Source of the DNA: Candidatus Magasanikiibacteriota bacterium
GTDB lineage: Bacteria; Patescibacteriota; Patescibacteriia; Magasanikbacterales; UBA922
DNA: 64,000 nt
Direction: 5' to 3'
Assembly (NCBI GenBank): GCA_003510435.1
Contig: DOMK01000013.1
Span: 12,135 to 76,134, forward strand
The translations under genes and the position numbers were made by a program. A model generated the notes under the pieces. That model was given only the letters and a program-made list of their open reading frames with translations, was not told the origin of the DNA and ran no database searches. Shown here piece after piece: positions 1-64,000 of the stretch; within the stretch, counting starts at the first letter, position 1, and each line of letters begins with the position of its first letter.

Positions 1-126
1 TCAACAGCAGAAAAAACCGCTTTTGACTCCACAGCTTCAACCATTCCTCCGCGTTGGCTATGAGTAAAACGTTTTGGTTCACCGCCTTTTCTCATCGCGC
101 CGGAAACTCTTCTAGTTTCTGACATA

Positions 127-1485
127 TTATTCTAAAATTATATTTTTAATTTCTTCTAATTTTTCTTCCATTAATTCTTTACTCTTGGCTTCTAAGTTAA
201 GACGTAAGACTGGATCATTGGCTGAGGGACGAACATTGAAATGCCAATCATCAAACTCAAAACTCATACCATCTTGATAAGAAATTTCTTTTGCATCAAA
301 ATATTTTTCTTTAATTTTTTCCATTGTCTTCATTGTACTTTGTACTTTATAATTACTTTCACCAGAAATATAATAATCACCCAGGTCTTTAATTAATTGT
401 GATAATGTTTTACCAGTTTTGGAAATCATTTCCATAATCATCAAGGCCGGTACAAACCCATTTTCCATATAAGCATTTTTGATAAAATAAAAATGCCCGC
501 TCACTTCTCCGCCAAAAATTGCTTTGGTTTCTTGCATGCGTTTTTTAATATAAGTATGTCCCACTCTTTCTATATATCCTTTTCCACCAAGCTTATTTAA
601 CCAATCCTTTACTACCCAACTCGCACGTAAATCATAGACTACACCAGTGCCAGGATTTTTTTCCAAAAAATTAATTGCCAATAAAGCTACAATGTAATCA
701 CAATTGATAAAATCTCCATTTTCATCCAAAAAATAAACCCGATCGCAATCAGCATCCCAAGCTACGCCCAAATCTGGTTTTATTTCTTTTGTCTTTGCCA
801 CCCAGTCAACTCGATTTTTTTCTTCAAACGGATTAGCTTGATGATTAGGGAAATTTCCATCTGGTTCAAAAAATAACTTAGTAATATCTAAGTCCATGTC
901 AGCAAAAACTTTATCAGCCACCACACCACCCATACCATTACCAGCATCCATTACCACTTTAAGTGGTTTAATAACATCCACATCAACAAAACTTTTAGAA
1001 AAATTCACAAAGTCAACCCAAACATCTTTTTGTTCTACCACACCATTTTTATCTGAATTTATATAATTACCAGACTGAGCAATGGCTTCCAATTCTTCCA
1101 TTCCTACCCCCTTACCTATTGGCGTCAACATTCCTTCTGTATTCAAACGTAAAAATTTAACTCCATTAAACTCCTTTGGCATGTGTGAAGCTGTAATCAT
1201 AAGACCACCATCAAATTTGTAATACCAGGTGGCAAAATACAAGACATCGGTTGAAACCATACCAATATCCATCACATCCACACCACTCTCAACCAAACCA
1301 CGAATAATTTCGTCTTTTAAAATTGGTGAAGAACTACGACAATCATAACCCACCACAACTTTTTTAGGTTGGGCATACTTTGCATAGGCTCTGGCAATTA
1401 TATAGCCTGCTTCAACAGTCAAATCAACCCCAAATTCCCCTCTAATATCATAGTTTCTAAACAAACTAGTGTCTACTTTTGTCAT
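127..1485 (-). CDS. phosphomannomutase/phosphoglucomutase (alpha-D-phosphohexomutase family)
   Basis: 452-aa ORF. Phosphoserine loop TASHMP; N-terminal FRNYDIRG motif and length fit the PMM/PGM (AlgC/ManB-like) family. Confidence 0.8.
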   Translation of the reverse strand: MTKVDTSLFRNYDIRGEFGVDLTVEAGYIIARAYAKYAQPKKVVVGYDCRSSSPILKDEIIRGLVESGVDVMDIGMVSTDVLYFATWYYKFDGGLMITASHMPKEFNGVKFLRLNTEGMLTPIGKGVGMEELEAIAQSGNYINSDKNGVVEQKDVWVDFVNFSKSFVDVDVIKPLKVVMDAGNGMGGVVADKVFADMDLDITKLFFEPDGNFPNHQANPFEEKNRVDWVAKTKEIKPDLGVAWDADCDRVYFLDENGDFINCDYIVALLAINFLEKNPGTGVVYDLRASWVVKDWLNKLGGKGYIERVGHTYIKKRMQETKAIFGGEVSGHFYFIKNAYMENGFVPALMIMEMISKTGKTLSQLIKDLGDYYISGESNYKVQSTMKTMEKIKEKYFDAKEISYQDGMSFEFDDWHFNVRPSANDPVLRLNLEAKSKELMEEKLEEIKNIILE

Positions 1486-1499
1486 ATTAGTATATTACT

Positions 1500-1528
1500 T
1501 TGTCTAAATAGTAAAAATAGTATATAAT
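1500..1528 (+). promoter_or_regulatory. sigma70-like promoter upstream of clpC (TTGTCT-N17-TATAAT)
   Basis: ttgtct, a 17-nt spacer, then tataat about 95 nt upstream of the clpC ATG. The leader contains a long imperfect hairpin built from caaca(c) words. Confidence 0.5.
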
Positions 1529-1624
1529 ATAGACATAAAAAATACAACAACACAGCAACACAAAAACACCCAACTTAGCCAGAAGTGTTGTTCTGTTGTA
1601 CTGTTTTAATGTTTATATGTTTTT

Positions 1625-4174
1625 ATGAATCCTGAACAACTTTTGGAACGCTTTTCTACCCATCTCCGTACTGTGGTCGCCAAAGCTATGGCGATGGCCA
1701 CTTCCCTATCACATGACAAGGTCACCCCAGCTCATTTGTTTGTGGTTTTGTTAGAAGAAAAAGGCTCGATTGCCAATGAAATTTTGAGTAAGCTCAATAT
1801 TAATCCTGATTTTATTTATAAAATTTTAGATAATAAGCCAGAACTAGTAAACCAAAATATAAAAATCCAAACCGCCACTCTGCCAGAATTAAATTTGATG
1901 AGTAAAAAAATCTTAGAGAAATCCATGCTCCTAGCTTATGAGAGAAACCATACCCATATTGGCACCGAGCATTTACTCTTGGGTATGATCTATAGTACAG
2001 ACAAAGATATAAAAGATATTTTGCATAATTTTAAAATTAATATTGCTGATATTGAAGAAGAGATAGAAAATATTCTCCAGAGCACATCCAAATTCCCAGA
2101 TATTGATGACGTCTCCAATATGATGGATCAATTAGAAGGCTTAGTTGGTGGCGACAATTCTTCGGCCATGCCTCTACCCCCTGCTTCGATGAATCAACCA
2201 GAACAAAATCAAATTAGTAGACCAAAAATGAAAAGACCTAGTGTGACGGCTTTGGATCTTTTTACTAATAATCTAACTAATCCGAGTAATCAAAAAAATA
2301 TTGATCCAGTCATTGGTAGAGAAAAAGAAATTGAACGCGTAATAAATATTTTGGCCAGACGAACAAAAAATAATCCAGTGTTGATTGGCGAACCAGGTGT
2401 AGGTAAAACTGCCATTGTAGAAGGCTTGGCCAGAAGAATTACCGAAGGTGATGTACCAGATGTTTTAAAACGCAAAAAAATTCTTTCTCTTGATCTCACT
2501 TTAATGCTTGCTGGCACTATTTACCGTGGTGAATTTGAAGCTAGACTCAAACAAGTAATTGATGAAGTGACCAAATCACCAGATTGTATCCTTTTTATTG
2601 ATGAACTCCACAATATTATTGGCGCTGGCTCTAGTCAAGGTGCTATGGATGCGGCTAATATTTTGAAACCCGCCCTAGCTCGTGGTAGCCTACGCTGTAT
2701 TGGCGCGACCACGATTGATGAATACAAAAAACATGTTAGCCACGACCCTGCTCTAGAAAGACGTTTTCAAGCTATCAATGTAGAAGAACCAAGTAAAGAG
2801 GAAACTGAACAAATTTTACAAGGCATCAAAAAATATTATGAAAATTTTCATAATGTAAAAATTACTGATGAAGCTATTACTACAGCTGTAGAATTGAGTG
2901 TTAAATATATTCATGATAATTTCTTGCCTGATAAAGCGATTGATCTCTTGGATGAAGCCTCGGCCGCCATAAAAGTAAAAAATAAATTATCCAATCATGA
3001 AATCAAACGACAAAAATTATTAGATGAAATTGATCATTATAACATTCAAAAAGAAGAGAGTATTAGAACCGAAAAATTTGATGACGCCAGTGTATGGAAA
3101 AAACGCCTGGAGGGAGTTAATAAAAAATTACAATCTTTGGAAAAAATTATTAGTAAAGCCAAACAGCCACTCCGAAAAAAAGTGATGGGTGCTGATATAG
3201 CCAAAATTTTGGAAAACAAACTTAATATCCAAGCTAATATTTTATTACAAAATGAATGGGATGAACTAGAGACTTTACCAAACAGATTAAAACAAAATAT
3301 TATTGGTCAAGACGAAGCTATAGAAAAGATCGTAAAATCTTTGAAACAATCATATTTGGGACTAAAGGACAATAAAAAACCTCTGGCATCATTTGCTTTC
3401 ATTGGCCCGAGTGGAGTAGGTAAAACTGAAATGGCCAAAATTTTGGCCAAAGAACTTTATCATGATGACAAAGCTCTAATAAAACTAGACATGAGTGAAT
3501 TTTCTGAACAACATAGTACTTCTAAATTACTTGGTTCGCCGGCTGGCTATATTGGTCATAAAGAACGTAACCATTTTACTGAGGAAATTAGAAAACGACC
3601 TTATTGTGTGGTTTTGTTTGACGAGGTTGATAAAGCCCATGCTGATGTAACCAAACTCTTGTTACAAATTTTGGACGAAGGCGAACTGACTGACAGTGCA
3701 GGCAAAAAAACTCATTTCCACCATGCTCTAATTATTCTCACCACAAATTTAGGCGCAGAACTATTCAAAACCACTGGCATTGGTTTTGGTAAAGTTGAAG
3801 CTAATAGTAAAGATCGTGATAAATCAATTGTAAATAAACTAAAAGAAGACCTCTCTTCAGCTCTAATCAACCGTTTGGACAATGTAATTATTTTTAATCC
3901 TCTGACTAAAGCTGATATAAAAAATATTGTGGCTAAAAATTTTAAATTAATCAATGAAAAATTACAAACCAATAATAAATTATCTATCAAAGCTACTAAC
4001 CAAATATTATTAGATCTAAGTAAAGATAGTTTTAATGTAGAAGAAGGTGCTAGACAAGTAGAAAGAATTTTGCAGGATATTATCCAAGAAGCCGTCATTG
4101 AAATCCTAAAGAAAAAACAAAATAAACAAAATTATTCTCTAGTGAAAAAAGCTGGGAAATATAGTCTAGTATGA
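1625..4174 (+). CDS. clpC: ATP-dependent Clp protease ATP-binding subunit, ClpC type
   Basis: 849 aa. Clp N-domain, two AAA+ modules with Walker A GEPGVGKT and GPSGVGKT, and a short middle region with a UVR-like segment ([12 protein letters not shown]) typical of ClpC rather than ClpB. Confidence 0.85.
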
Positions 4175-4545
4175 ACGTCCAAAATCAATTATCAAGTGAA
4201 AAAGCCAAAGCCATTGCCTTTAAAAAAGGACAACAAATTAGTTTGAAACAACAACAGACTGGTTTGTGGCAAGAAAAATTTGATATTGATGAACAACTAG
4301 AATATTATAAAAATAAATTAATGATTAATATAGAAAATAGACAAGTAGAGATGGTAGATAATAATTTAAAAAAACTATTAAGACTGCGCGCTAGACAAAC
4401 TGCTCTTAATATATCAGAAATAATAGGAGAAGATAAAGAAAAAAATACCCAACTTTTAAAAGAAGAAACCGAAAAATTTTACAGGGATTGTTTACTTCTC
4501 GGTATTACTTTAGATAAAATAATTGGCGAAGACAATATTATATGA
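4171..4545 (+). CDS. hypothetical coiled-coil protein, translationally coupled to clpC
   Basis: 124-aa ORF whose ATG overlaps the clpC stop (ATGA) and whose stop overlaps the next ATG. K/E-rich and helical-looking; no recognisable domain. Confidence 0.4.
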   Translation: MNVQNQLSSEKAKAIAFKKGQQISLKQQQTGLWQEKFDIDEQLEYYKNKLMINIENRQVEMVDNNLKKLLRLRARQTALNISEIIGEDKEKNTQLLKEETEKFYRDCLLLGITLDKIIGEDNII

Positions 4546-6395
4546 AAACTCCTCCGCCCAATTCAGACCAAAAAAGACAAATTATGGGAGCAATCCTTAG
4601 TCAGATTGTGGCCAAACAAATACTCCCGGCTTTATTAAAAGAAGAATTTGCTAAACATCTAATAAACCCAGCAAATTTTCTACCAAATTCAATAAATGAA
4701 ACTCTGGCCGTAGATCCAGCTCAATATATCAGCCCTGTCCTTTCTAATATAGGCATGCAAAACCCAAACATAAATCCTAAAGACATTGTTGGTAATTTTG
4801 GATCAAATAATTCTAGTTTACAACCATCAACCACAGCTGATTCAACTATTCCAAACCAAGGTGGTAATACTGGAACTTCAACTCCAGATACCACACCACA
4901 GGCAGATGCTGACCAAAATGGATCTCCTGCTAATAAAAATGGTCAATCAAAAAATGATTCAGACCAACCACAGGCAGATGCAGATGCAGATAAAGACAAA
5001 GAAAATCCTGATGACGATGATAAAAAAAATGAAGCCAAAAATCCAGAAGCAACGACTGATTTAAATAATCTTGATACGCCAGCTGATAAAGCTGTTAATA
5101 CAGATCAACCGACTGGTTCTGGTCAAAATCAAAATGTACCTGGATCAACCACCCAGCCTGGACAACAAGTTGGTCCTGGTGGTGTGGTAACCAATCCAAC
5201 TCAAGCAGGAGCACCTGGACAAAATACTCCTGGGAGTAATACACCAAATTCACCAACCACACCAGGAGCTAATGCTCAACCTGGTATGAATCCAAATGTT
5301 AGTAATCCAGATACAAAAGATGATAATGCAGATGCAGGCAAAGATGAAAATATTGATGAGGACGATAAAAAACCAGATGAAGACAAACTAGATGGTGAGG
5401 GTGATGATAAAAAAGAACCTGATGATAAAGATAAAGACGGTGACAAAAAAAATGATGAGAATGATAAAAATAGTGGTGACAAAACAAAACCAGATGAAAT
5501 ACCCTCAGGTTATTACGACCCTTATGCCAATTCAAAAGATGGTACGCATGCGGGATATTTTAATCCTGATGCGTCAAAAGAACAAACACCAGTCATAGAT
5601 GAAACAGGAAGAGACAGAGGAGCTACCATAACCCCAGAAAAAAAACCAGGGGATGGTTATTACGACCCTTATGCCAATTCAAAAGATGGTACGCATGCGG
5701 GATATTTTAATCCTGATGCGTCAAAAGAGGACGAAGATAGGGATGAAAGCAGTGACTCTCCATTTGGTGTTGAAAACCAAGACTTTGGCGGTATGAATAT
5801 GCCAAATCAACAAGAAGACCAGGAATCAGATGACGATACTCCACAAGATGGTAAAAGTGAACAACAGCCAGATAAAAAATCAGATTCTGATAATGACGAA
5901 CAAAAAGAAAAAAAACAAAAAATGGAAAACGAAAAAGGAAGCATGACTCAATTTATAAATCAAAATATAATAAACAGAACAAAGATAAACGGCCTAGAAC
6001 AAGAGATAAAAAATTTAGAAAACCAAGCTAATGATCTAAATAAAAAAAATGATGATTTAGATAAAAAAATTAAAGAATTGGAACCAGAATCAATTAAAAA
6101 ATTAAGGGGCATACAAACATTTATGGGAGGTTGTAGTTGTTGTTCTTGTATTTTTTTACCCATATCTCTTATTTCCTCAATATCAACAGCCTTAATTGAA
6201 TTATTTATCCAAATTAAAAAAAAGAAAGAACATGAAAATAAAGCTGAGATTGAAAAACTTGAAGAAGAAAAAAAAGCAAATACTAAAAATCTTAAACAAA
6301 TTAATAAACAAATTAATAAAATAGCTAGGGATATATACAATTTGCGAAACACAGGAATGATGAAAGGAATGGCCAATAATATGTTCAGACACTAG
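4542..6395 (+). CDS. hypothetical acidic low-complexity protein with an internal exact repeat and a C-terminal Cys-rich hydrophobic segment
   Basis: 617 aa, rich in P/T/G/D/K/N. The 25-aa unit GYYDPYANSKDGTHAGYFNPDASKE occurs twice. A C-terminal coiled coil flanks GGCSCCSCIFLPISLISSISTALIELF. Confidence 0.45.
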   Translation: MKTPPPNSDQKRQIMGAILSQIVAKQILPALLKEEFAKHLINPANFLPNSINETLAVDPAQYISPVLSNIGMQNPNINPKDIVGNFGSNNSSLQPSTTADSTIPNQGGNTGTSTPDTTPQADADQNGSPANKNGQSKNDSDQPQADADADKDKENPDDDDKKNEAKNPEATTDLNNLDTPADKAVNTDQPTGSGQNQNVPGSTTQPGQQVGPGGVVTNPTQAGAPGQNTPGSNTPNSPTTPGANAQPGMNPNVSNPDTKDDNADAGKDENIDEDDKKPDEDKLDGEGDDKKEPDDKDKDGDKKNDENDKNSGDKTKPDEIPSGYYDPYANSKDGTHAGYFNPDASKEQTPVIDETGRDRGATITPEKKPGDGYYDPYANSKDGTHAGYFNPDASKEDEDRDESSDSPFGVENQDFGGMNMPNQQEDQESDDDTPQDGKSEQQPDKKSDSDNDEQKEKKQKMENEKGSMTQFINQNIINRTKINGLEQEIKNLENQANDLNKKNDDLDKKIKELEPESIKKLRGIQTFMGGCSCCSCIFLPISLISSISTALIELFIQIKKKKEHENKAEIEKLEEEKKANTKNLKQINKQINKIARDIYNLRNTGMMKGMANNMFRH

Positions 6396-6440
6396 AAAAA
6401 TTTCTAAATAAATAATATAATATACTTATATTTATAATAT

Positions 6441-7664
6441 ATGGATAAAAAGAAAATCATTTATATTCTGGCATTTATAGTCATAGCTGGTTTATTGGCT
6501 TTTTTAATTTACCGAATATTTTTTTATACAAAACCAGAAACATTAATTATTGGTCCTGATGGTACAATTACTACTACTGGACAAACTGGCCTATTTCCTC
6601 AATCCGGTGAAGGCAAACCTAGTACCACTACTTCTGGAACTTCGGGACAAAAACTACCAACCGCTGGCACAATCAGTCCTACTAGCAAAAGACCTGGTGA
6701 AAGAACCGTAGAAAAGACGGTTGATATTCCAATAATCAGTGCTACCAAAGATATTTCTGGCAATGCTAGATTTTATAATGATGTGGATGGTAAATTTTAT
6801 CGCCTTAATAGTGACGGTAAAGTAGAAAGTCTAAGTGATGAGGTGTTTTATAATGTAAAAAATGTCACTTGGTCACCAGTCAATGAAGACGCTATTATAG
6901 AATATCCTGATGGTGCCAATATTTATTATAATTTTAAAACCAAGGAACAAGTCACCTTACCCAAACACTGGGAAGATTTTTCTTTTTCTGATACTGGAGA
7001 CAAAATTGCTTCCAAAAGTGTTGGCTTATCCCCAGAAAATCAATGGATAATTACTGCTAATCCAGATGGAAAAAATATAAAATTAATTGAACCAATGGGA
7101 GAAAATGCTGCCAAAGTAAATGTTGATTGGTCTCCAAACAAACAAATTGTGGCCACTTCCAGAACTGGTGATGCTCTTGGGGCTGACAGAGAAGAAATCC
7201 TAATGGTTGGCTTAAATGGCGAAAATTTTAAATCCATTGTCGTAGAAGGACGAGGTATACAATCTCAATGGTCAACCGAGGGTAAAAAACTTTTGTATAG
7301 TGTTTATAGCGAACGCAGTGATTTCAAACCAGAATTATGGATAGTAAATTCTTATGGTGATAAAATTGGTTCCGGTAGAAGTTATCTAAATTTGAATACT
7401 TGGGCAGAAAAATGTACTTTCCAAGATGAAAGATTTGTCTATTGTGCTGTTCCTACTCAATTGGAACGCGGAGCTGGTTTTGCCCCGGCTCTTTATGATA
7501 GCACTCCAGATCAAATTTATCGGGTTGACTTGCAGACTGGTATAAAAACCGAAATTCCCGTATCCGAGGATCGGACCATAACTAATATGTTTATTAGCTC
7601 AGATGGAAAAACACTGCAATTCACTGATGAAAATGAGGGTGGTTTATTTAGTATAGATTTATAA
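6441..7664 (+). CDS. membrane-anchored protein with a putative beta-propeller (TolB/WD40-like) ectodomain
   Basis: 407 aa. N-terminal TM helix, a T/S/G-rich linker, then repeated DG-containing beta-strand motifs. The fold assignment is a guess. Confidence 0.4.
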   Translation: MDKKKIIYILAFIVIAGLLAFLIYRIFFYTKPETLIIGPDGTITTTGQTGLFPQSGEGKPSTTTSGTSGQKLPTAGTISPTSKRPGERTVEKTVDIPIISATKDISGNARFYNDVDGKFYRLNSDGKVESLSDEVFYNVKNVTWSPVNEDAIIEYPDGANIYYNFKTKEQVTLPKHWEDFSFSDTGDKIASKSVGLSPENQWIITANPDGKNIKLIEPMGENAAKVNVDWSPNKQIVATSRTGDALGADREEILMVGLNGENFKSIVVEGRGIQSQWSTEGKKLLYSVYSERSDFKPELWIVNSYGDKIGSGRSYLNLNTWAEKCTFQDERFVYCAVPTQLERGAGFAPALYDSTPDQIYRVDLQTGIKTEIPVSEDRTITNMFISSDGKTLQFTDENEGGLFSIDL

Positions 7665-7667
7665 AAT

Positions 7668-8318
7668 ATGTATAAAAATAAATACGCCATATTAATAATC
7701 ATACCCGCCATTCTAATTGCCGGCTTTGCTTTATATGTCCGAATTTTACAATACGAACCCCTATTCCCTAGTTTAAAAGAAATAGAAGCTCAGGAAGATA
7801 AATTAAAAACCAATATAATTCCAATTTACAAAGAAGACCCTGTTGTTGGAAATAAAAAAGCCAAAAATCAAATTATTATGTTTGAAGATTTTGGTTGCGA
7901 AGCCTGTGAATACCAAATGGAATTATTAAAAGAACTACTAGTCAAGCATCCAGACAGTCTAAATATAATTTGGAAAGGTTTATCTGTTAGCACCTTCCCT
8001 TACTCCACAGAAATGGCTCATGCTTATGCTTACTGTGCCAATGAACAAAATAAATTTTCTCAATTTAAGGATCAAGCCTTTGCTAATTTTGACAACCTCT
8101 CTACAGATACGCTAAATAATATAAGCAAGACCATTGCTTTAAATGAAACTAAGACCAGTCAATGCATTACTAGCAATCAATGGAAATTATATATGAATAA
8201 AAATACTGCCTTGGCCCAACTCCTAAATATTCAATCTGTGCCAACTATTTTTATAAATAATGTCCAAACGAAAAATCCTCAGACATTGGAAGAATGGGAA
8301 GCAATTTTAAATCTATAA
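7668..8318 (+). CDS. DsbA-like thiol-disulfide oxidoreductase (thioredoxin fold)
   Basis: 216 aa. N-terminal TM helix, a CxxC active site (FGCEACEY), and a size and arrangement typical of DsbA/BdbD-like proteins. Confidence 0.6.
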   Translation: MYKNKYAILIIIPAILIAGFALYVRILQYEPLFPSLKEIEAQEDKLKTNIIPIYKEDPVVGNKKAKNQIIMFEDFGCEACEYQMELLKELLVKHPDSLNIIWKGLSVSTFPYSTEMAHAYAYCANEQNKFSQFKDQAFANFDNLSTDTLNNISKTIALNETKTSQCITSNQWKLYMNKNTALAQLLNIQSVPTIFINNVQTKNPQTLEEWEAILNL

Positions 8319-8336
8319 AAATTCGCGATAAGTTAT

Positions 8337-9533
8337 ATGCTTAAAAAAATATTTTTTACTCTAACTGTTTTTTCCTTTATTGCACTTAGTTGTTTTTTGG
8401 TACCAACCCAAACAAAAGCCCGCGAATTAATGGGGGGATTATTGGAATCTAGTGAAATAGAAACCATTTTAAAAGAAAATCAGCCAAATCTACAAATCAG
8501 AATTCCTGGTATAAAATTCACTGATCCAGCAGAATTAGAAAAATTACAAATAGAAGAAAACGGTATAAACTATTTACAAATCCCCTATTTAGGAGAATAT
8601 ATTGTCGCTGTTTACAAATATGGTATTATTATTATTGGAGTTTTAGCTCTTGTAATGATAATTGATTCTGGTTTGCAATGGGTGCTCTCTGCCGGCAACC
8701 AAGAAAAAATAACCAAAGCCAAAACAGGATTAAGTAATGCTATTTTTGGTTTAATTATTGCTTTACTTTCATATACTATTCTCTATGTTATTAATCCTAA
8801 TTTGGTTGAATTTAAAAGCTTAAAAATAGCCTATGTAGAACGACGAGAAGTGGATTCTCTTACCAATGATTTAGTACAAAGCGATAATGACAAACCTCCT
8901 CAATTAGAAATATTTGAAGATATAGATCCATCACCTCTACCCAATACCAGTGGATTAAATTATGGTTTTAATAATGTTCCTTATTATTACCAATGTTTCA
9001 GTGCCAATAGTCCATGGGGTAATGAAATATATGGTGAACAAAGTGATTGTTCTAATTTTTGTCATGGCGCCTGTGGTCCCACATCATTTGCTATGGTTTT
9101 TCGTTTTTATGAATTAGAAGTTGATCCAAGACATATAGCAAAAGTTGGCGTCTCGTCAGGAGCTAGAAAATGTGGAACACCTGGTGGTACAAACGGTAAT
9201 GTATTAATTACCGCTCTAAAAAAAGAAACTCCATTTAGTGAATTTAAAATTGATTGGATAACTGGAAATGACGCTCATGATAAAGCTTGGGAAATTTTAA
9301 AATCAGGTCAACCACTTATTCAATCTGGTGAACATATCGGCTTTACTAGCAAAGGTACCATAAAAACATACCGCGGACACTATATAGTTTTAACCGGCAT
9401 TGACAATATTGGCGGTCAAGAAGTCATCAGGGTTAATGATCCCGCTAGAATAAGCCCAACCCAAGGTATTGTTTATATGACACGGGAACAATTTAACGCT
9501 GCCCCTAGAAGCATGATTTATATACATAAATAA
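8337..9533 (+). CDS. secreted/membrane protein: signal peptide, a two-TM pilin-like hairpin, and a C-terminal C39-like (papain-fold) cysteine peptidase domain
   Basis: 398 aa. Signal-like N-terminus. A two-TM hairpin with a short polar loop (GIIIIGVLALVMII...SAGNQEKITKAKTG...IFGLIIALLSYTILYV) resembles TrbC/VirB2-type pilins. The C-terminal motif GACGPTSFAMV followed by a distal His resembles Peptidase_C39-like catalytic Cys/His. Confidence 0.5.
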   Translation: MLKKIFFTLTVFSFIALSCFLVPTQTKARELMGGLLESSEIETILKENQPNLQIRIPGIKFTDPAELEKLQIEENGINYLQIPYLGEYIVAVYKYGIIIIGVLALVMIIDSGLQWVLSAGNQEKITKAKTGLSNAIFGLIIALLSYTILYVINPNLVEFKSLKIAYVERREVDSLTNDLVQSDNDKPPQLEIFEDIDPSPLPNTSGLNYGFNNVPYYYQCFSANSPWGNEIYGEQSDCSNFCHGACGPTSFAMVFRFYELEVDPRHIAKVGVSSGARKCGTPGGTNGNVLITALKKETPFSEFKIDWITGNDAHDKAWEILKSGQPLIQSGEHIGFTSKGTIKTYRGHYIVLTGIDNIGGQEVIRVNDPARISPTQGIVYMTREQFNAAPRSMIYIHK

Positions 9534-9535
9534 AA

Positions 9536-12136
9536 CTACTCCAAATGTACTCCATCTTCCCAATCCCTCACTTTACTTACAAGTGAAGGATTTTTTTTGA
9601 AGTCAATTCCTCGTGCCAAATCACGTGATAATTTTATCAAATCCATATCCTGCATGGTGGCGAGTTTAAAAGGTGGTAGACCACTCTGGCTTGTGCCATA
9701 AACTTCACCCGGGCCACGAGTTTGGAGATCATACTCAGCAATTTTAAAACCATCAGTATTTTGAGAAAAAAATTGCAATCGTGCCAAAGATTTTTCATTG
9801 TCAGTGTCAGTAAATAAAAAACAATATGATTGATGTAAAGCTCTACCCACCCGACCACGGAATTGATGGAGCTGGGCCAAGCCAAACCTGTCTGCGCCTT
9901 CTATCATCATCACGACAGCATTAGGAATATTTACTCCCACTTCTACGACTGATGTGGAAACTAGTATATCTATTTTTCCACTCGCAAAATCAGCCATAGT
10001 GTTTTCTTTTTCATTTGGCTTTAATTTGCCATGTAAATAACCAACACGTAAATCTTTAAATATCTCCTCAGATAATTTTTTATATTCACTCATTACACTT
10101 TTTTTATCTAAGGAGTAAGGAATAAGGAGTAAGGAATTATTATCAACAAAATCATCATCACTTTTTCCTTTTTCCTTTTTCCTTTTTCCTTCATCAATCA
10201 ACGGACATATCACAAACACCTGTCTCCCCTGTTTAACTTGTGAACGAATAAAATCATAGGCCTTGTTTCTATTTTCACTATCTACCACTCTAGTATCAAT
10301 TGCTTTTCTACCCACTGGCATTTCATTAATAATAGATAAATCCAAATCACCATACAAAGTAAGAGCAAAGGATCTGGGAATCGGGGTCGCAGTCATAGAC
10401 AACAAGTGAGGCCTCATTGCTGACTGACGCAGACTAGACGCAGACTCATTATTACCACGGGCAATATCATAAACAATTCTTTGAATATCCACGCTCTCGT
10501 GAGAAAAATTTATTAACAAAGCCAACTTATACAGTGATCCTTTTAAATATGTCCAAACCTGTCTATTTTCTCTACTACCAACAAACGGAAGGGCTTTTAA
10601 TTCAATGATAATTTTATCTTCAACCACAAAATCTGGACGATAAATTCCTATTTTTTTATTTTCATATTTTATATCTAATACTTTTTCTTTTTCAAATTTT
10701 ATTCCTTCTTTTTTAAATTCCTCTTCCAATGCATTTTGATAAATTACTTCTTTATGTCCTAAACCTAAATTCTTTTTAACATTAAAAATACATCCTCTTA
10801 TTTTGTAAGTCAAATCTTTATATAAAAATCCACTTTTACTTTCCTTCTCCTGTTGTTCTTCCTCTTCTGCGTCGTCTGCGTAAGTCTGCGTAAGTCTGCG
10901 TCGTTGTTCTACTCCGAATCGATGTTGTTCATCTATAATTACTAAACCTAAATTTTTAAACTGTACTTTTTCTGATAATAGAGCGTGGGTTCCAATAATC
11001 AAGTTTATTTGCCCAGTTTTAATTTGTTTAAGTAAATCTTTTTTAATCAAAATACTAGAAGATCGGTGATCACTGATCACTGATTGAGAACGTGTCAACA
11101 GCGCTATTTTAACTTTATCTTCCAACAGCTTTGTCAGCGAATCAAAATGTTGCACGGCCAATATCTCGGTCGGCGCCATTATCACTGCTTGATAATTATT
11201 CAAAACTGTATTATAAAGCGCCATCGCTGCCACGACAGTTTTTCCACTTCCCACATCACCTTCTAACAATCGATTCATAGGTTCATTTTTTTCCAAATCA
11301 CGCAAAATATCCCAAGCCGACACTTTTTGGGCTTTGGTAAGCTGAAAAGGTAAAGAACTAACAAACTCTTTTATTTTTTCTTGCTGAAATTTTATTTCCC
11401 AAGCTTTTGATCGTTTCAAAGATTGACGAATCATTTCCGCGCGTAATTGTAAAATAAATAGTTCTCCAAATTTCAAACGCTTTTTTGCTTGATTTAAGTC
11501 TATTTCATCTATTGGAAAATGGATACCACGCACCGCTTCGGCCAGATAAATCAAATCTGCTTTTTCTAAAATTTCATCTGGTATCCATTCTTTTAGTAAA
11601 TCATGAGTCAAATAAATTATTTGACTAACTAAAAACCTTAATTGTTTATTAGTAACTCCAGTCGTGAGATGATAAATTGGGACAATCCTGGCAGTATGGG
11701 TAGTGTTTTTTTCTCCCAAAGCTTTTTGTTTGGTTTCTTTTTCATAAGACGGCGATGCCATTTGTTTGCCTAGTTTTCCAATTGATAATTTGCCTGATAG
11801 ATAAACTGTATCACCAGGTTTAAAATTCCGAGTAATAAAAGGCTGGCCAAACCAAACAATTTTTAATTTTCCAGTTTCATCATAAACAATCGCCTCTGTC
11901 ATAATTGTTCGTCTTTTAAAAATCCGCCGATTGGAAATAATCTCTATTTTCGCTTTAATTGTCACTTCTTCCCCTACTTCCAAATCAGCAATATTCTTGG
12001 TACTACTATAATCTTGATAGCGAAAAGGTAAATAAAACAACAAATCCTGAATAGTATTTATACCAAGATTTTTTAAATGCCTTTCCATCTTTTTGGCAAT
12101 ATGGTTGATTTGTCCAATAAGTGTGTCTAATTGCAT
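9536..12136 (-). CDS. recG: ATP-dependent DNA helicase RecG carrying an in-frame PD-(D/E)XK (GxxExxY-type) domain insertion
   Basis: 866 aa. Walker A GSGKT, DEQH box, MTATPIPR motif III and an N-terminal wedge region. About 165 extra aa lie between DEQH and motif III. Confidence 0.85.
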   Translation of the reverse strand: MQLDTLIGQINHIAKKMERHLKNLGINTIQDLLFYLPFRYQDYSSTKNIADLEVGEEVTIKAKIEIISNRRIFKRRTIMTEAIVYDETGKLKIVWFGQPFITRNFKPGDTVYLSGKLSIGKLGKQMASPSYEKETKQKALGEKNTTHTARIVPIYHLTTGVTNKQLRFLVSQIIYLTHDLLKEWIPDEILEKADLIYLAEAVRGIHFPIDEIDLNQAKKRLKFGELFILQLRAEMIRQSLKRSKAWEIKFQQEKIKEFVSSLPFQLTKAQKVSAWDILRDLEKNEPMNRLLEGDVGSGKTVVAAMALYNTVLNNYQAVIMAPTEILAVQHFDSLTKLLEDKVKIALLTRSQSVISDHRSSSILIKKDLLKQIKTGQINLIIGTHALLSEKVQFKNLGLVIIDEQHRFGVEQRRRLTQTYADDAEEEEQQEKESKSGFLYKDLTYKIRGCIFNVKKNLGLGHKEVIYQNALEEEFKKEGIKFEKEKVLDIKYENKKIGIYRPDFVVEDKIIIELKALPFVGSRENRQVWTYLKGSLYKLALLINFSHESVDIQRIVYDIARGNNESASSLRQSAMRPHLLSMTATPIPRSFALTLYGDLDLSIINEMPVGRKAIDTRVVDSENRNKAYDFIRSQVKQGRQVFVICPLIDEGKRKKEKGKSDDDFVDNNSLLLIPYSLDKKSVMSEYKKLSEEIFKDLRVGYLHGKLKPNEKENTMADFASGKIDILVSTSVVEVGVNIPNAVVMMIEGADRFGLAQLHQFRGRVGRALHQSYCFLFTDTDNEKSLARLQFFSQNTDGFKIAEYDLQTRGPGEVYGTSQSGLPPFKLATMQDMDLIKLSRDLARGIDFKKNPSLVSKVRDWEDGVHLE

Positions 12137-12180
12137 GCTGATATTTTAACACAAAACTCCCCAATTGGGGAGTTTATTTG

Positions 12181-12252
12181 TGCACTCGGCAAGAATCGAA
12201 CTTGCATTATCAGATCCGCAATCTGATGTCCTATCCATTGAACGACGAGTGC
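12181..12252 (-). tRNA. tRNA-Arg (anticodon read as GCG; an ACG/CCG misread is possible)
   Basis: 72-nt cloverleaf. 7-bp acceptor stem GCACTCG/CGAGTGC, T-loop TTCGATT, anticodon loop TTGCGGA, discriminator A. CCA is not encoded. A hairpin plus T-run follows the 3' end. Confidence 0.7.
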
Positions 12253-12489
12253 GTGTTTTTATTTAAAAATATTTTTACTTTTTTATTATATACGTTTCTC
12301 ACATCCTCTCGCCCCGTAAAGAACCCACAAGGTTCTTTTTTCGGGGTCCATTGAACGACGAGTGCTTAGATTTAAAAACGAAAATATTATAGTATAAATA
12401 ACTGGATAAGTCAAGTACAAAAGATCTAACCAAAACCACCTGAAAGGTGGTTATTTGTATTTTGTTACGTGTCTCGTGTATCGTGTTTA

Positions 12490-12993
12490 TTAGTGTATTT
12501 GCCAATTCCTTGCCATTCTATCACTTATTGGTTCATCTTCCTTTTCTGTGTCCTCTATTAAAAATTCTTTTAAACTAAATTTTATTTCCATTGGATCCAT
12601 GTCCAATAAAGGGATACTTATTAATGGCCGAAGAGCTGATTTTGTTTCCAAAAACAAAGTCTTTACTTCTGGGGGCTGATAAATAAGATAAAAACTACTA
12701 AATTCTGAATAACTATAAAACCGATTACCTAAAATTATACCCAACTCAGTGATTTGAAATAAAACTTGTGGTGGTACTTGGTGTGATTGTAAAAACAAAA
12801 TAATTGCCACCAAAACAATAATTAAAGAAAATAAAAAATTACCACTAATTATTCCATAAATTACTAAACCTAAACCCAAAAGTATCATCACCACATACCA
12901 AATCATCCCTCTATCATGCTGTTCATATTCTTGGATAGTCCACTTGTGTAATATATCTCCAATCAATGTATTTTCTGTAATTTTTTCTGGCAT
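12490..12993 (-). CDS. hypothetical small membrane protein
   Basis: Two or three predicted TM helices. The tabulated ORF extends to 13056 with a GTG inside tRNA-Val, so an internal Met start was chosen. Confidence 0.35.
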   Translation of the reverse strand: MPEKITENTLIGDILHKWTIQEYEQHDRGMIWYVVMILLGLGLVIYGIISGNFLFSLIIVLVAIILFLQSHQVPPQVLFQITELGIILGNRFYSYSEFSSFYLIYQPPEVKTLFLETKSALRPLISIPLLDMDPMEIKFSLKEFLIEDTEKEDEPISDRMARNWQIH

Positions 12994-13046
12994 ATAATTA
13001 ATTTTATAATTATAGACAAATTCTGATAAAATCAAAATTAATATTT

Positions 13047-13123
13047 TGGTAGCCACTACTGGGTTCGAACCAGTGACCCCTGCAATGTGAATGCAATGCT
13101 CTAGCCAACTGAGCTAAGTGGCC
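13047..13123 (-). tRNA. tRNA-Val (anticodon CAC)
   Basis: 77 nt including an encoded CCA. Acceptor GGCCACT/AGTGGCT, D-loop AGTTGGCTA, anticodon loop TTCACAT, T-loop TTCGAAC. Confidence 0.75.
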
Positions 13124-13272
13124 ATGACTAAAAGGTCTGACCTTCCCGATGTAAAATCGGGACGCTCTATAACCTCCGCCAAAGGCGGATCAGCCTATGG
13201 CTGAAACTGCCTGTCCGTCCGAAGTCCTCCGTAGCTTTAGCGAAGGAGGACGAAGGCGGAAGCTACAGATCC

Positions 13273-13281
13273 ATTATAGCA
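13273..13281 (-). promoter_or_regulatory. extended -10 promoter (TGcTATAAT) for a ~145-nt structured leader plus tRNA-Val
   Basis: The minus strand reads gtgcTATAATgg about 150 nt 5' of tRNA-Val. No good -35 box was found. Confidence 0.4.
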
Positions 13282-13364
13282 CAATTTTAACATAAAAACA
13301 CTCCAAAGGCAAATTAATCAACAACCATTGCCAAAAACCATAATTTACCTTATAATATCACTAT

Positions 13365-14795
13365 ATGAACGCCGAACACATAAATCTTTTACCCCAAGAA
13401 CCCTTATCACAAAATTATTCCCCTAAAAAACCCAAACGGTTTATTTTTTTAATTATTCTATTAAGCATACTATTGGTTGGTGGCTGTATTACCAAGGCAA
13501 TTATTGGTGAATATACCCCCGAAGATCCTAATAAATATGACCCTATAACTTTAGAACCGAAATCACCCGATGGATTATTTAAAAAGATTAGCTATTTTGT
13601 CTTTAGCAAAGAAAATGAACTTGATGGCTACAATGATGACCGAATTAATTTACTTCTCTTAGGTATGGGTGGACTAGGCCACGATGGCCCTTTCTTAACC
13701 GACACCAATATAATCGCCAGCATCAAACCATCAACTGGTCAAATTGCCATGATCTCAATCCCCCGCGATTTGAAAGTAAAAATTCCTGGACATGACTGGA
13801 ACAAAATTAATTCTGCTAATGCTTTTGGTGAAACAGAAAAAAGTGGCTATGGGGCAGAATTTGCCAGGCAAATAGTTGAAGATACTTTTGATTTACCAAT
13901 TCAATATTATGCCCGAGTAGATTTTGCAGCTTTTGCAGAAATAATCAATGAAATCGGTGGTGTAACTATAAATGTTGAACAATCATTTGCTGATCATATG
14001 TATCCAGCGGAAAATTATGAATACCAAACTGTAGAATTTTCTAAAGGTATCCAAACTATGGACGGAGATATGGCTTTAAAATTTGTCCGTTCTAGACATG
14101 GTAATAATGGTGAGGGTTCGGATTTTGCTCGTGCTCGTCGTCAACAAAAAGTTTTATCAGCCTTAAAAGAAAAAGTTTTATCATTTAGCACATTACTAAA
14201 CCCAATAAAAATAAACAATATAAAAAATAGTTTGGAAAAACACATTACCACCAACATGAACTTTGCCGACATAATGTCTTTTTTCAAATTAATAAAAGAA
14301 CTAGATACAAACAATATTACCAACTTAGTATTGGATGACAGTCCAGACAATTATTTACAAAATGGGTACACTGCCAACGGAGCTTTTATTTTGGAACCAA
14401 AAACAGGAGATTTTAAAAGCATTAACAACTTAATAAAAAATATTTTTGACCCAAATAAAATCACAAAAGATAATACTCCCCAACAACTGGAACCACCAAT
14501 CATGCAACCAACTAATATTGAAATTCAAAATGGCACTTGGAGTGTGGGTATGGCCGCTAGAATGAAAAAAAGATTAGAAGATAAAAATTTTAGTATCACT
14601 ACCGTTGGTAATACTACAGAAAAACCCCAAACATACAGCGGAATATTCAAAACTTCTGATAAAGACACCTCTGGTATTACCCAAGCCTTACAACAAGAAC
14701 TTCATATTCCAATTAAACAAACCTTACCTGCCAATATCCAACCCACGTCTACATCTGATATATTAATTTTATTAGGAGATGATTTAGAAGAATAA
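13365..14795 (+). CDS. LytR-CpsA-Psr (LCP) family cell-envelope protein
   Basis: 476 aa. N-terminal TM helix, then an LCP core (RINLLLLGMGG, DTNIIASI, ISIPRDL) and a C-terminal LytR_C-like region. Confidence 0.75.
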   Translation: MNAEHINLLPQEPLSQNYSPKKPKRFIFLIILLSILLVGGCITKAIIGEYTPEDPNKYDPITLEPKSPDGLFKKISYFVFSKENELDGYNDDRINLLLLGMGGLGHDGPFLTDTNIIASIKPSTGQIAMISIPRDLKVKIPGHDWNKINSANAFGETEKSGYGAEFARQIVEDTFDLPIQYYARVDFAAFAEIINEIGGVTINVEQSFADHMYPAENYEYQTVEFSKGIQTMDGDMALKFVRSRHGNNGEGSDFARARRQQKVLSALKEKVLSFSTLLNPIKINNIKNSLEKHITTNMNFADIMSFFKLIKELDTNNITNLVLDDSPDNYLQNGYTANGAFILEPKTGDFKSINNLIKNIFDPNKITKDNTPQQLEPPIMQPTNIEIQNGTWSVGMAARMKKRLEDKNFSITTVGNTTEKPQTYSGIFKTSDKDTSGITQALQQELHIPIKQTLPANIQPTSTSDILILLGDDLEE

Positions 14796-14799
14796 TAAT

Positions 14800-16200
14800 A
14801 TGACTACACCAGCCAAAATTGATTTACAAAAATTACCCGTGATCGCCCTCGTCGGTAGAGTTAATGTCGGCAAATCAACTCTTTTTAATAAACTAATTGA
14901 AAGTAACAAAGCCATTGTCTCCGATGTCCCTGGAACTACCAGAACCAATAATGAAGGCACAATTCTTTGGCGCGGAAAATATATAAAAATAATTGACACT
15001 GGTGGTCTCACTTTTGAAGATGATATTCCTCTAGAAGAAGACATTGTGATCCAAAGTGAACGGGCCATGAAAGAAGCAGATATTATACTTTTTATAGCTG
15101 ATGTTGAAGATGGCATCTTACCCCAAGAAAGAGAACTGGCCAAAAGAATGCGTCGAATAATTACCAAACCAGTAATCCTCGTGGCCAACAAAGTGGATAG
15201 TGAAAAAAAAGCTATAAATTTGAATGAGCCAGAATGGATGAAACTGGGTTTAGGTGAACCTTTTTCTATTTCAGCGGCCAATGGCAGAAACACCGGCGAC
15301 CTTTTGGATTATATATACAAAATTTTAGGAAAAATAAAAATTACTCCAAAAAAATTATCTCAAACCAAAGACAGACCAATTGATGTCAGCATTATTGGCA
15401 AACCAAATGTTGGTAAATCTTCTTTATTCAATAAATTAATTGGCCAAGAAAAAGTTATTGTCAATCCAATGGCTCACACCACGCGCGAACCACACGATAC
15501 TTTAGTAGATTATGAATATAAAGTAGGGGCAAAGCTCGTAAACCAAAAAATAAATTTTATTGATACCGCTGGTATAAGAAGAAAAGCCAAAGTAAGTGGC
15601 AAACTAGAAAAAGAAGGCATTAGTAAGAGTATCCAATCAGCCGAACAATCTGACATTATTCTTTTGATAATAGATGGGGCAGAAATTATTTCCTCTCAAG
15701 ATATGCAATTGGCCGGATTACTAGAAAAAAGATCCAAAAGCGTTATAATAATAGTAAATAAATGGGACTTGGCCGAAGATAATTCTGAAACCGCACGTAA
15801 TAAAGTAAAAAGAATGGTTTATTCATTTTTCCCTCATCTAGATTTTGCTCCCATGGTTTTTACTAGTGGCAAAACAGGCTATCGCGTTCATGATATTTTT
15901 CCACTATTAATTCAGGCTTGGAATGCCAGACAAACTTCTATCCCCAATCCTGTTTTGGATAAATTTATTCAAACTGTTCAAGCGACCCACCTACCATCAC
16001 GTGGTAAGGGTACCAGACAACCTACTCTACTGGGTATGACTCAAGTGAATATTGCTCCACCAGTTTTTCAAATTATTGTAAAATATAGAACATCTCTGCA
16101 CCGGTCTTATCTAAATTTTGTAGAAAACAAATTAAGGGAGCAATTTAATTTCTTTGCCTGCCCAATTGTGATAAAATTAAGTAAGAGTAAAAAAGTATAA
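14800..16200 (+). CDS. der: ribosome-biogenesis GTPase Der (EngA)
   Basis: 466 aa. Tandem GTPase domains (GRVNVGKSTLFN and GKPNVGKSSLFN, each with DTAG) plus a C-terminal KH-like domain. Confidence 0.9.
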   Translation: MTTPAKIDLQKLPVIALVGRVNVGKSTLFNKLIESNKAIVSDVPGTTRTNNEGTILWRGKYIKIIDTGGLTFEDDIPLEEDIVIQSERAMKEADIILFIADVEDGILPQERELAKRMRRIITKPVILVANKVDSEKKAINLNEPEWMKLGLGEPFSISAANGRNTGDLLDYIYKILGKIKITPKKLSQTKDRPIDVSIIGKPNVGKSSLFNKLIGQEKVIVNPMAHTTREPHDTLVDYEYKVGAKLVNQKINFIDTAGIRRKAKVSGKLEKEGISKSIQSAEQSDIILLIIDGAEIISSQDMQLAGLLEKRSKSVIIIVNKWDLAEDNSETARNKVKRMVYSFFPHLDFAPMVFTSGKTGYRVHDIFPLLIQAWNARQTSIPNPVLDKFIQTVQATHLPSRGKGTRQPTLLGMTQVNIAPPVFQIIVKYRTSLHRSYLNFVENKLREQFNFFACPIVIKLSKSKKV

Positions 16201-16245
16201 AATAATACTAATAATAAATACGAATTATACTGATGCTATACAAAT

Positions 16246-16647
16246 ATGAATAATACTGGAGAAAAATTAATTTATCCGGATTTATCTTATAAAATAAATG
16301 GAATCCTCTTTGCCACCCATAATGAATTAGGCCCCTATGCCAGAGAAAAACAAATTGGTGATGTAATAGAAAAATTATTAAAAGAACAAGAAATACCCTA
16401 CCTCAGAGAATGTCAAATTGGCAATAGCGGAAATGTATTGGACTTTATTATAGATAATAAAATTATTCTTGAACTAAAATCAAAACGTTTTATAATAAGA
16501 GCAGATTATGAACAAACACAAAGGTATCTGCAAGCCACCCAGCTTAAACTTGCGATCTTAGTCAATTTTAGGACACAATATCTTAAACCAATCAGGATAG
16601 TAAAAATAGATACTCAATTTAAAGAAAAATTCATAAAAAAATATTAG
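16246..16647 (+). CDS. PD-(D/E)XK nuclease-like protein of the GxxExxY type; paralogue of the recG insert
   Basis: 133 aa with a D..ELK core (DFIIDNKIILELK). It aligns along its length with the domain inserted in RecG (for example YKINGILF~YKIRGCIF and LAILVNF~LALLINF). It is bracketed by inverted repeats. Confidence 0.55.
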   Translation: MNNTGEKLIYPDLSYKINGILFATHNELGPYAREKQIGDVIEKLLKEQEIPYLRECQIGNSGNVLDFIIDNKIILELKSKRFIIRADYEQTQRYLQATQLKLAILVNFRTQYLKPIRIVKIDTQFKEKFIKKY

Positions 16648-16686
16648 TATAGCATCAGTATTATTAGTATAAATTAGTATATTAGT
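16648..16686. repeat. 39-bp A/T-rich repeat (tatagcatcagtattattagtat...attagt), copy 1, directly upstream of pth
   Basis: Near-identical to 17340-17380. Its core ctgatgctatac also occurs inverted at 16226-16241, upstream of the GxxExxY gene. Confidence 0.7.
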
Positions 16687-17226
16687 ATGAAACTAATCAT
16701 CGGCCTAGGCAATCCAGGCAAACAATACCAAAAAACCCGTCATAATATTGGTTTTATGGTTCTTGATGTTTTATTAGAAAAATTAGCGTCTGAAGCCAAA
16801 TGGGAATTGTCAAAAAAATTCAATGCCGAAATCTGTGAACTAAATTTTAATAACAACAAAATTATTCTCGCCAAACCCATGACCTTTATGAATGCTTCAG
16901 GCGAAGCTACTCAACTAATCACTCACTTTTACAAACTGACTCACGAAGATCTAATTGTAATTCATGATGACAAAGATTTGAAACTTGGTGATATTCGTGT
17001 TCAAACCGACAGATCCGATGCCGGCCACAATGGTATCAAATCGATTATTCAACACTTGGGTACACAAAATTTTACCAGAGTAAGAATTGGTATTGCTAGT
17101 GCCAATGAAAAAAAGATGAAAGATACGGCTGATTTCGTTTTAGGAAAATTCGGCCTTTTAGAAAAAAAAAAGGTGCAAGAAATAATAAACAAAAGTATTG
17201 AAGAAATAAAGACATTAATCATGTAA
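16687..17226 (+). CDS. pth: peptidyl-tRNA hydrolase
   Basis: 179 aa. N-terminal GLGNPG..Y..TRHNIGF signature and a conserved HDD region. Confidence 0.9.
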   Translation: MKLIIGLGNPGKQYQKTRHNIGFMVLDVLLEKLASEAKWELSKKFNAEICELNFNNNKIILAKPMTFMNASGEATQLITHFYKLTHEDLIVIHDDKDLKLGDIRVQTDRSDAGHNGIKSIIQHLGTQNFTRVRIGIASANEKKMKDTADFVLGKFGLLEKKKVQEIINKSIEEIKTLIM

Positions 17227-17339
17227 CATATATCACTTATCACATAACAAATTTAAAATCAAAATCCGCTGGTTAGACGGATTTTATTTTTTCCTTACAT
17301 GCTTTCTAAAAACCAATTTTTATGCTATTATAATATTCG

Positions 17340-17380
17340 TATAGCATCAGTATTATTAGTATTAATTCGTATATTAGCAT
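17340..17380. repeat. copy 2 of the 39-41 bp repeat, directly upstream of dprA
   Basis: gtatagcatcagtattattagtattaattcgtatattagcat matches 16648-16686 with a few substitutions. Confidence 0.7.
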
Positions 17381-17384
17381 CGAA

Positions 17385-18464
17385 ATGCGCAAAGAAATCC
17401 TCCTCTCCTACTTCCCAAAAATTACTTCCCGACGCTACCAGCAATTGGTGGCCGTTTTTGATAATTTAGATAATGTTTGGAATGCAAATAGAGATGAAAT
17501 TATAAAAACTGGCTGGAAAGAAGACATTGTTGATCAATTTTTTATTTGGAAAGAAAAACTGGATGAAAACAAAATAGAACGAATTATAGAACAAGAGGAA
17601 ATATATTGCATAACAAAAGATGATGATAATTATCCAGCTTTGCTTAAAGAAATTTATGATCCCCCATTTTGTTTATTTGTCCGCGGTGAATTCAAGCCTG
17701 ATGACTTTTCTTTGGCCGTGGTTGGTACCAGAAAATTTTCTCCCTATGGTAAACAAGTGACAGGAGAATTAGTTTCTGAATTGGCTCACCAAGGCATCAC
17801 TATTATTAGTGGATTAGCCATTGGCATTGATTGCCTAGCTCATGAAGCTACTCTCAAAGCTGGTGGAAAAACAATTGCTGTGCTTGGCAGTGGTATAAAT
17901 AAACAACATATTTATCCTGGACAAAATAAAGATCTAGCCGAAAGAATAATCAAGTCTGGTGGAGCTCTGATATCAGAATATCCCCCGGGAACTCTGCCTT
18001 CAAAATTTACTTTTCCCCGTCGAAACCGCATTGTGGCTGGCATGTCCTTAGGAACACTGGTAATTGAAGCCCCAGAAGGCTCTGGAGCACTAATTACGGC
18101 TCAATGTTCACTTGATAATGACCGCGAAGTCTTTTCTGTACCACAAAATATAAATAGTGCCAATTCCTCAGGCCCAAATGAACTAATCAAAAATGGCGCC
18201 CAATTGGTCACCAAAGCTAGTGATATTTTAGACGCTCTAAATTTACAAGATGTAAAAAAGTATATTTCTAACCAAGCCATCATTCCTGATTCTCCTGTAG
18301 AAGCCAAAATATTGGACAACCTAACCCGCGAACCAATCCATATTGATGAACTAACAAAAAAATGTGAACTTGACAGTTCTAGTACAAATGCTACACTTAT
18401 ACTTATGGAAATGAAAGGTAAAGTGAGGAATCTGGGTGGAATGATGTACGTTTTAGGGCGATAA
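17385..18464 (+). CDS. dprA: DNA-processing protein DprA (Smf)
   Basis: 359 aa. Rossmann-like DprA core (GLAIGIDCLAHEATLKAGGKTIAVLGSGI) and a C-terminal winged-helix-like tail. Confidence 0.85.
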   Translation: MRKEILLSYFPKITSRRYQQLVAVFDNLDNVWNANRDEIIKTGWKEDIVDQFFIWKEKLDENKIERIIEQEEIYCITKDDDNYPALLKEIYDPPFCLFVRGEFKPDDFSLAVVGTRKFSPYGKQVTGELVSELAHQGITIISGLAIGIDCLAHEATLKAGGKTIAVLGSGINKQHIYPGQNKDLAERIIKSGGALISEYPPGTLPSKFTFPRRNRIVAGMSLGTLVIEAPEGSGALITAQCSLDNDREVFSVPQNINSANSSGPNELIKNGAQLVTKASDILDALNLQDVKKYISNQAIIPDSPVEAKILDNLTREPIHIDELTKKCELDSSSTNATLILMEMKGKVRNLGGMMYVLGR

Positions 18465-18471
18465 CACTTGT

Positions 18472-18536
18472 CATTCCGAGCGAAACCGATTCGCATCGGC
18501 TGACGAGGTCGAAGATACCCGTAAGGGTGAATCCCT
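18472..18536. repeat. GC-rich short structured element (cattccgag ... acgaggtcgaagata ... gtgaatcc) with an internal hairpin ccgattcgcatcgg
   Basis: Sits just after the dprA stop. Shares blocks with the element after the secY start (about 50598-50641). GC-rich against an AT-rich background. Confidence 0.55.
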
Positions 18537-18639
18537 TTCTTAAATTTACAATTCTAATTACTAATTTAAAAATATAAATCAATTCTATGATTTAATTATA
18601 ATTATTTAATCTTCTAATCATTAAATCCTAAATATTTTT

Positions 18640-19311
18640 ATGAAAAATCTAACCACCAAACAAACAATCTTCACAATTTTATTCATCCTCGCTGGTTTTG
18701 GCCTCATGCAAATCCCGTTTACAAAAATTATTGGTTCTAGTTTAAAATTTTCCTTATTTGATTTTTACGGTCCAATTGCTGGCAGTTTTGTTGGGTCAAT
18801 CTGGGGTCTAATTGTCGTGGGTGCGATGCAATTAATTAATTGGGGTTGGCATGGTTTTACTTTGGACGTTTCAACTATAATTCGTCTTTTCCCAGTTTTA
18901 TTTTCTGTTCTTTACTTTGCTCGCAAATCAAAATGGATGATACTTGTTCCAGCGGTTTGTATGATTGCTTTTTGGGCCAATCCTGAAGGAAGAAATGCTT
19001 GGCCATATGCGCTGTATTGGTTAATTCCAATCGCTTCATATTTCTGGCATGAAAAATCAATTATCCTCCGCGCCCTTGGTACCACTTTTACTGCTCACGC
19101 TGTGGGTGGAGCTCTGTGGGTTTGGTTCATTGGTATGAAATCTGAAATCTGGATGAGTCTAATTCCAATCGTTTGGAAAGAAAGAGGTCTCATGGCCATT
19201 GGCATTGTCGTCACTTACATTGTATTCAACTATTTATTTAGTATGGTAGTTAATAAATTTCACATTCAATTGCCATTTGTAAAATTGAATCCAAAATATT
19301 CATTAAAATAA
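18640..19311 (+). CDS. polytopic membrane protein, possibly an ECF-transporter S component
   Basis: 223 aa with about 6 TM helices. Lies immediately upstream of a folC-like gene; the S-component idea rests on size, topology and adjacency only. Confidence 0.3.
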   Translation: MKNLTTKQTIFTILFILAGFGLMQIPFTKIIGSSLKFSLFDFYGPIAGSFVGSIWGLIVVGAMQLINWGWHGFTLDVSTIIRLFPVLFSVLYFARKSKWMILVPAVCMIAFWANPEGRNAWPYALYWLIPIASYFWHEKSIILRALGTTFTAHAVGGALWVWFIGMKSEIWMSLIPIVWKERGLMAIGIVVTYIVFNYLFSMVVNKFHIQLPFVKLNPKYSLK

Positions 19312-19323
19312 AAAAATAAAAAA

Positions 19324-19355
19324 CACCCCGACAACAGATCGGGGTGATTTAATTT
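19324..19355 (+). terminator. hairpin (caccccg-N9-cggggtg) plus T-rich tail
   Basis: 7-bp GC stem followed by atttaattt, between the membrane gene and the folC-like ATG. Confidence 0.4.
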
Positions 19356-20738
19356 ATGAATTTTGATCAAGCCTACAATTTCATTCTTTCTTTAAGCAAC
19401 CTACCACGAAAAGAATACATGACCGATCCACGACATTGTGGTTGGTATCTTAAACGTCTACAATTTTTTTTAGATTTAATAGGCAATCCAGAAAAGAAAA
19501 TCCCCCACTATATTCATGTGACCGGTACGAGTGGTAAAGGTTCGGTGACAGCCTATCTACATTCTATTCTTCAGGCTTCTGGAAATAAAGTTGGTTCCAC
19601 CTACTCTCCCCACCCCACCATAATTACTGAACGCTGGAAAGTGGAAAACAAATTCATGACCAAAAAAGAATTTGCTGAGATTGTTGAATATATAAAGCCA
19701 AAACTTGATGAATACATTGCCAAAACTCCTTATGACATGTTATCTTTTTTTGAAGTCACAGAAGCGATTGGTCTATTATTTTTTGCAAGAAAAAAAATAA
19801 AATGGGCCGTAATGGAAGTAGCTTGTGGCGGTCGAACTGATGCGAGTAATATTATTCCTTGGAAAGATGTAGCTATAATAACAAATATTGGCGTAGACCA
19901 TATCGGAGTTCTAGGTAATAACAAAAAAGAAATTGCCTATGAAAAAGCTGGCATAATCAAAAAAGGCTCCAGTGTTTTTACCATGGAAAAAAATTCTCAG
20001 ATAAGAAAAATGATTGAAAATGAATGTAAAATACAAAAAATTAAAAACTACTATTATATAAAATCTGGCAAGTTATCAAATGCTGGCATAAACTCAAATG
20101 GCAGTACTTTCGCTTATCATGACGAAACTTTTCAGACTCACGCTCTTGGCCAACATCAAATAAAAAACATTATTCTCTGTATAGAAGTAGCCAAACATTT
20201 AAAAATTTCTACTCATGACATCCAAAAAGGCTTGGGCCATGTCTACCAGCCACTAAGAATGGAAGTCATAAACAAACATCCATTAATAATCTTAGATGGT
20301 GCCCACAATCCTGACAAAATGAGAACCACAGTTGATACACTCAAGCACCTTAGCACCCAAACACCCGAGCACCAGTCTAAAAACTATAACCTACCTGCCC
20401 GCGATGCTAATGCAAGCGTTGCAGGCGGGAAACCTAAAACCTGTAATCTACATTTAATCGTCGGTTTTTCTGGAGACAAAAATATTTCTAAAATGATAAA
20501 ACAACTAGCAACTCTTAAACCAAAAACTATTGCTATTACCAGAAATACCACTAACCCTTTTCGCAAGGTCGCTGATCTACAAATAGTGACCAAATCATTT
20601 AAAAAGTTATTACCAAAAGCTCAAATAAAAATATTTCTTGATCCTCAGACAGCGTTTGACTGGAGTAAAAAACAAACCAAAAAAAATGATATTCTTCTCT
20701 CTACTGGTTCTATCTTTACCAGTGGACAATTGAGGTAA
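19356..20738 (+). CDS. Mur-ligase family protein, folylpolyglutamate synthase/dihydrofolate synthase-like
   Basis: 460 aa. P-loop HVTGTSGKGS and the Mur ligase central and C-terminal layout. Contains a 36-bp in-frame GC-rich element (aa 347-358). Confidence 0.7.
   Translation: MNFDQAYNFILSLSNLPRKEYMTDPRHCGWYLKRLQFFLDLIGNPEKKIPHYIHVTGTSGKGSVTAYLHSILQASGNKVGSTYSPHPTIITERWKVENKFMTKKEFAEIVEYIKPKLDEYIAKTPYDMLSFFEVTEAIGLLFFARKKIKWAVMEVACGGRTDASNIIPWKDVAIITNIGVDHIGVLGNNKKEIAYEKAGIIKKGSSVFTMEKNSQIRKMIENECKIQKIKNYYYIKSGKLSNAGINSNGSTFAYHDETFQTHALGQHQIKNIILCIEVAKHLKISTHDIQKGLGHVYQPLRMEVINKHPLIILDGAHNPDKMRTTVDTLKHLSTQTPEHQSKNYNLPARDANASVAGGKPKTCNLHLIVGFSGDKNISKMIKQLATLKPKTIAITRNTTNPFRKVADLQIVTKSFKKLLPKAQIKIFLDPQTAFDWSKKQTKKNDILLSTGSIFTSGQLR
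20394..20429. repeat. 36-bp GC-rich element inserted in frame (encodes PARDANASVAGG)
   Basis: cctgcccgcgatgctaatgcaagcgttgcaggcggg. A second copy lies in reverse orientation at about 34416-34454, encoding PARNASASVAGG. Confidence 0.7.
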
Positions 20739-20778
20739 AATTGACAATTCATTCTAAACCAGGTAAACTGGATGTCAT

Positions 20779-23049
20779 ATGTCAAAACTTGTCATAGTAG
20801 AATCTCCTACTAAAGCCAAAACAATTTCCAAATTCTTGGGTTCAGGATTCGTGGTCGAATCCTCTTTTGGTCATTTACGCGATTTACCAAAAAGCAAAAT
20901 GGGAATTGATATTGAAGGTGGCACTTTTGAACCAGACTATGTCATTCCTAAAGATAAAGCTCCTCAAGTAAAAAAACTAAAAGATTTAGCCAAAAAAAGC
21001 AGTGAAATCATATTCGCCACTGACGAGGATCGCGAAGGTGAAGCCATTTCTTGGCATTTAGCCAAGATTTTTGAAGTAGACCCTAGCCAGGCCAAAAGAA
21101 TTGCTTTTCATGAAATTACCAAAACTGCCATAGAAGAAGCTTTGGCACATCCTAGAAATATTGATCAAAAACTGGTAGATGCTCAACAAGCACGGAGAAT
21201 CTTGGATCGTTTGGTTGGTTATGAACTATCACCAATGCTTTGGAAAAAAGTGGCTCGCGGTCTATCGGCCGGACGGGTTCAGTCTGTAGCTGTCAGATTG
21301 GTAGTAGAAAAAGAACGAGAAATTAAAAAATTTGTACCAGAAGAATATTGGTCTTTGGATGGAATTTTTAACAAACTTAATGATGAACAAACATTTTTGG
21401 CCAAGCTATATTCAGTTGCGGGCAAAAAATTAGATCATCTAGATTTAAAAAACGGTGAGGAAGTAGATAAAATTATAACTGATTTAAAAACTGCTGAATA
21501 TTTTATTTCTGATATTAATGAGAGAGAAGCTAAACGTACTCCCCCGCCACCATTTACCACTTCCACTTTACAGCAGGCTGGCAATCAAAAATTAGGCTAT
21601 TCTTCCAAACAAATTATGCGTTTGGCCCAACAACTTTATGAAGGTGTAGAAATTGGTACTGGTGGCCAAGTTGGTCTCATCACCTACATGCGCACAGATT
21701 CATTAAATCTATCTGACAAATTTATTGATGAAACTAATAATTTTATCAAACAAAATTTTGGTGCAGACTACTGTCTAGACAAAGCCAGGCGTTATAAAAA
21801 CAAAAGTAAGAATGCTCAGGAAGCTCATGAAGCCATTCGCCCCACTGACCCAAACATAAAACCAGACGCGATTAAAGACTATCTATCTCCTCAACAATAT
21901 AGACTTTATTCTCTAATTTGGAAACGAGCTGTCGCTACCCAGATGGCTGTCGCTCAACTAAACAAAGTCTCGGTTATAATTTCTGCCAATCAATACCAAT
22001 TTAAAGCTTCTGGTCAATCTATTAAATTTGCTGGCTGGTTAAAATTATACCCAGACAGTATCAAGGAAGAAATGCTCCCCAATCTTGAATTGAAAGAAAA
22101 AATCAATTGTGCCGAATTAAAATCTGAACAACATTTTACTGAACCACCTGCTCGCTATTCTGATGCGACATTAGTAAAAATTATGGAAGAATATGGCATT
22201 GGCCGACCATCTACCTATGCCCCAACTATTGCGACGATTGAAGCCCGTGGTTATGTAGAGAGGGATGAAAATAAAAAACTTAAACCAAATGATATTGCTT
22301 TTGTAGTTAATGATCTGCTAGTAGAACATTTTTCTAAAATTGTAGACTATCAATTTACGGCTCAACTAGAAGAAAACTTGGATGAAATTGCTCTGGGTAC
22401 AAAAGATTGGCAACCAATCATTGCGACTTTTTATTCTGAATTCCACAATAACTTAGTCCAAAAAAATGATGAACTAACCAAAGAAAATACTGTTGGCATG
22501 CGAGAACTGGGCACTGATCCAAAATCTGGCAAACCAATTTATGTGCGCATTGGCCGGTTTGGACCATACGTCCAAAAAGGTTCAAAAGATGACGAGGAAA
22601 AACCAGCCTTTGCTTCTCTAAAAAAAGATCAGAGCATAGAAACTGTCACTCTAGCTGATGCTTTGGAATTATTCAAACTCCCCCGAATTTTGGGACAAGA
22701 TGAAGATGGACATGATATTATTGCTAATATTGGACGTTATGGACCGTATGTTCAAGTAGAAAAAAAATATTACTCTATAAAAGAAAAAGATCCTTACACA
22801 ATAGAATTGGCTGATGCCTTACAAATTATTAAAGATGCTAAAGAAGTAGAGGCTAATAAAATTATTAAAGCATTTACTGACTCAACCATTCAAATATTAA
22901 ACGGACGTTATGGTCCATACATTACTGACGGCACAAAAAATGCCAAAATCCCCAAAGATAAAGAACCGTCTGAACTTACTCTGGAAGAATGTGATGACCT
23001 AATAAAAAATGCCCCGGATAAAAAAACAAAATGGAGACGAAAAAAATAA
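20779..23049 (+). CDS. topA: DNA topoisomerase I
   Basis: 756 aa. TOPRIM N-terminus (ESPTKAK...DEDREGE), the catalytic Tyr region and a C-terminal Zn-ribbon-like repeat region. Confidence 0.9.
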   Translation: MSKLVIVESPTKAKTISKFLGSGFVVESSFGHLRDLPKSKMGIDIEGGTFEPDYVIPKDKAPQVKKLKDLAKKSSEIIFATDEDREGEAISWHLAKIFEVDPSQAKRIAFHEITKTAIEEALAHPRNIDQKLVDAQQARRILDRLVGYELSPMLWKKVARGLSAGRVQSVAVRLVVEKEREIKKFVPEEYWSLDGIFNKLNDEQTFLAKLYSVAGKKLDHLDLKNGEEVDKIITDLKTAEYFISDINEREAKRTPPPPFTTSTLQQAGNQKLGYSSKQIMRLAQQLYEGVEIGTGGQVGLITYMRTDSLNLSDKFIDETNNFIKQNFGADYCLDKARRYKNKSKNAQEAHEAIRPTDPNIKPDAIKDYLSPQQYRLYSLIWKRAVATQMAVAQLNKVSVIISANQYQFKASGQSIKFAGWLKLYPDSIKEEMLPNLELKEKINCAELKSEQHFTEPPARYSDATLVKIMEEYGIGRPSTYAPTIATIEARGYVERDENKKLKPNDIAFVVNDLLVEHFSKIVDYQFTAQLEENLDEIALGTKDWQPIIATFYSEFHNNLVQKNDELTKENTVGMRELGTDPKSGKPIYVRIGRFGPYVQKGSKDDEEKPAFASLKKDQSIETVTLADALELFKLPRILGQDEDGHDIIANIGRYGPYVQVEKKYYSIKEKDPYTIELADALQIIKDAKEVEANKIIKAFTDSTIQILNGRYGPYITDGTKNAKIPKDKEPSELTLEECDDLIKNAPDKKTKWRRKK

Positions 23050-23107
23050 ACACGGAAATCACGGAAAATAAGGAGCATACGGAAAAAAATAAAAGAATAT
23101 TTGAGAG

Positions 23108-23130
23108 CAGACAAACATGTCTGTTCTTTT
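23108..23130 (+). terminator. hairpin cagaca-aaca-tgtctg plus T-rich tail, after topA
   Basis: 6-bp stem followed by ttctttt. It is nested inside a longer inverted repeat (cacggaaat ... atttccgtg) spanning 23051-23166. Confidence 0.4.
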
Positions 23131-23495
23131 ATTCCGTGCAATTCCTATCTTCCTTATTTCCGTGTATAAAAAACACCACTACAAGTGGCGTCCTTTAGTA
23201 GCGGCGAGGAGGATGCCTCAATGCCATTGGTGATGTTAAGGCTCTCTTACCGCTACGGTCATAACTATAACAATAAATTCTCAAAAAAGCAAGATTTGAC
23301 CAAAAACACCAGTAATTTTAAAAAAATACAAAAGAAAAACCCCCGTCATACGACTGGGGTTTATCTTAGGCTTTTAGGTTTCCTGACCTTAACATCACTG
23401 ACCACAATATACCATATTTTTACCAGTTTGTCAAGATCTTGCACCTCATCTTAAGTAAAAATTATGTATTTTTAGCCTAATTTTATATATAAAAC

Positions 23496-25019
23496 TTGCA
23501 AAATTCATTAAAATTTGATACAAATAAAGGTATGCCAAACAAAAAACAAACAATTGAATCTTTACTCGAAAAAGTAAAAACATACACAAAAAAAGCTGAT
23601 CTAGATATAATCCGCCTAGCTTATGATTTTGCTGATAATGCCCACAATGGTCAGACTAGAAAATCTGGCGAACCATACATTGTTCATCCTTTAGCTACGG
23701 CTCACTTTTTGGCGGACATGCGGATTGACCCCGTCATCTTAACTGCCGCCCTACTCCATGATGTCCCAGAAGATACTGATGTCACGTTGGATGAAATAGA
23801 AAAAAACTTTGGCTCAGAAATTGCGTCACTAGTTCAAGGAATTACCAAATTAGGAAAATTAAAATATCGCGGAGTGGAACGCTATATCGAAAACCTGCGT
23901 AAAATGTTTGTGGCTATGGCCGAAGATGTTCGCGTTATGATTATCAAATTTGCTGATCGGATCCACAATCTGACAACTTTGGGAGCACTACCACCCCAAA
24001 AACAATACCGCATTGCCTTGGAAAGTTTAGAAATTTATGCGCCAATTGCTAATCGTTTGGGTATAGGAGAAATCAAGGGTATTTTAGAAGATCTGTCTTT
24101 TGAATATGTCTACCCAAAAGAATATCAGAGAGTAAAACAAATTAGAGATGAAAAACTCAAAGGCAAGGATGAATTTTTAAGACAAATTCAAGAAGATATA
24201 AAAAATGAATTGTTAAATACTGGTATAAAGACAGTTTCGATTGACGGCAGAAATAAAAGATTATATAGTTTATACCAAAAACTCCAACGTAAAGATCATG
24301 ATATTACTCAAGTTTATGACTTGGTGGCTATTAGAATTATTGTTCCAACCATTGCCGATTGTTATGCTTCCTTAGGTATATTACACAAACATTGGCGACC
24401 ACTAAAAGGCAGAATAAAAGATTATATTTCCCAACCAAAACCAAATGGTTACCAATCACTCCACACCACTGTCTTTTCTGATAATGGAGAAATTATTGAA
24501 TTTCAAATTAGAACTCCAGAGATGCATGATGATGCTGAATATGGTGTTGCTGCTCATTGGCACTACGACGAACATTGTTCAAAACGTCCGGCCAGAGAAA
24601 TCACTTGGATAAAAGAACTAGCTGAAATTCAAAAGGATATTTTAAATAAATTATCAGATTTAGAAGAAATAAAAATAGATTTTTTACAAAATAGAATTTT
24701 CGTTTTCACCCCCAAAGGTGACGTGATTGATTTACCTGAAGGTGCCACTCCAGTTGATTTTGCTTATCATATTCACACCGACATTGGTGATAAATGCAAT
24801 GGCGCCAGAATAAATGAACAAATGGCTAGTCTAGATACTGAATTAAAAAATGGTGACGTAATAGAAATTGTGATAGATAAAAATCGCAAAGGCCCTAGCC
24901 AAGATTGGTTAAATTTTATAAAAACTCATACTGCCAAAACTCATGTGACCAATTATCTAAAAGACAAACAAAAAGGCAAAATTGCTGACTGGTTTAAATA
25001 TGTTCTGCCAAAAAAATAG
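23496..25019 (+). CDS. RelA/SpoT-homologue (p)ppGpp synthetase/hydrolase, short form
   Basis: 507 aa. HD domain (HPLATAHFLA, HDVPED), a synthetase domain (YQSLHTTV) and a TGS domain. No ACT domain. Confidence 0.85.
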   Translation: MQNSLKFDTNKGMPNKKQTIESLLEKVKTYTKKADLDIIRLAYDFADNAHNGQTRKSGEPYIVHPLATAHFLADMRIDPVILTAALLHDVPEDTDVTLDEIEKNFGSEIASLVQGITKLGKLKYRGVERYIENLRKMFVAMAEDVRVMIIKFADRIHNLTTLGALPPQKQYRIALESLEIYAPIANRLGIGEIKGILEDLSFEYVYPKEYQRVKQIRDEKLKGKDEFLRQIQEDIKNELLNTGIKTVSIDGRNKRLYSLYQKLQRKDHDITQVYDLVAIRIIVPTIADCYASLGILHKHWRPLKGRIKDYISQPKPNGYQSLHTTVFSDNGEIIEFQIRTPEMHDDAEYGVAAHWHYDEHCSKRPAREITWIKELAEIQKDILNKLSDLEEIKIDFLQNRIFVFTPKGDVIDLPEGATPVDFAYHIHTDIGDKCNGARINEQMASLDTELKNGDVIEIVIDKNRKGPSQDWLNFIKTHTAKTHVTNYLKDKQKGKIADWFKYVLPKK

Positions 25020-25127
25020 CATTGATTTCACTGATTAATAAATGATTACACAGAAAAACTCCTCAACAAATGTTGAGGAGTTTTTTAATCTGCGAAATCA
25101 TTTTTCAAAATCAGTGAAATCAATGTT
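25020..25127. repeat. TIR-bounded spacer element (gcattgatttcactgatt ... aatcagtgaaatcaatg), family copy A
   Basis: The termini are inverted repeats of each other. The same termini recur at 36381-36470, 41489-41532, 48480-48552, 52760-52844, 54564-54661, 55518-55626 and 58459-58565. Confidence 0.65.
25054..25086. terminator. bidirectional intrinsic terminator between convergent genes
   Basis: aaaaa-ctcctcaac-aaat-gttgaggag-tttttt: a 9-bp stem with A- and T-runs on either side. It lies at the centre of the 25020-25127 repeat element. Confidence 0.65.
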
Positions 25128-25991
25128 TTAACTCAATTCGCTTATCAATCTCTTCAACTCTTCTTTAGAATAATATTCCACCACAATTGTCCCCTTTTCA
25201 CCTTTTTGGGTTATGTAAACCTTAGTACCCAATCTCTCTTCCAAAACTTGCTCAGCCGATATTAAATTTGGATCACGCCGAACAGAACCCTTGCGTGAAC
25301 CTGGTCCTTTTTGCGCTATTACTTGTTCCACATCTCTCACAGTCATCTTCTCACCCATCATACTGGCAAAAACATCTAGTTGTTCTTTTTCATCTCTAAG
25401 ACTTAAAAGAGACTTGGCTTTACCGACACTAATTTTATTATCAATCAAAGCTTTTTGAATTACTTCTGGCAAAGACAACAGACGAACTAAATTGGCAACC
25501 GAAGAACGACTCTTACCAACTTGTTCAGACACATCTTCTTGAGTAAGACCAAATTCATCAATTAACCTCTGATAAGCAAAAGCTTCTTCAACTGGATTAA
25601 GATCTTGACGTTGAATATTTTCTATCAAAGCTAATTCTAATTTTTGCTGTTGATTGGCACTGCGAACAATTGCTGGGACAGTGGCCAAACCAGCAATGGC
25701 AGACGCTCGTAAACGCCTTTCACCAGCAATCAATTCATAACCACCGTCAGACTTTTCTGTCACGACTAGTGGTTGTAAAATGCCGTGTTTTTTAATTGAA
25801 GCTACCAAATCTTCCAAATCAGAATGAGAAAATTCTCGACGTGGCTGTTCAGAATTAGGTACGATTTCTGAAATTGGAATATGCCAAATTTTATCATTAT
25901 CATTATTAAGAATACCTGTTTCGCGATGAATCATTTTTCTAAAAGTGCTTTGCTGTGGTATAAGTGAATTGAGTCCTTTACCTAGAGCCAT
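25128..25991 (-). CDS. parB: chromosome partitioning protein ParB (Spo0J)
   Basis: 287 aa. ParB N-terminal box (GERRLRAS), an HTH and a C-terminal dimerisation region. Confidence 0.85.
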   Translation of the reverse strand: MALGKGLNSLIPQQSTFRKMIHRETGILNNDNDKIWHIPISEIVPNSEQPRREFSHSDLEDLVASIKKHGILQPLVVTEKSDGGYELIAGERRLRASAIAGLATVPAIVRSANQQQKLELALIENIQRQDLNPVEEAFAYQRLIDEFGLTQEDVSEQVGKSRSSVANLVRLLSLPEVIQKALIDNKISVGKAKSLLSLRDEKEQLDVFASMMGEKMTVRDVEQVIAQKGPGSRKGSVRRDPNLISAEQVLEERLGTKVYITQKGEKGTIVVEYYSKEELKRLISELS

Positions 25992-26198
25992 ATTTTTTAC
26001 TAATCCCGAACCCGCCGTAGTCCGTCAGCTGACGGACGAAGGTGGGGAGGGATCCCTTTTCTATGAATCAAAGGCTGGATTACACCCAAACCTTCGTACC
26101 AGTCGAAAGCGAGATCTCTCCACTCGGAGTTAAATTTATTAATTAATTATTCTATGAAAGTTTTATTATTATTTGGCGTCATGATGACACGGAAAAGG

Positions 26199-26226
26199 GA
26201 TTCCTCACTGACGTTCGGAATGAAGG
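26199..26226. repeat. GC-rich cattccga...ggaatc element overlapping the parA 3' end
   Basis: gattcctcactgacgttcggaatgaag. Its reverse complement encodes the last residues HSERQ and the stop of ParA. Confidence 0.5.
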
Positions 26227-27014
26227 GAAATAATCTCTCTTGCTAGTCTTTCATAAGCCTTAGCGCCTTTTCCATTGGGATCATAATGAAATATTGACTG
26301 ACCAAAACTTGGGGCTTCGGCCAGACGAACGGTACGAGGAATTACTGTACGAAAAATTGTATCAGGAAAATATTTATACAATTCATTCATAATATCCTCT
26401 GACAATTTGGTTCGTTTATCAAACATAGTAATCACGGCTCCCAAAATACCAAGCTCAGGCTTGATATGAGTTTGGATAAGATTGATTGTTTTTAATAACT
26501 GACCTAAACCCTCTAAAGCATAATATTCTGCCTGAACTGGAATAAGAAGTTCGTCAGCTGCCACCAAACTATTGATAGTCAACAAACCCAAAGACGGCGG
26601 ACAATCAATAATAATATAATCATAAGCATGCTTTAATTCTTCTAATAAATCAGCCAATTGAAATTCACGCCTCTCAACATCCACCAGTTCAATATTAGCC
26701 CCAGCTAGATTTTCTGTACTAGGAGCAATTCGCAAACCTTCATGGGCAGTATTTTTTATAATATCATGAATCCTTTTCTGTTTTGCTAGAGCCTCATAAA
26801 TACCATATTCCACATTATCTTTATTTAAACCCAAACCACTAGAAGCATTAGCTTGTGGATCCATGTCAACCAATAACACAAAATAGCCCAATTCTGATAA
26901 AACAGCGGCCAGATTCATGGCAGTAGTCGTCTTTCCTACTCCGCCTTTTTGATTAACAACAGAAATTACTTTTCCCATATCACATATTATAGCAAATATT
27001 GACAAAAAAACCAA
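26205..27014 (-). CDS. parA: chromosome partitioning ATPase ParA (Soj)
   Basis: Deviant Walker A KGGVGKTT. The tabulated ORF starts with TTG at 27014; ATG at 26978 (MGKVISVVNQKGG) is the more likely start. Confidence 0.85.
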   Translation of the reverse strand: MVFLSIFAIICDMGKVISVVNQKGGVGKTTTAMNLAAVLSELGYFVLLVDMDPQANASSGLGLNKDNVEYGIYEALAKQKRIHDIIKNTAHEGLRIAPSTENLAGANIELVDVERREFQLADLLEELKHAYDYIIIDCPPSLGLLTINSLVAADELLIPVQAEYYALEGLGQLLKTINLIQTHIKPELGILGAVITMFDKRTKLSEDIMNELYKYFPDTIFRTVIPRTVRLAEAPSFGQSIFHYDPNGKGAKAYERLAREIISLHSERQ

Positions 27015-27027
27015 GATAACTTATAAT
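26999..27027 (+). promoter_or_regulatory. consensus sigma70-type promoter TTGACA-N17-TATAAT reading toward tRNA-Leu
   Basis: ttgaca aaaaaaccaagataact tataat about 145 nt upstream of tRNA-Leu. A divergent TATAAT for parA lies at about 26986-26991 on the other strand. Confidence 0.55.
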
Positions 27028-27170
27028 GTATCCACAAAAGATATGCCCAGATGCCTGCCTGCCGACGAGGCAGGGCGGAACTGGTACCATGAACCACAAG
27101 GATTCATGACCATACACCCCACGTGGTGCATGGGACGCACAGTATTATTTACAAGAACACAACCAAATAT

Positions 27171-27257
27171 GCCCAGATGGCGGAACTGGTAGACGCACTG
27201 GACTCAAAATCCAGCGGTCGCAAGACCATGAGGGTTCGATTCCCTCTTTGGGCACCA
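27171..27257 (+). tRNA. tRNA-Leu (anticodon CAA), class II with a long variable arm
   Basis: 87 nt ending in an encoded CCA. Anticodon loop CTCAAAA, long extra arm CGGTCGCAAGACCAT, T-loop TTCGATT. The 3' end lies 7 nt before the next ATG. Confidence 0.8.
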
Positions 27258-27264
27258 CAATATT

Positions 27265-28233
27265 ATGCAACTATTTTTTGACCTACTAATTGCTATAATA
27301 ATTATTATAACTGCATTCCCTGCGGTTATTTTATTGTATTCTAGAAAAATTAGAAAGAATTGCTGGGAATATAAGCACAAAAAATCTTCACTAACTATCT
27401 CTATTATTCTACTATTTTTTACTGCTTTAACCGTTTATGGGAGTTTTGTAGAACCAAATTTTCTGATTGTAAATAAGTATAACATTGATTTGCCTAATAT
27501 AAATGAACCAATAAAAATTGTTCTAATCTCTGATCTACAAGCTGGAAAATATAAACAAACAAATTGGACAAAAAAAGTAGTAAATAAAATTTTAACTCTA
27601 ACGCCTGACTTGATATTTATTGGTGGCGATCAAATAGATAATGAAAATTATAATTTTATTGAATTAAGTTATTTGGAACCTTTTAAAAAATTAAGCAACC
27701 AGATCCCTACTTATGCTATTAACGGCAATCATGAATATGGTGTCTCGTGTTTTTATGGTATAAACGAAAAATGTTCTCAAACTGGTGATATGAGTGCAGA
27801 AACCAAAAATGTTTTTGAAAAATTAAACATCAAATATTTAATAAATCAAACTGAAAAAATTACTATAAACAGTTCATCATTTTATCTTTTTGGTGGAGAT
27901 GAATATTGGGCCAAAAAACTAGATTTTTCTAATCTAAAAAATAGAAAAGAAAACATTCCAACCATTGCTCTAATTCACAATCCCTCTTTTATTTTAGACA
28001 ATCATCCATTTTTTGATCTAGTCTTATCGGGCCATACTCATGGCGGACAAATTCGTTTGCCTTTTGTCGGTCCAATTGGGAGAGTAGATAATATTTTACC
28101 AAGTAAATATTATCAAGGAGTACAAGAACTAAGTGACAATACAAAATTATTAGTGACGAGTGGTGTAGGTGAAACTGGAGTACGAGCTAGATTATTCAAT
28201 CCGCCAGAAATTGTATTAATTACTATAAAATAA
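27265..28233 (+). CDS. membrane-anchored calcineurin-like metallophosphoesterase
   Basis: 322 aa. N-terminal TM helices, then GDQID...GNHEYG...GHTHGGQ metal-binding motifs. Confidence 0.75.
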   Translation: MQLFFDLLIAIIIIITAFPAVILLYSRKIRKNCWEYKHKKSSLTISIILLFFTALTVYGSFVEPNFLIVNKYNIDLPNINEPIKIVLISDLQAGKYKQTNWTKKVVNKILTLTPDLIFIGGDQIDNENYNFIELSYLEPFKKLSNQIPTYAINGNHEYGVSCFYGINEKCSQTGDMSAETKNVFEKLNIKYLINQTEKITINSSSFYLFGGDEYWAKKLDFSNLKNRKENIPTIALIHNPSFILDNHPFFDLVLSGHTHGGQIRLPFVGPIGRVDNILPSKYYQGVQELSDNTKLLVTSGVGETGVRARLFNPPEIVLITIK

Positions 28234-28258
28234 ATCCCGATCTTATCGGGATTTTTTA
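28234..28258. terminator. bidirectional terminator hairpin atcccgat-ctt-atcgggat plus T-run
   Basis: Perfect 8-bp stem between two convergent genes, followed by tttttt. Confidence 0.6.
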
Positions 28259-28292
28259 ATCAAATATTCTGGCCAAACTTTTTTCTTTATTA

Positions 28293-29228
28293 TCATATTT
28301 TTCCAAAATATTCTTTTACTAAAGGCAAAATTTCTTTGCGCATTAATATTCCTTCTCTTTTGGCCACACTATCAACAAAATCAATATTTAAAATGTCTCT
28401 AACTATTTTTTCCGTATCTTTATCAATCACCAAAAACTTATTAAAACCTTTTTCAATATCAATACAACTCAAAAAAATAAAATCATTTTTTTCATCAATC
28501 TTAATTTTTTGTAAAACATTTTTTAACTCTTGTAAATTATTAGCAAAAAATTTATCTACTTCTACCATTTCTAACTGGGCAATACTGATTTTCTTATTAT
28601 CAAAAACATAAAACGCCATATCCCCCAAAATAACTTGTTCCAGTGGTTTATCAAATTGAGATTTATTAATAAACATCTGGTGAACATAATCCTGTGGCAA
28701 TTTTATTTTATTCTTCAACCACTCGGCCATTTTAATATCTCTGTCTGTTGTCACTTTAGCTTGAAAATTTACAGTATTAGAAACAATCGCTGAATACAAC
28801 AATACCACACTTTCTTTACTAATATTAACCTGATTATTATAAAATTTTTCTGCAATCAAAGTGGCACACGAACCTACCAATTCTATTTGGGCTTTAGCCT
28901 GAGGAAATTTACCCACATCATGAGATTTTCTATGGTCTATAACTTCTATTACTTGGTCTGGTTTTATCAGACTAGACAGACCTTCCAATTCACTTGTATC
29001 TACTAAAATAATTTTTTGATCTTTTAATTTTTCTTCCAAATTAACAAATCCTTCTATAGAAAATTTATCCAAGACAAATTGGGCTTCTTTTTGTATAATT
29101 CCAGAAATTGCTGGATAAATTTTTTTGCCTTGACCATTCAAAAACTCAGCATAAGCAAACATGCAAGCTGTTCCATCCAAATCTTGATCCTCATAAGAAG
29201 TAATTAAAATTTCATCTGACATATTCAA
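28293..29228 (-). CDS. DHH-family phosphoesterase-like protein (possibly related to family II inorganic pyrophosphatase)
   Basis: 311 aa. N-terminal DxD (DQDLDG) and a DH-containing motif. The size matches DHH/DHHA2 proteins but not every motif was found. Confidence 0.45.
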   Translation of the reverse strand: MNMSDEILITSYEDQDLDGTACMFAYAEFLNGQGKKIYPAISGIIQKEAQFVLDKFSIEGFVNLEEKLKDQKIILVDTSELEGLSSLIKPDQVIEVIDHRKSHDVGKFPQAKAQIELVGSCATLIAEKFYNNQVNISKESVVLLYSAIVSNTVNFQAKVTTDRDIKMAEWLKNKIKLPQDYVHQMFINKSQFDKPLEQVILGDMAFYVFDNKKISIAQLEMVEVDKFFANNLQELKNVLQKIKIDEKNDFIFLSCIDIEKGFNKFLVIDKDTEKIVRDILNIDFVDSVAKREGILMRKEILPLVKEYFGKI

Positions 29229-29260
29229 TCAAAATTGATTAATGTTACATGATTCATGTT

Positions 29261-30277
29261 TTATGTATCGGGCCACTTATAATTAGCAAACACCCATTCA
29301 GCAATATCTCTCGCCTCAGTAAAACGCCCTTCATGAGTTTTTGCTCCCAATATTACCACATTTACAGTATGAACATTACCATCCCCTACTTGCATAGTAA
29401 AATTATAATCTGACAATGTAATATAACCAGTCTTACCACCACGAAAATCCACAAAAGTATGTGGCACCCAGCCCAAAAGTAACCAATCAGTATTCCAAAT
29501 ATGATGACTCTTGCCTCGTTCTTCGGAATACAAACTAATTTCTTTTGTTAATAATGTTTGTTTAATTTTATCTTGTTTCATGGCTTCATTTATTAAAATA
29601 GCTACATCCGAAGCTGAAGCTACATCTGTACTATCGAGGCCGGTTGGATCAGTAAAATAAGTCTCAGTCATACCTAATTCCAAAGCTTTCTGATTCATTC
29701 TCTCTACAAAAGCTTCCTCTGGCCAATCCAAAGCATTAGCGAGAGATAAAATAGCTTTATTTGAAGATCCAACTAAACCGGCTAGCCATAAATCTTCCAG
29801 AGTGTAAGTATCACCAGCATAAACATGCGTATCAAGTGAATCAGCCCCAACCACGACTGTGCTTGTTGTCCAATCAGGATTCTTTTCTAAAAGAATCAAA
29901 GCACTCATCAATTTTGTAATACTCGCAATTGGCCACTTATCATATTCATTTTTTCTATACATCACCATCCCAGTTTTGACATCTTTGACTATAATACTAT
30001 GAGCAGTAAAATCTTCGGCTGATTTCATTGTCCCGGTTAATTCTGGCAAACTTGGTTTAACTGGCCGAGGTGGTTCCACTATCACATCACCACCACCACC
30101 ACCAATTTTAATATTTTGCAAAGGTTGTAAAACCTTATTCAACATTTCTCTTTCTGATGAAAAACTATTGGTACGATAAATCACACTGCCAATTGCAACT
30201 AATATCAAAAAAACTGCCACCACTCCGCGCCAAGTATTTGATTTATCTTTAAAATTTTCAATTTCTAAAAAATTCAT
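29261..30277 (-). CDS. D-alanyl-D-alanine carboxypeptidase (serine-type, PBP5-like)
   Basis: 338 aa. N-terminal membrane anchor and SxxK (SITK), SxN (SSN) and KTG motifs. Confidence 0.75.
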   Translation of the reverse strand: MNFLEIENFKDKSNTWRGVVAVFLILVAIGSVIYRTNSFSSEREMLNKVLQPLQNIKIGGGGGDVIVEPPRPVKPSLPELTGTMKSAEDFTAHSIIVKDVKTGMVMYRKNEYDKWPIASITKLMSALILLEKNPDWTTSTVVVGADSLDTHVYAGDTYTLEDLWLAGLVGSSNKAILSLANALDWPEEAFVERMNQKALELGMTETYFTDPTGLDSTDVASASDVAILINEAMKQDKIKQTLLTKEISLYSEERGKSHHIWNTDWLLLGWVPHTFVDFRGGKTGYITLSDYNFTMQVGDGNVHTVNVVILGAKTHEGRFTEARDIAEWVFANYKWPDT

Positions 30278-30300
30278 AATAATTATTTTGCTTACCTTGC

Positions 30301-30837
30301 TTACTCTGCTGTTAAAGCTGTTTCAATAAATTCGTGCTTATGCAAATTTTCATAATCTGGCAATTCGGTTGCTGAATTAATTCCTAAATGACGCAAAGCT
30401 TCCAAAGAAATCCGATAAACTGGTAAAATTTTATTTTCATCTTCCCCCTCTTCAACCAAACCACGCATTAACAAATTTCGCACTATAACGGCACAATTAA
30501 CTCCTCTGATTTGTTCCAATTCTGGTCTTGTAATTGGCCCTCTATAAGCAACCACCGTCAAAGTCTCAAGCTGAGCCTTAGTCAATTCACCCGAGACTTC
30601 ATCTTTTATAAATAAATCAACCACAATACTATTTTCTCCAGCCGTCGCCATTTGATATTCGTCACCTTCATGTAAAATTCTAATACCAGAATTATCTTGA
30701 TTATATTTCATTTGCAAAGTTGACAAAGCTTCTGCCACTTCTATTTCATTTTTTTGTACGGCTTTGGCAATTTGTTTTGTCTTTAGTGGTTTAGAAGCCA
30801 CAAATAAAATTGATTCAATTTGTGAAAGTAAGTTCAT
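30301..30837 (-). CDS. scpB: segregation and condensation protein B
   Basis: 178 aa with tandem winged-helix ScpB signature (ILFVASKPL...). Lies adjacent to scpA. Confidence 0.8.
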   Translation of the reverse strand: MNLLSQIESILFVASKPLKTKQIAKAVQKNEIEVAEALSTLQMKYNQDNSGIRILHEGDEYQMATAGENSIVVDLFIKDEVSGELTKAQLETLTVVAYRGPITRPELEQIRGVNCAVIVRNLLMRGLVEEGEDENKILPVYRISLEALRHLGINSATELPDYENLHKHEFIETALTAE

Positions 30838-30847
30838 ATTGTTAATT

Positions 30848-30894
30848 CATTCCGACCCGCCGATGAGGCGAGGGAGGAATCTTTCCCACCTCGG
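30848..30894. repeat. GC-rich element cattccgacccgccgatgaggcgagggaggaatc in the scpA-scpB spacer
   Basis: About 40 bp, near-identical in reverse complement to 50705-50745 (cattccgaacccgccgatgaggtgaggtgaggaatc). Confidence 0.6.
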
Positions 30895-30912
30895 ATTATT
30901 TAATAAAAAAAA

Positions 30913-31608
30913 TTATACTTTATTTATCATGATATCACTAAAATTATCTCCCTGATTCAATACAACAGTTTTTTGTTTTACCAATTCCAATAAAGCCAAA
31001 AAAACCACGATCACCTCTGTCTTATTCTTACTATCATTTAATATTTGAGAAAAACTAGCTGACTGGCCTTTTTTTAATAAGTTTCTAATCTGATCAATCT
31101 TTTCTTTTATAGTTATAGACTTATCAATATGAGTTCTTGGCAACGGCTTGGGTGGAGTAAGACGATACAACAATTTATTAATAGACTCTTTTAGACTTTC
31201 AAAACTAAAATTACTTGGTGGTAAAAACCCACTAGGTTTTTTGGGTGGTTCCACTCTAAAAACTGACCTAATACTAGAATCAAGCCATGATTTATTTAAT
31301 TTTTTACTGGCTTCTACAAAAGCTTTATATAAACGAAGTTGCTCTTCCAAACTTGGACCTTCATCTTCTTCCACTCCAAATTGAGGCAACAAAAGACGAG
31401 ATTTCAAAAACAACAATTTAGTGGCTACTACCAAAAAATCCGCTAAATCTTCAGGTTTTTTCTCTTCAATTTTGTCCAAATGACGAAGATATTGCTCGGT
31501 CACTTGGGATAAAGCCAGCTCAGAAATATTCAATTTTTCATCATCAATCAAACCTAAAAGCAAGTCTAGCGGTCCTTCAAATTGTTCCAATTTAAAACTA
31601 GTATTCAT
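30913..31608 (-). CDS. scpA: segregation and condensation protein A (kleisin)
   Basis: 231 aa with the N-terminal FEGPLDLLL motif typical of ScpA. Confidence 0.8.
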   Translation of the reverse strand: MNTSFKLEQFEGPLDLLLGLIDDEKLNISELALSQVTEQYLRHLDKIEEKKPEDLADFLVVATKLLFLKSRLLLPQFGVEEDEGPSLEEQLRLYKAFVEASKKLNKSWLDSSIRSVFRVEPPKKPSGFLPPSNFSFESLKESINKLLYRLTPPKPLPRTHIDKSITIKEKIDQIRNLLKKGQSASFSQILNDSKNKTEVIVVFLALLELVKQKTVVLNQGDNFSDIMINKV

Positions 31609-33317
31609 AATTTTGGTTCCAAAATAACATAATCTTTATTTTCAAACTTTTTTACAAAATATTCTTCCGAAAACAGCTTTTTTGGGATATCAATCACGGC
31701 TTCCCTTATTTCATTGGGGAAATTATCTAAATTGAAAAACAAAGAATAATTTTCTCCATTTTTAAACAAAATTAATAAATTTACTTGACCAAATGGAGTG
31801 TCCACTATTTTACCATAAAAATCATTTTCTGTCTTTAGCAAAGATAAATCTTTTAAATAATAAAAACGTGAAGAAAAATTGGCTGCGGGGTGAGAATTGT
31901 GTTGGTTAAAATAAATAAAATCACTAAATGGTAAGAAGGCGTGCAACTCCGGTATGCCTGATTGTAAGATTGTTAACTTGTTAATATCTGAATAATTTTG
32001 TCCTAAAAAATCTATAATTTCTTTAGCTTCTCTACGCACCATAGCTGAACGTGTTTTAACTGCCAAAACATCTCTATTATCAACAAATACACCAAATATT
32101 AATTGTGTTGCTAATACTAAAATCCCAATTAAAGCCAAACTTTTTTGCCAAGCTAGATTAGGATACTTGTTTTTCAACCATATCCACAATTGGGCAATTC
32201 CATAAGCGGCAGATAAAGCCAAGATAGTATGATTAAAAAAATAAAAACCTTTTGATTCTTGTAAAGGTGAGGCAAAGAAAAATATTGTTACCAGACCCAT
32301 GATCTGCCAAATGTATGAAGCGACAAACAAACTTAGCAAAATTCGTATATAAAACCTTTGTCGATAAATAATCAAACTCACAAAACCAATTAAGCAGATT
32401 AAACCGACCAAATTAAATTGCAACAATGGGACTTCGGTACTTAACCAGTCTAAAGTAAGAAAGCCTAATTGCCAATTCTCTGTTCCAAACATGCTATAAC
32501 TTTTAGCCAAAGGTAACCAAAATGGTAAAGCAAATAATAATGTAAAAACACCAATAATTAACAAGCTACCGTAATCTTTTAATTTAACCCTATTACCAAA
32601 TAAATTAAATAAACTAATACCAATCGCTGCCAAAAAAAACCAAAAATAAAATAACATAAACAATATTCCACCCGTAATACCAAATACCAACCAACCTTTC
32701 CAATTCATTCCTTTTTTTAATTCATTTAACAAAAATATAGTCCACAAAATAACTAAGCTAGCACTGACTAATTCATATGGCTTAGTAATAGTGACGTCCC
32801 AACTAATCAAAACAAACAAAAATATTGTGCCCAAAAACCAAATCAGTGGTTCTAAACTATTTTCGCCTTCCATTTTTCTTTTTACCCAATACCATTTTTG
32901 TAATAAATAAAATATAGCTGGATAAACCAAAATTGTGCTAAAACTAGCTATTTTTGCTATTTGCACGCCATTCAAATTAATAACCCTGCCAAGCAAACCA
33001 AATAACCAAAACCATAAAGGTGGATAAAAAGGTGGTAAACTGGTATAAGCAAAATCTGATAAACAAGAACCATGAGCAAACATTTCGTACATAGCCGCGA
33101 TCGTAATCTCATCAGCTTTTAACCCCCACAACATTAGAGCTGTATCTTTGACTAAAAAATAATAAGCTAGCGCTGAAGTAACACTCATTAAAATTATAAA
33201 AAATAATGATTTCCATTTTTTGTATATTCCTATTATTCCAAAAATAACAAACACAAAAAAACATAGCTTTACCAAAACTATGTCTTGTAAATTGGCAATA
33301 GAAAAAATATAATCCAT
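31605..33317 (-). CDS. large polytopic membrane protein (function unknown, glycosyltransferase-like topology)
   Basis: 570 aa with about 12 or more TM helices. No motif recognised. Confidence 0.35.
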   Translation of the reverse strand: MDYIFSIANLQDIVLVKLCFFVFVIFGIIGIYKKWKSLFFIILMSVTSALAYYFLVKDTALMLWGLKADEITIAAMYEMFAHGSCLSDFAYTSLPPFYPPLWFWLFGLLGRVINLNGVQIAKIASFSTILVYPAIFYLLQKWYWVKRKMEGENSLEPLIWFLGTIFLFVLISWDVTITKPYELVSASLVILWTIFLLNELKKGMNWKGWLVFGITGGILFMLFYFWFFLAAIGISLFNLFGNRVKLKDYGSLLIIGVFTLLFALPFWLPLAKSYSMFGTENWQLGFLTLDWLSTEVPLLQFNLVGLICLIGFVSLIIYRQRFYIRILLSLFVASYIWQIMGLVTIFFFASPLQESKGFYFFNHTILALSAAYGIAQLWIWLKNKYPNLAWQKSLALIGILVLATQLIFGVFVDNRDVLAVKTRSAMVRREAKEIIDFLGQNYSDINKLTILQSGIPELHAFLPFSDFIYFNQHNSHPAANFSSRFYYLKDLSLLKTENDFYGKIVDTPFGQVNLLILFKNGENYSLFFNLDNFPNEIREAVIDIPKKLFSEEYFVKKFENKDYVILEPKL

Positions 33318-33320
33318 AAA

Positions 33321-34169
33321 TTATTCTTTATCCAAACCTAATTCTTCCCAATGATCTTTTAAAAATTCTACGGAAAAATCATCGGCCTCTTTTTCATTTT
33401 TAAACCCTTCCTGTTTTTGTTGATGATCCGAAAGCATAATATCCATTTTACTTTCATCACCAAAAACTCCATACTGATAAAGATTAGCTTTAAATAATTC
33501 CTCATTAAATTTCATCCCTTTACCATGCCCAGTGTCAGAAAAATAATTTAACTTTATCTTTCTAATCATGTCCTTTACTTTATCAACAGTATTATCTCCT
33601 TGACTCTTCTGCCAATATTGTTTAGCTGCTTGACCTAAGACACCTGGCACAGGCAAAGAATCATAGCGTCGTTGATAATCAAGTCTATTTTGTTTAAAAG
33701 CTTTTTCATACGACAAACCCTTGTACTTTTCTAAATATTTTTTTGCGTGTTCTAATTCATGCAAAAACATTACAATTTTTAAAATTTTAGGATTCAATTC
33801 AGTAAATTTATCACCCAATCTTTGTTTTAAAATATCAGATAATCTATTTACCTTTTCTATTCTTTCTTTTCTCATCCAATTCCACAAGTCATTTTCATCT
33901 TCCATTCTAGCACTAAGAGAAATCCTAGGCTGATAACCTCTTTTATCTTCCGGCCCAAAAATAACGGGGTGACTTTTTAAAGCTGTATCCACTTCAGGAT
34001 CACCAATATCAATAATTACATGTTCTAAAATTTCTGGATATTCATCAAAAAACAAACCTTCAATTTTTTTAAAATCAGGATCAGAAATCTCTCTCGTCTC
34101 ACCAAGACTTTGTTCTTTTTCTTTTTTTAAAAAAAATCTTGCTAATTTTTCTCTAGCTTCTCCAATCAT
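33321..34169 (-). CDS. hypothetical protein with an HExxH motif (possible zinc metallopeptidase)
   Basis: 282 aa. FLHELEHAKKY contains HELEH; nothing else was recognised. Confidence 0.3.
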   Translation of the reverse strand: MIGEAREKLARFFLKKEKEQSLGETREISDPDFKKIEGLFFDEYPEILEHVIIDIGDPEVDTALKSHPVIFGPEDKRGYQPRISLSARMEDENDLWNWMRKERIEKVNRLSDILKQRLGDKFTELNPKILKIVMFLHELEHAKKYLEKYKGLSYEKAFKQNRLDYQRRYDSLPVPGVLGQAAKQYWQKSQGDNTVDKVKDMIRKIKLNYFSDTGHGKGMKFNEELFKANLYQYGVFGDESKMDIMLSDHQQKQEGFKNEKEADDFSVEFLKDHWEELGLDKE

Positions 34170-34172
34170 ATA

Positions 34173-34508
34173 TTATTTTAATGGCAATTTTTCTTGCCGT
34201 TCATTTAATAAATCTTGACTAATTTTAACCCCTTTTTTTGTTAAGCTAACATGGGTAATAAACCATTTGTGTGGCGTCCGTCGACCAAAACCAGTCATAA
34301 ATTCTCTATCAATCAAATGTTCCAAACTTCTAGTAATAATACTTTCTTGATATTTTTCTTTGGCTGGTTCAATTGTCTTACCATAAAAACTCCGGAATAT
34401 TTTCCTGTCTATTTTCCCCCCGCCTGCGACGCTTGCACTAGCATTGCGGGCAGGTCCTTTGTCTAAACACATTAATAAAATATGTTTTTGCAGTAAACTC
34501 AATCTCAT
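34173..34508 (-). CDS. small hypothetical protein whose N-terminal region is encoded by the 36-bp GC-rich element
   Basis: 111 aa, basic. Residues PARNASASVAGG come from the same element found in the folC-like gene. M13 is an alternative start. Confidence 0.35.
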   Translation of the reverse strand: MRLSLLQKHILLMCLDKGPARNASASVAGGGKIDRKIFRSFYGKTIEPAKEKYQESIITRSLEHLIDREFMTGFGRRTPHKWFITHVSLTKKGVKISQDLLNERQEKLPLK

Positions 34509-34586
34509 AAATTTAGGAATTAGGAGTTAGGGCTAGATGCGAGAAAAAATTCCCGCATCTCATTCCTTATTCCCTACTCCCAATAT
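34509..34586. repeat. structured spacer element (taggaattaggagttaggg ... gatgcgagaaaaaattcccgcatc ... ccttattccctactccc)
   Basis: A related copy lies at 46051-46135 (ttaggatttaggaattag ... gatgcgggaat ... ccctaactcctaattcc). Confidence 0.55.
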
Positions 34587-36380
34587 TTATTCCACAATTT
34601 TTATATGCAAATCTTTCAACTGTTTTTCATCTACTTCACTCGGACTGCCCACCATTGGTTCTTCCGCTTTTTGATTTTTTGGGAACGGTACAACAGAACG
34701 AATATTCTTTTCTCCCAAAAGCAACATCACCAATCTTTCAATCCCAGGAGCAAAACCACAATGTGGCGGTGCCCCAAATTCAAATGCATCAATCATGTGT
34801 CCAAACTTTTTATTTACTTGTTCTTTTGTATAACCAGCAATCGCAAATGCTTTGTACATAATTTCTGGATCCATATTACGCACGGCACCAGACGAAAGTT
34901 CAAGACCATTGGCAATAATATCATATTGATCAGCCAAAATATCTAATGGATCTTTGGTATTCAAGGCTTCTAGTCCTCCCTGTGGCATAGAAAATGGATT
35001 GTGACCAAAATCTATTCCACCTTTCTTGTCACTTGCCCCGAGAGAGTCCGTAGACTCTTTTTCGGGGCTCCATTCAAACATAGGAAAATCTACAATCCAC
35101 GCCCAAGCAATCAAATTTGGATCTTTTAAATTCAATTTATCTCCAGCCAAATCTCTCACCCCGCCCAAAGCTAGACAAGATACACGCCAGTTATCCGCCG
35201 AGAAAAATAATATACTATTTTGTTTTAATGATACTAATTGTTCTAATTGTTTAAGTTGTTCCTCACTGAAAAATTTCGCCACCCCACCATCAAATTTTCC
35301 GTCTAAATATTTCATCCAAGCTAAACCTTTAGCGCCAGCTCGTTTGGCTTTGTCAGTAAATTCTTCATCAATTTCTTTACGAGTAAAATTCTCTCCACCA
35401 GGCACAGCCAAAACTCTAATAAATTCGGCATCTTTAAAAACTTTAAAATCAGTCTGTTTTGCCCATTCGCTTACATTGGCAATTTTTAAATCAAAACGCA
35501 AATCTGGCCGATCTGATCCGTAAGTCTCCATGACTTCTTTAAAAGGAATTCTCGGAAATGGTTTTTGCCAAACTTTTTTGCCAGTTAATTTTTCAGTTAA
35601 TTCAATAAATAATGGTTCCATTAAATTAAAAAATTCTTCACGTTCCAAAAAGCTAGTTTCACAATCCAGCTGATAAAATTCACCTGGTGACCGGTCGGCT
35701 CGTGGGTCTTCATCGCGCATACAAGCCGCAATTTGATAGTATCTATCAAAACCAGCCACCATTAACAACTGTTTGTATTGTTGTGGGGCTTGAGGAAGAG
35801 CATAAAATTTCCCTGGGTGTATTCTGCTTGGGATTAAAAAATCTCTAGCGCCTTCTGGGGAAGATACAGTTAAAATTGGTGTCGCAATATCAATAAAACC
35901 GCGCGAATCCATATACTCACGAATCTGTTTTACCATTTTGGCGCGAAACAAAATATTATTTTTTAATTTTTCCCGACGCAATTCCAAATAACGATATTTC
36001 AAACGCAATTCTTCATCCTCTTCTTCTTTTCTCGCATCAAAAATTTCAAATGGCAAAGTCTTGGCTTTACTAATTATCTTTACCTCACTAGCAATCAATT
36101 CAATTTCTCCCGTGGCTAATTCTTTATTAACATTTTCAGACTTTCTATTTTCAACTTTCCCTTTTACACTTATTACATATTCGTACTTTAAACCTTCAGC
36201 TACATCAAAATTACTCATCTGGTCAGGATTAAAAACTACTTGGGTAATACCATAGCGATCACGCAAATCAACAAACATAAGACCACCCATTTTTCGATGT
36301 TTGTGTACCCAACCAGAGAGCATTACTTCCTCTCCAGCTTGTTTTTTGGTTAATTCTCCACAAGTGTGTGTACGATACAT
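34587..36380 (-). CDS. aspS: aspartate--tRNA ligase (bacterial type)
   Basis: About 597 aa from MYRTHTCGEL. N-terminal OB anticodon-binding domain, class II motifs and a GAD insertion domain. The tabulated ORF has a 17-codon upstream extension. Confidence 0.9.
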   Translation of the reverse strand: MYRTHTCGELTKKQAGEEVMLSGWVHKHRKMGGLMFVDLRDRYGITQVVFNPDQMSNFDVAEGLKYEYVISVKGKVENRKSENVNKELATGEIELIASEVKIISKAKTLPFEIFDARKEEEDEELRLKYRYLELRREKLKNNILFRAKMVKQIREYMDSRGFIDIATPILTVSSPEGARDFLIPSRIHPGKFYALPQAPQQYKQLLMVAGFDRYYQIAACMRDEDPRADRSPGEFYQLDCETSFLEREEFFNLMEPLFIELTEKLTGKKVWQKPFPRIPFKEVMETYGSDRPDLRFDLKIANVSEWAKQTDFKVFKDAEFIRVLAVPGGENFTRKEIDEEFTDKAKRAGAKGLAWMKYLDGKFDGGVAKFFSEEQLKQLEQLVSLKQNSILFFSADNWRVSCLALGGVRDLAGDKLNLKDPNLIAWAWIVDFPMFEWSPEKESTDSLGASDKKGGIDFGHNPFSMPQGGLEALNTKDPLDILADQYDIIANGLELSSGAVRNMDPEIMYKAFAIAGYTKEQVNKKFGHMIDAFEFGAPPHCGFAPGIERLVMLLLGEKNIRSVVPFPKNQKAEEPMVGSPSEVDEKQLKDLHIKIVE

Positions 36381-36561
36381 ATAGCATTGATTTAAACAGA
36401 TTAAAACTGATTCAGACAAAAAATTTACCACAAAATCTCTGTGTAATTCTGTCTAAAACAATGCTTATATCTTAGCAAAAACTAACCGATTTGGCAAGCA
36501 AAAAACACACCAATTTTGATGTGCTTTTGAGTCGTCCCGAAGGCGCAGACGACCTTCGGGT

Positions 36562-36771
36562 TCATTCCTTCTTCCTCCTCGAGGGGAATGCCTCCTTGAT
36601 GACACGGTACTCGGACCACGTCATCCACTGACCAGGCACAACACCGAAGATCTCACTGGGTGTTCGCCTGCCACCCGTCTTCTCCGACGGAATGCACTCA
36701 TCCAGCGCTTCCGGCGGGTAACGACGCAGTTCGTCCGTCTGAACAGATTTTAGTGCAAACACCTTGGGCAT
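36562..36771 (-). CDS. GC-rich 69-aa hypothetical protein (mini-cassette 3)
   Basis: MPKVFALKSVQTDELRRYPPEALDECIPSEKTGGRRTPSEIFGVVPGQWMTWSEYRVIKEAFPSRRKKE. It has its own TATAAT (plus 36799-36804) and a GGAG RBS, followed by a GC-rich double hairpin and a T-run (36494-36560). GC content is clearly above the surroundings. Confidence 0.5.
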   Translation of the reverse strand: MPKVFALKSVQTDELRRYPPEALDECIPSEKTGGRRTPSEIFGVVPGQWMTWSEYRVIKEAFPSRRKKE

Positions 36772-36873
36772 GTTGTTCTCCAAATCTATGTTTATTTTAT
36801 TATACACCCACAAAATTTTTATGCAACAAAAAAACACACTAATTTTAATGTGTTCACCATTTCCGTGTTCTCC

Positions 36874-37905
36874 TTATTTTATTCCGTATAATCCGTGTTT
36901 CTGCATCTTCACCATAAAAAACCCTTCAATCTCTTTACTTGGTATTATCCGTAAGGCTTTTTTAACTACTTCTTTATTAATCTCTCTTTCCTTCCATGTT
37001 CTAACAATCGGCAATTTATTAACTCCACTCAACTCAATTGGCAACAACTCACAATTTGTATTTTGCTCCATGAATTTTGTTATTTGCAGTTCATTCTCTT
37101 CTGGCGCAAACGTACAAGTTGAATAAACCAAAATTCCCCCTGGTTTTAACATTTGCCAAGCTGAGAACAACAACTTGCGTTGTAAATAAGCTGTATCTTT
37201 AATATTTCGTTCTTGCCAAAAACCATATGTGGTTGGTTTGTCTAAAATAATTCGCGCTTCGGCAGTACAGGGCGCGTCAAGTAAAATCTTATCAAAATAA
37301 TTTGGGTATAATTTAGTCAATTCTACTCCATTTTCATTTTTTAATTCTAATTTCCAATTGTTATTATCACCTATTACACCCAACAATTCCAAATTATGTT
37401 CTAATTTTTGAAATCTAACTTTATCTACGTCATTGGCCACAAGTTCACCTTTTGGTTTTCTTCCGCCCAAGGCGGATTCGTCTGGGTCGAACATCAACGC
37501 AGCAATCTGCGAAGTTTTACTCCCTGGAGCAGCCGTCAAATCTAAAACCTTTTCGCCAGATTGCGGATTCAAAACTAAAGGTGGTACCATACTCGCCAAA
37601 CTTTGTACATAAATTTTTCCTTGTTTATACAAATCCAAATCCTGCAGTTCACGCAGAGTTTTATTTTTCAAAATAAAAGCATCTTTATACCAAACAACAT
37701 TATCTGTTTTAAATCCCAAATCAAACAAAGCCTGTCTAATTTCATTTTTATCAGCTTTAATAGTATTTACCCGAAAAGTTGTCGGTCGTTCTACAAATGT
37801 CTGCTGAATTTGGGTACACAAAGAAACGCCGAACATTTCTGTTAGGCGTTCAATAAATTTTTCTGGTAAATTATGACTATGTTTTTTATTCATTTTATGG
37901 TTCAA
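36874..37905 (-). CDS. 16S rRNA m5C methyltransferase, NOL1/NOP2/Sun (RsmB-like) family
   Basis: 343 aa. SAM-binding motif DLTAAPGSKT and catalytic DAPCT region (DKILLDAPCTAE). Confidence 0.75.
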   Translation of the reverse strand: MNHKMNKKHSHNLPEKFIERLTEMFGVSLCTQIQQTFVERPTTFRVNTIKADKNEIRQALFDLGFKTDNVVWYKDAFILKNKTLRELQDLDLYKQGKIYVQSLASMVPPLVLNPQSGEKVLDLTAAPGSKTSQIAALMFDPDESALGGRKPKGELVANDVDKVRFQKLEHNLELLGVIGDNNNWKLELKNENGVELTKLYPNYFDKILLDAPCTAEARIILDKPTTYGFWQERNIKDTAYLQRKLLFSAWQMLKPGGILVYSTCTFAPEENELQITKFMEQNTNCELLPIELSGVNKLPIVRTWKEREINKEVVKKALRIIPSKEIEGFFMVKMQKHGLYGIK

Positions 37906-39187
37906 TTCTATTTAACATTCTAGGGAATGCAGATGTCTCTCGAATATGATGTATCCCTGCTATCCACCTTGTAACTCTTTCTATACCAATACCAAAACCA
38001 CAATGTGGTACAGAGCCATATTTTCGCAGATCTAGGTACCACTCAAAAATATCAACTTGTAAACCAGCAGACTTGATATTTTGTAAAATAATTTCATAAT
38101 CATCTTCACGCTGTGAACCACCAATTATTTCTCCAAAACCACGTGAGGCCAACACATCAGCATTCAAAACTAATTTTGAATCAATCGGGTGTTTTTTCAT
38201 GTAAAACGGTTTTATATCTTTTGGCCAATTCTTTACAATTACTGGTACATCTGAATCATTTGTCAATAATTCTTCATCCTCAGCACCCAAATCTTTACCA
38301 TATTCTATACTAGAACCACGTTTTTTTAATTCTGCAATCGCATCACCATATTCATAGTGAACAAATGGTTTTTCCACTACCGCCTGCAATTCTGACAAAT
38401 CACGTTCTAACAAAGCCAATTCTTCACCGCCATGTTCCAAAACATATTTTACAACATGCTTGATACTGGCTTCTTGAATTTTTAAACTTTCCTCATGTTC
38501 AATAAAAGCAATTTCGGGATTAAGAGACCAAAATTCAGTTAAATGTTTACGGGTCTTGGATTTTTCCGCTCGAAAATTTGGACACAAATCATAAACTCTT
38601 CCAAAAGCCATACACATAGCCTCTAAATATAATTGACCATTCTGAGTAAGATAAGCCTTGCGATCAAAATAATTAACTTCAAATAAATCAGTCGTACCCT
38701 CACATGAAGTTGGTGTAAAAATTGGTGTATCCAACTCAATATAACCTTGATTATTAAAATAATCCTGCAAACCTGCTTTAACCAAATGTCGTATCCGTAA
38801 AATTGCCCATTGTTTTTTGGAACGCAACCATAAATGACGATTATCCATTAAAAATTCTGGACCATGTTCTTTGTTACCAATCGGATAATCAATCGCCTGT
38901 TGAACTAATTGATATTTAGTAATTTGCAATTCAAAAACATCAGTCTTTTTTGGATGTTGGGTCACCTTACCTGTCACAATAATAGAAGATTCCTGAGTAG
39001 AATTTTCTACTAAGTTCCAAACATCTTCTGCTAATTCTTTTTTATTAGCTACACACTGGATAAAACCATTACCATCACGCAATTCCAAAAAAGCAATTGA
39101 ACCAGAGGAACGAATATTATTTAACCAACCTTTTAAAACTACTTCTTCTCCTACATGTTTTGATAAATCTTTTATAAATGTTTGCAT
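37895..39187 (-). CDS. asnS: asparagine--tRNA ligase
   Basis: 430 aa class IIb aaRS. Motif 2 FRAEKSKTRKHLTEFWSLNPEIAF is close to AsnRS FRAENSNTSRHLAEFWM.EPE. Sits next to tRNA-Asn. Confidence 0.8.
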   Translation of the reverse strand: MQTFIKDLSKHVGEEVVLKGWLNNIRSSGSIAFLELRDGNGFIQCVANKKELAEDVWNLVENSTQESSIIVTGKVTQHPKKTDVFELQITKYQLVQQAIDYPIGNKEHGPEFLMDNRHLWLRSKKQWAILRIRHLVKAGLQDYFNNQGYIELDTPIFTPTSCEGTTDLFEVNYFDRKAYLTQNGQLYLEAMCMAFGRVYDLCPNFRAEKSKTRKHLTEFWSLNPEIAFIEHEESLKIQEASIKHVVKYVLEHGGEELALLERDLSELQAVVEKPFVHYEYGDAIAELKKRGSSIEYGKDLGAEDEELLTNDSDVPVIVKNWPKDIKPFYMKKHPIDSKLVLNADVLASRGFGEIIGGSQREDDYEIILQNIKSAGLQVDIFEWYLDLRKYGSVPHCGFGIGIERVTRWIAGIHHIRETSAFPRMLNRIEP

Positions 39188-39239
39188 AATAATTTACAAT
39201 AAAGCATTAAATCAAAAAAACAAAATTTGTTTTTTTGAT

Positions 39240-39914
39240 TTATTGTTTTTTTGATTCTTTATATCCTACTTCCTGACTATAAAAATTAATACTATCTGCG
39301 ATTAAATGCATATCATCCATACCATAAGTCACCAACCCAAACCAAATTGAACCATAGGCATATGAATTAACAAGCATTGGATTCCAAACTTTATGCTCTT
39401 TGATAAACAAATCCAATGATAAACTCGCCCCATCATCCCCCAGATATGAATGATTAACTATCGCTCCACTCATAACTGACCAAGGAATAAAACAACTACG
39501 AAAATAATCTTTTCTAAGAATCCCTTCTGGACCAATATAAATAAAATAATGATTTATTTTCTTTTGTAACCAACTAGGAAAAAACCAGTAGCAAAGCAAT
39601 GAATAATAAAAAAAATAAATAATTAATAATATTGCAACTGGTATAAACCACTTCATTTTTAACCAGACATAAGTTAAAAAAGAAACTCCACCGCCCAAAA
39701 CAAAAATAAAAACAATTAAAAATGCAAAGAAAAAACTAGTCATTAAAATTGTCATGAACAAACTTTTTTGTGGATTGGGTCTAAAAACCTTACCGGAAAC
39801 TTGTTCGTTTTTAACAATTTTTTCGCTTAAACTACGCAAATTCTCTGGTAGTTTTTGCCATTTACCAATCTCAATTTCTTTGTAAAATAAGCTGTAAAAC
39901 CAAAGTGAAAACAT
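39240..39914 (-). CDS. hypothetical membrane protein
   Basis: 224 aa with 3-4 TM helices. No motif recognised. Confidence 0.35.
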   Translation of the reverse strand: MFSLWFYSLFYKEIEIGKWQKLPENLRSLSEKIVKNEQVSGKVFRPNPQKSLFMTILMTSFFFAFLIVFIFVLGGGVSFLTYVWLKMKWFIPVAILLIIYFFYYSLLCYWFFPSWLQKKINHYFIYIGPEGILRKDYFRSCFIPWSVMSGAIVNHSYLGDDGASLSLDLFIKEHKVWNPMLVNSYAYGSIWFGLVTYGMDDMHLIADSINFYSQEVGYKESKKQ

Positions 39915-40048
39915 ATATTCAATAAAACATCAAAACACAAAAACAATAAAACATCTACAAAAATATTACCATTTTTTGCTTAATTTAGCAAGTTACAAAT
40001 CCTCTCCAACATGGAGAGGATTTGTTTTGCTTGTTACAAGATAACGAT

Positions 40049-41380
40049 CTAATAAACTTCCAAATATCTTTCCCTTTCCCACTCTGACACATGGAGTCTA
40101 AAGTCATCCCATTCACTCATTTTTATTTCATAATATCTTTTAGCCATTTCCTTACCTAAAACATCATTAATCATTTTATCATCTTTCATGGCAAGCAGAG
40201 CACTATATAAATCTCTAGATACAGTATCAATTCCCCGATTCACGATTTCTTCTGGTGTCATTTCATAAGTTGATTCTTCAATTGGTTCTGGCGCTTGAAG
40301 TTTATTTTCAATACCATCCAAACCAGCTGATAACATCACCGCATAAGCTAAATATGGATTACATGTTGGATCTGGACAACGTAATTCACACCGTGTAGTC
40401 TGTGGCTTATCTGGATTGACCCGAGGAATACGCATGAGAGCTGATCTGTTTGTTTGACCCCAAGAAATATAAACTGGAGCTTCATAACCTACTACTAAAC
40501 GCTTATAAGAATTTACTGTTGGATTAATAATCGCGTTCATACCCTTGATATGACCCAGTTGGCCAGCGATAAACTGTAAAGCATAATCTGACAAGTGATA
40601 CTTTTTATCATCAGAATAAAAAGCATTTTTTCCTTCACTAAACAAACTCTGGTTAGTATGCATACCAGAACCATTAATCCCATAAAATGGTTTGGCCATG
40701 AAAGTCGCATGCAAACCCATTTTCTTGGCTACCATTTTTAAAGCATATCTAAAGGTAATAGTATTATCTGCAGCACACAAGGCATCAGAATATTTAAAGT
40801 TGATTTCATGCTGACCATTGGCTACTTCATGATGCAGGGCTTCCACTTCCATTCCAAATCCAGCCAAGGCTGTGCCCATAGCATGACGAACAGCCGTCGC
40901 GCCATCAATTGTCTGATCAAAATAACCCGCTTTATCATGTGGTAAAGGTTCAATTGTACCATCTTCTTTACGCTTCATGAGAAAAAATTCTAACTCTGGT
41001 GCCACATAATAATCAAAACCTAATTTCTTCGCTCTAGCCAATTGTTTTTTCAAAATATAACGTGGATCACCAGTAAATGGTTCACCATCTGGTGTAAATA
41101 CATCACAAATTACTCTCGCTTCGGTATAACCATTTCCTCTTGTCCAAGGAATTACACAGAAAGTTTCCAAATCTGGTTTTAAAAACATATCAGATTCAGA
41201 AATCCGTGCAAAACCTTCAATTGAAGAACCATCAAACCACTTACCATGTTTGATAGTATCACCAAACTGCTGTACTGGAATAGTGACAGCCTTTAATACC
41301 CCCAATAAATCTGAAAACTGTAGGTGAATAAATTTCACCTTGTGTTTAACAATTTCCTCCCTAATTTGTTCTGTTGTCAT
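40049..41380 (-). CDS. glnA: glutamine synthetase type I
   Basis: About 443 aa from MTTEQIREEI. GS beta-grasp and catalytic domains. The tabulated ORF runs further, into tRNA-Asn. Confidence 0.9.
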   Translation of the reverse strand: MTTEQIREEIVKHKVKFIHLQFSDLLGVLKAVTIPVQQFGDTIKHGKWFDGSSIEGFARISESDMFLKPDLETFCVIPWTRGNGYTEARVICDVFTPDGEPFTGDPRYILKKQLARAKKLGFDYYVAPELEFFLMKRKEDGTIEPLPHDKAGYFDQTIDGATAVRHAMGTALAGFGMEVEALHHEVANGQHEINFKYSDALCAADNTITFRYALKMVAKKMGLHATFMAKPFYGINGSGMHTNQSLFSEGKNAFYSDDKKYHLSDYALQFIAGQLGHIKGMNAIINPTVNSYKRLVVGYEAPVYISWGQTNRSALMRIPRVNPDKPQTTRCELRCPDPTCNPYLAYAVMLSAGLDGIENKLQAPEPIEESTYEMTPEEIVNRGIDTVSRDLYSALLAMKDDKMINDVLGKEMAKRYYEIKMSEWDDFRLHVSEWERERYLEVY

Positions 41381-41415
41381 AATTTTATAATTATGAATTA
41401 ATGAATTAAATTTTG

Positions 41416-41488
41416 CTCCGAGGGCTGGACTCGAACCAGCGATATCCGCGTTAACAGCGCGGTGTTGTACCAACTCAACTACCTCGGA
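41416..41488 (-). tRNA. tRNA-Asn (anticodon GTT)
   Basis: 73 nt. Acceptor TCCGAGG/CCTCGGA, anticodon loop CTGTTAA, T-loop TTCGAGT, discriminator G. CCA is not encoded. Confidence 0.8.
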
Positions 41489-41799
41489 ATAAATTACATC
41501 AATTTTAATCTGTTTAAATCTGTCTAAATCAATGCCAAAATTAAAGACTCTCCCGTCGGGGAGAGTCGTTTGTAGTGTTAGTCTGTTTTAGGACACTAAA
41601 AAACTCGCCCGCCGGGTTGGGGTGTATTATTATTAGTATTACTTGTCTGCCGTAGAGGCAGATTTGTTCGAAACATTTGTCTCATATGTTTAAATAATAC
41701 AACTACTTTTGAATAACGTCAAATAACTTATCCACACCGCACTAGAACCTCCTTACAGTCGGTTCGGTGCAGTGCAAGCACCTTTAAACAAAAGCACCA

Positions 41800-41828
41800 T
41801 TGACAAAACTACTTTTCTGTGATATAAT
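41800..41828 (+). promoter_or_regulatory. consensus sigma70 promoter TTGACA-N17-TATAAT (mini-cassette 1)
   Basis: ttgaca aaactacttttctgtga tataat. An AGGAGG RBS at 41901-41906 lies 7 nt before the ATG at 41914. Confidence 0.6.
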
Positions 41829-41913
41829 ATTTTGTTAAAAAACAGTTGAAAAACTAGATTTATTTGGCTAAATATAGACAAATTTGTCCGGTCTTTCAAC
41901 AGGAGGAAACGCC

Positions 41914-42084
41914 ATGGAATTAATCCTGGCAATAATCCTCGGCCTGATTGGGTTTGCCATCCTGAAGCTGATTCTTCGCACCGCTCTGTTCGGTGTAAAG
42001 ATCGGCTGTGGGTTGCTCACCCTCGCCATAATACTCGCGATCGTGTCGGGCCTGTGGCTGAAAGCCGGGGAGGGGTTCGTGTGA
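41914..42084 (+). CDS. GC-rich 56-aa hydrophobic peptide with two predicted TM helices (mini-cassette 1)
   Basis: MELILAIILGLIGFAILKLILRTALFGVKIGCGLLTLAIILAIVSGLWLKAGEGFV. Strong RBS. The stop codon sits in the loop of the hairpin gggttcg-tgtgaa-cgaaccc. Codon usage is GC-rich, unlike neighbouring genes. Confidence 0.5.
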   Translation: MELILAIILGLIGFAILKLILRTALFGVKIGCGLLTLAIILAIVSGLWLKAGEGFV

Positions 42085-42131
42085 ACGAACCCGCCCATTA
42101 TTAATTTTATATTTTAAAATTAATATAGGAT

Positions 42132-42160
42132 AAAAAATTCTGTTTTACACAGAATTTTTT
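42132..42160. terminator. bidirectional terminator aaaaaa-ttctg-ttttaca-cagaa-tttttt
   Basis: Hairpin flanked by A- and T-runs between recO (minus) and cassette 1 (plus). Confidence 0.55.
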
Positions 42161-42770
42161 ATTTTAATATTTTGCCCCAATCATTAACTTTTCTATCTGT
42201 ATTATACAATAAAAATTTATATATAAAATCATGCACTGATTTTTTGTATTCTAGTTTATTTATGATTTCCCAATTTTCTTTACTTAACATTTCTAAATCA
42301 TTTTTTATTCCAGTCGGAATTTTATCAGACTCAACAATATCTAAACCAAGATAAGACAATAACCTTACAACATAAGAATCTAACAAGTGTATACCGTATA
42401 CTGTATACTGATTATCAACATATTCCAACCAACTCACAATCAAATCAAATATTCTCTCATCTTTCTCTCCTTCGTGTAAAAGTTTATCCAAAGTTGAAAC
42501 CAAAAATCCCGCGGCCAAACTTTTTTGCAATTTTTTTCTAATACTAACAAAATAATTTATTGGTTGAACTGCTCCTAAATAATTTAATTCCTTACCAAGA
42601 ATAACTTCTGCTTCTACCAAAGAAAACGGCTCTAAATGAGCCGAATTTTTTGAAGTAATTTTTTTTACCCCTCTCGTCAAAATTTCCATTTTTCCTTTTT
42701 CCAAAGTATAAAATGAGATAATTTGATCAGCCTCGCGAAAATCACGGCGATAGAGGACAAATGCTAACAT
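42159..42770 (-). CDS. recO: DNA repair protein RecO
   Basis: 203 aa. N-terminal OB-fold signature (YRRDFREADQIISFYT...). No Zn finger, which is common in short RecO forms. Confidence 0.75.
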   Translation of the reverse strand: MLAFVLYRRDFREADQIISFYTLEKGKMEILTRGVKKITSKNSAHLEPFSLVEAEVILGKELNYLGAVQPINYFVSIRKKLQKSLAAGFLVSTLDKLLHEGEKDERIFDLIVSWLEYVDNQYTVYGIHLLDSYVVRLLSYLGLDIVESDKIPTGIKNDLEMLSKENWEIINKLEYKKSVHDFIYKFLLYNTDRKVNDWGKILK

Positions 42771-42772
42771 AA

Positions 42773-43027
42773 TTACTTTTTATATTTAAACATTAAACCT
42801 AACTGAAAAATACTTAAAATGAGAGATAAACCATTTGTTATTATTATTGGCCAGCTAACTATAAAATAGGCATATACAACCCACAATAGCATGCTAATAG
42901 CATAAGTTATTATAAGCAAAAAAGATAATTCATCAACTTTTTTTAATTTATAAGTTTTAACAATCTGAGGCAACATATTTAACAAAGTAAAAATTCCTGC
43001 CACATACCCGATTAATTCAACAAACAT
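42773..43027 (-). CDS. SemiSWEET/PQ-loop family small transporter
   Basis: 84 aa, 3 TM helices, PQ motif (LPQIVKTYK). Confidence 0.55.
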   Translation of the reverse strand: MFVELIGYVAGIFTLLNMLPQIVKTYKLKKVDELSFLLIITYAISMLLWVVYAYFIVSWPIIITNGLSLILSIFQLGLMFKYKK

Positions 43028-43036
43028 AGATATTTA

Positions 43037-44293
43037 TTAATAAATAAAAGATGATATTACTAAAATGACTGTCGCAGCAATAATTCCACCAACAGTTAAC
43101 CAAGCAATAATATTTCCAATGGGTTTATTTACATGTTCCCCCATAATTTTTTTATCATTAATAATTTTAAGTACAAAAATCAAAATGATTGGCAATAAAA
43201 TTCCATTAACATCTTGAGATAAAATCATCACTTTAATTAATGGTAAACCTGGTATTAATACTAAAATTGCGGGGATAATAATCCCGACCAAAATAATACT
43301 ATAAAAAATTCTCGCTTCATACCATTTTTTATTAAAACCATATTCCCAACCAAAGGCTTCACAAATCGCATAGGCTGTGGCAGTTGGTAAAATAAAAGCC
43401 CCAAGCATTGAAGCTACAAACAAACCAAAAGCAAATAAAATTAAAGAAAATTGGCCAGCCAATGGTTTCAAGGCCATGGCCGCATCTTTGGCATCAGTAA
43501 TGTGAATTCCGTGTTTATAGAGAGTATAAGCAGTACTAATAATAATAAAAAAACTAACAATATCTGTAATAAAAGCACCTAAAAAAACTTCGAGTTTTTC
43601 GGCTTTATAGTGTTTGATATCCAAACCCTTGTCAACTACATATGATTGAATAAAAAATTGCCCCCAAGGAGTAATAGTTGTACCAATCAAAGCAATCATG
43701 GTAAGTAAAAATGGCGCGCTAAATTCTAATGTTGGTTGAAATAATGACCGAGTGGCTTCTCCAAAATCTGGGCCTACCAAAAAACCATTAACTATATAAA
43801 CAACATAAAATGCTGAAAATATTAAAAATATTTTTTGGGTAAGTTTAAAAGAACCTTTGTACAAAATTAACCACACAGCCAAAGCTGCCACTGGCACTGA
43901 CCAATATTTTGATATATTACCAATTTCAAAAGATGACGCAATCCCAGCAAACTCAGCTGTAATTGTACCCAGATTGGCAATAAGCATGGTCACCATGGCA
44001 AACAAAGTCCATTTTACCCCAAATTTTTCTCTAATAATGCCACCTAGTCCCTGTCTAGTGACCAAACCAATGCGCACGCCCATTTCTTGAGTAATAGCCA
44101 AAGAAAAAGTAATTAAAAACAAAACCCAAAGCATTTTGAGACCAAAGTGAGCACCAACAATTGAATAGGTAGAAATACCACCCGCATCATTATCAGCATT
44201 GGCAGCAATAATCCCTGGACCAATCACGCTCAAAAAAAATAAAACTTTGGCCCACCAAATTGATTTTTTACTAACAATCTTTTTCTCTGACAT
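43037..44293 (-). CDS. mntH: NRAMP-family divalent metal transporter
   Basis: 418 aa with about 11 TM helices. NRAMP signature GPGIIAANADNDAGGISTYSIVGA. Confidence 0.85.
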   Translation of the reverse strand: MSEKKIVSKKSIWWAKVLFFLSVIGPGIIAANADNDAGGISTYSIVGAHFGLKMLWVLFLITFSLAITQEMGVRIGLVTRQGLGGIIREKFGVKWTLFAMVTMLIANLGTITAEFAGIASSFEIGNISKYWSVPVAALAVWLILYKGSFKLTQKIFLIFSAFYVVYIVNGFLVGPDFGEATRSLFQPTLEFSAPFLLTMIALIGTTITPWGQFFIQSYVVDKGLDIKHYKAEKLEVFLGAFITDIVSFFIIISTAYTLYKHGIHITDAKDAAMALKPLAGQFSLILFAFGLFVASMLGAFILPTATAYAICEAFGWEYGFNKKWYEARIFYSIILVGIIIPAILVLIPGLPLIKVMILSQDVNGILLPIILIFVLKIINDKKIMGEHVNKPIGNIIAWLTVGGIIAATVILVISSFIY

Positions 44294-44384
44294 AATAATT
44301 TAATGATCCGTCAATTATAAATATCCGTAAATCAAGATTACTCGCCTCGTTGAAGCTGTGGCGAAGCTGGTCAGTAATCCGTAA

Positions 44385-45620
44385 TTAGGCATTAGGTATT
44401 AGACAGCGCATAATGTCATCAATCGTCACTATTCCTAACAAATGATTATCATTATCTATAACAGCTACTGACAACAAATTATATTTTGTCATAATAGTAG
44501 CGATTTTGGTTAGATTAGCGTCTACTTTAACACCAGGAATACCAGCAATTCTTTTCATCACTTCCCCGACTTTTCTTTTTTCGTCACTAATCATCAATCG
44601 TCTCATAGAGACTACACCCAGATAATGATTTTCTGTATCAACTACATACACAAAAAATATTGAACGATGCAAATGAGAATATTTTTTAATTTTTTCAATT
44701 GTCTCACCAACAGTGTCCTCTGAACTAGCAGTCAAATATTCAGTTGTCATAAGACCACCAGCTTCATCTTCATCATATTCCAAAATTTTTCTCAAACTCT
44801 TAGCATCTTTATAAGATGGTAGCCTCTCAATAAGTTGCACTGACTCACGAGCGGGAAGAAGTTGGATCAAATCAACCAATTCATCGGCTGACATCTTACC
44901 AACAATATCCATCGCTCTTTCTGGACCCAAATGTTGAACCAAAATTTTCTGAATTTCCGGCTGAACTTCTTCCAAGACTTTGGCCGCCGTCCTCTCGTCA
45001 AGTGAATCTAACAACGTACTACTTTGATTTAAATTCAATTTTTCCACAATATTGGCAATATCAGCTGGATGCAATTTTACCAAATCATCTTTATTTATAT
45101 CAAATTGTAATTTATCTCCGACAATATGAATATCTTTCCATTCCAAAAGATGAGGTTTAAAAAATCTAAATAATGATCCATGAAAACCAAGACGACGCAA
45201 TAAACCACTAGTAGATACATCAATTGCCAACAAACTCATTATTCCTTGTACTATGCTAAACTGTAAATCATTTACCCTAACTACTTTCACACCAGACAAA
45301 TCTACAATCTGTTTGTCTACTATATGACGATTTAAAAACAACAAATGATCTTCTTTTGGTATTGATAACATTTTTTCATTTAAGACGCAACGTAAAAAAA
45401 TACCACCAGAACTCCAATTGGAAACATTTTTTATTTCTACATAATATTCTTTGTTATTTTTGCCTTTCACTAAAATTCCCACCACCGGCGGGTACTGTTT
45501 CTTATCATCACTGTCAACGGCAATGTCTACTAAATGACCAACAATTTCATCATTTTTATCACGAATTTTTTTGTTAAATAAATTGCTAAAGTAAAACATA
45601 CAGATAAGCAGATTATGCAA
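44385..45620 (-). CDS. MgtE N-terminal domain plus CBS-pair protein (no membrane domain)
   Basis: 411 aa. MgtE_N helical region (DIANIVEKL...LLP), a tandem CBS pair at the C-terminus and a PRC-barrel-like N-terminus. The transporter TM module is absent. Confidence 0.6.
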   Translation of the reverse strand: MHNLLICMFYFSNLFNKKIRDKNDEIVGHLVDIAVDSDDKKQYPPVVGILVKGKNNKEYYVEIKNVSNWSSGGIFLRCVLNEKMLSIPKEDHLLFLNRHIVDKQIVDLSGVKVVRVNDLQFSIVQGIMSLLAIDVSTSGLLRRLGFHGSLFRFFKPHLLEWKDIHIVGDKLQFDINKDDLVKLHPADIANIVEKLNLNQSSTLLDSLDERTAAKVLEEVQPEIQKILVQHLGPERAMDIVGKMSADELVDLIQLLPARESVQLIERLPSYKDAKSLRKILEYDEDEAGGLMTTEYLTASSEDTVGETIEKIKKYSHLHRSIFFVYVVDTENHYLGVVSMRRLMISDEKRKVGEVMKRIAGIPGVKVDANLTKIATIMTKYNLLSVAVIDNDNHLLGIVTIDDIMRCLIPNA

Positions 45621-45669
45621 ATTAAGCAGAATAAGCAGAAATGTTATTTGCTTACTCTGCTTATCCTGC

Positions 45670-46050
45670 TTATTGCTTTCTTAGCTTCACTTGTTCTAAG
45701 TAACCTTCAAGTATTAACATCGCTGCCTTCTCATCCAAACTAGCCCGACCACCCATCTCCTCTGCCTCAGCTGTGGTTAGTCTTTCATCGGCAAAATCAA
45801 TTTCTAGATTCGTAGACTTTTTTATTTCTTCGGCAAACTTCCTAATCCGCCTTGTGTTATCATTTTCACTAGAATCTTCCAAACCAAAAGGTAAACCAAA
45901 AATAACTTTATTTATTTTCTCTTTTTTTATCAATTCTATTAATTCATCTTTATTACCTACTACACCAAAAGGTAAAACTACATCCAAACCAGTCTGTGCC
46001 CAAGCCAAACCAATTCTTTTACGGCCATAGTCCACTCCGAGTATATTCAT
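45670..46050 (-). CDS. ruvX: Holliday-junction resolvase-like / pre-16S rRNA nuclease YqgF (RuvX)
   Basis: 126 aa starting MNILGVDYGRKRIGLAWAQ. Confidence 0.85.
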   Translation of the reverse strand: MNILGVDYGRKRIGLAWAQTGLDVVLPFGVVGNKDELIELIKKEKINKVIFGLPFGLEDSSENDNTRRIRKFAEEIKKSTNLEIDFADERLTTAEAEEMGGRASLDEKAAMLILEGYLEQVKLRKQ

Positions 46051-46135
46051 AATTAATTAGGATTTAGGAATTAGTAATAAGATGCGGGAATTTCTCTCGC
46101 CTCAAGCCCTAACTCCTAATTCCTTTTTTATATAA
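46051..46135. repeat. second copy of the taggaatt / gatgcgggaat / cctaattcc spacer element
   Basis: See 34509-34586. Confidence 0.55.
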
Positions 46136-46951
46136 CTAAAATTTTTCATTTGGTCTTCGAGTGACCACCATTGGCCCATCCTTTGTAATAACAATCGTAT
46201 GTTCTTGATGAGCACAAAGACTATTATCAGCTGTGGAAATACTCCAACCATCATCAGCTGTAATTACATGGTAATCGCCTATAGTCACCATTGGTTCAAT
46301 CGCAATTACCACTCCTTCCCTCAAAATATAATTTTCTAAACTCTTATCATAATAATTTGGTACGCGTGGATCTTCGTGTACTGCATGGCCAACACCATGA
46401 CCAACCAAATCACGCACTATACCATAACCCTGTGGTTCTACCCAGTCCTGAATAGCTTTACCAATGCTCGCTACAGTATTACCTACTTGAGCTTGAACAA
46501 TACCAATTTCTAGACATTTTTTTGTCACATTTAATAATTGTTTGGTTTTTTCTGGTATTTTCCCCACCGCAACAGTCAAAGCTGTATCAGTAAAAAATCC
46601 ATTACCATTTTCTCCTTTACCACATTTGATTGGATATTGCATGCCAATATCAATACTAAAAATATCACCATCATTCAAAATTTTTTCTTTGGTGGCAATA
46701 CCATGAACTAGTTCTTCATTTTTGGAAGCGCAAATCGTTGAAGGAAATGGTGGTTCACTTTTTCTTCCTCTGTAACCTTTAAAAGCTGGTCGCCCACCAG
46801 CTTCTTTTATCATTCTTTCTGCCTCCTGATCAATTTCCCAAGCTGAAATACCGGGTTTGACCATGCCGGCTAATTTTTCTAAAATTTTACCTAAAATTGC
46901 CCCACCTTCAGTGATCAAAGCAATTTCTTCTGCTGATTTTATATAGGCCAT
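46136..46951 (-). CDS. map: methionine aminopeptidase type I
   Basis: 271 aa with a pita-bread fold and conserved metal ligands (D, D, H, E, E context: FSIDIGM, GHGVG). Confidence 0.9.
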   Translation of the reverse strand: MAYIKSAEEIALITEGGAILGKILEKLAGMVKPGISAWEIDQEAERMIKEAGGRPAFKGYRGRKSEPPFPSTICASKNEELVHGIATKEKILNDGDIFSIDIGMQYPIKCGKGENGNGFFTDTALTVAVGKIPEKTKQLLNVTKKCLEIGIVQAQVGNTVASIGKAIQDWVEPQGYGIVRDLVGHGVGHAVHEDPRVPNYYDKSLENYILREGVVIAIEPMVTIGDYHVITADDGWSISTADNSLCAHQEHTIVITKDGPMVVTRRPNEKF

Positions 46952-47191
46952 ATGGTTAATATTTTACCCTAAAATAAGGAAAAAAGCAACCAAAAACTCC
47001 CTATTCAAGGGAGTTTTTATTTTTTTAAATTTTGTAAATCTTTTACTTCTTTTTCTAAATTTTTTATTAATTTTTTCTGTTCATCTGGTTCTAAATCTGG
47101 AAAAAGCTTAAGCCAAAAATTGAGTTCTGTTTCATTCTCGCCTAATTGAATAAGTTTTTTAACTAAATCACTAATTGATAATGACATATTA

Positions 47192-47815
47192 TTATGCTAA
47201 TTCTTCTTTTCCACTTAATTTTCTATATGGTTTAGCCACTATTAACTTTTCATAATTAACTGAAATAAAATCACCAACAGTTTTCAATATACTAGACAGC
47301 TTCGGCATTTTATCTTTTAAAACTGCAGAGACTTTGTCTAAAGCCATAGGTAAAGCGTCAAAATTGGCCATATAATAAGAAACTGTTCCTCCAACACCAG
47401 CGGCTGCATATTCACCAACATAAGCAGCTGCATAAGCAAATATTGCAGCTGTAGTTGCTACCATGTAGTTAAATTGTTCAGTTACTTCCAAATCTCTACC
47501 ACCTTCTTTTTCAGTGATTGTTCCTTTGGCTAAATTATACTCACCATAAAACGGCGCATTATTTATAAGCTTTAAAAATAAAGGGGCTTTTACCAATTGC
47601 ATAATGCGATCTAAAAAAATCTTTCTAAGTAACCTTAATCTTTCTCCTCTTGCTTTCTCTTTAACCTTTTCCACTGTTTTTGGTCCTTCAGATAATTCCA
47701 AATTACCCAACTCTGTACTAGTAGATTCGACAATTAAATCATCGGCTGTATCATCTACTGGATTTTCTTTTTCCCAAGGTGTCATAAATTGTCTCATGTC
47801 TGATTCTGATCTCAT
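47192..47815 (-). CDS. hypothetical protein between map and adk
   Basis: 207 aa with an acidic N-terminus and an Ala/Gly/Tyr-rich hydrophobic stretch. No motif recognised. Confidence 0.35.
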   Translation of the reverse strand: MRSESDMRQFMTPWEKENPVDDTADDLIVESTSTELGNLELSEGPKTVEKVKEKARGERLRLLRKIFLDRIMQLVKAPLFLKLINNAPFYGEYNLAKGTITEKEGGRDLEVTEQFNYMVATTAAIFAYAAAYVGEYAAAGVGGTVSYYMANFDALPMALDKVSAVLKDKMPKLSSILKTVGDFISVNYEKLIVAKPYRKLSGKEELA

Positions 47816-47819
47816 AGAT

Positions 47820-48479
47820 TTATTTCAAAATTTTTTCAATTTCCTTATCAACTTTATCAATATCAATCTCACCATCTACAGTTTTTAAGACTCCCAAATC
47901 TTGGTAATAATCCAAAATTGGTCTAATGGCTGTATTCCCTTGTTCAATAATTCTCTTTTTGGCTGACTCGGGATTATCATCTTCACGAATTATTAATTTA
48001 CCCCTACATTCTGGACAATCAAACTTGGCTTCATTTTCTAGAGAATAAGGCAATATATATCCACAATCTGGACAAATTTTACGTCGAGTCAAACGATTAA
48101 AACTAGTCTTGTCAGATAAAGCAATTTCAATTACCAAAATTTCATTTTCTAAACGCTTGTTAGTAAAATATTCTTGGTATTTTTTGGCTTGCTCTACATT
48201 GCGAATCGCCCCATCTAACAAAACCCCTCTACCTGAATCTAAATTTTTATCCATAGCCGAAAAAGCTAGCTTGTATATCAAATCATCAGCTACTAGTTTA
48301 CCAGCTTTCATGTCATCTAATTTTTGTTTATCTGTTGGGTCAGCATTTGGATCTTTATCCAAAGCGCGCAATAAATCTCCAGTGGAAATATGCGCCAAAT
48401 CATATCGACCAACTAATTTTCTTGCTTGGGTGCCCTTACCACTCCCGGGGACGCCCATTAATATTATTACTTTTTTCAT
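47820..48479 (-). CDS. adk: adenylate kinase with a Zn-lid
   Basis: 219 aa. P-loop GVPGSGKGTQ and lid cysteines CPDCG...CPEC. Confidence 0.9.
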   Translation of the reverse strand: MKKVIILMGVPGSGKGTQARKLVGRYDLAHISTGDLLRALDKDPNADPTDKQKLDDMKAGKLVADDLIYKLAFSAMDKNLDSGRGVLLDGAIRNVEQAKKYQEYFTNKRLENEILVIEIALSDKTSFNRLTRRKICPDCGYILPYSLENEAKFDCPECRGKLIIREDDNPESAKKRIIEQGNTAIRPILDYYQDLGVLKTVDGEIDIDKVDKEIEKILK

Positions 48480-48552
48480 AGCATTGATTAAAACTGATTT
48501 AGACTGATTTAAACGATTAAATTTCTGTTTTAATCTGTCTAAATCAATGCTT
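48480..48552. repeat. TIR-bounded spacer element, copy D (gcattgattaaaactgatttagactgattt ... ctgtctaaatcaatgc)
   Basis: Near-identical to 52760-52844 over about 70 bp. Confidence 0.7.
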
Positions 48553-48834
48553 TTACAATTGATTATAATAATTTTTAAACACTGTCATTAATCCTTCTTT
48601 ATCATCATGACTTATTTTTCCACTAACACGTAAATGATGCAACACATCACGAATCTTTTGCAAAGAAATCATATGCTGACCATCACGAGCAGCCAAAATA
48701 GCCAATTCTACGGTTTGTTCATCATGATAATTTAAAGAAGCTACTTTATGTTGTGAAACCAAATGTCTGACAGCTTCACTATGTAGATGATGTCCTGTGG
48801 TAGAATATTTTGTACTAGAGCCAAATATTGACAT
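48553..48834 (-). CDS. hypothetical His-rich small protein
   Basis: 93 aa with many His residues (HHLHSE, HHLRV). No motif recognised. Confidence 0.35.
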   Translation of the reverse strand: MSIFGSSTKYSTTGHHLHSEAVRHLVSQHKVASLNYHDEQTVELAILAARDGQHMISLQKIRDVLHHLRVSGKISHDDKEGLMTVFKNYYNQL

Positions 48835-48892
48835 ATTTTAATAATTAATTTTGCTTAAATTAGCAAATTTATTCTATCATAAAACAAAGGCA

Positions 48893-48921
48893 TTGACAAA
48901 TATATATATGTGTGATAAAAT
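48893..48921 (+). promoter_or_regulatory. promoter TTGACA-N17-TAAAAT (mini-cassette 2)
   Basis: ttgaca aatatatatatgtgtga taaaat. A 5'UTR hairpin tgtgggt...acccaca follows, then RBS GGAGGG at 48976-48981 and the ATG at 48988. Confidence 0.55.
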
Positions 48922-48987
48922 AATTTGTCTTGTGGGTTACTTACACCCACAGATAGCATACAACCGATCTTACCTGGAGGGAAGAAA

Positions 48988-49176
48988 ATGCAAATTCGTT
49001 TTCTAGACATCGTTGCCTTGGTCGTTCAGGTACTAGTGGTCCTAGGTGGTTTGTTACTCACAATACTCAGTGAGACCGTGTGGGATCTGTCGGTTGGAAT
49101 CGCGACAACCTACAGCGGAGTACGGGCGATAAAAGGCATCTTCAAAGAAATGAGGACGCCTCCACCAGCCGATTAA
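48988..49176 (+). CDS. GC-rich 62-aa hydrophobic peptide (mini-cassette 2)
   Basis: MQIRFLDIVALVVQVLVVLGGLLLTILSETVWDLSVGIATTYSGVRAIKGIFKEMRTPPPAD. One long hydrophobic span. GC-rich codons. Confidence 0.5.
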   Translation: MQIRFLDIVALVVQVLVVLGGLLLTILSETVWDLSVGIATTYSGVRAIKGIFKEMRTPPPAD

Positions 49177-49256
49177 GTGAGGGGGCAGTCAGTTCCAAGC
49201 CCCCCAGAGCAATAAAACATTTATTTTTCTGGGGGACTGATTGCCTTAATAATAAA

Positions 49257-49286
49257 ACCAGCTGTTTTTAAACGGCTGGTTTTTTT
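49257..49286 (+). terminator. intrinsic terminator accagc-N12-gctggt plus a T7 run
   Basis: Downstream of the cassette-2 ORF. Preceded by G/C-tract hairpins (gggggc...gccccc). Confidence 0.6.
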
Positions 49287-49319
49287 GTTTTGTGTTATGT
49301 GTTTTGTGACTCGTGTCGA

Positions 49320-50591
49320 TTACATCCTATCATACTCATGTACCTCAATCTGAGAATCAATCTGCTTGGCAGTTTCAATCGCTACTGACACAACGATCAA
49401 AAGTGAAGTACCACCGATTACTAATGACTGAGTACCAGTAAAAGCCCGAAGAACTAATGGCATAATCGCAATTAAACCCAAGAACAAAGCACCAACGAAA
49501 ATTAATCGATTCATGGTCTTGCCTAAATATTCTTCAGTTTGTTTACCAGGACGAATCCCAGGAATAAAACCACCCTGTCTTTGTAAATTTTCAGCCATTT
49601 TTTGAGGATGAAAAATGACAGCCGTATAAAAATATGTAAAACCAAATACTAAAATAAAATAGAGTAAAGCGTAAAATAGCTGATTATTAAAAATATTCAC
49701 TATAAACTTAGCAGCTGTGGCAGAAAAACCAGCGCCATTTACAAAAAACTGAGCAATCATTGGCGGAAACAAAACCACTGAGATAGCAAAGATAATCGGA
49801 ATTACACCAGCCATATTTACGCGCAAAGGTAAATGGGTGCTATTGCCACCATAGGTTTTATTACCCCGAATTTGTTTGGCATAACTAACAGGAATATTTC
49901 TTTGTCCTTCACTAATGATAACCACACCAACAATCGTACCAACAGCAATAGCTACAAATAACAAATAAGTAACTAAATCAGCTGGATTATAATTTATTAC
50001 CAAATTTTGTACAACGTTTGGTAAATTGGCTACGATACCAGCAAAGATAAGAAGTGAAATACCATTGCCAATTTTCTTTTCAGTTATTAATTCACCAATC
50101 CACATTAAAAATACTGTACCCGCAGAAATTATAATCATGATGGAAGCTAATTTCCAATAGGTTAAATCTGGAATAATATTATTTTGTGATTGATTCAAAA
50201 GCTTGATCATACCAAAAGCTTGCAACAAAGCCAAAGGCACAGTTGCCAGTCTGGTATACATATTGATTTTTTGTTGACCCGCTTCACCCTCTTTTTGCAT
50301 TTCTTCCAAACGAGGAATAACCATGGCTAACAACTGAAAAATAATTGAAGATGTAATATATGGTGACACACCCATGAGCACAATAGAAAAATTTTCCATG
50401 GTGCCACCAGAAAAAACATTTAATAAACCTAAAATTTGATTACCAGATAAAAATTTTGCCAAAGCCACTGTGTCTACCCCTGGAATCGGAACATGAGCTG
50501 CAAATCTAAAAACAATAAGCAGTCCTAAAACAAATAGGACTCGATTGCGTAAATCTTTAATTTTCCAAATTCGTCTTATCTTTTCCCACAT
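49320..50591 (-). CDS. secY: preprotein translocase subunit SecY
   Basis: 423 aa, 10 TM helices, conserved SecY motifs. Confidence 0.9.
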   Translation of the reverse strand: MWEKIRRIWKIKDLRNRVLFVLGLLIVFRFAAHVPIPGVDTVALAKFLSGNQILGLLNVFSGGTMENFSIVLMGVSPYITSSIIFQLLAMVIPRLEEMQKEGEAGQQKINMYTRLATVPLALLQAFGMIKLLNQSQNNIIPDLTYWKLASIMIIISAGTVFLMWIGELITEKKIGNGISLLIFAGIVANLPNVVQNLVINYNPADLVTYLLFVAIAVGTIVGVVIISEGQRNIPVSYAKQIRGNKTYGGNSTHLPLRVNMAGVIPIIFAISVVLFPPMIAQFFVNGAGFSATAAKFIVNIFNNQLFYALLYFILVFGFTYFYTAVIFHPQKMAENLQRQGGFIPGIRPGKQTEEYLGKTMNRLIFVGALFLGLIAIMPLVLRAFTGTQSLVIGGTSLLIVVSVAIETAKQIDSQIEVHEYDRM

Positions 50592-50595
50592 ATCA

Positions 50596-50745
50596 TCGTT
50601 TCATTCCGAGTTTACGAGGTCGAAGATACTCTTGAGTGAATCTTTTTTACCCCGCGACTCTTTAAAACCATTGGCTAATAATTTGAAAAAGTTTATTTTA
50701 GAAAAGATTCCTCACCTCACCTCATCGGCGGGTTCGGAATGAACT
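50596..50745. repeat. two GC-rich short elements in the rplO-secY spacer
   Basis: About 50598-50641: cattccgagtttacgaggtcgaagatactcttgagtgaatc, related to 18472-18536. About 50705-50745: gattcctcacctcacctcatcggcgggttcggaatgaac, the reverse complement of 30848-30894. Coordinates are within about 3 nt. Confidence 0.6.
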
Positions 50746-51187
50746 AAAAAACTATTTTTGAACCACTCTTTTCTATCAATTCAACGGCTTTCTTACTTGC
50801 CAAACAACTTTTAATAGTAATTTTCTTTTTCAATTCACCTTTAGCAACAATTTTTACTCCCTTAGTAGGATGGCCAATTACACCTTTTTTATCAAGATAG
50901 CGTGGAGTAACCAAATCACCTTCTTTAACAATTCTTTCCAAAGTATCCAAGGTAACAGTTTCTTTCTTACTATAAATACTCTTGAAACCACGAAGTTTTG
51001 GTACTTTTAATAAAGAAGCTTTAAAAGCTCTAATTTGGGTCCGACTCTTGCCACCAGAACGAGATCTCTGACCTTTCAAACCACGCGCTGAATAAGTACC
51101 TTTACCAGAGGCATTACCACGACCAACTCTTTTTCCTTTTCGTTTTATTCCTGTACCAGGTTTAATTGTACTAGCAGTTAATACCAT
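50744..51187 (-). CDS. rplO: 50S ribosomal protein L15
   Basis: 147 aa, Gly/Arg-rich N-terminus. Lies between rpsE and secY. Confidence 0.9.
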   Translation of the reverse strand: MVLTASTIKPGTGIKRKGKRVGRGNASGKGTYSARGLKGQRSRSGGKSRTQIRAFKASLLKVPKLRGFKSIYSKKETVTLDTLERIVKEGDLVTPRYLDKKGVIGHPTKGVKIVAKGELKKKITIKSCLASKKAVELIEKSGSKIVF

Positions 51188-51199
51188 ATTTAATATTTA

Positions 51200-51802
51200 T
51201 TATTGTTTATCATTATCTTTGTTGACTTTCTTTACAACCTCTTTTTTACCTTCATCCACATTGACATTGCTTATATTAGTATCCAGCTTAACTGCAACTG
51301 GTTCAACTTTTTTTGGTAAACTATTCTTTTTAAACATTTGCAAACAATCAAAAGTAGCTTTCACATTACTAATTTTATTATTAGTTCTACCAATCATCTT
51401 AGCAGAAGCATTTGGTACTCCAGCTAATTCTAACACTACTCTGATTGAACCACCAGCAATAATACCACTCCCCTTTGGAGCTGGTTTAATAAAAACCTTG
51501 GCCGCTTTATATTTGGCTTGAACAGTATGAGGAATAGAATCAGCATTCATTGGTACAGTAATAATATTCTTTTTAGCTTGATTCACGGCTTTTTCTACGG
51601 CCATTTGAACATCTTTACCTTTATCAACTCCGTAACCAACCCGGCCTTTTCTATCACCAATCACAACAGTGGCGCGAAAACTCAATTGTTTTCCACCTTT
51701 TGTCACACGAGTCACACGAGCCAAATCAACAATTTGTTGATCAAACTCTGGCTTCTCTTTTTTTGGTTTTTGACCTGATTTTCCTTTACCTTTGTATGCC
51801 AT
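51200..51802 (-). CDS. rpsE: 30S ribosomal protein S5 (with a K/V/E-rich C-terminal extension)
   Basis: 200 aa with S5 dsRBD and C-terminal domains. About 35 extra C-terminal residues. Confidence 0.9.
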   Translation of the reverse strand: MAYKGKGKSGQKPKKEKPEFDQQIVDLARVTRVTKGGKQLSFRATVVIGDRKGRVGYGVDKGKDVQMAVEKAVNQAKKNIITVPMNADSIPHTVQAKYKAAKVFIKPAPKGSGIIAGGSIRVVLELAGVPNASAKMIGRTNNKISNVKATFDCLQMFKKNSLPKKVEPVAVKLDTNISNVNVDEGKKEVVKKVNKDNDKQ

Positions 51803-51824
51803 ATATTATTAAAATTATTTATTT

Positions 51825-52199
51825 TTAAAATTTCAAACCGGCTTCTCTAGCTCCGTCAGCAGCGGCTTGCACCCGACCCTGATATTTGTAACCAGCCCGA
51901 TCAAATACTACTTTGGTAATACCAGCTTCTTTAGCCTTAGCACCAAGACTCTTACCAACTAAAAATGCAACAGCTGTCTTTCCTTTTCTTTCACCAACAT
52001 CTTGTTTTTTATCAACACTCTTGCTGTGAACCGCTACTAAAGTTTTACTATTATTATCATCAATCAATTGAGCATAAAAATTTACCAAACCTTTAAAAAC
52101 ATTAAAACGAGGACAGTCGGCTGTACCAGAAACTCTAGTACGAACGCGTTGTTGTCTTCTTTGTCTTCTGTCTGATTTTGTTTTTAATCTTTTTACCAT
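51825..52199 (-). CDS. rplR: 50S ribosomal protein L18
   Basis: 124 aa. Identified by position in the operon and an Arg-rich N-terminus. Confidence 0.9.
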   Translation of the reverse strand: MVKRLKTKSDRRQRRQQRVRTRVSGTADCPRFNVFKGLVNFYAQLIDDNNSKTLVAVHSKSVDKKQDVGERKGKTAVAFLVGKSLGAKAKEAGITKVVFDRAGYKYQGRVQAAADGAREAGLKF

Positions 52200-52210
52200 A
52201 TCTTTATTTA

Positions 52211-52759
52211 TTAACTAGCAGATTTAGCCGCTGTCTTACCTTCTTTACGGCGGATAACTTCTTCAAGATATTTAATTCCTTTACCTTTGTAAGGTTCTGG
52301 TTTTCTAATTTTTCTTACTTCGGCTGCTACATTACCCAACAATTCTTTATCAGAACTTTCCAATGTAATTAGATTCTTTTCTACCCCAGCTGTCACCGTG
52401 TTTGGAATTTTGTAAATTACTGAATGGGAAAAACCAACTTCCAGTTTCAAATCTTTACCTTGCATGGCCACTTTATAACCCACACCATTAATTTCTAATT
52501 GTTTTTTAAATCCAGTTGTTACACCAGTCACCATATTTTGGATGTGAGAAGAAAAAGTTCCCCACAAAGAACGTTCCGATTTTTCATCTTCATTTTTAAC
52601 TGATACAGAAATAACGTTGTCCTCAATCTTAACACTCACTTTATCATTAAGCTTGCGAGTCAAAGTTCCTTTTGGACCTTTTACCAAAATTTCATCTGCT
52701 TTTAGATCAACGGTTACTCCAGCTGGAATTTGAATTGTTCTTTTGCCTATACGTGACAT
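52211..52759 (-). CDS. rplF: 50S ribosomal protein L6
   Basis: 182 aa starting MSRIGKRTIQIPAGV. Confidence 0.9.
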   Translation of the reverse strand: MSRIGKRTIQIPAGVTVDLKADEILVKGPKGTLTRKLNDKVSVKIEDNVISVSVKNEDEKSERSLWGTFSSHIQNMVTGVTTGFKKQLEINGVGYKVAMQGKDLKLEVGFSHSVIYKIPNTVTAGVEKNLITLESSDKELLGNVAAEVRKIRKPEPYKGKGIKYLEEVIRRKEGKTAAKSAS

Positions 52760-52844
52760 AGCATTGATTAAAACTGATTTAGACTGATTTCAGATAATTA
52801 AACATCTGTTTTAATCTGTCTAAATCAATGTTTATTTAGTTTAT
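52760..52844. repeat. TIR-bounded spacer element, copy E, between rpsH and rplF
   Basis: gcattgattaaaactgatttagactgatttcagataattaaacatctgttttaatctgtctaaatcaatg. Confidence 0.7.
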
Positions 52845-53237
52845 TTAATATACTGAACAAATAATTTCTCCACCAATACCCAATTTACGAGCTTGCTTAT
52901 TAGTCATAAAACCTTGTGAAGTGGATATAACCGCCACACCAAAGTCATTCAAAATTCTCGGCATTTCCTCGGATTTGCGATAAATACGATAACCTGGCTT
53001 ACTCACCCGAACCAAAGATCTAATTTGTGGTTCTCGGTCATTGTATAAAAGCTCAATGGTTAATTTCTTTACTGGCTTTTCTTCCACAATTTCAACTTTG
53101 CCCACATATTTTTCTTGAGCCAAAATATCAGCAATCGCTTTTTTTACCTTTGAAAAAGGTAACACAATATTTGCCCGTCTTGATAATTGGGCATTGCGTA
53201 TGCGAGTTAACATGTCTGCGATAGGATCGGTCATCAT
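52845..53237 (-). CDS. rpsH: 30S ribosomal protein S8
   Basis: 130 aa starting MMTDPIADMLTRIRNA. Confidence 0.9.
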   Translation of the reverse strand: MMTDPIADMLTRIRNAQLSRRANIVLPFSKVKKAIADILAQEKYVGKVEIVEEKPVKKLTIELLYNDREPQIRSLVRVSKPGYRIYRKSEEMPRILNDFGVAVISTSQGFMTNKQARKLGIGGEIICSVY

Positions 53238-53392
53238 AGTTTTTGAGTAATTTTATTTATTGTACATTTATTTACTTACTAAAGTTTTACCACTTCTATA
53301 TTATAATTATTTTTCACCTTACCACCTCACCACTTAACCACATATACAAATTTGTGATTGAGTGATTAAGTGATAAAGTGGTTAAGTGATTT

Positions 53393-53578
53393 TTACCAGC
53401 TTGACTTTCTTACACCCGGTAACTTTCCTTGGTTAGCTAATTCCCGGAAACAAATTCTACATAAACCAAATTTACGCATAAAACCATGCTTACGGCCGCA
53501 TTTCCAACAACGACGTACAATTCTAGTCGTATATTTTGGTGTTCTATTTGATTTTGCAATTTGTCCTTGTGTCGCCAT
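53393..53578 (-). CDS. rpsZ: 30S ribosomal protein S14, Zn-binding type Z
   Basis: 61 aa with a CxxC...CxxC motif. Confidence 0.9.
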
Positions 53579-53616
53579 ATATAACTTATTCTTTAAAAAA
53601 CATTTATTATATAATT

Positions 53617-54162
53617 TTATTTATCTCTAAATGGGAAACCAATCATCTTCAATAAAGCCAAACCTTGTTCTTTATTCTTGGCAGAAGTAGTAATAACTAC
53701 TTGTAAACCATGAATTTTATTGACAGCATCACTCTTTACTTCGGCAAATGGTAGTTGTTCTTTAAAACCAATACTGTAATTACCTTGTTTATCAAATGAT
53801 TTTGGACTAATACCACGGAAATCTTTTACCCGAGGTAAAACTATATTAGCCATTTTATCCAAAAAGTCATACATTCTCTTGCCATGTAAAGTAACTGACA
53901 CGCCAATTTCATTGCCTTCACGAATCTTAAAATTGGAAATAGACTTGGTAGTCTTGTTGTGAACTGGCTTTTGACCAGTAATCACTGTCAATGTCTTGGT
54001 TACATTTTCTATATAAGCACCATCTTTTATAAAACGTCCATAACCAACATTTACGGTCACTTTTTTAATTTTTGGTACTTGCATGACATTTTTGAAACCA
54101 AACTCTGCCATCAGGGCTGGAACAACTTTTTCTTTATAAATTTTATTTAATCTTGATTCCAT
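53617..54162 (-). CDS. rplE: 50S ribosomal protein L5
   Basis: 181 aa. Operon position and L5 signature. Confidence 0.9.
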
Positions 54163-54242
54163 ATTTTATTCACTTTTTAGCACTTTAGCACTTTAGCACT
54201 TAAAACATTTTTTTGCTTAGGTGCTTGAGTGTTCAAGTGTTT

Positions 54243-54563
54243 TTATTCTATATATTCACCACTAACTTTAGCAACACGTTTTTTTTCATTACCTTCCTGC
54301 TTGTAACCAACTCTAGTCGCCTTACCTGATTTTGGATCCAACAACATTACATTGCTGATACTAATTGGCGCTGGTAATTCGATTATTTGTCCTTTTTCAC
54401 CTTGTTTTCTAGTTCGCATGTGTTTCTTTAAAATATTCACATCTTCAATAACCACAAATAATTTTTGACTAGATTTATTTTTTAAAACCTGAATAACCTT
54501 GCCAGTCTTTCCACTGTCTTTTCCTTTTATAACTTTTACTTTGTCACCGGTTTTAATTTTCAT
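54243..54563 (-). CDS. rplX: 50S ribosomal protein L24
   Basis: 106 aa with a KOW motif ([20 protein letters not shown]). Confidence 0.9.
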
Positions 54564-54661
54564 AACATTGATTTCACTGATTTATTATATTTGATTACAC
54601 TGATTTGGAGGATGTCTTTTATATCTGTGAAATCCATTTCCAAATCTGTGCAATCAATGTT
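54564..54661. repeat. TIR-bounded spacer element, copy F, between rplN and rplX
   Basis: acattgatttcactgattt ... tgtgcaatcaatgtttta. Confidence 0.65.
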
Positions 54662-55033
54662 TTATAAGACTTCAGGCGCTAATGAAATAATTTTTTGGAA
54701 ACCTTTGGTTCTAAGCTCTCTAGCGACTGGTCCAAAAATACGTGTTCCTTTTGGTTCTTTACTTTTTTTGTCAATAATTACAGCGGCGTTATTATCAAAA
54801 CGGATATATGTACCATCCTTACGACGCATTTCTTTTCTTTGACGAACAATCACAGCATGAACAACATCACCTTTCTTTATGGCGGCACGTGGAGCAGCTT
54901 CTTTGACAGCACAAGTAATTACATCACCAAGGAAGGAATAACGTTTTTTATACCCACCCAAGACACGAATACATTGTAATTTTTTTGCGCCAGAATTGTC
55001 TGCCACTTCTAACATTGATCTATGCTGGATCAT
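54662..55033 (-). CDS. rplN: 50S ribosomal protein L14
   Basis: 123 aa starting [18 protein letters not shown]. Confidence 0.9.
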
Positions 55034-55056
55034 ACTTTAATAATTTATATATATAT

Positions 55057-55323
55057 TTAATTGGCAATTTTTATTAAACGCCATTTTTTGGTCTTGCTAA
55101 AAGGACGACACTCTTCAAAAATTACTTTATCACCAACTTTAGCAGTATTATTTTCATCATGCACGGCATATTTCTTACTAGACATATACTGTTTTCTGTA
55201 TTTGGCATGCATTTTTTTAATTTTTACCAAAACATGAATTGTCTTATTTTCTACAGTACTCAAGACCTCGCCTTCAAAACGACGGTGAATTACAACTTTT
55301 GTTTTATTAGCTTCATTTGTCAT
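55057..55323 (-). CDS. rpsQ: 30S ribosomal protein S17
   Basis: 88 aa with an OB fold. Operon position. Confidence 0.9.
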   Translation of the reverse strand: MTNEANKTKVVIHRRFEGEVLSTVENKTIHVLVKIKKMHAKYRKQYMSSKKYAVHDENNTAKVGDKVIFEECRPFSKTKKWRLIKIAN

Positions 55324-55325
55324 AT

Positions 55326-55517
55326 TTACTTCTTATTTTTAGCATTTAACAAAGTCAAAATTTGAGCAACTATTTTTTTATTATTACGAATTTCTCTTAC
55401 TTTTTTTAGCTGATTCTCACTAGCTTTAAAACGTAACTCACGAACTTCTTCTCTCTTTTCTGATAATAGATCTTGAAGTTCTTTTATACTTTTATTTTTT
55501 AAGTCCTTAAAATCCAT
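55326..55517 (-). CDS. rpmC: 50S ribosomal protein L29
   Basis: 63 aa, helical. Operon position. Confidence 0.85.
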   Translation of the reverse strand: MDFKDLKNKSIKELQDLLSEKREEVRELRFKASENQLKKVREIRNNKKIVAQILTLLNAKNKK

Positions 55518-55626
55518 ACAACATTGATTTAACTGATTTATATTGATTTCACAGATTACTTACGTATTTTTTGATTATCAATTCGTATTCAGTGTAATCT
55601 ATTTTCTTAATCTGCGCAATCAATGT
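55518..55626. repeat. TIR-bounded spacer element, copy G, between rplP and rpmC
   Basis: acattgatttaactgattt ... atctgcgcaatcaatgttt. Confidence 0.65.
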
Positions 55627-56040
55627 TTAGTCCTTTTTAATAAATTTAACTTTGGTTGGTAATTTATAACCACTCAAGAGTAAAGCTGTTCTAGCTTCGC
55701 TTTCCAAAATACCATCCATTTCCATCATTACTGTACCTGGTTTGATAGTACAAACATAATGATCCGGTGCACCTTTACCTCCACCCATTGGAACTTCGCT
55801 ACCTTTTTTTGTTACTGGTCTATCAGGAAAAATTCTAATCCAGATCTTACCACCACGACGAACATAACGAGTCAGTACACGACGAGCTGCTTCAATTTGA
55901 CGAGAGGTCACCCAAGCATGATCAAGAGCAACAATACCAAAAGCGCCAAAAGCTAAAGTGTTTATACGGCTGGCCACTCCTCTATTCTTATGACGTGGCT
56001 TGTGCCATTTTCTATGTTTTACTTTCTTGGGTAACAGCAT
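55627..56040 (-). CDS. rplP: 50S ribosomal protein L16
   Basis: 137 aa starting [14 protein letters not shown]. Confidence 0.9.
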
Positions 56041-56077
56041 ACCTTTTATAAAATTTCTTATGTATAATTTTCAAAAT

Positions 56078-56773
56078 TTAATCCTTTTTTATTTCTTTTT
56101 TGGTATCAGTATCACTGGTTTCAGTAAACTTATCTTTTCTACCAAATATTTCACCATGACAAATCCAGACTTTTACACCAATTTTACCATAGATTGTATC
56201 AGCTTCTACCAAGGCGTAATCAACATCACTTCTTAGGGTAATTAACGGCACTGTTCCAGCGGCTAATTTTTCGGTTCTAGCAATTTCTACCCCATTCAAT
56301 CTTCCAGCCATACAAATTTTTACTCCTTTGGCGCCAGCTTTCATTACTCTCTCAATCGTTTGCTTCATGATACGACGGAAAGGAATACGTTTCTCCACGT
56401 CAGCGGCACAAGTCTGGGCAACAATGGAAGCTGATAAAGCTGGAGATTTCACTTCTTTGATATTCAATTTAACTTTGAGTGACATTTGTAAAAATTTTCT
56501 TTCAATTTCTTTTCGTAAATCATCCAAAGACTTACCACCACGACCGATTATAAAACCTGGCTTACCAGCAAATACTGTAACGGTCATATTCTTTGGTCCA
56601 CGTTCTACACCAATTGAATCAATATGGGCATCTTTAAATTTTTTTGTCAAAAATTCACGAATACTAATATCCTGTTCTGCCATTTTTGGATAATTGTTTT
56701 TTCCAAACCACTTTGAATCCCAAGTATAAATAACTTGTGTTCTATGTGCTCTTGGATGTACTTTATGACCCAT
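56078..56773 (-). CDS. rpsC: 30S ribosomal protein S3
   Basis: 231 aa with a KH domain, plus a C-terminal extension. Confidence 0.9.
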   Translation of the reverse strand: MGHKVHPRAHRTQVIYTWDSKWFGKNNYPKMAEQDISIREFLTKKFKDAHIDSIGVERGPKNMTVTVFAGKPGFIIGRGGKSLDDLRKEIERKFLQMSLKVKLNIKEVKSPALSASIVAQTCAADVEKRIPFRRIMKQTIERVMKAGAKGVKICMAGRLNGVEIARTEKLAAGTVPLITLRSDVDYALVEADTIYGKIGVKVWICHGEIFGRKDKFTETSDTDTKKEIKKD

Positions 56774-56799
56774 ATAAATTAATTTCCAATTAACTAAAA

Positions 56800-57252
56800 T
56801 TACTTATTTTCTGTTTTTTTATCAACTTTTTCTTCATTCTTTACAGCCTTGTCTTCTTTTTTATCTTCTTTAGCAACTTTTTTATTTTCTTTCTTTACTT
56901 TTTTACCCTCATTAGCTTCCCCTTCCAAAACAACTGTCACATGAGAACCACGCTTTTTTAGTGGTGAAGCTGAACCCATAGCTCTTGGCATCCAACGATG
57001 TAAGGCTGGAGCTTCGTCTACAAAAGCAGTCTTAACAACCAAAGTTTCTTCTTTTAAATTATTATTTTCTCTAGCATTGGCCACAGCAGACAACAAAAGC
57101 TTCAAAACTGGACGAGAAGCATGCTTTTGATTATTTTCCAATTGGGAAACAGCTTCATCCACTTTTAAACCACGAATAAGACCAATAAGCAAACGAACTT
57201 TTCGTGGGCTCATTCTCAAATGTCTTAATTTTGCTGTGACTTGCTCTTTCAT
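56800..57252 (-). CDS. rplV: 50S ribosomal protein L22 (with a K/E-rich C-terminal tail)
   Basis: 150 aa. L22 core plus about 40 lysine/glutamate-rich residues. Confidence 0.9.
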   Translation of the reverse strand: MKEQVTAKLRHLRMSPRKVRLLIGLIRGLKVDEAVSQLENNQKHASRPVLKLLLSAVANARENNNLKEETLVVKTAFVDEAPALHRWMPRAMGSASPLKKRGSHVTVVLEGEANEGKKVKKENKKVAKEDKKEDKAVKNEEKVDKKTENK

Positions 57253-57258
57253 ATATTA

Positions 57259-57555
57259 TTATTCAGATTTCTTTTGTTCTTTGGCCATTTTTCCACCATG
57301 ACCAAGGAATTTTCTAGTTGGAGAAAATTCTCCCAACTTATGTCCAACCATATTCTCTTCTACAAAGACATTGATAAAATCTTTTCCATTGTGGACTAAA
57401 AAAGTCAAACCAATAAATTCTGGTGCAATTGTACAGGCTCGTGCCCAAGTCTTGATTGGTGTATTGTCTTTTGTTTCTCTGGCCTTGACTGCTTTTTTCA
57501 TCAATTTTTCATCAATATAAGGCCCTTTTTTTAAACTTCTTGACATAGTCCACAA
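57259..57555 (-). CDS. rpsS: 30S ribosomal protein S19
   Basis: Starts [12 protein letters not shown] (a 3-codon upstream extension appears in the table). Confidence 0.9.
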
Positions 57556-57615
57556 AAATTATTTTCTTTTTTAGTTATATAATCGTTTTTTTAATTTACT
57601 ATTTTATTATAAAGT

Positions 57616-58458
57616 TTATTTGCTTTTCTTTCGTCTCTGTACAATAAACTTATTACTCCATTTACTTCTCTTTCTTGTCTTAACACCCAAAGCTTTCTTG
57701 CCCCATGGAGTTTTTGGACCACCACGTAAACCGATCGGACTGTGGCCCTCTCCACCACCATGTGGGTGATCAATTGGGTTCATATTCTTACCTTTTACGA
57801 TTGGTCTCCAACCAAGCATTCTTCTGCGACCGGCCTTACCCCATCTTACCAAAGATTTGTCTTGATTGCTAATTGTTCCAACAGTCGCAGCACACTCTTT
57901 CTTTATCATTCGCACTTCTCCAGAAGGCAATTTCAATTGAGCATATTTACCTTCCATAACTTGTAATTGAGCACAATTACCAGCTCCTCTTACCAATTGT
58001 CCACCTTTGCCAGGAGTCATTTCTACATTGTAAACAAATAAACCAATTGGGATAAATTCTAATGGCATTCTGTTGCCAACTTTGGCTTCAATTTTATTCT
58101 TACTAGACATTACTTTATCACCAACTGTAATTCCTTTTGGAGCAATAAAGTAAGCTTTTTCACCACCAGTATATTCTACAAGCATAATCCGAGCGCCACG
58201 ATTTGGATCATATTCAATCGTCTTTACTTCGGCTTCAATATCAAATTTAGTACATTTAAAATCAACAACTCTATAAAGTCTCTTTACCCCACCACCACGA
58301 TGGCGGACGGTAATCTTACCAGTATTATTTCTTCCGGAATGTTTTTTAAGAGTCGTCACCAAAGATTTTTCTGGTACAATATTTGTTATATCAGAAAAAT
58401 CCTGCACGCTTGATTTGCGTCTACCTGGTGTAGTTGGTTTGTAGACTTTAATTCCCAT
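57616..58458 (-). CDS. rplB: 50S ribosomal protein L2
   Basis: 280 aa starting [14 protein letters not shown]. Confidence 0.9.
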
Positions 58459-58565
58459 ATTTTATAACACAGATTTCACAGATTATTTAGAATGATTCCA
58501 CAGATTTGATAGATTTGGCTCGTTTACATTCAGTGAAATCTATTTTAATCCGTGTAATCAATGTT
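58459..58565. repeat. spacer element, copy H, between rplW and rplB (cacagattt words plus the right terminus gtaatcaatgtttt)
   Basis: Shares the right TIR and the word structure with copies A-G. Confidence 0.55.
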
Positions 58566-59024
58566 TTAAACCCCTTCATGGACATTGACTGTCTCACCTT
58601 TTGCCAAGGTGACAATCGCTTTTTTCCAATCACTGGTTCTACCTTTTTTTCCTCTGGTATTTTTAGCTTTACCTTCTCGATTCATTATTCTTACTTTTAG
58701 TACCTTTACATTATAAATTTGTTTTATAATATTTCTTACATCCACTTTGGTCGCAGCTTTTTCTACAGAAAAAGTATAAGAATTATGACTTTCAGCAATC
58801 GCAGCTTTTTCACTTATCACAGAAGAAAGTAAAACCTTATAAGCCTGTCCATTTATTTTTTTTGTTAAATCACTTTTTTTAACTTTGTTTACTGTTTCAG
58901 TAGCATTATTATCAACTACAGCCTCAACTTTTTTCTCAACCTTAACTTTAGCAGTCGCTTGTTTAGGAGCAACGGCTTTGGCTTCAGCAGTACTTTTCTT
59001 TTTAAATTTATCTAATAAACCCAT
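58566..59024 (-). CDS. rplW: 50S ribosomal protein L23 (with a K/A-rich N-terminal extension)
   Basis: 152 aa. The L23 core lies in the C-terminal 95 aa. Confidence 0.85.
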   Translation of the reverse strand: MGLLDKFKKKSTAEAKAVAPKQATAKVKVEKKVEAVVDNNATETVNKVKKSDLTKKINGQAYKVLLSSVISEKAAIAESHNSYTFSVEKAATKVDVRNIIKQIYNVKVLKVRIMNREGKAKNTRGKKGRTSDWKKAIVTLAKGETVNVHEGV

Positions 59025-59025
59025 A

Positions 59026-59655
59026 TTATTTTGCTAATCTTTTTTCTAACTGTTCAATACCTTTTTTTGTAGTAATAACAAATTGGTGATGTAATAAATC
59101 TACGACATTTACATCCTTAGCCTGTTGCATATCAAATCTCTTGATATTTCTAGTAGCCAAATTCACTTTTTCATCATTTACATGAGCTAACAATAAGGTG
59201 GTTTTACCAAATCCTGGTAAACTCTTGCGCAACTTGGACATACCACTGGTTTTACCATCACTTTGTAAATCTTCTAACACTACCAACAAACCATTTTTTG
59301 CCTTGTCAGTCAAACACATCCGCACAGCAGTTTGGTTCATTTTTTTATTAATTTTTTGTTTATAATTTCTTACGTTAAGAGGTCCGAATGTCACACCACC
59401 GCCCACCCACAATGGTGAACGAATAGAACCATGACGAGCGCGACCAGTCCCTTTTTGTTTCCATGGCTTTCTACCACCACCGCGCACTTCACCTTTATTT
59501 TTGGTGTGAGCCCAAGGTTCTCTGGCATTGGCCATAATAGCATTGTAAACTTGGTACAAAACAGAAGATTTAGCTTTGACACCAAAAACTTTGTCATTCA
59601 ATTCCAAATCACCCACTTCTTTACCTTCTTGATTGTACAATTTAACTTTTGCCAT
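59026..59655 (-). CDS. rplD: 50S ribosomal protein L4
   Basis: 209 aa. Operon position and L4 signature. Confidence 0.9.
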   Translation of the reverse strand: MAKVKLYNQEGKEVGDLELNDKVFGVKAKSSVLYQVYNAIMANAREPWAHTKNKGEVRGGGRKPWKQKGTGRARHGSIRSPLWVGGGVTFGPLNVRNYKQKINKKMNQTAVRMCLTDKAKNGLLVVLEDLQSDGKTSGMSKLRKSLPGFGKTTLLLAHVNDEKVNLATRNIKRFDMQQAKDVNVVDLLHHQFVITTKKGIEQLEKRLAK

Positions 59656-59657
59656 AC

Positions 59658-60437
59658 TTATTTAGTTTCTTCTACTTTAATTTCTTCTGCAACAGCAACC
59701 TCGGCTGGAGCTGAATCAACGGCTGTTTTTTCTTCAGAAGCATTTTCCACAACTTCAACAACTTCTGGCTTTACTTCTTCTTTTTTATTATTAATAATTG
59801 TCACTTCACCCGCATCAGTTGAAATCAACAAAAGTCCACCGCGTGCGCCAGGAACAGCCCCTTTAATCAAAATTTCATTTAAATCTGAATCAATTTTCAT
59901 TATTTCTAAATTTTTAACTGTCACTTGATCATCACCCATATGTCCGCCCATTCTCTTACCTTTAAAAACTCTTTGAGGACCAGTAGCACCAATACTACCA
60001 GGCATGCGTAATTGATCTTTGTTACCATGTGAAGCATGACCACCATGAAAACCATGTCTCTTGACTACACCTTGGAAACCTCTTCCTTTGGAAGTACCAA
60101 TCACTTTTACCTTTTCACCCAAAGAAAAACTGCTGGCATCAAAAACATCACCACGATTAAATTCTACACCTTCGCCAGTTTTGAATTCGCGTAAAAAACG
60201 CACAGTCAAACCATTATCATTATTAACACTAATATTATTCAAATGTCCGGCTTTGGCCTTATTCAAACGAAATTTCTTTTGGACACCAAAACCAATTTGA
60301 ATGGCATTAACATTTTTTTCTTTTCTTACTTGGGTTATAACACATGGTCCTACCTGAATTCGGGTAACAGGAACAACAGTGCCATCCTCTCGGAAAACCT
60401 GTGTCATATTTTGCTTTGTACCTAATATAAATTTCAT
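59658..60437 (-). CDS. rplC: 50S ribosomal protein L3 (with an acidic C-terminal extension)
   Basis: 259 aa. L3 core plus about 45 E/V/A-rich residues. Confidence 0.9.
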   Translation of the reverse strand: MKFILGTKQNMTQVFREDGTVVPVTRIQVGPCVITQVRKEKNVNAIQIGFGVQKKFRLNKAKAGHLNNISVNNDNGLTVRFLREFKTGEGVEFNRGDVFDASSFSLGEKVKVIGTSKGRGFQGVVKRHGFHGGHASHGNKDQLRMPGSIGATGPQRVFKGKRMGGHMGDDQVTVKNLEIMKIDSDLNEILIKGAVPGARGGLLLISTDAGEVTIINNKKEEVKPEVVEVVENASEEKTAVDSAPAEVAVAEEIKVEETK

Positions 60438-60990
60438 ATCTATTTTGGTAACAAAAAACTAGAAGTGATATCTCAAAACAAGATTTAAAATATCGCTTCT
60501 AGCCTTTATAAAAAAATGATTATATTGGCTTGTAAATTATAATTTTTAATATTCACCTCACTGTACACCATTTGCCTTCTTGCAGATGTTTTCTTTCTTG
60601 AAAGTTCACGGAAAATTATTTTACAATTATAATCCGTAACCCTTAGTAAAATCCGTAATCATAGATCTTATCTGCTCGAATTTTTGGTGTTGTTCCTAAT
60701 ACTTTAGGAAGTGGCCATATTTTACCTCAAAACAAAAACAATGTCAAGGGGTTTTATACAACCGTTATCCACATGTAAATATGATTTACAAGATTCAAAC
60801 CCCTAACCAAATTTTATGACAAAACCATTGTCAAATTGTCTCATTGACACATTGTTATTGCTACACATATATAACAACTTTTCAAAAAAACAATGGCAAC
60901 AATTTAACAATGTGACAATAATATTTAAAAGGCATTAACCAAATATCTACACAAAATATTTTTTTATCTCAAAAAACCTACTTTTTTACC

Positions 60991-61425
60991 TTAATTCATT
61001 TTAATTTCTATATCCACACCAGCTGGCAAACTCAAATTCATAAGAGCATCAATCGCTTTTGGGGTTGGATTTAAGATATCAATCAAACGTTTGTGAGTAC
61101 GCATTTCAAACTGTTCCGAAGATGTCTTGTGTACAAAAGTAGAACGATTGACAGAAAACTTATTCTTCTCAGTTGGCAATGGTACTGGACCTACGACTTT
61201 GGCGCCATTTCTCTCAGCCGTGTCAATAATTGTCTTAGCAGCTTGATCAATAATCTTACTATCATAAGCTCTAATTTTGATTCTAACTTTTGGGCCAGCA
61301 GTTTGAGCAATATCAGCTGTTTTATCGGCTACTTTGTCTGTTGTCTTGTCAGTTGTTTTGTTTATTGTTGTCATAAAATATTTAAAAGAACAAAGGGAGA
61401 GGACACTTGTCTGTCCCCTCCCCAT
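60991..61425 (-). CDS. rpsJ: 30S ribosomal protein S10 (with an N-terminal TDKTTDK repeat extension)
   Basis: The S10 core ([19 protein letters not shown]...THKRLIDI) is preceded by about 25 extra residues. The true start is probably MTTINK. Confidence 0.85.
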
Positions 61426-61433
61426 TATTAAAG

Positions 61434-62621
61434 TTAGTTGATAATCTTGGTTACAACACCAGAAGCGACTGTTCTACCACCCTCGCGGATAGCAAAACGG
61501 ACTTTTTCTTCCATGGCAACTGGTACGATAAGCTTAATTTTTAGATTAAGAGTATCACCAGGCATTACCATTTCAGTACCTTCTGGCAAAGTGACTTCAC
61601 CAGTCACATCGGTAGTACGGATATAAAATTGTGGCTTATAACCATTGAAAAATGGTTTATGACGGCCACCTTCTTCTTTGGTAAGAGTATAAACTTCAGC
61701 TTCAAACTCTGTATGAGGAGTAATCGAACCAGTTTTAGCCAAAACCATACCACGTTCAACATCTTCTTTCTTTGTACCACGAAGCAAAATACCAGCATTG
61801 TCACCAGCCTCACCTTGGTTAAGAGATTTGTTAAACATTTCTACGCCTGTAACGGTAGTTTTGCTAGTTTCTGGTCTAATACCAACGATTTGAACCTCGT
61901 CACCAATCTTGACAATACCTCTTTCAATACGACCAGTTACTACAGTACCACGGCCTTCAATTGAGAAAACGTCTTCAATTGGCATCAAGAAATCCTTGTC
62001 CAAATCACGTTGTGGCTGAGGAATGTATTCATCCAAAGTGTTCAAAAGTTTCATAATGGCTTCACTGTATTCACCATTTGGATCTTCTAGAGCTTTTAGA
62101 GCTGAACCACGGATAATTGGAGTAGTATCTCCAGGGAAATCATATTTCTTTAGTAAATCTTTGATTTCTTCTTCTACCAAGTCAATCAATTCTGGATCTG
62201 TCACTTGGTCAACCTTATTTAAGAAAACAATGATATAAGGCACACCTACCTGGCGAGCCAACAAGATGTGTTCGCGAGTCTGAGGCATAGGACCATCAGC
62301 AGCAGACACTACCAAAATAGCACCGTCCATTTGAGCAGCACCAGTAATCATGTTCTTGACATAATCAGCATGGCCTGGACAATCAACGTGAGCATAGTGA
62401 CGTTTTTCGGTTGCATACTCCACATGAGCTGTGGCAATAGTAATACCACGAGCTTTTTCTTCTGGAGCAGAATCGATTTCGTCAACGCTTTTGGTTTGAG
62501 CGATCAAACCTCTAGCTGCAGCTACCTTCAAAATAGCAGCTGTAAGTGTAGTTTTACCATGATCAACGTGACCAATAGTACCTACGTTTAAGTGTGGCTT
62601 GGACCTATCAAAGTCTACCAT
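61434..62621 (-). CDS. tuf: elongation factor Tu
   Basis: 395 aa with [17 protein letters not shown] and NKVD motifs. Confidence 0.95.
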
Positions 62622-62750
62622 ACTTCTAAAATTTACCGCACTGTCTCCGAGTGGTCAGGACAGATTTTTAATCCAGCGGACTTGATTATAATTTTAGGCT
62701 ATATTTAGCCAAATTTTTGATTAACAAAAATGCGTACTTTTACGCGTGAT

Positions 62751-62780
62751 AATTATATACAAATCTTAAGTATAAGTCAA
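62751..62780 (-). promoter_or_regulatory. near-consensus promoter TTGACT-N17-TATAAT upstream of tuf
   Basis: The minus strand reads cttgact tatacttaagatttgta tataat about 130 nt upstream of the tuf ATG. A small hairpin gcgta...tacgc lies near the start site. Confidence 0.5.
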
Positions 62781-62853
62781 GGGGATATGGTGGGGACAAA
62801 CCCTAATCCTGAGCGTAGTGAAGCGAAGCGAAACGGAGCCGAAGGATCCCCTT
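62779..62853. repeat. GC-rich element with 8-bp palindromic ends (aaggggat ... atcccctt)
   Basis: About 75 nt. Its right part (cgaaggatcccctttttct) resembles 26040-26075 (cgaaggtggggagggatcccttttct). Confidence 0.5.
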
Positions 62854-63062
62854 TTTCTCTGCACTAAAAAAGTCTTAAATTTCTAATATCTAATTTCTAA
62901 TTAACCTAATAAAATACCAAATAACAAAATCCAAATTCCAAATCAATTTTAAACTTAAGATTACTAAATTAATATCCACACCACTTACATTGACAACTCT
63001 CTCTCTCTGTTTGTTAGGATAAGATGTCGTGCATCGAACGCACGAAGATGAAGGAGGCAGAC

Positions 63063-63395
63063 ATGGCGATTGTCACCATCCGGTTGTACCGGAAAAATGG
63101 CAAAAGGGGGGTTGAGGTAATCAAAAAAAAGCATTACCCGCGCCTCCAACGGTCACTTACCCGCTACATGGCCTCGGTCGATGGAGAACACCTCGCCCGC
63201 TCATGGAACACAGCAGGGCTGGCCGAGGTAGACGGTGAATGGTTTGTCACCGTCGATGGAGATGGTAAGGCCAGCATGCCGGAAAAACTGAGAAGCCATC
63301 TCTGGATCTACTATGGCTTCAACAGGTTCCTAGCAAGGATCTACAAGGGCCTAACCAGTGACGATGAACACCTTCCCGCCTTTCGCCCCTCCTAG
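63063..63395 (+). CDS. GC-rich 110-aa hypothetical soluble protein (mini-cassette 4)
   Basis: MAIVTIRLYRKNGKRGVEVIKKKHYPRL.... RBS AAGGAGG 5 nt upstream. A TTGACA box lies at 62990-62995, with a weak -10 TAGGAT after a 19-nt spacer. Very GC-rich relative to its neighbours. An alternative upstream ATG at 63024 lacks an RBS. Confidence 0.45.
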   Translation: MAIVTIRLYRKNGKRGVEVIKKKHYPRLQRSLTRYMASVDGEHLARSWNTAGLAEVDGEWFVTVDGDGKASMPEKLRSHLWIYYGFNRFLARIYKGLTSDDEHLPAFRPS

Positions 63396-63654
63396 CGTTC
63401 GCTTCGCCCCGGTTCAGGGGCAACATGCCGGTTGCGCGTCAGCCGATGACCGAGAGGGAAAACCCTCCGGGTGTCGGAGGGTGTGAGCATGCGGACAATA
63501 CAACGAAAGAATCGTCCACCACAGCTAGATTTTCATTATTGAAAATTTAACTAAGGAGTTTGGGACGATTTTTTTGTTTACACAAGCAATCCTATCCCCT
63601 AACCCCTTTCCCCTACAAAAGGGCAAGGGGAATTAAAGCCCCTCCACTTTTTAA

Positions 63655-63674
63655 GGGGAGGGGTTGGGGTGGGG
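63655..63674 (+). other. canonical G-quadruplex-forming motif GGGGAGGGGTTGGGGTGGGG, with complementary C-tracts 60 nt upstream
   Basis: Four G4 tracts separated by 1-2 nt loops, directly seen. It is preceded by cccctaacccctttcccct and cccctcc tracts that can pair with it. Confidence 0.6.
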
Positions 63675-63708
63675 TTTTATTCCTTATTCTTTATTCCTTA
63701 TTCCTTTT

Positions 63709-63927
63709 TTACACCGGTTCCTCATAAAACACCGGCTCTTCATTTTCTCCCAAAGGTTCTTCTAGCCAATCAGCTGTGTTTTCTTCAGTTTTTTTATAAG
63801 GAATATTTTGTGGTCCAGTAATACTCTCTTCACCAATGTCATTATAATTAAAATCAAAATCTGGTATGTCCTCTACTTTAATTTCATCAGCATCTTTTTT
63901 TGAAAAAAATTCACTTGGTATCTCCAC
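63709..63927 (-). CDS. acidic hypothetical protein, likely N-terminally truncated by the window edge
   Basis: D/E-rich. The open frame continues to the end of the window. Confidence 0.3.
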   Translation of the reverse strand: MEIPSEFFSKKDADEIKVEDIPDFDFNYNDIGEESITGPQNIPYKKTEENTADWLEEPLGENEEPVFYEEPV

Positions 63928-64000
63928 ACCCTCATCGTCTTCATCTTCATTATCAAAATCAAAAGAATCATCTTCATCATCTAACCAATTTGGTGTATTG

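Follow-up and report, generated by a model that had tools for sequence, protein, structure and literature searches.

The 36-mer described here represents a very small palindromic insertion element whose near-identical copies are spread over several phyla of uncultivated bacteria. It occurs twice in the window (the whole 64-kb stretch of DNA that was analysed), each time within the reading frame of a protein-coding gene. The element enters DNA as an exact 36-bp unit and, as judged from filled and empty orthologous sites, a target-site duplication is not obligatory.

Sequence and folding of the element

Copy 1 (CCTGCCCGCGATGCTAATGCAAGCGTTGCAGGCGGG; 20394-20429, forward strand) lies in frame F1 of a FolC-like gene, where it encodes PARDANASVAGG, residues 347-358 of a protein of 460 amino acids; its coordinates and in-frame position had been given exactly in the initial annotation. 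Copy 2 (CCTGCCCGCAATGCTAGTGCAAGCGTCGCAGGCGGG) occupies positions 34419-34454 of the reverse strand and encodes PARNASASVAGG, residues 19-30 of a 111-aa ORF, again in F1. The near-identity claimed for this reverse copy was borne out (33 of 36 nt, on opposite strands and in unrelated genes), as was the common frame relative to the element, and only its approximate coordinates (about 34416-34454) had to be corrected. At a limit of 3 mismatches the window contains 2 matches to the element and 100 dinucleotide shuffles contain 0; no further copies are present in the window at up to 10 mismatches.

The element is GC-rich in AT-rich surroundings, as had been noticed (67% GC versus ~34% for the window), and is an imperfect palindrome within the 20-40 nt size class of REP sequences. 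On folding, copy 1 forms a hairpin of 14-15 bp (-23.6 kcal/mol, z = -4.9). Its ends are partially self-complementary, but the simple cctgcc...ggcagg pairing proposed earlier does not apply: the 3' end is GCAGGCGGG, and the 5' CCTGCC pairs with GGCGGG via a G.T pair, or CCTGC pairs with GCAGG. The register of the fold is ambiguous, the full-length and the inner hairpin being both compatible with the data. Watson-Crick covariation was noticed at positions 11/21 only (AU 15, GC 10 and UA 9 among distinct variants, equalled by 0 of 500 shuffles), 20 of the 36 positions being fixed by the search pattern. No known structured RNA family was matched: with the Rfam 15 covariance models the window gave nothing at gathering threshold, and four loci gave no meaningful match at E<=1. 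Copy 1 is flanked by the direct repeat AACCTA (20388-20393 and 20431-20436, forward strand), situated within degenerate (A)AACCTA units.

Distribution and conservation

The genome-wide search suggested in the initial annotation revealed hundreds of further copies in public genomes and metagenomes, the coding ones mostly in the same frame. Among the 120 matches listed for a degenerate pattern in species-representative genomes, at least 118 are genuine stretches. By label, the matches listed include at least 51 from Patescibacteria, at least 46 from PVC phyla (Verrucomicrobiota/Lentisphaerae/Kiritimatiellia), at least 13 from Gammaproteobacteria, at least 4 from Bdellovibrionales, at least 1 from Fibrobacterota and at least 3 from unclassified bacteria; these labels are the submitters' own, and among the low-GC "Gammaproteobacteria" MAGs some may bear the wrong one. 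More than 190 copies have a length of precisely 36 nt, and the unit is near-invariant across genomes of 33-64% GC, with free positions more than 90% conserved, the apparent conservation being inflated by the 20 of 36 positions that the search pattern fixes. CPR contigs of 0.8-1.2 Mb carry at least 1-2 matches each. About half of the copies are intragenic, and their hosts and positions are unrelated (AtpA, Tgt, a peptidase, Mur ligases, a toxin, intergenic arrays). A phage or plasmid vector was considered and rejected, with 4 matches in 2.9 million viral contigs and none among PLSDB plasmids and INPHARED phages. Keyword searches found no published description of the element, and its sequence string matched only an unrelated primer.

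Host proteins and reading frame

The first host gene (19356-20738, forward strand) encodes the FolC-like protein of the Mur-ligase family, with Pfam Mur_ligase_M and Mur_ligase_C matches and orthologues in Candidatus Magasanikbacteria and other Patescibacteria. The second (34173-34508, reverse strand) encodes the conserved small protein of 111 aa, for which a winged-helix-like fold is predicted, and is syntenic between aspS and scpA. The FolC-like insert had been assigned to the junction between the central and C-terminal domains. This assignment has to be abandoned: the Mur_ligase_C match ends at residue 333 and the insert is modelled in a loop (342-358) which precedes strand 365-369, so that its predicted position is inside the C-terminal Mur-ligase domain, past the first beta-alpha unit. 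In the small protein the insert is modelled in a disordered loop (18-30). Each insert lies, according to the structure models, in the sole low-confidence, unstructured loop of its host, in agreement with the surface position envisaged earlier; peptides such as ...INQKPARNASASVAGGKENV... are the predicted translation of the insert.

F1 is the frame of 32 of the 38 coding copies from low-GC genomes (p = 3e-14), and the same frame is used by 28 of 32 coding copies of the window's own subtype in the metagenome sample. The length of 36 nt is divisible by three and four of the element's six frames are open, which is why a gene that receives a copy keeps its reading frame. Intergenic copies show no orientation bias, hence the frame bias is to be seen as a selection filter, and a bias in the orientation of insertion was rejected as its source. 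Coding DNA is thus shown to retain almost only F1, which gives the flexible segment P-A-R-x-A-x-x-S-V-A-G-G in a surface loop, and both the FolC-like and the small winged-helix-like protein fit this pattern. It can be said that the element is usually translated as a harmless 12-residue loop. The preference for F1 over R1 (32:1) exceeds what peptide chemistry obviously explains.

Filled and empty sites and insertion preferences

The alignment of FolC orthologues, recommended in the initial annotation, confirmed that the 12-residue peptide is absent from those of 72-76% identity. The insert site is a loop of widely differing length among orthologues, and due to this variability no clean empty site is demonstrable in FolC. 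The scenario of an ancestral peptide with no other copies, named in the same annotation, is excluded by these orthologues and by the many further copies. Two loci taken for FolC orthologues sharing the insertion (L146 and L161) were rejected, since their copies are intergenic.

In the small ORF, 27 of 34 orthologues read ..EKGGK.., and the difference amounts to exactly 12 codons. The window and the empty-site orthologues L008 and L009 differ by exactly 36 nt: the empty site in L009 is GACAAAGGA|GGGAAG, and the filled window site is the same with 36 nt added. When loci are ordered by AspRS identity to the window, the site is empty in L008 (95%), filled in L005 (88%), empty in L009 (84%) and filled in L006 and L007 (~75%), and the filled sites hold differing sequence subtypes. 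Such comparisons show that presence at an orthologous site is independent of phylogeny. ATP synthase alpha (AtpA) likewise has exactly 12 additional residues versus solved structures, and the exact +36 nt cases of the small ORF and AtpA led to the rejection of an obligatory target-site duplication.

The element is shown to favour DNA prone to repeats or hairpins, and among such sites is the loop apex of another of its own copies. Family-wide, direct repeats spanning the element (LCS>=7) reach 17.4% versus 4.6% (p = 5e-9), and host hairpin apexes serve as sites in 6.2% versus 0.8%. Direct repeats of varying length (0-12 nt) flank the element at a minority of sites. Junction preferences are weak (A at -1 in 56% versus 36% in the background, C/G at +1), and no other target-sequence motif was found. 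Nested copies are always inverted, always at position 17|18, and abut without extra bases, with a triple self-nest at L028 and double nests at L127 and L037; tandem arrays occur at L058 and L082, and adjacent copies in general stand head to tail at 36-nt spacing or are nested. Loop-deletion variants of 32-33 nt also exist. These variants and the self-nests were all that the search for orphan halves and X...Y pairs returned, and the idea that the element represents the fused ends of a larger transposon was rejected for lack of an X-cargo-Y parent. No recurrent transposase was seen in ~1 Mb of flanks, where the 3109 clustered ORFs are housekeeping families only.

Association with GIY-YIG nuclease and tRNA genes

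The hairpin family is shown to occupy regularly a module in which the hairpin splits a duplicate of the tRNA 5' fragment; a gene for a 78-aa GIY-YIG nuclease comes next and the intact tRNA last. The module was found at L086 (two tandem units), L105, L035, L039, L137, L144, L165 and L138. When nuclease loci were picked regardless of the element, the hairpin stood upstream and the tRNA downstream in 4/4, and the element lies within 142 nt upstream of 9 of the 15 GIY-YIG ORFs in fetched loci. The hairpin precedes the start codon of the nuclease gene by 12-45 nt and can have either orientation. Of 24 GIY-YIG proteins with an N-terminal extension, at least 15 start with a translation of the element in F1, F2, R1 or R2. 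The 78-aa protein (PF01541, E = 3e-15) comprises the catalytic domain alone, without a DNA-binding domain, and its family counts at least 558 clusters. The duplicated tRNA 5' end flanks the nuclease ORF at at least 8 different tRNA genes, a footprint which homing of the GIY-YIG cassette may have left. Pseudo-tRNA fragments adjoining a nuclease gene accumulate several different hairpin variants.

The window holds a remnant of the module (27043-27086, forward strand), namely a tRNA-Leu 5' fragment split by a hairpin: GCCCAGATG (tRNA nt 1-9) is followed by the 21-nt hairpin CCTGCCTGCCGACGAGGCAGG (27054-27074), which has CCTGCC...GGCAGG ends as in the element, and by GCGGAACTGGTA (tRNA nt 10-21). 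The intact tRNA-Leu(caa), whose first 21 nt are those duplicated in the remnant, lies downstream (27171-27257, forward strand). The remnant has no nuclease ORF, nor does the 64-kb window contain any GIY-YIG ORF; in L007, syntenic with the remnant site, a GIY-YIG gene is present there. Next to copies in high-GC PVC genomes no GIY-YIG gene was seen. The module, the cross-phylum spread and the self-nesting go beyond what the initial annotation had described.

Proposed origin and mobility of the element

With some reserve, we lean towards the view that the two copies in the window are solo representatives of a family of 36-bp GC-rich imperfect-palindrome insertion elements which encode nothing themselves, and that the GIY-YIG module is the source of their master copies. 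The module would be a mobile, horizontally spreading cassette of the homing type, supplying the master copies and probably the nicking activity; solo copies would be seeded at single-stranded or broken DNA, and those in genes would be neutral to slightly deleterious passengers without host function. GIY-YIG nucleases hydrolyse DNA and, to our knowledge, do not transpose it, therefore mobilisation by such an enzyme would need a ligase or repair step. Causation might also be reversed: the hairpin could serve the cassette as a target, an operator or a stabiliser, or hairpin elements of any kind might accumulate in the pseudo-tRNA fragment because it tolerates them. Patchy presence could reflect precise slippage loss instead of repeated gain. 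A bolder proposal, which is advanced only tentatively, is that the 36-mer, with its length variants, acts in cis within a two-part mobile system that has so far escaped recognition, its partner being the minimal 78-aa GIY-YIG cassette, whose nuclease would recognise or nick the hairpin. The cassette would then lodge in front of tRNA genes through duplication of their 5' end, the hairpin would be moved by excision and pasting, or by copying, to breaks and single-stranded loops throughout the genome, and the horizontal spread of the cassette would hold the hairpin sequence near-identical across phyla.

Among the rival explanations, it is unlikely that the element is of the REP/REPIN type and owes its mobility to a HUH tyrosine transposase (RAYT, IS200/IS605 family) which is encoded by a single-copy gene and attacks single-stranded hairpins in trans, the GIY-YIG link being incidental because both settle in the same tolerant DNA. 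A length of 36 nt, an imperfect GC-rich palindrome, the missing target duplication, apparently precise loss and single-strand-prone sites suit "peel and paste" transposition, and REPs inside genes are documented (PMC3733652). However, an unpaired terminal GTAG/CGTC is absent (the sole GTAG stands in the reverse strand, at the apex of the loop), the sequence 5' of the element shows no conserved target of 4-5 nt, ~1 Mb of flanks contained no recurrent Y1 transposase, and the GIY-YIG link holds in all four unbiased loci; few copies in CPR genomes and identity across phyla also fit poorly with REP/RAYT systems, which are described as lineage-specific and vertically inherited. The chances are equally poor that no dedicated enzyme exists and that the element is captured, through template switching or end joining that starts from an existing copy, wherever DNA breaks or forks stall, with tandem repeats, hairpin apexes and tRNA fragments cut by the nuclease being simply the places of breakage. 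Such capture would agree with the enrichment at hairpin apexes, at the element's own apex and between direct repeats, with the several hairpin variants in pseudo-tRNA fragments beside the nuclease gene and with the weakness of junction preferences. Templated patch repair, on the other hand, normally leaves variable boundaries, which here are exact in well over 100 copies; nests are always inverted and always at 17|18, and the cross-phylum identity still requires a horizontally moving source.

Near-invariance across phyla, the 11/21 covariation, the constant 12-45 nt position before the nuclease start in either orientation (as for a dyad site) and the strong sense-strand bias in genes would all be expected of a selected cis-element, i.e. 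an operator or recognition site of the GIY-YIG protein or another factor, or an mRNA stability or translation hairpin, with genic copies serving host or cassette. This is nevertheless improbable, since the hosts and positions are as unrelated as AtpA, Tgt, a peptidase, Mur ligases, a toxin and intergenic arrays, a copy can be missing from close relatives with nothing else changed, tandem and self-nested copies resemble proliferation, and intergenic orientation is unbiased and Rfam gave no match. Practically no credence is given to the absence of any insertion, with the 12 residues as ancestral or convergent low complexity in a variable loop and the DNA identity due to chance: the length-variable FolC loop, where a clean empty site is not demonstrable, would permit it, but it is refuted by 0 shuffle matches, 33/36 identity on opposite strands, the exact 36-nt indel and the hundreds of copies.

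Significance

The concept of "selfish DNA inside protein-coding genes", known mainly from Rickettsia, is hereby extended to the Candidate Phyla Radiation and PVC bacteria. A 12-codon unit in core enzymes (ATP synthase alpha, Tgt, Mur ligases, FolC) affects alignments, phylogenies and structure models, while the 36-mer itself is usable as a simple marker of gene flow among uncultivated lineages. Near-identity of 36 bp of non-coding DNA across phyla of 33-64% GC is hard to reconcile with REP-type repeats and points to an active horizontal source, for which the pseudo-tRNA fragment with its hairpin / GIY-YIG gene / tRNA module is a concrete and testable candidate. The module may also offer a handle on the movement of other tiny palindromic repeats, including CGTC-type REPs and mitochondrial GC clusters. 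If the two-part system were true, no smaller bacterial mobile element with a partner of its own would be known, and essential CPR proteins would be continually supplied with 12-residue loop insertions.

Comparison with known systems

Like the protein-coding palindromic repeats reported in Wolbachia, Rickettsia palindromic elements (RPEs) are inserted, without loss of frame, into unrelated protein-coding genes in reduced, AT-rich genomes, and the extra peptide segments translated from them are tolerated at the protein surface. The RPE-like reading of the initial annotation is right as to behaviour, as the element is an in-frame palindrome in unrelated genes with its peptide in a tolerated position (F1 in 32/38 and 28/32, loops, AtpA +12). 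Membership was rejected on length, host range and end tag. RPEs are ~100-150 bp long, form a long hairpin and are restricted to Rickettsia (and relatives), whereas the element has 36 bp, is found in Patescibacteria, PVC phyla and others but not in Rickettsia, and shares no sequence with RPEs as tested. RPEs are defined as having a CGTC tag at one end (PMC3733652), in contrast to the untagged CCTGCC and GGCGGG ends of the element. Unlike RPEs, the element inserts into the loop of its own copies and is linked to the GIY-YIG/tRNA module.

REPs and REPINs resemble the element as 20-40 nt GC-rich imperfect palindromes with no target duplication, genic occurrence and clusters. They carry a terminal GTAG/CGTC tag, whereas the element has none and no RAYT was seen in ~1 Mb of flanks, and REPs number tens to hundreds of mostly extragenic copies, compared with few per CPR genome, about half intragenic. 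REP/RAYT systems are described as lineage-specific and vertically inherited; the sequence of the element is common to several phyla. Membership was therefore rejected on tag, copy number with extragenic bias, and lineage specificity. A MITE was rejected in view of the exact +36 nt, the absence of a fixed-length duplication and of an X-cargo-Y parent, and an IS200/IS605-derived palindromic element (PATE) because the conserved 5' target of 4-5 nt is absent, only A at -1 and C/G at +1 being preferred. A CRISPR repeat was rejected because loci hold 1-2 copies and no spacer-separated arrays. IS1397 and ISKpn1 are full insertion sequences which target REP loops; they have terminal inverted repeats, encode a DDE transposase and duplicate 3-4 bp of the target. 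Insertion at a palindrome loop is common to both and to the element, which has 36 bp and neither transposase, terminal inverted repeats nor duplications.

The mobile GC clusters of yeast and fungal mitochondria are short GC-rich palindromes of very AT-rich genomes, optional among strains; they are intergenic, sometimes located in reading frames, beside free-standing or intronic GIY-YIG/LAGLIDADG genes. They belong to another domain of life and their sequences are unrelated to the element, and we know of no tRNA-fragment module or single dominant frame described for them. Free-standing GIY-YIG homing endonuclease genes are exemplified by segB in the tRNA gene cluster of phage T4 and by I-TevI. 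No hairpin partner of Seg or Tev enzymes is known to us, and the module differs from them in having the catalytic domain alone and a conserved upstream hairpin which splits the duplicated tRNA 5' end. What it has in common with these genes is a small nuclease gene by tRNA genes, flanks which duplicate the target and, probably, the nature of a selfish cassette.

Two exact insertions in the window

The 36-bp GC-rich in-frame insert described by the initial annotation in the folC-like gene is present at 20394-20429 of the forward strand (CCTGCCCGCGATGCTAATGCAAGCGTTGCAGGCGGG), where it encodes residues 347-358 (PARDANASVAGG) of a 460-aa FolC-like protein with Mur_ligase_M and Mur_ligase_C domains (gene 19356-20738). 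The near-identical reverse copy was confirmed at 34419-34454 of the minus strand (CCTGCCCGCAATGCTAGTGCAAGCGTCGCAGGCGGG); it lies in a 111-aa ORF (34173-34508, minus strand), and its translation, PARNASASVAGG, uses the same frame of the element as copy 1. The copies mismatch at 3 of 36 positions (33/36 identical), and a search of the window allowing 3 mismatches returned exactly these two, with none in 100 shuffles. GC content is 67% in the element versus about 34% in the window, and on folding each copy forms a 14-15 bp hairpin with one internal mismatch (-23.6 kcal/mol and z = -4.9 for copy 1). Protein matches place the host organism in Patescibacteria, near Candidatus Magasanikbacteria. An inverted repeat of about 70 nt (arms 34515-34584 and 46056-46124, 82-87% complementary, AGGAATTAGGAGTTAGGGCTAGATGCGAG...) has one arm directly upstream of the small ORF.

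Each of the two copies in the window is an exact insertion of one defined 36-bp unit, which belongs to a widespread, highly conserved palindromic family. Among small-ORF orthologues 27 of 34 show ...EKGGK..., and the remaining seven have 12 extra residues at this point; in DNA, the empty site GACAAAGGA/GGGAAG of L009 (L-numbers are loci of other genomes and metagenomes) stands against GACAAAGGA, 36 nt and GGGAAA in the window. The gene is syntenic everywhere, with aspS on one side and scpA on the other, and identity of the neighbouring AspRS to that of the window served as yardstick of relatedness: the site is empty at 95% (L008), filled at 88% (L005), empty at 84% (L009) and filled at about 75% (L006, L007). 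Since occupancy does not track relatedness and the filled sites differ in subtype (...AATGCTAGTGCAAGC... in the window versus ...ATTGCTAAACAAAGC... in L005), the insert at this site must have been gained repeatedly, lost precisely or overwritten. In the proposed alignment of FolC the peptide is missing from orthologues at 72-76% identity, and an exact empty site is not demonstrable there because loop length varies widely among orthologues. Structure modelling, likewise proposed, located both inserts in low-confidence unstructured loops: the AlphaFold models are of good overall confidence (pLDDT 88.9 for FolC and 78.8 for the small protein), and in each the sole segment below 50, without secondary structure, holds the insert (342-358 and 18-30, respectively). 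The FolC loop lies inside the C-terminal domain of the model, not between the central and C-terminal domains as had been claimed.

The same FolC loop (alignment A1, about window residues 334-364) holds unrelated inserts in different orthologues, e.g. KYASMRIVQS...LAHLRTCKP, TIQQFNN/TVKQFNN and PSLRPGVAGRQ, and is thus a sink for insertions in general. In the small-ORF alignment (A2, columns about 72-115) a second hot spot follows ...GKTIE in L008, L009 and the further orthologues P0130, P0132 and P0144, with the repeat-derived peptides SFDSAQDKPA, HFGKTQCKPA and SGGLRRTSY...; in L146 this SAQD-type sequence also adjoins an element copy, which hints at additional families of in-frame inserts.

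Range and conservation of the family

The proposed search for further copies used the positions conserved among Magasanikbacteria copies (20 specified bases of 36) and matched at least 120 stretches in species-representative genomes; L067 and L126 were chance matches and were set aside. The genuine stretches, at least 118, have the consensus CCTGCCCGCAATGCTACGCATAGCGTTGCAGGCGGG. Classified by record title, under the taxon names given by submitters, they comprise at least 51 loci of Patescibacteria (many classes), 46 of Verrucomicrobiota, Lentisphaerae and Kiritimatiellia, 13 of low-GC "uncultured Gammaproteobacteria", 4 of Bdellovibrionales, 1 of Fibrobacterota and 3 unclassified; all these numbers are minimum values, and the proportions of taxa may be biased. 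Locus GC ranges from 33 to 64% among the matches listed. With 20 of the 36 positions fixed by the pattern, the free ones are mostly more than 90% conserved; less conserved are the loop and the covarying positions 11 and 21 (A-T 56, T-A 28, G-C 23, G-T 4 among the matches listed). Across 50 distinct variants, 95% of cells are paired in the full-length hairpin and 90% in an alternative inner-hairpin register; a pair with double changes, 11-21, is seen in the inner register alone, and 0 of 500 shuffles reach it. It follows that a palindromic structure or dyad is under constraint, and both fold registers fit.

Copy number is low in Patescibacteria (at least 1-2 matches per 0.8-1.2 Mb contig) and higher in some genomes of the Verrucomicrobiota/Lentisphaerae/Kiritimatiellia group, with at least 10 matches in Kiritimatiellia SO_2017_LW3_126. 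The element is rare in viral contigs (4 matches in IMG/VR, L130-L133; L131 and L133 have common flanks) and has no copy among 72,556 plasmid and 50,697 phage records. It has no match in Rfam, and the literature yielded no description of it or of the GIY-YIG/tRNA module discussed below.

Reading frame of coding copies

Four of the six frames of the consensus are free of stops; the TAG codons that close the other two lie in forward frame 3 and reverse frame 3. The proposed record of the frame at coding insertions gave a strong bias: in low-GC loci, to which the statistics are limited as ORF-based frame calls at high GC are unreliable and were left out, 32 of the 38 copies that fall within long ORFs use F1 (p = 3e-14) and only one uses R1 (F and R denote forward and reverse frames relative to the element). 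A metagenome scan for the loop subtype of the window found 68 stretches, all low GC, with 28 of 32 coding copies in F1. These add PAR[N/D/Y]ASA[S/N]VAGG to unrelated proteins, including ATP synthase alpha, a Tgt-like enzyme, an M24 peptidase, another Mur ligase and a PemK-like toxin; compared with solved structures, the ATP synthase alpha copy corresponds to a gap of exactly 12 residues after DTIINQK. Judged from sequence and structure models, coding copies are filtered to one frame and located in loops. Intergenic copies have no orientation bias towards neighbouring genes, so the F1 bias is a filter on tolerance after translation and does not stem from insertion itself; how strongly F1 exceeds R1 is only partly accounted for.

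Signs of proliferation and insertion sites

In L028 a forward copy is split between positions 17 and 18 by an inverted copy, itself split there by a forward copy; double nests occur in L127 and L037 and head-to-tail arrays of 36-nt period in L058 and L082, all junctions being free of extra bases. Apart from such self-nesting, no X-cargo-Y arrangement was found in the loci. The L058 array (1880-2450 and about 2650-2850, a MAG labelled Bdellovibrionales) has at least six units, is interrupted by an assembly gap of Ns and lies in F1 inside a 602-codon ORF whose product would contain PARNATHNVAGG as a tandem repeat. Loop-deletion variants of 32-33 nt, without 3-4 loop bases (CCTGCCCGCAGTGCTACAGCGTTGCAGGCGGG), occur in L015 (24-55), L025, L123 (1888-1919) and L058 (about 4221); a variant whose length is no multiple of three would be expected to be kept out of coding DNA.

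Short direct repeats flank the element more often than random positions of the same locus (longest common substring of at least 7 in 17.4% versus 4.6%, p = 5e-9); copy 1 has AACCTA on either side. Element sites are also enriched at apexes of host hairpins compared with mismatched flanks, the inverted-flank signal being weaker under a stricter same-locus control (p = 0.06), and the sole preferences at the junctions are A at -1 and C/G at +1. Because coding cases are exactly +36 nt, the repeats are not an obligatory target duplication; they may be read as a preference for slippage- or structure-prone, transiently single-stranded DNA. Several host hairpins with the element at the apex resemble GTAG-tagged REPs (Verrucomicrobiota).

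Other repeats were noticed as well. AT-rich degenerate intergenic repeats with a period of about 10 nt (TGATTTAAAC, AGATTAAAAC, AATCTGTCTAAATCAATG) lie in the window at 36381-36478, 41501-41549, 48478-48564, 52758-52845, 54643-54674, 55609-55640 and 58547-58578, and similar genome-specific short-period arrays flank many intergenic element copies elsewhere (L016, L073, L112, L128). A second GC-rich palindromic insert family, CATTCCGA(A)CCCGCCGATGAGGYGAGG..GGAAT, is found at 30848-30880 (plus), 50707-50741 (minus) and 26200-26222 (minus); its short form CATTCCGAACGTCAGTGAGGAAT supplies the last codons and stop of ParA (...SLHSERQ). The parA-parB spacer (26004-26057) contains a perfect GC-rich palindrome, GTCCGTCAGCTGACGGAC, with CCCGCC...GGTGGGG on its flanks. 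Four stretches of the AT-rich window (36529-36741, 37252-37492, 42036-42097, 63135-63497) reach 60-73% GC; none matches Rfam at gathering threshold, and they could be structured RNAs that have escaped recognition, or additional inserts.

The GIY-YIG/tRNA module

Comparison of flanks across loci gave one cross-genome cluster. In L086, L105, L035 and L039 the element stands 13-19 nt upstream of a 78-aa GIY-YIG-domain ORF, directly followed by an intact tRNA, and sits in a duplicate of the first 18-24 nt of that tRNA, splitting it after nucleotide 9 or 10 (e.g. GGGCGGTTA, element, GCTCAGTTG, ORF, GGGCGGTTAGCTCAGTTGG). These loci involve three different tRNAs, both element orientations and two subtypes, and L086 has the unit twice in tandem. 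The same arrangement recurs at tRNA-Leu(tag) in metagenomic L137, L144 and L165, and in L138 the pseudo-tRNA fragment is split by two other palindromes whose ends are related.

The association was also examined from the nuclease side in three ways that did not select for the element, with concordant results: 9 of 15 GIY-YIG ORFs in 1.33 Mb of loci have an element at most 142 nt upstream; at least 15 of 24 N-terminally extended family members start with the translated element or a close variant in F1, F2, R1 or R2 (e.g. PARNATHSVAGG, MLRIALQAG, PACNAMRSIAGR, PPATL...VALRAG); and each of the four 78-80-aa members that were chosen for their long contigs (L202, L204, L207 and L205, the last labelled Saganbacteria) has one or two family hairpins 12-45 nt upstream and a tRNA 3-8 nt downstream of the ORF, the hairpins clearly splitting a duplicated tRNA 5' end in three. 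Module hairpins measure about 20 to 46 nt with common ends CCTGCC/CCCGCC...GGCAGG/GGCGGG. The hairpin family is an integral part of the module.

No GIY-YIG ORF was found in the window, which has a nuclease-less version at 27043-27086 (GCCCAGATG, CCTGCCTGCCGACGAGGCAGG, GCGGAACTGGTA): a 21-nt hairpin (CCTGCC...GGCAGG) splits a duplicate of the tRNA-Leu 5' end about 80 nt upstream of the intact tRNA-Leu(caa) (27171-27257). In the syntenic relative L007 (15640-16130) a GIY-YIG gene separates parA from this tRNA, and a further partial tRNA-Leu copy there is split in the anticodon stem by CCTGCCTGCCGGCAGGCAGG. In L026 (about 5960-6300, minus) a 19-nt inverted repeat (CCCCACACCAAACAAGTTT...AAACTTGTTTGGTGTGGGG) brackets the GIY-YIG gene before tRNA-Tyr in place of the compact hairpin, and tRNA nt 1-8 are duplicated upstream. 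In L204 (about 1415-1455) an element variant in F1 forms the C-terminal tail of FtsH (...PRARIATQSVAGGEET, stop) 45 nt upstream of the GIY-YIG gene and tRNA-Ile, so that one copy is both coding and part of a module.

Possible origin of the element

From these sequences we infer that the module could be a selfish, horizontally moving cassette which would provide master copies of the element and perhaps a nicking activity, solo copies arising where DNA is single-stranded or broken. As GIY-YIG enzymes cut DNA by hydrolysis, a pure cut-and-ligate or repair-mediated route would be required, and this is the weakest step of the proposal. Alternatively, a RAYT-type transposase might act on the element in trans, the element might be captured at breaks independently of any enzyme, or the hairpin might be a target, operator or stabiliser of the cassette; as a stabiliser, for example, the split upstream direct repeat would protect it from deletion by repeat-repeat recombination. 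These readings are not mutually exclusive.

Comparison with known systems

The element resembles Rickettsia palindromic elements (RPEs) and intragenic REPs in behaviour, and the RPE-like character suggested by the initial annotation holds in this respect, with in-frame coding insertions in tolerated loops. It differs, however, from RPEs in length, taxon and the CGTC tag, from REPs in terminal tag, abundance and lineage specificity, from MITEs in the fixed target duplication, from IS200/IS605 derivatives in the target tetranucleotide and from CRISPR repeats in the spacers. Functionally, the element comes closest to the mobile GC clusters of fungal mitochondria and to GIY-YIG homing endonuclease genes that stand free in tRNA clusters (T4 segB, for example). 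The pairing of hairpin and nuclease has a substantial probability of representing a new kind of mobile system.

Follow-up and report, generated by a model that had tools for sequence, protein, structure and literature searches.

A GC-rich, moron-like mini-gene between rsmB and aspS in a Candidatus Magasanikbacteria genome, probably acquired horizontally

How does a very short, GC-rich gene come to separate a pair of housekeeping genes in an AT-rich bacterium, and what does it encode? The genomes of CPR bacteria (Patescibacteria) are tiny and streamlined, and the extra genes that they do keep are for that reason informative. We analysed a 64-kb stretch of DNA from Candidatus Magasanikbacteria (Patescibacteria/CPR), referred to here as the window, in which a mini-gene stands between an rsmB-like gene and aspS, all three on the minus strand. 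A preliminary description of the locus had reported a GC-rich cassette made up of an ORF with its own -10, ribosome-binding site and double-hairpin terminator, and had proposed that the product could be an antitoxin or regulator-like protein, or the cassette a phage or plasmid remnant. The features of the locus, in the direction of transcription, are as follows.

36874, minus strand: stop of the rsmB-like gene
36823-36855, minus strand: terminator hairpin and T-run right after the rsmB-like stop (10-bp hairpin in the RNAfold centroid)
36823-36852, minus strand: direct-repeat copy A, inside the rsmB-proximal terminator (found by repeat search)
36799-36826, minus strand: putative cassette promoter TTGCAT-16-TATAAT (-35 at 36826-36821, -10 at 36804-36799)
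36778-36781, minus strand: Shine-Dalgarno sequence GGAG, 6 nt from the ATG (read from the sequence)
36562-36771, minus strand: 69-aa ORF, ATG 36771-36769, TGA 36564-36562 (NCBI HBU07139.1, DEB09_03575, hypothetical protein)
36531-36560, minus strand: GC-rich hairpin directly after the ORF stop (8-bp helix CCCGAAGG/CCTTCGGG; alternative helix GTCGTC/GACGAC)
36494-36528, minus strand: A-tract/hairpin/T-run terminator (hairpin and T-run 36499-36528), containing direct-repeat copy B (36494-36523)
36469-36497, minus strand: aspS promoter TTGCCA-17-TAAGAT with TG (match of a consensus promoter scanner)

The coordinates and translation of the ORF were as the preliminary description gave them, and its placing of TATAAT at 36804-36799 and of GGAG 6 nt 5' of the ATG was also correct. 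The predicted translation includes the peptide TPSEIFGVVPGQWMTWSEYR. The -35 of the cassette, TTGCAT, is weak, with a 3/6 match to the consensus, and neither the cassette promoter nor either of the terminators was called by a simple consensus scanner. The aspS promoter forms the boundary of the cassette and lies outside it. Four assemblies from four other sequencing runs matched the window across the cassette, three identically and one with two SNPs, which shows that the cassette is no assembly artefact. The gene had been left uncalled in four contigs examined (three Logan and one ENA), while another ENA contig carried it with an 81-aa start.

The mini-gene is compositionally foreign to its AT-rich host. 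Mean GC content in the window was 0.346 (sd 0.061), and the 150-nt maximum of the island reached 0.607, 4.3 sd above the mean and the second highest value in the 64 kb, exceeded only by 63013-63569. The ORF itself had a GC content of 0.56 against 0.35 for its surroundings, and a GC3 of 0.66 against a mean of 0.247 (sd 0.03) over 28 host genes. When the host genes were cut into windows of 70 codons (n=1097) the highest GC3 was 0.443, so the GC enrichment first noticed by eye is a strong deviation on computation, in codon use as in overall composition. The ORF is not alone in this respect. Three further GC-rich mini-genes lie in the same window, making four in all, and the accessory small genes have 56-110 codons and a GC3 of 0.51-0.89 compared with 0.25-0.31. 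No flanking repeats were found around the other GC-rich mini-genes of the window, and the cassettes that we compared had no sequence in common beyond promoter-like motifs.

The length of the ORF is no evidence that it is translated, because the GC island also contains ORFs of 46-60 aa in other frames. The evidence for coding came instead from conservation. A word-indexed search of 5.8e9 clusters together with an exhaustive HMMER profile search of 1.84e9 representatives (~15 billion proteins) found only two real family members: P0001, which is the protein itself (HBU07139.1), and P0002, a protein of 63 aa encoded on another Patescibacteria contig (JGI Ga0172367_10014691, here locus L001). A third candidate from the profile search, P0003, was a repetitive eukaryote-like protein and was rejected as spurious. 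Back-translated scans of genome contigs and viral contigs found no further member, the metagenome scan returned the L001 sequence alone, and no larger parent protein appeared in the exhaustive profile search. The two members have in common an N-terminal F-x-L-x3-Q-x-DE[LI] motif and two main blocks, RRTPSEI[FY]G and the C-terminal TWSEYR[VL]IKEAFPSR, joined by linkers that vary in length. Within the two main blocks (24 codons) we counted 14 synonymous differences at 16.5 synonymous sites and 4 non-synonymous differences at 55.5 sites (pN 0.07, pS 0.85); over all 57 aligned codons dN was 0.42 and dS was saturated. Such an excess of synonymous over non-synonymous change in the blocks points to a translated, selected protein rather than a structured RNA, and judged by this comparison the ORF at 36562-36771 on the minus strand is a real protein-coding gene under purifying selection.

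The product is an orphan family with two known members. Neither the 69-aa protein nor its homologue had a match in Pfam, PHROGs, NCBIfam, PADLOC or the PDB sequences, so that no homology to a conserved core protein, or to any known family, came to light. A tblastn search against phages and plasmids gave noise only (E>=0.9). The protein was correctly described as soluble and charged: it is hydrophilic (GRAVY -0.8) and basic (pI 9.3), without paired cysteines or a hydrophobic segment. AlphaFold2, run on the two-sequence alignment, gave a poor model (pLDDT 57.8, pTM 0.27) with a short helix at 38-41 and another at 52-61, separated by a predicted loop of 8-12 residues whose variable length is unlike a helix-turn-helix. 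Speculatively, the product may be a small cytoplasmic binding protein, an accessory factor being likelier than an enzyme, a toxin or an antitoxin. The features cited for that view are the RRTPSEI[FY]G block, the TWSEYR[VL]IKEAFPSR stretch as an amphipathic helix and the basic tail.

How the gene came to its present site can be approached through relatives in which the same junction is preserved. We found these through RsmB homologues of 63-69% identity, which gave six contigs (L087-L091 and L094); an AspS-based scan of genome contigs gave nothing closer than 55% identity. The order asnS-rsmB-aspS or rsmB-aspS was kept in 6/6 of these relatives, and the motif TTTTTGCTAA[GA]AT upstream of aspS was kept in all relatives examined. 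In L088, L089 and L090 the spacer is 144-162 nt long and holds one terminator and the aspS promoter, nothing else. The slot of L091 holds three hydrophobic ORFs of 59-65 aa on the other strand. That of L094 holds an L088-like terminator, a TTGACA promoter and a structured GC-rich leader, then an unrelated ORF for a very basic protein of 62 aa (GC3 0.89) followed by a perfect 13-bp GC hairpin; this cassette ends in the same terminator and aspS promoter as that of the window. None of L088, L089, L090, L091 and L094 has the 69-aa gene at the syntenic site. Within the species itself we found no empty site, the cassette with its intact frame being present in 5/5 assemblies. Compared with the related genomes, the 69-aa gene is an insertion at an intergenic hot spot.

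The ends of this insertion can be placed with some precision. A 30-nt direct repeat, 36494-36523 and 36823-36852, flanks the gene with 26/30 positions identical and a period of 329 nt; the next best match to the 30-mer on both strands of the window (128 kb) was 20/30. Subtracting the 329-nt repeat period from the 493-nt spacer between rsmB and aspS leaves 164 nt. The repeat contains a terminator hairpin, its T-run and the start of a -35. The two copies differ by a compensatory pair, U-A in copy A and C-G in copy B, which indicates that both have been kept as hairpins. The terminator in copy B has orthologues in L094 (86% over 63 nt) and L087, where they directly precede the aspS promoter. Copy B is the host rsmB terminator of the clade rather than anything specific to the cassette, and copy A now terminates rsmB. 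Of the double-hairpin terminator that had been ascribed to the cassette, both hairpins are present, but the one with the T-run is this host terminator and only the GC hairpin is borne by the cassette.

The GC hairpin deserves separate attention. Folded with RNAfold, the hairpin and terminator together had a z-score of -4.0, with the 8-bp helix CCCGAAGG/CCTTCGGG (arms at 36536-36543 and 36553-36560) as the minimum free energy form; the z-score of the whole transcript, -2.2, was unremarkable. This helix is the sole perfect 8-bp GC hairpin in that part of the window. The second helix that had been read here, GTCGTC/GACGAC, does exist at the place given (arms at 36531-36536 and 36548-36553), but the two share two G residues and would have zero-length loops, so they are alternative pairings and form no pseudoknot. 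Searching Rfam gave no family at the gathering threshold, the best matches being terminator look-alikes at E = 0.09-10. In L087 the sequence GAATGA, the window's GC hairpin, the terminator and the promoter follow one another without an ORF, and the hairpin differs from that of the window by one compensatory pair (A-U to G-C) and one extra G. Since coding DNA on the flanks is 74-76% identical, it is unlikely that a stretch of 33 nt would by chance have changed so little (P about 0.015). GAATGA is the last codon and stop of the 69-aa ORF, for which P0002 has GAATAA, and its occurrence in L087 mildly favours the idea that L087 lost the ORF rather than never having had it. We also considered the L087 spacer as a decayed remnant of the ORF and set this aside, as the rest of the spacer aligned no better than shuffled sequences (P about 0.4). 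A GC hairpin stands at the same 3' position in the window cassette, in the L001 homologue and in the unrelated cassette of L094 (3/3). Because all three cassettes have one there, we take the hairpin to be a 3' element linked to the ORF; it would travel with the ORF, as a 3'-end stabiliser or a terminator of the donor's type.

The homologue at L001 shows the same kind of gene in other surroundings. Its host is also a Patescibacterium: proteins named 'Patescibacteria group' or 'Candidatus Magasanikbacteria' match its PNPase at 70-75% identity, and there are T4SS-pilin genes near the locus. Close relatives of this host are represented by P0132 and P0133, with 88-90% PNPase identity. P0002 has a GC3 of 0.61, the other genes of its host mostly 0.29-0.47, with one at 0.54. 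Its layout is similar to that of the window cassette, with an AT-rich promoter, a G-rich Shine-Dalgarno sequence, the ORF, a GC hairpin (CCCCGGAA/TTCCGGGG) and, last, a long terminator. The two cassettes can also be aligned over their -10 and 5'UTR regions, and when the upstream segment of L001 was compared with the window the cassette ranked first, narrowly (score 20 vs 19 and 18). This suggests that the promoter may travel with the gene.

The homologue lies 130 nt downstream of tRNA-Gly(GCC), between copies of a 67-nt direct repeat (90% identity, period 494 nt) that starts at the 3' end of the tRNA and contains a terminator. Next comes a second insert, GC-rich, without an ORF and about 470 nt long, and after it the repeat occurs a third time, giving an array of tRNA-Gly, repeat, insert, repeat, insert, repeat, with repeats of 67-90 nt. 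The two distal repeats extend 5' with a degenerate segment like the 3' end of the tRNA. Tandem accretion at a tRNA attachment site is a classical picture, and the L001 array matches it, although the inserts are only 0.4-0.6 kb long and have no integrase. The repeats of the window and of L001 have no sequence in common and are alike only in being terminators.

Two Patescibacteria lineages thus carry the gene family, each in a different context bounded by repeats. We consider it probable, though well short of assured, that the window cassette is a horizontally acquired, autonomous, moron-like single-gene transcription unit in the spacer between rsmB and aspS. The insertion would correspond to one 329-nt repeat period and would have duplicated the host terminator together with the start of the -35. 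As a result of this duplication rsmB would still be terminated, the new gene would have a terminator of its own and aspS would have kept its promoter. The terminator may have been the point at which the unit recombined into the chromosome. Flanking direct repeats would be left by a circular intermediate that contained a copy of the terminator region and integrated by a single crossover; site-specific recombination supplied in trans would leave the same ones. Neither an integrase nor a transposase was found in the 0.3-kb insert or among the 30 ORFs of the 64-kb window, which do encode DprA and RecO. The repeats around the two family members bear no relation to each other, so one site-specific system cannot explain both. 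Patescibacteria exchange genes mostly among themselves and carry competence genes (PMC12455944).

There is a tension in this picture. The copies of the 30-nt repeat have diverged by 13%, which is about the difference between the window and L094 in the same region, and the GC hairpin is shared with L087. If the insertion is as old as this implies, the ORF's GC3 of 0.66 ought to have decayed in a host whose GC3 is 0.25, and recent transfer alone hardly accounts for it. The ORF could have been replaced later through recombination of the conserved terminator-promoter modules, in other words by cassette swapping; there could be selection for GC-rich codons; or the repeat copies could have diverged quickly.

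A more ambitious explanation, which we think unlikely, is that the cassette belongs to a class of non-autonomous mobile mini-cassettes, moved in trans by a recombinase acting at terminator hairpins or the 3' flanks of tRNAs. Movement of this kind would make direct repeats of 30-90 nt, and the duplicated terminator-promoter modules would serve as landing pads at which cassettes are swapped. Several observations fit: both family members are bounded by long repeats of target sequence that include the terminator hairpin, two inserts and three repeats stand in tandem beside a tRNA in L001, the window and L094 have different cassettes in the same slot between terminator-promoter modules, L087 keeps the GC hairpin with its compensatory pair (P about 0.015) in the absence of the ORF, and there are four such mini-genes in 64 kb. 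By extension, the cassette studied here, L001, L094 and the three other mini-genes of the window might form a hitherto undescribed population of miniature cassettes in Patescibacteria, an idea that we hold to be similarly doubtful. Its members would combine a host-type, AT-rich promoter and Shine-Dalgarno sequence with a GC-shifted ORF and a GC hairpin, and their GC-richness would be selected rather than a trace of the donor. Against this, there are two repeat-flanked cases only and their repeats are unrelated, the other cassettes are without flanking repeats, no recombinase was found among the 30 window ORFs, and the cassettes are alike in promoter-like motifs only. We saw no polymorphism for excision or an empty site, and ordinary homologous (Campbell-type) recombination accounts for the repeats equally well.

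That the gene encodes a type II antitoxin or a small DNA-binding regulator, of the Phd/YefM or AlpA/Xis kind, is improbable. The protein is small, soluble and charged, and two of its tblastn matches, non-significant at E = 2-4, fell on winged-HTH genes. By eye, xMTWSEYRVIKEA also resembles the YefM motif 'LMSLEEYNSLEET' and the AlpA motif 'YRLIKEG.FP'. Profile comparison did not bear this out. Control alignments were built from Pfam-verified members, except for TorI (sub-threshold HTH_17), and hhalign gave a probability of 0.2% both for Phd/YefM (PF02604; 13 columns aligned) and for AlpA/Xis (HTH_17; 7 columns aligned). There was no Pfam match to PF02604; at E<=10 Pfam returned nothing for the protein, a search in which five typed control antitoxins scored 1e-7 to 6e-28. 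PADLOC, NCBIfam and PDB were likewise negative, and the variable loop of 8-12 residues is not that of a helix-turn-helix. No toxin-like or other partner gene adjoins the ORF, either in the window, where it stands between terminators, or in L001, where it stands between repeats, and because neither locus has such a neighbour this is not a two-gene toxin-antitoxin module. The antitoxin or regulator proposed in the preliminary description is therefore not upheld.

It is very improbable that the cassette is what remains of a phage, plasmid or other foreign gene, decaying and without function, in which an open frame happens to be left. Foreign composition, a tiny family related to no known one, and the seemingly bare hairpin of L087 would all be expected of such a remnant, but the frame is intact in five assemblies and there has been purifying selection between the two members. 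The start, Shine-Dalgarno sequence, -10 and terminator are intact as well, and neither a larger parent protein nor relatives in phages, plasmids or viral contigs were found. The earlier suggestion of a phage or plasmid remnant survives in part, since cargo of a mobile element is a reasonable description given the repeat array beside a tRNA at the homologue; descent from a phage or plasmid finds no relatives there or among viral contigs to rest on.

We give just as little credence to a vertically inherited, lineage-specific gene whose GC-richness came from selection on the mRNA or protein instead of from transfer. The unit may be old, seeing that the repeat copies are 13% diverged and that the hairpin is common to L087, and its promoter and Shine-Dalgarno sequence are host-like. 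However, vertical inheritance has to contend with the absence of the gene from the syntenic site in five relatives (L088, L089, L090, L091 and L094) and with a sole homologue found in another lineage and at another locus, beside a tRNA and inside repeats.

When an AT-rich genome contains GC-rich islands, these are often structured RNAs. The explanation that we find least probable of all, nonetheless, makes the island a structured non-coding RNA or a leader that regulates aspS in cis, with the ORF as a by-product of GC-richness, for although other frames hold ORFs of 46-60 aa, the 3' end folds with z = -4.0 and L087 has the hairpin without the ORF, Rfam was negative, the whole transcript reached a z of only -2.2, the substitutions in the blocks are overwhelmingly synonymous, and a terminator and the aspS promoter stand between the island and aspS.

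The horizontally acquired, moron-like unit that we favour can be set against known systems. Phage morons are defined by their own promoter and terminator, a deviant GC content and absence from relatives (PMC3594210). Like the morons of Hendrix and Juhala (reviewed in PMC3594210), the mini-gene is an extra gene of deviant GC content between genes that are adjacent in relatives, and at the level of sequence it has its own promoter and a factor-independent terminator. Unlike them, it lies in a chromosomal housekeeping stretch (asnS, rsmB, aspS, ScpA/B) and not in a phage or prophage, our searches found no relatives on viral contigs or in phages, and its insertion duplicated a host terminator. With CIME-like elements, which are flanked by att sites and lack an integrase, it shares ends that are marked by direct repeats of the target sequence, and L001 adds the tandem array at a tRNA and the tRNA-3'-like extension of the distal repeats. 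The inserts here are, however, only 0.3-0.6 kb long, no integrase was found in cis or in their neighbourhood, the target in the window is a terminator and not a tRNA, and the two members have no att core in common. The locus also recalls chromosomal hot spots of horizontal gene transfer (PMC5635113), in that one interval between core genes holds different accessory genes, or none (L088-L090); it differs in that these are single genes of 56-110 codons with an extreme GC shift. As in integron cassettes, a small ORF is followed by an imperfect palindrome and different cassettes occupy one site, but the mini-gene has its own promoter and a hairpin of about 30 nt. An integron cassette was rejected: neither GTTRRRY nor RYYYAAC occurs on either strand of 36480-36880, and no intI was seen among the 30 window ORFs. 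Type II antitoxins (Phd/YefM) and AlpA/Xis regulators resemble the product in size, charge and a short motif, and are unlike it in that the mini-gene has no partner gene and no profile similarity to them.

What is new here is the orphan protein family; the kind of locus, a moron-like accessory gene, is already known. Taken as a single locus the yield is modest, a validated small gene and a corrected idea about an antitoxin. The junction of the core genes rsmB and aspS serves as a slot that takes in very small, strongly GC-shifted orphan genes equipped with a full set of expression signals, and one such family has passed from lineage to lineage in units bounded by repeats. Should this pattern prove general, it would help to explain how accessory functions are gained and exchanged among ultra-small bacteria, and would point to a pool of small proteins that have escaped gene callers and family databases.

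Besides the minus-strand cassette encoding the 69-aa protein, the window carries three further GC-rich mini-genes, all on the plus strand, against a mean third-codon-position GC (GC3) of 0.247 in the host genes.

Further features of the window
41914-42084, plus strand, mini-gene for a 56-aa hydrophobic protein; GC3 0.72; recO on one side, tRNA-Asn on the other
48988-49176, plus strand, mini-gene at the end of secY, in convergent orientation; 62-aa membrane protein as product; GC3 0.51
63063-63395, plus strand, mini-gene for a 110-aa basic protein; GC3 0.65; tail to ~63570
13124-13270 and 25995-26140, GC-rich non-coding islands, GC about 0.5-0.55; one adjoins tRNA-Val, one lies between parB and parA
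27040-27150, just upstream of tRNA-Leu (27171-27257), partial second copy of that gene's 5' end (GCCCAGATG...GGCGGAACTGGTA)
9536-12136, minus strand, RecG helicase; PD-(D/E)XK nuclease domain (PF13366) at residues 440-553

Each of the three mini-genes has a TTGACA / TGnTAnAAT promoter, a GGAGG Shine-Dalgarno sequence, a GC hairpin and a terminator, and the 56-aa and 62-aa genes have a common promoter sequence, 79% identical over 38 nt. Downstream of the 110-aa gene, the 3' sequence is GC-rich and structured over ~170 nt. The products are orphans, with no family in Pfam, PHROGs or PADLOC, and flanking direct repeats are absent at all three genes. Both non-coding islands, which have inverted repeats inside them and match nothing in Rfam at E<=1, are candidates for RNAs that the annotation lacks. 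In RecG, the PF13366 domain is inserted between both helicase lobes.

The rsmB-aspS spacers of related contigs have contents of their own. A MITE-like element differs in position between two of them (L094 and L087) and is in opposite orientation. A third (L091) has a tandem of hydrophobic ORFs within its 866-nt spacer.

Elements in the rsmB-aspS spacers of related contigs
L094 1099-1200 and L087 1349-1448, MITE-like element of ~100 nt, termini CCCGCCTGCC... / ...GGCATTG[GA]CGGGCAGG
L091 2270-2843, opposite strand, three tandem hydrophobic ORFs of 59-65 aa

The aspS 5' leader of the window contains a long hairpin (36383-36465), in which the start of the transcript pairs with sequence immediately preceding the start codon through 28-nt arms of 79% complementarity. 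It is a possible element of translational control. The leader in L094 is similar. A strain variant carrying the same 69-aa cassette (L096, an ENA contig of run SRR2177956) differs from the window by two SNPs: one at 36689, giving the substitution P28Q in the protein's variable linker, and one at 36492, changing the aspS -35 from TTGCCA to TTGCCT.

A GC-rich hairpin splits the tRNA-Leu partial duplicate, which is followed by ~75 nt of GC-rich sequence; the region has no Rfam match. This arrangement is another signature of insertion with target duplication.

In the contig with the sole homologue of the 69-aa protein (L001), a GC-rich segment of ~470 nt directly follows the homologous cassette.

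Repeat copies in L001
6146-6212, ~6608-6706 and ~7310-7395, the copies of the cassette's repeat; the 6740-7300 segment is itself bounded by copies of it

The segment (6740-7300) has a promoter-like start, no ORF longer than 74 aa and no match in Rfam. Candidate explanations are a structured RNA of unknown kind and a cassette that has decayed within a tandem array at tRNA-Gly(GCC).

Follow-up and report, generated by a model that had tools for sequence, protein, structure and literature searches.

The spacer between tRNA-Asn and recO in an AT-rich genome of uncultured groundwater Candidatus Magasanikbacteria (CPR/Patescibacteria) probably holds a genuine, unannotated and lineage-restricted gene, which we call cassette 1. 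Its product would be a peptide of 56 residues whose two hydrophobic segments probably form a membrane hairpin, and sequence comparison suggests that the mRNA itself is selected as a folded RNA. We hold this reading with rather more confidence than doubt.

A compact transcription unit in the tRNA-Asn/recO spacer

The window, which is the whole stretch of 64,000 nt that was analyzed, has an average GC content of 0.346 (34.6%) and includes tuf, the ribosomal-protein/secY operon, asnS, glnA, recO, Nramp, mgtE and ruvX. The relatives of its RecO are nearly all MAGs of Candidatus Magasanikbacteria. Cassette 1 lies in the 670-nt spacer that runs from tRNA-Asn to the 3′ end of recO, and it is convergent with recO (Table 1). 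We found the window sequence in four independent metagenome assemblies (ENA, Logan, JGI), of which three match it at 100% along their whole length and the fourth at 99.93%. Because these assemblies agree and the tRNA-Asn/recO intergenic region is 100% identical across all four, cassette 1 is natural and not an assembly artifact. Gene callers called no gene in it in any copy of the contig.

The promoter and ribosome binding site announced by the original prediction are both in place. TTGACA-N17-TATAAT at 41800-41828 matches the consensus at every position and is joined by an extended −10 element (TG at 41820-41821), and AGGAGG is separated by 7 nt from the ATG at 41914. The window has two exact 12/12 promoters, compared with a mean of 0.13 in block shuffles, 0.7% of which reach two; the other one precedes tRNA-Leu. 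The cassette 1 promoter is of the host's own strong-promoter type. Transcription is predicted to start at about 41835, giving a leader of ~79 nt, and the predicted span from promoter to terminator is ~330 nt.

A homologous cassette occupies the same place, in the same orientation, on L052, a metagenomic contig whose RecO is 70% identical to that of the window. Its promoter is again TTGACA-17-TATAAT, at −118 relative to the ATG compared with −114 in the window. The leader hairpin is also kept, with paired changes: the inner stem reads GATAAA/TTTATC in L052, and the outer stems of the two genomes are GTTAAA/TTTAAC versus GTTGAAA/TTTCAAC. This comparison was read directly from both sequences; MAFFT aligned the leader poorly.

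The original prediction also described 41525-42095 as conspicuously GC-rich. In a profile of 100-nt windows, this is true of the ORF (0.50-0.62 over 41900-42099) but not of the promoter and leader, which are AT-rich (0.25 at 41800-41899, and 0.25-0.38 for promoter and leader as a whole). The span is thus not uniform, with 41550-41799 at 0.35-0.46. Three more cassettes of like design had been announced for this window, and all three are present. There is no GC-skew switch at the cassette 1 site. A DnaA-box-like TTATCCACA, located at 41728 on the left junction, was considered as a mark of an origin or att site and dropped, as 33 matches with at most one mismatch, against 23 ± 4.7 expected, are unconvincing. 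The motif TATCCACACC precedes cassette 4 as well.

Table 1. Features of cassette 1, its surroundings and the other cassettes of the window
Feature	Position	Strand	Details
tRNA-Asn	41415-41488	−	Sole match at gathering score in 41300-42300 (Rfam 15)
Candidate small RNA gene, on the recO strand and not part of cassette 1	41538-41722	−	Promoter TTGACG-17-TATTAT at 41722-41694 (10/12); AAUAAUAAUA-rich core
Segment present in the window and L052, with 38 nt instead in L005	41741-42178	+	438 nt; left junction directly after AACTTATCCACACC
Sigma-70-type promoter	41800-41828	+	TTGACA 41800-41805, 17-nt spacer, TATAAT 41823-41828; score 12/12
Long hairpin of the 5′ leader, between promoter and SD	41845-41900	+	Predicted fold; inner stem GACAAA/TTTGTC
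Candidate antisense promoter in the 5′ leader	41871-41899	−	TTGAAA-17-TATATT, 10/12; at the same position in L052 TTTAAA-16-TAAAAT, 9/12
Shine-Dalgarno sequence (SD) AGGAGG	41901-41906	+	7 nt before ATG 41914; GGGAGG in L052, 8 nt before its ATG
ORF of the 56-aa peptide MELILAIILGLIGFAILKLILRTALFGVKIGCGLLTLAIILAIVSGLWLKAGEGFV	41914-42084	+	L052 homolog, codon-position pattern, hydropathy
Candidate anti-SD UCCUC, codons 8-9	41936-41940	+	Predicted pairing with SD 41901-41906, inferred by eye from the MFE fold
Long imperfect hairpin formed by the coding region	41941-42052	+	MFE fold; conserved in L052
GC hairpin, 8 bp, with the stop codon (42082-42084) in its loop	42073-42092	+	Stem GGGTTCG/CGAACCC identical in L052; loop differs
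Bidirectional intrinsic terminator	42132-42165		AAAAAATTCTGT...ACAGAATTTTTT; common to convergent recO, overlaps the recO stop codon; conserved in L052
recO	42159-42770	−	Stop codon 42159-42161
Further cassette of the same design	36482-36860	−	69-aa ORF
Further cassette of the same design	48893-49260	+	62-aa ORF
Further cassette of the same design	62990-63550	+	110-aa ORF

A predicted hydrophobic peptide with two segments

The ORF opens at ATG 41914 and encodes the 56-aa peptide as first quoted. The two hydrophobic segments proposed for it are borne out by a hydropathy profile with two maxima (GRAVY 1.87); they cover residues ~3-21 and ~30-48, and the basic stretch between them has K18, R22 and K29. 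GC content at the three codon positions is 0.57/0.36/0.73, codon use is rich in CTG and ATC, and T makes up 0.55 of second positions.

The L052 ORF has 51 codons, and its peptide is 58% identical to that of the window over 45 aa with zero indels. The 45 codons differ by 10 synonymous and 19 non-synonymous changes, distributed 16/9/18 over codon positions 1/2/3 (dN 0.34, dS 0.68), so the dN/dS ratio of the peptide is only ~0.5. Every replacement swaps one hydrophobic residue for another. Among the 27 invariant alignment columns are K18, R22, K29 and an FGVK motif between the hydrophobic segments. All coding and covariation statistics for cassette 1 come from this one pair of sequences, since L052 is the sole diverged homolog.

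ORF length proves nothing alone in a GC-rich patch, and the opposite strand is also open, for 76 aa (41868-42098). This second ORF is open in both the window and L052. We rejected it because it has neither an SD nor a promoter and because its codon-position variability runs the wrong way: its position 2 falls on sense position 1, the more variable.

AlphaFold2 models the peptide alone as all-helical (pLDDT 87), in one continuous helix with no turn resolved. From its sequence, the peptide is probably a membrane hairpin. Small bacterial membrane proteins with two helices are found in the families Pmp3/YqaE and YtjA/DUF1328, which are broadly conserved and have ordinary codon usage. The cassette 1 peptide resembles them in length (~50-57 aa), in its two hydrophobic segments and in the short basic loop that connects them. 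It differs in having no Pfam or NCBIfam match at E ≤ 1 except a sub-threshold one to the N-terminal part of MnhC, in being known from two lineages only and in having a structure-constrained mRNA.

Searches for relatives in sequence databases were almost entirely empty. An exact look-up of the peptide gave no record, and a collection of 15 billion predicted proteins does not include the ORF. Against 5.8 billion protein clusters, a word-indexed search gave zero matches, whether with the peptide or with its alignment to the L052 homolog. The sole return of an exhaustive HMMER search of 1.84 billion cluster representatives was P0002, a spurious, repeat-derived hit. Pfam, PHROGs, PADLOC and NCBIfam (E ≤ 1) gave no match to a toxin, antitoxin or other family apart from MnhC/MrpC, subunit C of a Na+/H+ antiporter. 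That hit was rejected as spurious: it scores 17.5 bits against a cut-off of 105, covers the first 48 of 114 profile positions and is missing for the L052 homolog. Profile searches thus linked the peptide to none of the type I toxin families on record (Hok, Ldr, TisB, Fst, Ibs, ShoB and others).

At the nucleotide level, Rfam 15 has nothing at gathering score in 41300-42300 besides tRNA-Asn. Other partial matches are far below threshold and at chance level, including one to the OrzO-P antitoxin at the terminator (18-19 bits against a gathering score of 60). Among 50,697 phage records, a megablast of 40500-43500 had no hit, and scans of viral contigs with peptides 1 and 4 were likewise empty. 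The protein search with peptide 4 recovered this peptide alone, under the label hypothetical protein.

A conserved fold in the mRNA

The predicted full transcript folds with z = −8.9 relative to shuffles, and the ORF region with z = −3.9. Pairs of the minimum free energy (MFE) structure, predicted from the window alone, are largely kept in L052 (34/40), whereas moving the partner by 1-3 nt as a control leaves only 12-22. All eight pairs that have changed on both sides still pair. When the same number of substitutions per codon position was placed at random, this count was 1.8 ± 1.2, and none of 2000 trials reached 8. In an RNAalifold consensus of the full transcripts, 13 of 69 pairs are compensatory.

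The 3′ end of the coding region has the hairpin that the original prediction had placed around the stop codon; it is an 8-bp hairpin at 42073-42092. In the MFE structure, a helix closes around the start codon. The candidate anti-SD lies near the start of the ORF, and its stretch GCAATAATCCTCGG is identical in L052. Because the SD/anti-SD stretch is the same in both genomes, this helix shows no covariation.

A second, independent pair of cassettes, from L032 and L083, gives a similar picture: 41 of 48 predicted pairs are kept, compared with 17-24 when the partner is slid as a control. In both, a 3′ hairpin has its 5′ arm in the conserved C-terminal "RGACGG" codons. For the other three cassettes of the window, the margin over shuffles is small (z = −1.2 to −2.3), so RNA structure may not explain every GC-rich cassette.

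Such a fold could also belong to a structured non-coding RNA whose GC richness happens to leave an ORF open. In AT-rich genomes, non-coding RNA genes classically stand out as GC-rich islands, and cassette 1 is such an island; compensatory changes preserve its helices, its antisense strand is likewise open over a long ORF, and its promoter is of the same class as that of tRNA-Leu. Several observations nevertheless make a purely non-coding RNA unlikely. A strong SD stands at the right distance from the ATG in both genomes, and 45 codons are aligned without indels, with their basic residues conserved. The T-rich second positions (0.55) yield a uniformly hydrophobic product, and variability increases from codon position 2 to 1 to 3. 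Moreover, unrelated cassettes at the same site in L010, L032, L083 and L040 encode very hydrophobic peptides too, and Rfam has no match. We therefore continue to treat cassette 1 as a peptide gene with a folded mRNA.

A recurrent home for small genes beside recO

L005, the closest species in GTDB (RecO 81% identical), does not have cassette 1, and its flanks align with those of the window. The gene is therefore dispensable. By recO divergence, L052 is further from the window (dS 1.30) than L005 is (dS 0.77), yet it has the cassette, and the simplest history, drawn from these sequences, is that cassette 1 is ancestral and was lost in L005. A search of 103 related loci plus the window with a cassette 1 profile (nhmmer and hmmsearch) found no more copies.

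Other relatives use the same site differently. L010, L032, L083 and L040 have one to three GC3-rich ORFs there, antiparallel to recO and unrelated to cassette 1, whose peptides are very hydrophobic, 41-149 aa long and predicted to have one or two membrane segments. Strong promoters were confirmed for the cassettes of L010 and L040, and in L032 and L083 the 3′ end of the ORF and its stop codon lie inside a hairpin. We considered and rejected a common mobile leader between cassette 1 and L010, as nothing is shared beyond the promoter consensus and a short hairpin of TAGACAAATTTGTC-like sequence, and these stand at differing distances. In Magasanikbacteria, genes of this kind recur at the recO/tRNA-Asn site: a genome has between 0 and 3 of them, and all run antiparallel to recO.

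Origin of the GC richness

The GC3 of the cassette 1 ORF is 0.73, compared with 0.23-0.29 in host genes, and the L052 copy has a GC3 of 0.55 in a contig of 33% GC. Third positions are G or C at 30 of 33 sites within predicted helices and at 11 of 23 outside them, a comparison that is partly circular because MFE prediction favors G-C pairs. Since the joint constraints of coding and RNA structure are supported by L052, the GC richness of cassette 1 most likely reflects selection for a folded mRNA and not a foreign origin, as judged from these sequences.

Cassette 2 bears on the same question. It has a syntenic homolog in L019, whose recO is 50% identical, and the two peptides share 22 of 58 residues (global protein alignment z = 5.8). 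Synonymous divergence between them is saturated (dS 2.2), and the L019 homolog is equally GC-rich. Active maintenance is therefore favored over recent horizontal transfer, because the composition has outlasted synonymous saturation, the promoters are AT-rich and of host type, and no donor homolog was found.

A recently acquired gene, either a moron or a transferred cassette from a GC-rich donor whose base composition has yet to drift, would account for a GC3 of 0.73 against ~0.25 in the host, for the codon use rich in CTG and ATC, for the absence from the closest species, L005, and for the lack of relatives in protein databases. It fits poorly with the syntenic homolog in L052, which has the same promoter, leader, hairpin and terminator and lies in a more distant genome than that of L005. 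Promoter and leader have AT-rich sequence of the host type, and no integrase, phage gene or att-type repeat flanks the cassette. A donor homolog is absent from the 5.8 billion clustered proteins, the 1.84 billion representatives and the viral contigs, and cassette 2 is GC-rich in two lineages in spite of saturated dS. We regard a recent foreign origin as quite improbable.

A likeness to horizontally acquired morons was part of the original prediction. Cassette 1 shares with morons and integron-type gene cassettes its compact make-up, in which an ORF is joined by a promoter and a hairpin, as well as an atypical composition and a presence that varies among relatives. Unlike them, it has no integrase, attC/attI site or prophage context, and it has a host-type promoter and syntenic vertical homologs. 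With such homologs known for cassette 1 in L052 and for cassette 2 in L019, and with no donor, mobility genes or flanking repeats, a moron is unlikely.

A separate candidate small RNA upstream

Three hairpins upstream of the cassette, in 41536-41660, had been proposed as a possible small RNA. All three exist (41546-41567, ~41575-41600 and 41645-41663), but they lie in a candidate small RNA gene of the opposite strand with a promoter of its own. The first of them, read as 41567-41546 and followed by a U-run, is the terminator hairpin of this unit, whose minus strand folds with z = −5.2; the third is a 21-nt insertion specific to the window. The unit also occurs between recO and tRNA-Asn in L005, L007, L008, L012, L022, L023 and L054, all seven of which are without the cassette. 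In these relatives, it consists of a promoter, a AAUAAUAAUAACAAUAAUAA-like tract, a short hairpin followed by GUAGUUUU and an intrinsic terminator, and in L007 and L008 TTGACA-17-TATAAT is visible before it. The candidate small RNA has no Rfam match.

These results separate two parts of the proposal. A small RNA unit is a reasonable candidate, on the opposite strand; a role as partner of cassette 1 is not, as the unit is present without the cassette in at least seven relatives. That the hairpins are the sRNA antitoxin of cassette 1 might have been suggested by the strong structure of the region (z = −5.2) and its position adjoining the cassette. Its own promoter and terminator on the minus strand, its conservation in seven cassette-free genomes and the window-specific nature of hairpin 3 largely refute this, and by eye there is no extended complementarity to the cassette mRNA beyond AU-rich runs of 7-8 nt. 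We consider such an antitoxin very improbable.

Resemblance to type I toxin-antitoxin loci

Type I toxins are encoded by mRNAs of 150-400 nt, with peptides of 20-60 aa, SD/anti-SD pairing and stem-loops at both the 5′ and 3′ ends (PMC8594479). Their antitoxins are antisense RNAs of 60-200 nt that base-pair with the toxin mRNA. Control of type I toxin transcripts by mRNA folding is the subject of a further source (PMC6733600). Cassette 1, with a peptide of 56 aa and a transcript of ~330 nt by its predicted ends, falls within these sizes.

The likeness to catalogued type I toxin mRNAs (hok/sok, aapA/isoA, ldr/rdl, bsrG/SR4; T1TAdb, PMC8594479) is broad. Cassette 1 would give a short transcript that stands alone under its own promoter and encodes a hydrophobic peptide no longer than 60 aa. 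It has a 5′ stem-loop, predicted SD/anti-SD pairing, 3′ stem-loops and a conserved mRNA fold, it is intergenic and unannotated, and relatives have multiple tandem, divergent copies. It differs in that an antisense RNA is represented only by weak candidate promoters and in having two hydrophobic segments, not the usual one. It also differs in its lack of similarity to catalogued families, its CPR/Patescibacteria host and its strong GC3 island in an AT-rich genome.

The suggested resemblance to type I loci therefore holds for the autonomous unit, the small hydrophobic peptide and the structured mRNA (z = −8.9, conserved), but not for membership in a known toxin family or for the upstream sRNA as partner. 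By analogy with these loci, cassette 1 is a type-I-toxin-like small membrane-peptide gene, outside all known families.

A search for an antisense promoter at the cassette, as the original prediction had advised, gave two weak candidates whose positions are conserved and no strong one. They lie at −43/−47 and −90/−97 relative to the ATG (window/L052) and score 9-10 of 12. The candidate in the leader lies in AT-rich sequence and could be due to chance. We found no antisense terminator for a candidate antisense RNA at cassette 1.

Cassette 1 might be a complete type I system, in which a membrane toxin is paired with a cis-encoded antisense RNA that starts in the 5′ leader (~41899-41871 or ~41852-41824) and blocks translation. 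Peptide length, an mRNA of ~330 nt, the stem-loops and the predicted SD/anti-SD pairing all fit the published description (PMC8594479), and the two antisense promoter-like sites are at equivalent positions in the window and L052. Relatives also have tandem copies at one locus.

Arrays of ldr, ibs and zor are called to mind by such tandem cassettes. The antisense sites, however, reach no more than 9-10 of 12, and the leader hairpin already accounts for conservation of the AT-rich sequence in which they lie. There is no antisense terminator, and Pfam, NCBIfam, PADLOC and Rfam gave no toxin or antitoxin family match. Most known type I toxins have one membrane helix, against the two hydrophobic segments of the cassette 1 peptide, and a toxin promoter of perfect consensus would be hard to keep silenced. 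On balance, we lean against a complete system.

A full-text search of the literature found no paper naming both type I toxin-antitoxin systems and Patescibacteria, and a search on Magasanikbacteria small proteins and GC-rich found nothing relevant.

Discussion

We propose that cassette 1 is a peptide gene whose mRNA is itself a selected structure. Transcription from the consensus promoter would proceed at a high rate, and the folded mRNA would hold translation back by means of its 5′ hairpin and the predicted pairing of SD and anti-SD. Once translated, the peptide would insert in the membrane as a helical hairpin. G and C at synonymous sites would build the mRNA structure, and high GC and GC3 would be maintained in this way. 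Because cassette 1 is built as type I toxin mRNAs are, the most likely role for its product, by analogy, is that of a tightly gated, membrane-active and possibly toxic peptide.

A wider proposal, which we put forward tentatively and would sooner doubt than assume, is that Magasanikbacteria may carry an unrecognized class of type-I-toxin-like modules. Their products would be unannotated, very hydrophobic peptides, mostly with two segments, encoded by mRNAs whose fold is held by synonymous G/C, and their GC3 islands would cluster in a recO-convergent hotspot. If this is true, no type I TA-like system would have been described in the Candidate Phyla Radiation before them, and further ones could be sought by their GC3-island signature.

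Small proteins of the CPR are largely missing from annotation, and the cassette 1 ORF went uncalled although several metagenomes have yielded its contig. Where a genome is AT-rich, a local GC3 island can be a sign of selection for mRNA structure, not of foreign DNA. In reduced symbiotic genomes, GC3 islands may thus offer a simple way to hidden small genes, and possibly to toxin-like modules. Should the peptide prove to be a gated membrane toxin, the range of RNA-controlled toxin systems would come to include a major uncultured radiation.

Candidate small RNA gene and recurring GC hairpin

Across Magasanikbacteria, the interval between recO and tRNA-Asn carries what its sequence suggests is a small RNA gene. 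Between a consensus-type promoter and an intrinsic terminator, it has a AAUAAUAAUAACAAUAAUAA tract and a short hairpin with GUAGUUUU after it; Rfam contained no match for this candidate.

Within the window copy, we observed a GC hairpin of approximately 21 nt, CTGCCG(N3)GAGGCAG (41645-41663), that is an insertion relative to the related recO locus L005. It occurs again in the window at 27059-27073, where it breaks up a partial duplicate of the tRNA-Leu 5' end (GCCCAGATG...GCGGAACTGGTA). Counting one site with a single mismatch, the motif has 3 matches compared to 0.31 expected by chance; this tiny hairpin may be mobile. The duplicate follows a perfect TTGACA-17-TATAAT promoter and is succeeded by approximately 90 GC-rich nt, the three together occupying 26999-27170, and then by the intact tRNA-Leu (27171-27257). 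Such an arrangement might have been left by an integration event, or it might represent an unusual precursor.

Repeats in the window

The intergenic spaces, including those of the ribosomal-protein operon, contain a palindromic repeat family, GCATTGATTTAGACAGATT...AATCTGTYTAAATCAATGC. The versions in relatives differ by species (ATTAGTG/CACTAAT repeats) and often lie immediately 5' of -35 boxes, as in recO loci L008 and L010. Separately, two intergenic inverted repeats of approximately 70 nt (AGGAATTAGGAGTTAGGGCTAGATGCGAG...; 34515-34584 and 46056-46124), 82-87% complementary and 11.5 kb apart, flank the segment that holds cassettes 1 and 2, two of the GC-rich small-peptide cassettes. Duplication is also found within a coding sequence: a 617-aa ORF (4542-6395) contains an exact 74-nt direct duplication (5508-5581 and 5655-5728) alongside numerous short D/E/K-rich repeats.

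Positions of the candidate small RNA gene, the palindromic repeats and the cassette-2 element
Feature	Locus	Positions	Strand
Candidate small RNA gene	Window	41538-41722	minus
Candidate small RNA gene	L005	6650-6830	
Candidate small RNA gene	L007	4520-4685	
Candidate small RNA gene	L008	6665-6815	
Candidate small RNA gene	L012	6590-6700	
Candidate small RNA gene	L022	6825-6930	
Candidate small RNA gene	L023	6790-6895	
Candidate small RNA gene	L054	1225-1330	
Palindromic repeats	Window	25016-25140, 36381-36478, 41498-41536, 48478-48564, 52758-52845, 54562-54674, 55518-55640, 58547-58578	
40-nt element	Window	36520-36562	minus (cassette 2)
40-nt element	L019	9931-9975	

Sequences flanking the cassettes

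Directly past the cassette-2 stop codon lies a 40-nt element, ACCCGAAGGTCGTCTGCGCCTTCGGGACGACTCAAAAGCA, that can form two alternative hairpins. Between the window and L019, a relative with a syntenic cassette-2 homologue, the element is 100% identical despite RecO proteins that are only 50% identical; amino-acid identity of the neighboring cassette-2 ORF has fallen to 38%. Downstream of the 110-aa ORF of cassette 4, a very GC-rich stretch of approximately 155 nt (63396-63550; GC up to 0.68) contains several hairpins and no convincing ORF. This stretch may serve as a structured 3' UTR, or it may represent an independent RNA.

Locus L010, from a genome of 36% GC, carries a tandem pair of GC-rich cassettes (6740-7820, minus strand; GC up to 0.72). 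Their promoter, TTGACAAAAC...TGnTATAMT, is common to both, as is a 3' tail of approximately 45 nt (tccaactatcattctaaacttyttggagtgrttgaggaaa), and their products are unrelated peptides of 61 and 149 aa with two hydrophobic segments each. This pattern looks like the swapping of ORFs between constant flanks.

Follow-up and report, generated by a model that had tools for sequence, protein, structure and literature searches.

The described elements closest in kind to those reported here are bacterial MITEs, REP/REPIN sequences and the pneumococcal BOX repeats. MITEs, which include Correia/CREE of Neisseria, ERIC/IRU of enterobacteria, Nezha and Chunjie, are flanked by direct repeats (PMC3184786). 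REP sequences are G+C-rich and carry a short palindrome with a conserved 5' tetranucleotide, and they and the two-halved REPINs are mobilised by RAYT tyrosine transposases (PMC3337134). BOX of Streptococcus pneumoniae has boxA and boxC ends and 45-nt boxB modules in the middle (PMC3049150). The GATT elements of Ca. Magasanikbacteria (Patescibacteria/CPR) described below are lineage-specific, small and non-coding, and we judge it probable, at roughly 0.7, that they constitute a dispersed, insertion-polymorphic family of palindromic repeats. A literature search yielded nothing on such repeats in Patescibacteria. Their internally periodic arms, combined with a stop-to-start placement in a host lacking Shine-Dalgarno (SD) motifs, appear to be undescribed so far.

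The initial annotation of the window, the whole 64,000-nucleotide stretch that was analysed, singled out a near-identical pair of sequences with inverted-repeat ends, one upstream of adk and the other between rpsH and rplF. Both read as quoted, and Pfam places them beside the genes named. The pair aligns with identical residues in 65 of 72 columns (91% identity over 78 nt by BLAST), and both begin with the same 30 nt and end with the same 25 nt, a match found 0 times in dinucleotide shuffles of the window. On the forward strand the adk-side copy, 48481-48551, reads AGCATTGATTAAAACTGATTTAGACTGATTTAAACGATTAAATTTCTGTTTTAATCTGTCTAAATCAATGCT, and its near-copy occupies 52761-52830. The termini are inverted as described (GCATTGATT and AATCAATGC) and reach 10 nt as AGCATTGATT and AATCAATGCT. 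The second copy had been drawn across 52760-52844; a near-copy is indeed present, but the element proper covers only 52760-52831, and the rest is an A-rich stretch of ∼14 nt (52832-52844) between the element and the rpsH stop. Nor are there only two copies: a census of the window with nhmmer profiles gives seven full copies plus a half copy. Elements and the genes flanking the original pair are listed here.

25020-25125, no strand assigned: palindromic copy between the convergent genes relA/spoT (plus strand) and parB (minus strand)
36383-36465, minus strand: subfamily A copy immediately upstream of aspS (nhmmer 60.7 bits)
41500-41535, minus strand: half element with a single arm, CATTGATT-TAGACAGATT-TAAACAGATT, between a terminator and tRNA-Asn
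47820-48479, minus strand: adk, directly downstream of the first reported element (PF00406, E 1e-30)
48480-48552, minus strand: GATT-unit hairpin of subfamily A, the first reported element, occupying the entire spacer between the 93-aa ORF and adk (sequence, TRF, nhmmer, folding)
48553-48834, minus strand: 93-aa ORF (ORF93) with no Pfam family, upstream of the first reported element
52211-52759, minus strand: rplF (L6), downstream of the second reported element (Pfam)
52760-52831, minus strand: GATT-unit hairpin of subfamily A, the second reported element, in the rpsH-rplF spacer 52760-52844 (sequence, TRF, nhmmer, folding)
52845-53237, minus strand: rpsH (S8), upstream of the second reported element (Pfam)
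54564-54661, minus strand: subfamily B copy occupying the rplN (L14)-rplX (L24) spacer, common to the relative L199
55518-55626, minus strand: subfamily B copy occupying the rplP (L16)-rpmC (L29) spacer, a site that is empty in L199
58459-58565, minus strand: subfamily B copy occupying the rplW (L23)-rplB (L2) spacer, common to L199 (gene names taken from the orthologous locus)

The elements are 68-110 nt long, contain no ORF and share a common architecture. Terminal inverted repeats of at least 10 nt, A[A/G]CATTGATT ... AATCAATG[T/C]T, bound two arms and a loop of variable sequence. Each arm comprises three to four tandem units of 9-11 nt, nnAC[A/T]GATT with the core AC[A/T]GATT, and the opposite arm is the inverse. 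TRF independently finds arrays of period 9-11 in both arms (in the adk-side copy, period-10 arrays at 48485-48518 and 48524-48545), and unit number varies between arms and between copies. Two subfamilies can be distinguished. Subfamily A, to which both reported copies belong, has termini GCATTGATT and units TAGAC/AAAAC/TAAAC-[A/T]GATT; subfamily B has termini AACATTGATT and units nCAC[A/T]GATT. The degenerate pattern CATTGATT-N2-3-AC-N-GATT-N5-8-GATT matches the window eight times, with 0 matches expected by chance. These matches, together with the empty sites in a relative and the homologous copies elsewhere that are described below, bear out the earlier reading of a dispersed element as opposed to local divergence. 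The termini are not confined to the pair, recurring in the further copies of the window and in other Patescibacteria.

The host is an uncultured groundwater bacterium. Its population is represented in independent groundwater assemblies (ENA, JGI and Logan) that match over the elements at 99.9-100% identity, which therefore are no assembly artefact; the window itself is 100% identical to NODE_108 of ENA ERZ5996431. Close relatives, taken from a protein search and contig look-ups, include the Ca. Magasanikiibacteriota MAG GCA_049287025.1, which is 97% identical to the window in L6. The relative L199 differs from the window by 2.7% at the amino-acid level, by 17% at third positions and by 21% at four-fold sites, and the coding DNA flanking filled and empty sites is almost identical between the two. 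Their spacers compare as follows.

S8-L6: 85 nt with the element in the window; 12 nt in L199
L16-L29: 109 nt with the element in the window; 4 nt, TGAT, in L199
L14-L24: element in the window; same element in L199
L23-L2: element in the window; same element in L199
ORF93-adk: element in the window; an 822-aa ORF without a known family in L199

Copies come and go fast enough to differ between genomes whose ribosomal proteins are 97% identical. Since its split from L199, the lineage of the window has received five hairpin insertions within ∼12 kb: three gains of GATT type (S8-L6, L16-L29 and ORF93-adk) and two gains of another unit type (L24-L5 and S14-S8). Because the close relative lacks the two reported copies at their sites, these are recent insertions and not conserved regulatory signals. 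Across eight Magasanikbacteria operons, the default spacer is 1-25 nt, and hairpin elements of 80-130 nt occupy differing spacers in different genomes; outgroups identify the short state as ancestral. The initial annotation had held that such spacers are normally short, and in relatives this is what is seen, with 9-12 nt at S8-L6 in two element-free genomes and 6 nt between the ORF93 homologue and adk in another. The 93-aa ORF itself is kept upstream of adk in relatives and has a promoter-like site of its own at 48899-48871.

Copies at different sites are homologous over their full length. In more distant relatives, B-type copies at S19-L22 and S8-L6 of L235, and one at L6-L18 of L236, are full-length homologues of the L16-L29, L23-L2 and L14-L24 copies of the window. 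B-type copies from five spacers in three genomes align end to end, including the loop ACACTGAATACGAATTG, with a mean column identity of 75%. The family has thus been dispersed by copying between sites.

A pattern scan of one genome per species (185,579 species) gives at least 117 loci among those listed, of which ∼19 are from Magasanikbacteria or other Patescibacteria, a strong enrichment. The context of the listed matches also differs, with a terminus abutting a gene boundary in 19 of 30 from Patescibacteria versus 10 of 101 from other taxa. Convincing two-arm copies outside CPR are found in Mucilaginibacter lappiensis ANJLi2 and in a Kapaibacterium, a Bacteroidetes and an Omnitrophota MAG. 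Related genomes often carry single-arm arrays that adjoin a start or stop codon, and one locus (L080) has tandem expansions of the GATT unit. Matches listed from a metagenome scan with L6 are all at most 57% identical, almost all of them without GATT arrays. A scan of viral contigs gives 26 matches that look like chance occurrences inside coding sequence, except for one long tandem array of the 9-nt unit (L210), and BLAST of a B-type copy against phage and plasmid collections gives no match.

Operon-internal copies fill the stop-to-start gap, with the upstream stop 0-4 nt away, and once 14, and the downstream start 2-11 nt away. Over all copies the 3' terminus lies 0-11 nt before the ATG, mostly 2-4, and the same holds for single-arm arrays; at S8-L6 the distance to the rplF ATG is 2 nt, and at aspS, whose ATG is at 36380, it is 4 nt. 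Two promoter-proximal copies (L067, upstream of parA, and L059) have their left end 3 nt after a TATAAT box and their 3' end near the ATG. The copy at 25020-25125 begins right after a TAG stop and ends 2 nt from the stop of the opposing gene. Outward flanks on both sides tend to TAA or ATAA, the left often being a stop codon and the right a TTAT that precedes the ATG. Orientation on the sense strand is also biased, with CAGATT/AATCAG in 11 independent copies versus 2. The comparison at L16-L29 fits an insertion just after the stop (TAA^TGAT-ATG becoming TAA-[element]-TGT-ATG). At S8-L6 the residual spacer is wholly different between filled and empty alleles, so that event was not a clean cut-and-paste.

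It had been proposed that aligning the copies might define a target-site duplication. None is present at any of the eight window copies, nor at four filled-versus-empty sites, and a TA duplication of the IS630/mariner type is absent by eye on all flanks. The window ORFs and 10 kb of adjoining sequence (∼74 kb of the 103-kb contig) contain no gene for a transposase, Y1/RAYT, integrase or Nop-domain protein, and the L240 genes have no Y1_Tnp match either. Among 28 loci there is no composite element in which GATT arms 0.2-4 kb apart enclose ORFs. These negative results count against the mobile-repeat reading. In that reading the elements would be non-autonomous and MITE- or REP-like, copied by an activity encoded elsewhere that leaves no target-site duplication.

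Folding, which had been suggested as a check, predicts hairpins of modest stability, with MFE values of -17 to -26 kcal/mol and z scores of -2 to -5.6 relative to dinucleotide shuffles. The adk copy has an MFE of -19.6 kcal/mol and a z score of -4.4, and the S8-L6 copy a z score of -4.7. The copy between the convergent genes, which scores about equally on both strands with nhmmer, holds a canonical terminator hairpin within its loop, and its MFE is -54.5 kcal/mol (z -13). Sense and antisense folding of nineteen hairpins reveals no asymmetry (Wilcoxon p 0.41). Pair covariation is likewise absent, with a double change in one of 12 predicted pairs and a covariation term of -0.05 among copies that are too similar to inform; the units are conserved as sequence and not through compensatory change. 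Promoter and terminator scans find nothing above chance in the elements, and no U-tract follows the stem. Rfam matches at the gathering threshold are to tRNAs only, and between 48300 and 58700 none overlaps a GATT element at E<=1. Given the lack of covariation, the sequence-conserved units and the equal folding of both strands, the hairpin may be of importance at the DNA level, or a protein, either a transposase or a host factor, may bind the units. Single-arm arrays cannot act as hairpins.

Once established, copies have fared differently. The L14-L24 copy shared with L199 has one difference in 98 nt, compared with 17% divergence at third positions (P about 2e-7) and 21% at four-fold sites, which argues for some constraint once a copy is fixed. 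The L23-L2 copy, also common to both, has changed faster and differs at about 10 of 107 nt (P 0.018).

The geometry of the sense strand suggests how such insertions might be tolerated. In the adk-side copy it reads UAA-A-[stem]-U-AUG, so that the predicted stem leaves 1 nt after the stop codon and 1 nt before the start codon. In a model consistent with this arrangement, the operon transcript would include the element, folded as an imperfect hairpin, and the base of this hairpin would hold the stop and start codons side by side. The downstream cistron would then be translated either through re-initiation or once the ribosome arriving from upstream has opened the stem; the two are established mechanisms of coupling (PMC12548453). 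An SD-like motif precedes just one of 59 genes of this host, T occupies position -1 in 54 of the 59, and several promoters abut start codons. With essentially no SD motifs and many promoter-adjacent starts, downstream translation could still proceed. Only insertions of stop-start geometry would survive in essential operons, and the bridging of stop and start would explain both that survival and the later conservation of established copies. That the hairpin bridges stop and start in support of translational coupling is a possibility we advance tentatively.

Several other readings account for part of these observations. The units of the CACAGATT arrays could be bound by a protein of the host, as an operator, iteron or nucleoid-associated array spaced roughly one helical turn apart; the elements would be maintained on that account, with the hairpin incidental. 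The 9-11 nt period in both arms, units kept as sequence, single-arm arrays, equally good folding of both strands, strong purifying selection on one copy and tandem expansions elsewhere (L080, L210) all agree with such a role. However, a regulon would not be expected to shift its positions between close relatives or to have the same site colonised by unrelated unit families, copies lie within constitutive ribosomal operons and not at promoters, and no candidate binding protein was found. Binding by a transposase is compatible with this reading too and would return it to the mobile-repeat explanation. We regard a host binding site as unlikely. A different proposal is that the hairpins grew in place, as palindromic minisatellites, through replication slippage and template switching, and were not copied from site to site. 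It draws on the at least eight sequence-unrelated families that share tandem 7-11-nt units in inverted arms, on the differences in unit number between arms and copies, on the L080 expansions, and on insertion boundaries that are unclean and lack target-site duplications. Against it stand the full-length homology across sites and genomes, loops and termini included, and the 90% identity of the reported pair at unrelated loci, which independent local origin cannot yield. Growth in place is improbable as the source of the family, and slippage probably alters unit number after insertion.

The intercistronic location in the S10/spc operons, the stable predicted hairpins, the strongly conserved L14-L24 copy and the orientation bias relative to the gene would also suit a site-specific cis-regulatory RNA of ribosomal-protein operons, such as a leader, attenuator or processing site of benefit to the host. 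The same sites are nevertheless empty in outgroups as well as in the 97%-identical relative, and the element also lies beside adk, aspS, tRNA-Asn and parA and in a spacer where genes converge. Rfam gives no match, at gathering threshold or at E<=1, there is no covariation and no U-tract after the stem, and terminator-like sites do not exceed chance; a dedicated regulatory RNA is highly unlikely. Finally, short conserved motifs alternating with more variable stretches recall the guide-RNA arrays of TIGR-Tas or CRISPR systems, which CPR bacteria and their phages are known to carry, and TIGR-Tas has been found in parasitic bacteria (PMC12045711). TIGR arrays consist of alternating 8-12-nt repeats (edge and loop) and 9-nt spacers in a 36-nt unit, usually 5-15 units, adjacent to a Nop-domain tas gene (PMC12045711). 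In contrast, the GATT motif is 4-7 nt long and recurs every 9-11 nt, its "variable" parts come in a small number of recurring types, every locus forms one palindrome, and no Nop-domain or Cas gene is found in the window. We give a guide array almost no credence. Considered together, these data favour a mobile repeat family copied between sites.

The GATT elements are not alone in their design. In three genomes, each time in a different spacer, the same hairpin plan is built from the unrelated unit TAGTTC, and elsewhere from further unrelated unit types, namely CACTYAAN/AGTGCTAA, TACGAAA, CCAGATA, GTAGATT, CATTGTT and TATTAGTAT. It is conceivable, if rather doubtful, that GATT elements are one family of undescribed mobile "junction cassettes" in SD-less CPR bacteria, which would be written into stop-start or promoter-start junctions without target-site duplication and then become functional in re-initiation or mRNA processing of the downstream gene.

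We note separately that a PD-(D/E)XK gene (PDDEXK_3, "GxxExxY") at 16246-16647 sits exactly in the loop of one hairpin of this design. It could be a lead to the mobilising enzyme, or a coincidence.

CPR genomes are thought to be small and streamlined, yet even the most conserved operons of a Magasanikbacterium are colonised by several hairpin-repeat families. Each surviving operon-internal insertion sets a hairpin between a stop and a start codon, and the set forms a natural experiment on translation of downstream cistrons without SD. As presence/absence markers, the elements can serve strain tracking in groundwater metagenomes. They are also a source of annotation error, in that many spacer ORFs of this region start with TTG or GTG and traverse an element; the aspS ORF is over-extended in this way. 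A cultured Mucilaginibacter isolate has a similar element (L100), and the question is therefore experimentally tractable.

Several known sites and structures were compared with these hairpins and set aside. Integron attC sites are imperfect palindromes bounded by RYYYAAC ... GTTRRRY and lie next to cassettes and an integrase; GATT termini are CATTGATT and AATCAATG, their neighbours are core ribosomal genes, and the window ORFs include no integrase. The DnaA box has the consensus TGTGnATAA, and GTGAAACA is the parS half-site. For DnaA boxes, parS half-sites, Fur and pho boxes and the ends of phage Mu there is no full-site match, and the locations would be unexpected; the same applies to CIRCE, which the AGTGCTAA hairpin resembles. 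At the gathering threshold, no covariance model of a known Rfam RNA, ribosomal-protein leaders included, matches a GATT element.

With respect to position, the MIRUs of Mycobacterium tuberculosis, reportedly described by Supply et al. in 1997, offer a parallel. They are said to be repeats of 40-100 bp in the intercistronic spacers of operons, with the flanking stop and start signals kept in a register compatible with translational coupling, and reportedly are direct tandem repeats with small ORFs overlapping the flanking stop and start codons. GATT elements are likewise intercistronic; unlike MIRUs, they are palindromic and have no conserved mini-ORF, an ATG-xxx-TGA overlap being present only at adk and L24. 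Hairpin-dependent coupling under the RNA-unfolding model, as in phage f1 VII/IX and E. coli rpmI-rplT, also employs a hairpin that lies a few nucleotides before the start and can be opened by the ribosome (PMC12548453). Those hairpins are fixed, gene-specific structures, whereas GATT hairpins are dispersed and their function is a proposal drawn from geometry.

Like MITEs, GATT elements are below 200 bp, AT-rich and non-coding, have terminal inverted repeats and a long predicted stem-loop, and occur as many dispersed intergenic copies that would be co-transcribed with their neighbours; in both cases the argument for mobility comes from filled versus empty orthologous sites (PMC3184786). They depart from MITEs in having no target-site duplication where MITEs have flanking direct repeats, and no IS with matching termini was found in the ∼74 kb examined. 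Their arms are periodic tandem units instead of unique sequence, and their insertion sites are stop-start junctions, the 3' end keeping close to the ATG. With REP and REPIN sequences they share an extragenic hairpin of ∼70-110 nt made of two inverted halves, no expected target-site duplication, sites both within operons and between convergent genes, singleton halves as remnants, and sequence classes that coexist in one genome (PMC3337134). In contrast to REP, they are not G+C-rich and have no short palindrome with a conserved 5' tetranucleotide, and in contrast to REPINs, each half comprises tandem 10-nt units and not individual REP palindromes, and the single-copy, IS200-like RAYT/Y1 gene that REPINs flank was not found in ∼74 kb. 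BOX belongs to a different phylum and is unrelated in sequence, and its modules lie between its ends, whereas GATT modules are ∼10 nt and form the arms. For both, the mobilising enzyme is uncertain, and both are modular repeats with variable numbers of tandem modules and a predicted, co-transcribed RNA stem-loop (PMC3049150).

Besides the GATT elements, palindromic repeats of 68–110 nt, other dispersed repeat families occupy the spacers of these genomes. The second family has arms built from TAGTTC/GAACTA units and occurs in three different Magasanikbacteria genomes, at the ribosomal-protein gene spacers L23>L2, S8>L6 and L6>L18. Another intergenic repeat type, richer in G+C, has TCATTCCGA...GGAATGA-like arms and is present both in the window and in L199, the locus from a close relative whose ribosomal protein L6 is 97% identical.

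L201:4678–4783, TAGTTC/GAACTA family copy
L239:9782–9886, TAGTTC/GAACTA family copy
L238:10547–10647, TAGTTC/GAACTA family copy
Window 50592–50743, G+C-richer repeat
Window 30838–30912, G+C-richer repeat
Window 18465–18540, G+C-richer repeat
L199, adk>map and RuvX>MgtE spacers, G+C-richer repeat

The S8>L6 spacer is a possible insertion hot spot, because four different element types fill it in four genomes. Two more hairpins, at window positions 54163–54242 (L24>L5) and 53238–53392 (S14>S8), are composed of 8-nt units, with CACTYAAN in one arm and AGTGCTAA or TAAGTGGT in the opposite arm. Both are missing from the 97%-identical relative, where these spacers measure 10 and 60 nt, respectively. 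The sense strand of the S14>S8 hairpin, with five G-U pairs, is far more stable than the antisense strand (−37.8 versus −22.4 kcal/mol), whereas for the L24>L5 hairpin the antisense strand is the more stable one. The hairpins in the L15>SecY spacer of the window (152 nt) are wholly unlike those in the same spacer of the close relative (113 nt, with CCAGATA units).

Units of the GATT elements also occur in simple tandem form. The viral contig IMGVR_UViG_3300021511_000252 (L210) carries a long head-to-tail array of a 9-nt GATT-element unit (TCACTGATT / TCATTGATT) at positions 3447–3814, and on a Patescibacteria contig the TAGACTGATT unit lies in a 22-nt tandem expansion 3′ of a stop codon (L080:5702–5800). 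The GATT-element unit is therefore able to multiply into a simple tandem array. An A-type GATT element is also found in a metagenome-assembled genome labeled “uncultured Gammaproteobacteria” (GCA_964603435.1, CAZRUM01; loci L201 and L059). This genome has a Magasanikbacteria-type operon, in which L6 is 75% identical to that of the window and L30 is absent, and its label is probably a taxonomic mis-assignment.

Gene content near adk is in flux, as seen by comparing window positions 47017–47815 with L199:13826–16294. The adk-map interval of the window holds two family-less ORFs, of 207 and 56 amino acids, that are missing from L199. The latter instead has an 822-amino acid family-less ORF between ORF93, a 93-amino acid ORF upstream of adk, and adk itself, exactly at the site of the window's GATT element. 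Between SecY and ORF93, a plus-strand stretch of ∼350 nt (within 48893–49304) is bracketed by a promoter-like site (48893–48921, plus strand; 11/12, with a TG extension) and a strong intrinsic-terminator-like hairpin (49254–49283). Its Rfam matches, Qrr and AbsR28, are weak and sub-threshold. This stretch could possibly encode a small RNA or a small ORF, antisense to the operon.

The S10>L3 spacer (60438–60990, minus strand) spans 553 nt and is 85% conserved with the close relative. It contains a hairpin of CATTGTT units and an internal promoter-like TTGACA...TAAAAT. The perfect DnaA-box sequence TTATCCACA (plus strand) occurs at 60765 and 41728, the copy in the spacer lying directly upstream of the promoter-like −35 box, and relatives' S10>L3 spacers show a similar motif. 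A further position recorded with this spacer, alongside 41728, is 62973.

Shine-Dalgarno sequences are essentially absent from the genome: GGAG, GAGG or AGGA falls at −20 to −5 in one of all 59 ATG-start genes of the window (example regions lie upstream of 13365, 20779, 46951 and 12136). The context of the start codons is very strong: 54 of the 59 genes have T at −1. Because several sigma-70-like −10 boxes end 6–9 nt 5′ of the ATG, the sequence suggests leaderless or near-leaderless mRNAs in the host.

PD-(D/E)XK nuclease sequences (PF13366, PDDEXK_3) appear in two settings. RecG helicase (9536–12136, minus strand) carries the domain in frame at amino acids 440–553, as an insertion that separates the DEAD domain from Helicase_C. 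A separate PDDEXK_3 gene sits exactly between two 39-nt inverted repeats, which are 85% complementary and composed of TATTAGTAT-like units; a third arm copy, 92% identical, lies directly 5′ of the dprA start codon.

Window 16209–16679, PDDEXK_3 gene (16246–16647) with inverted repeats (16209–16247 and 16641–16679)
Window 17333–17367, third arm copy

This gene, together with its inverted repeats, may represent a form of the periodic hairpins that looks autonomous.
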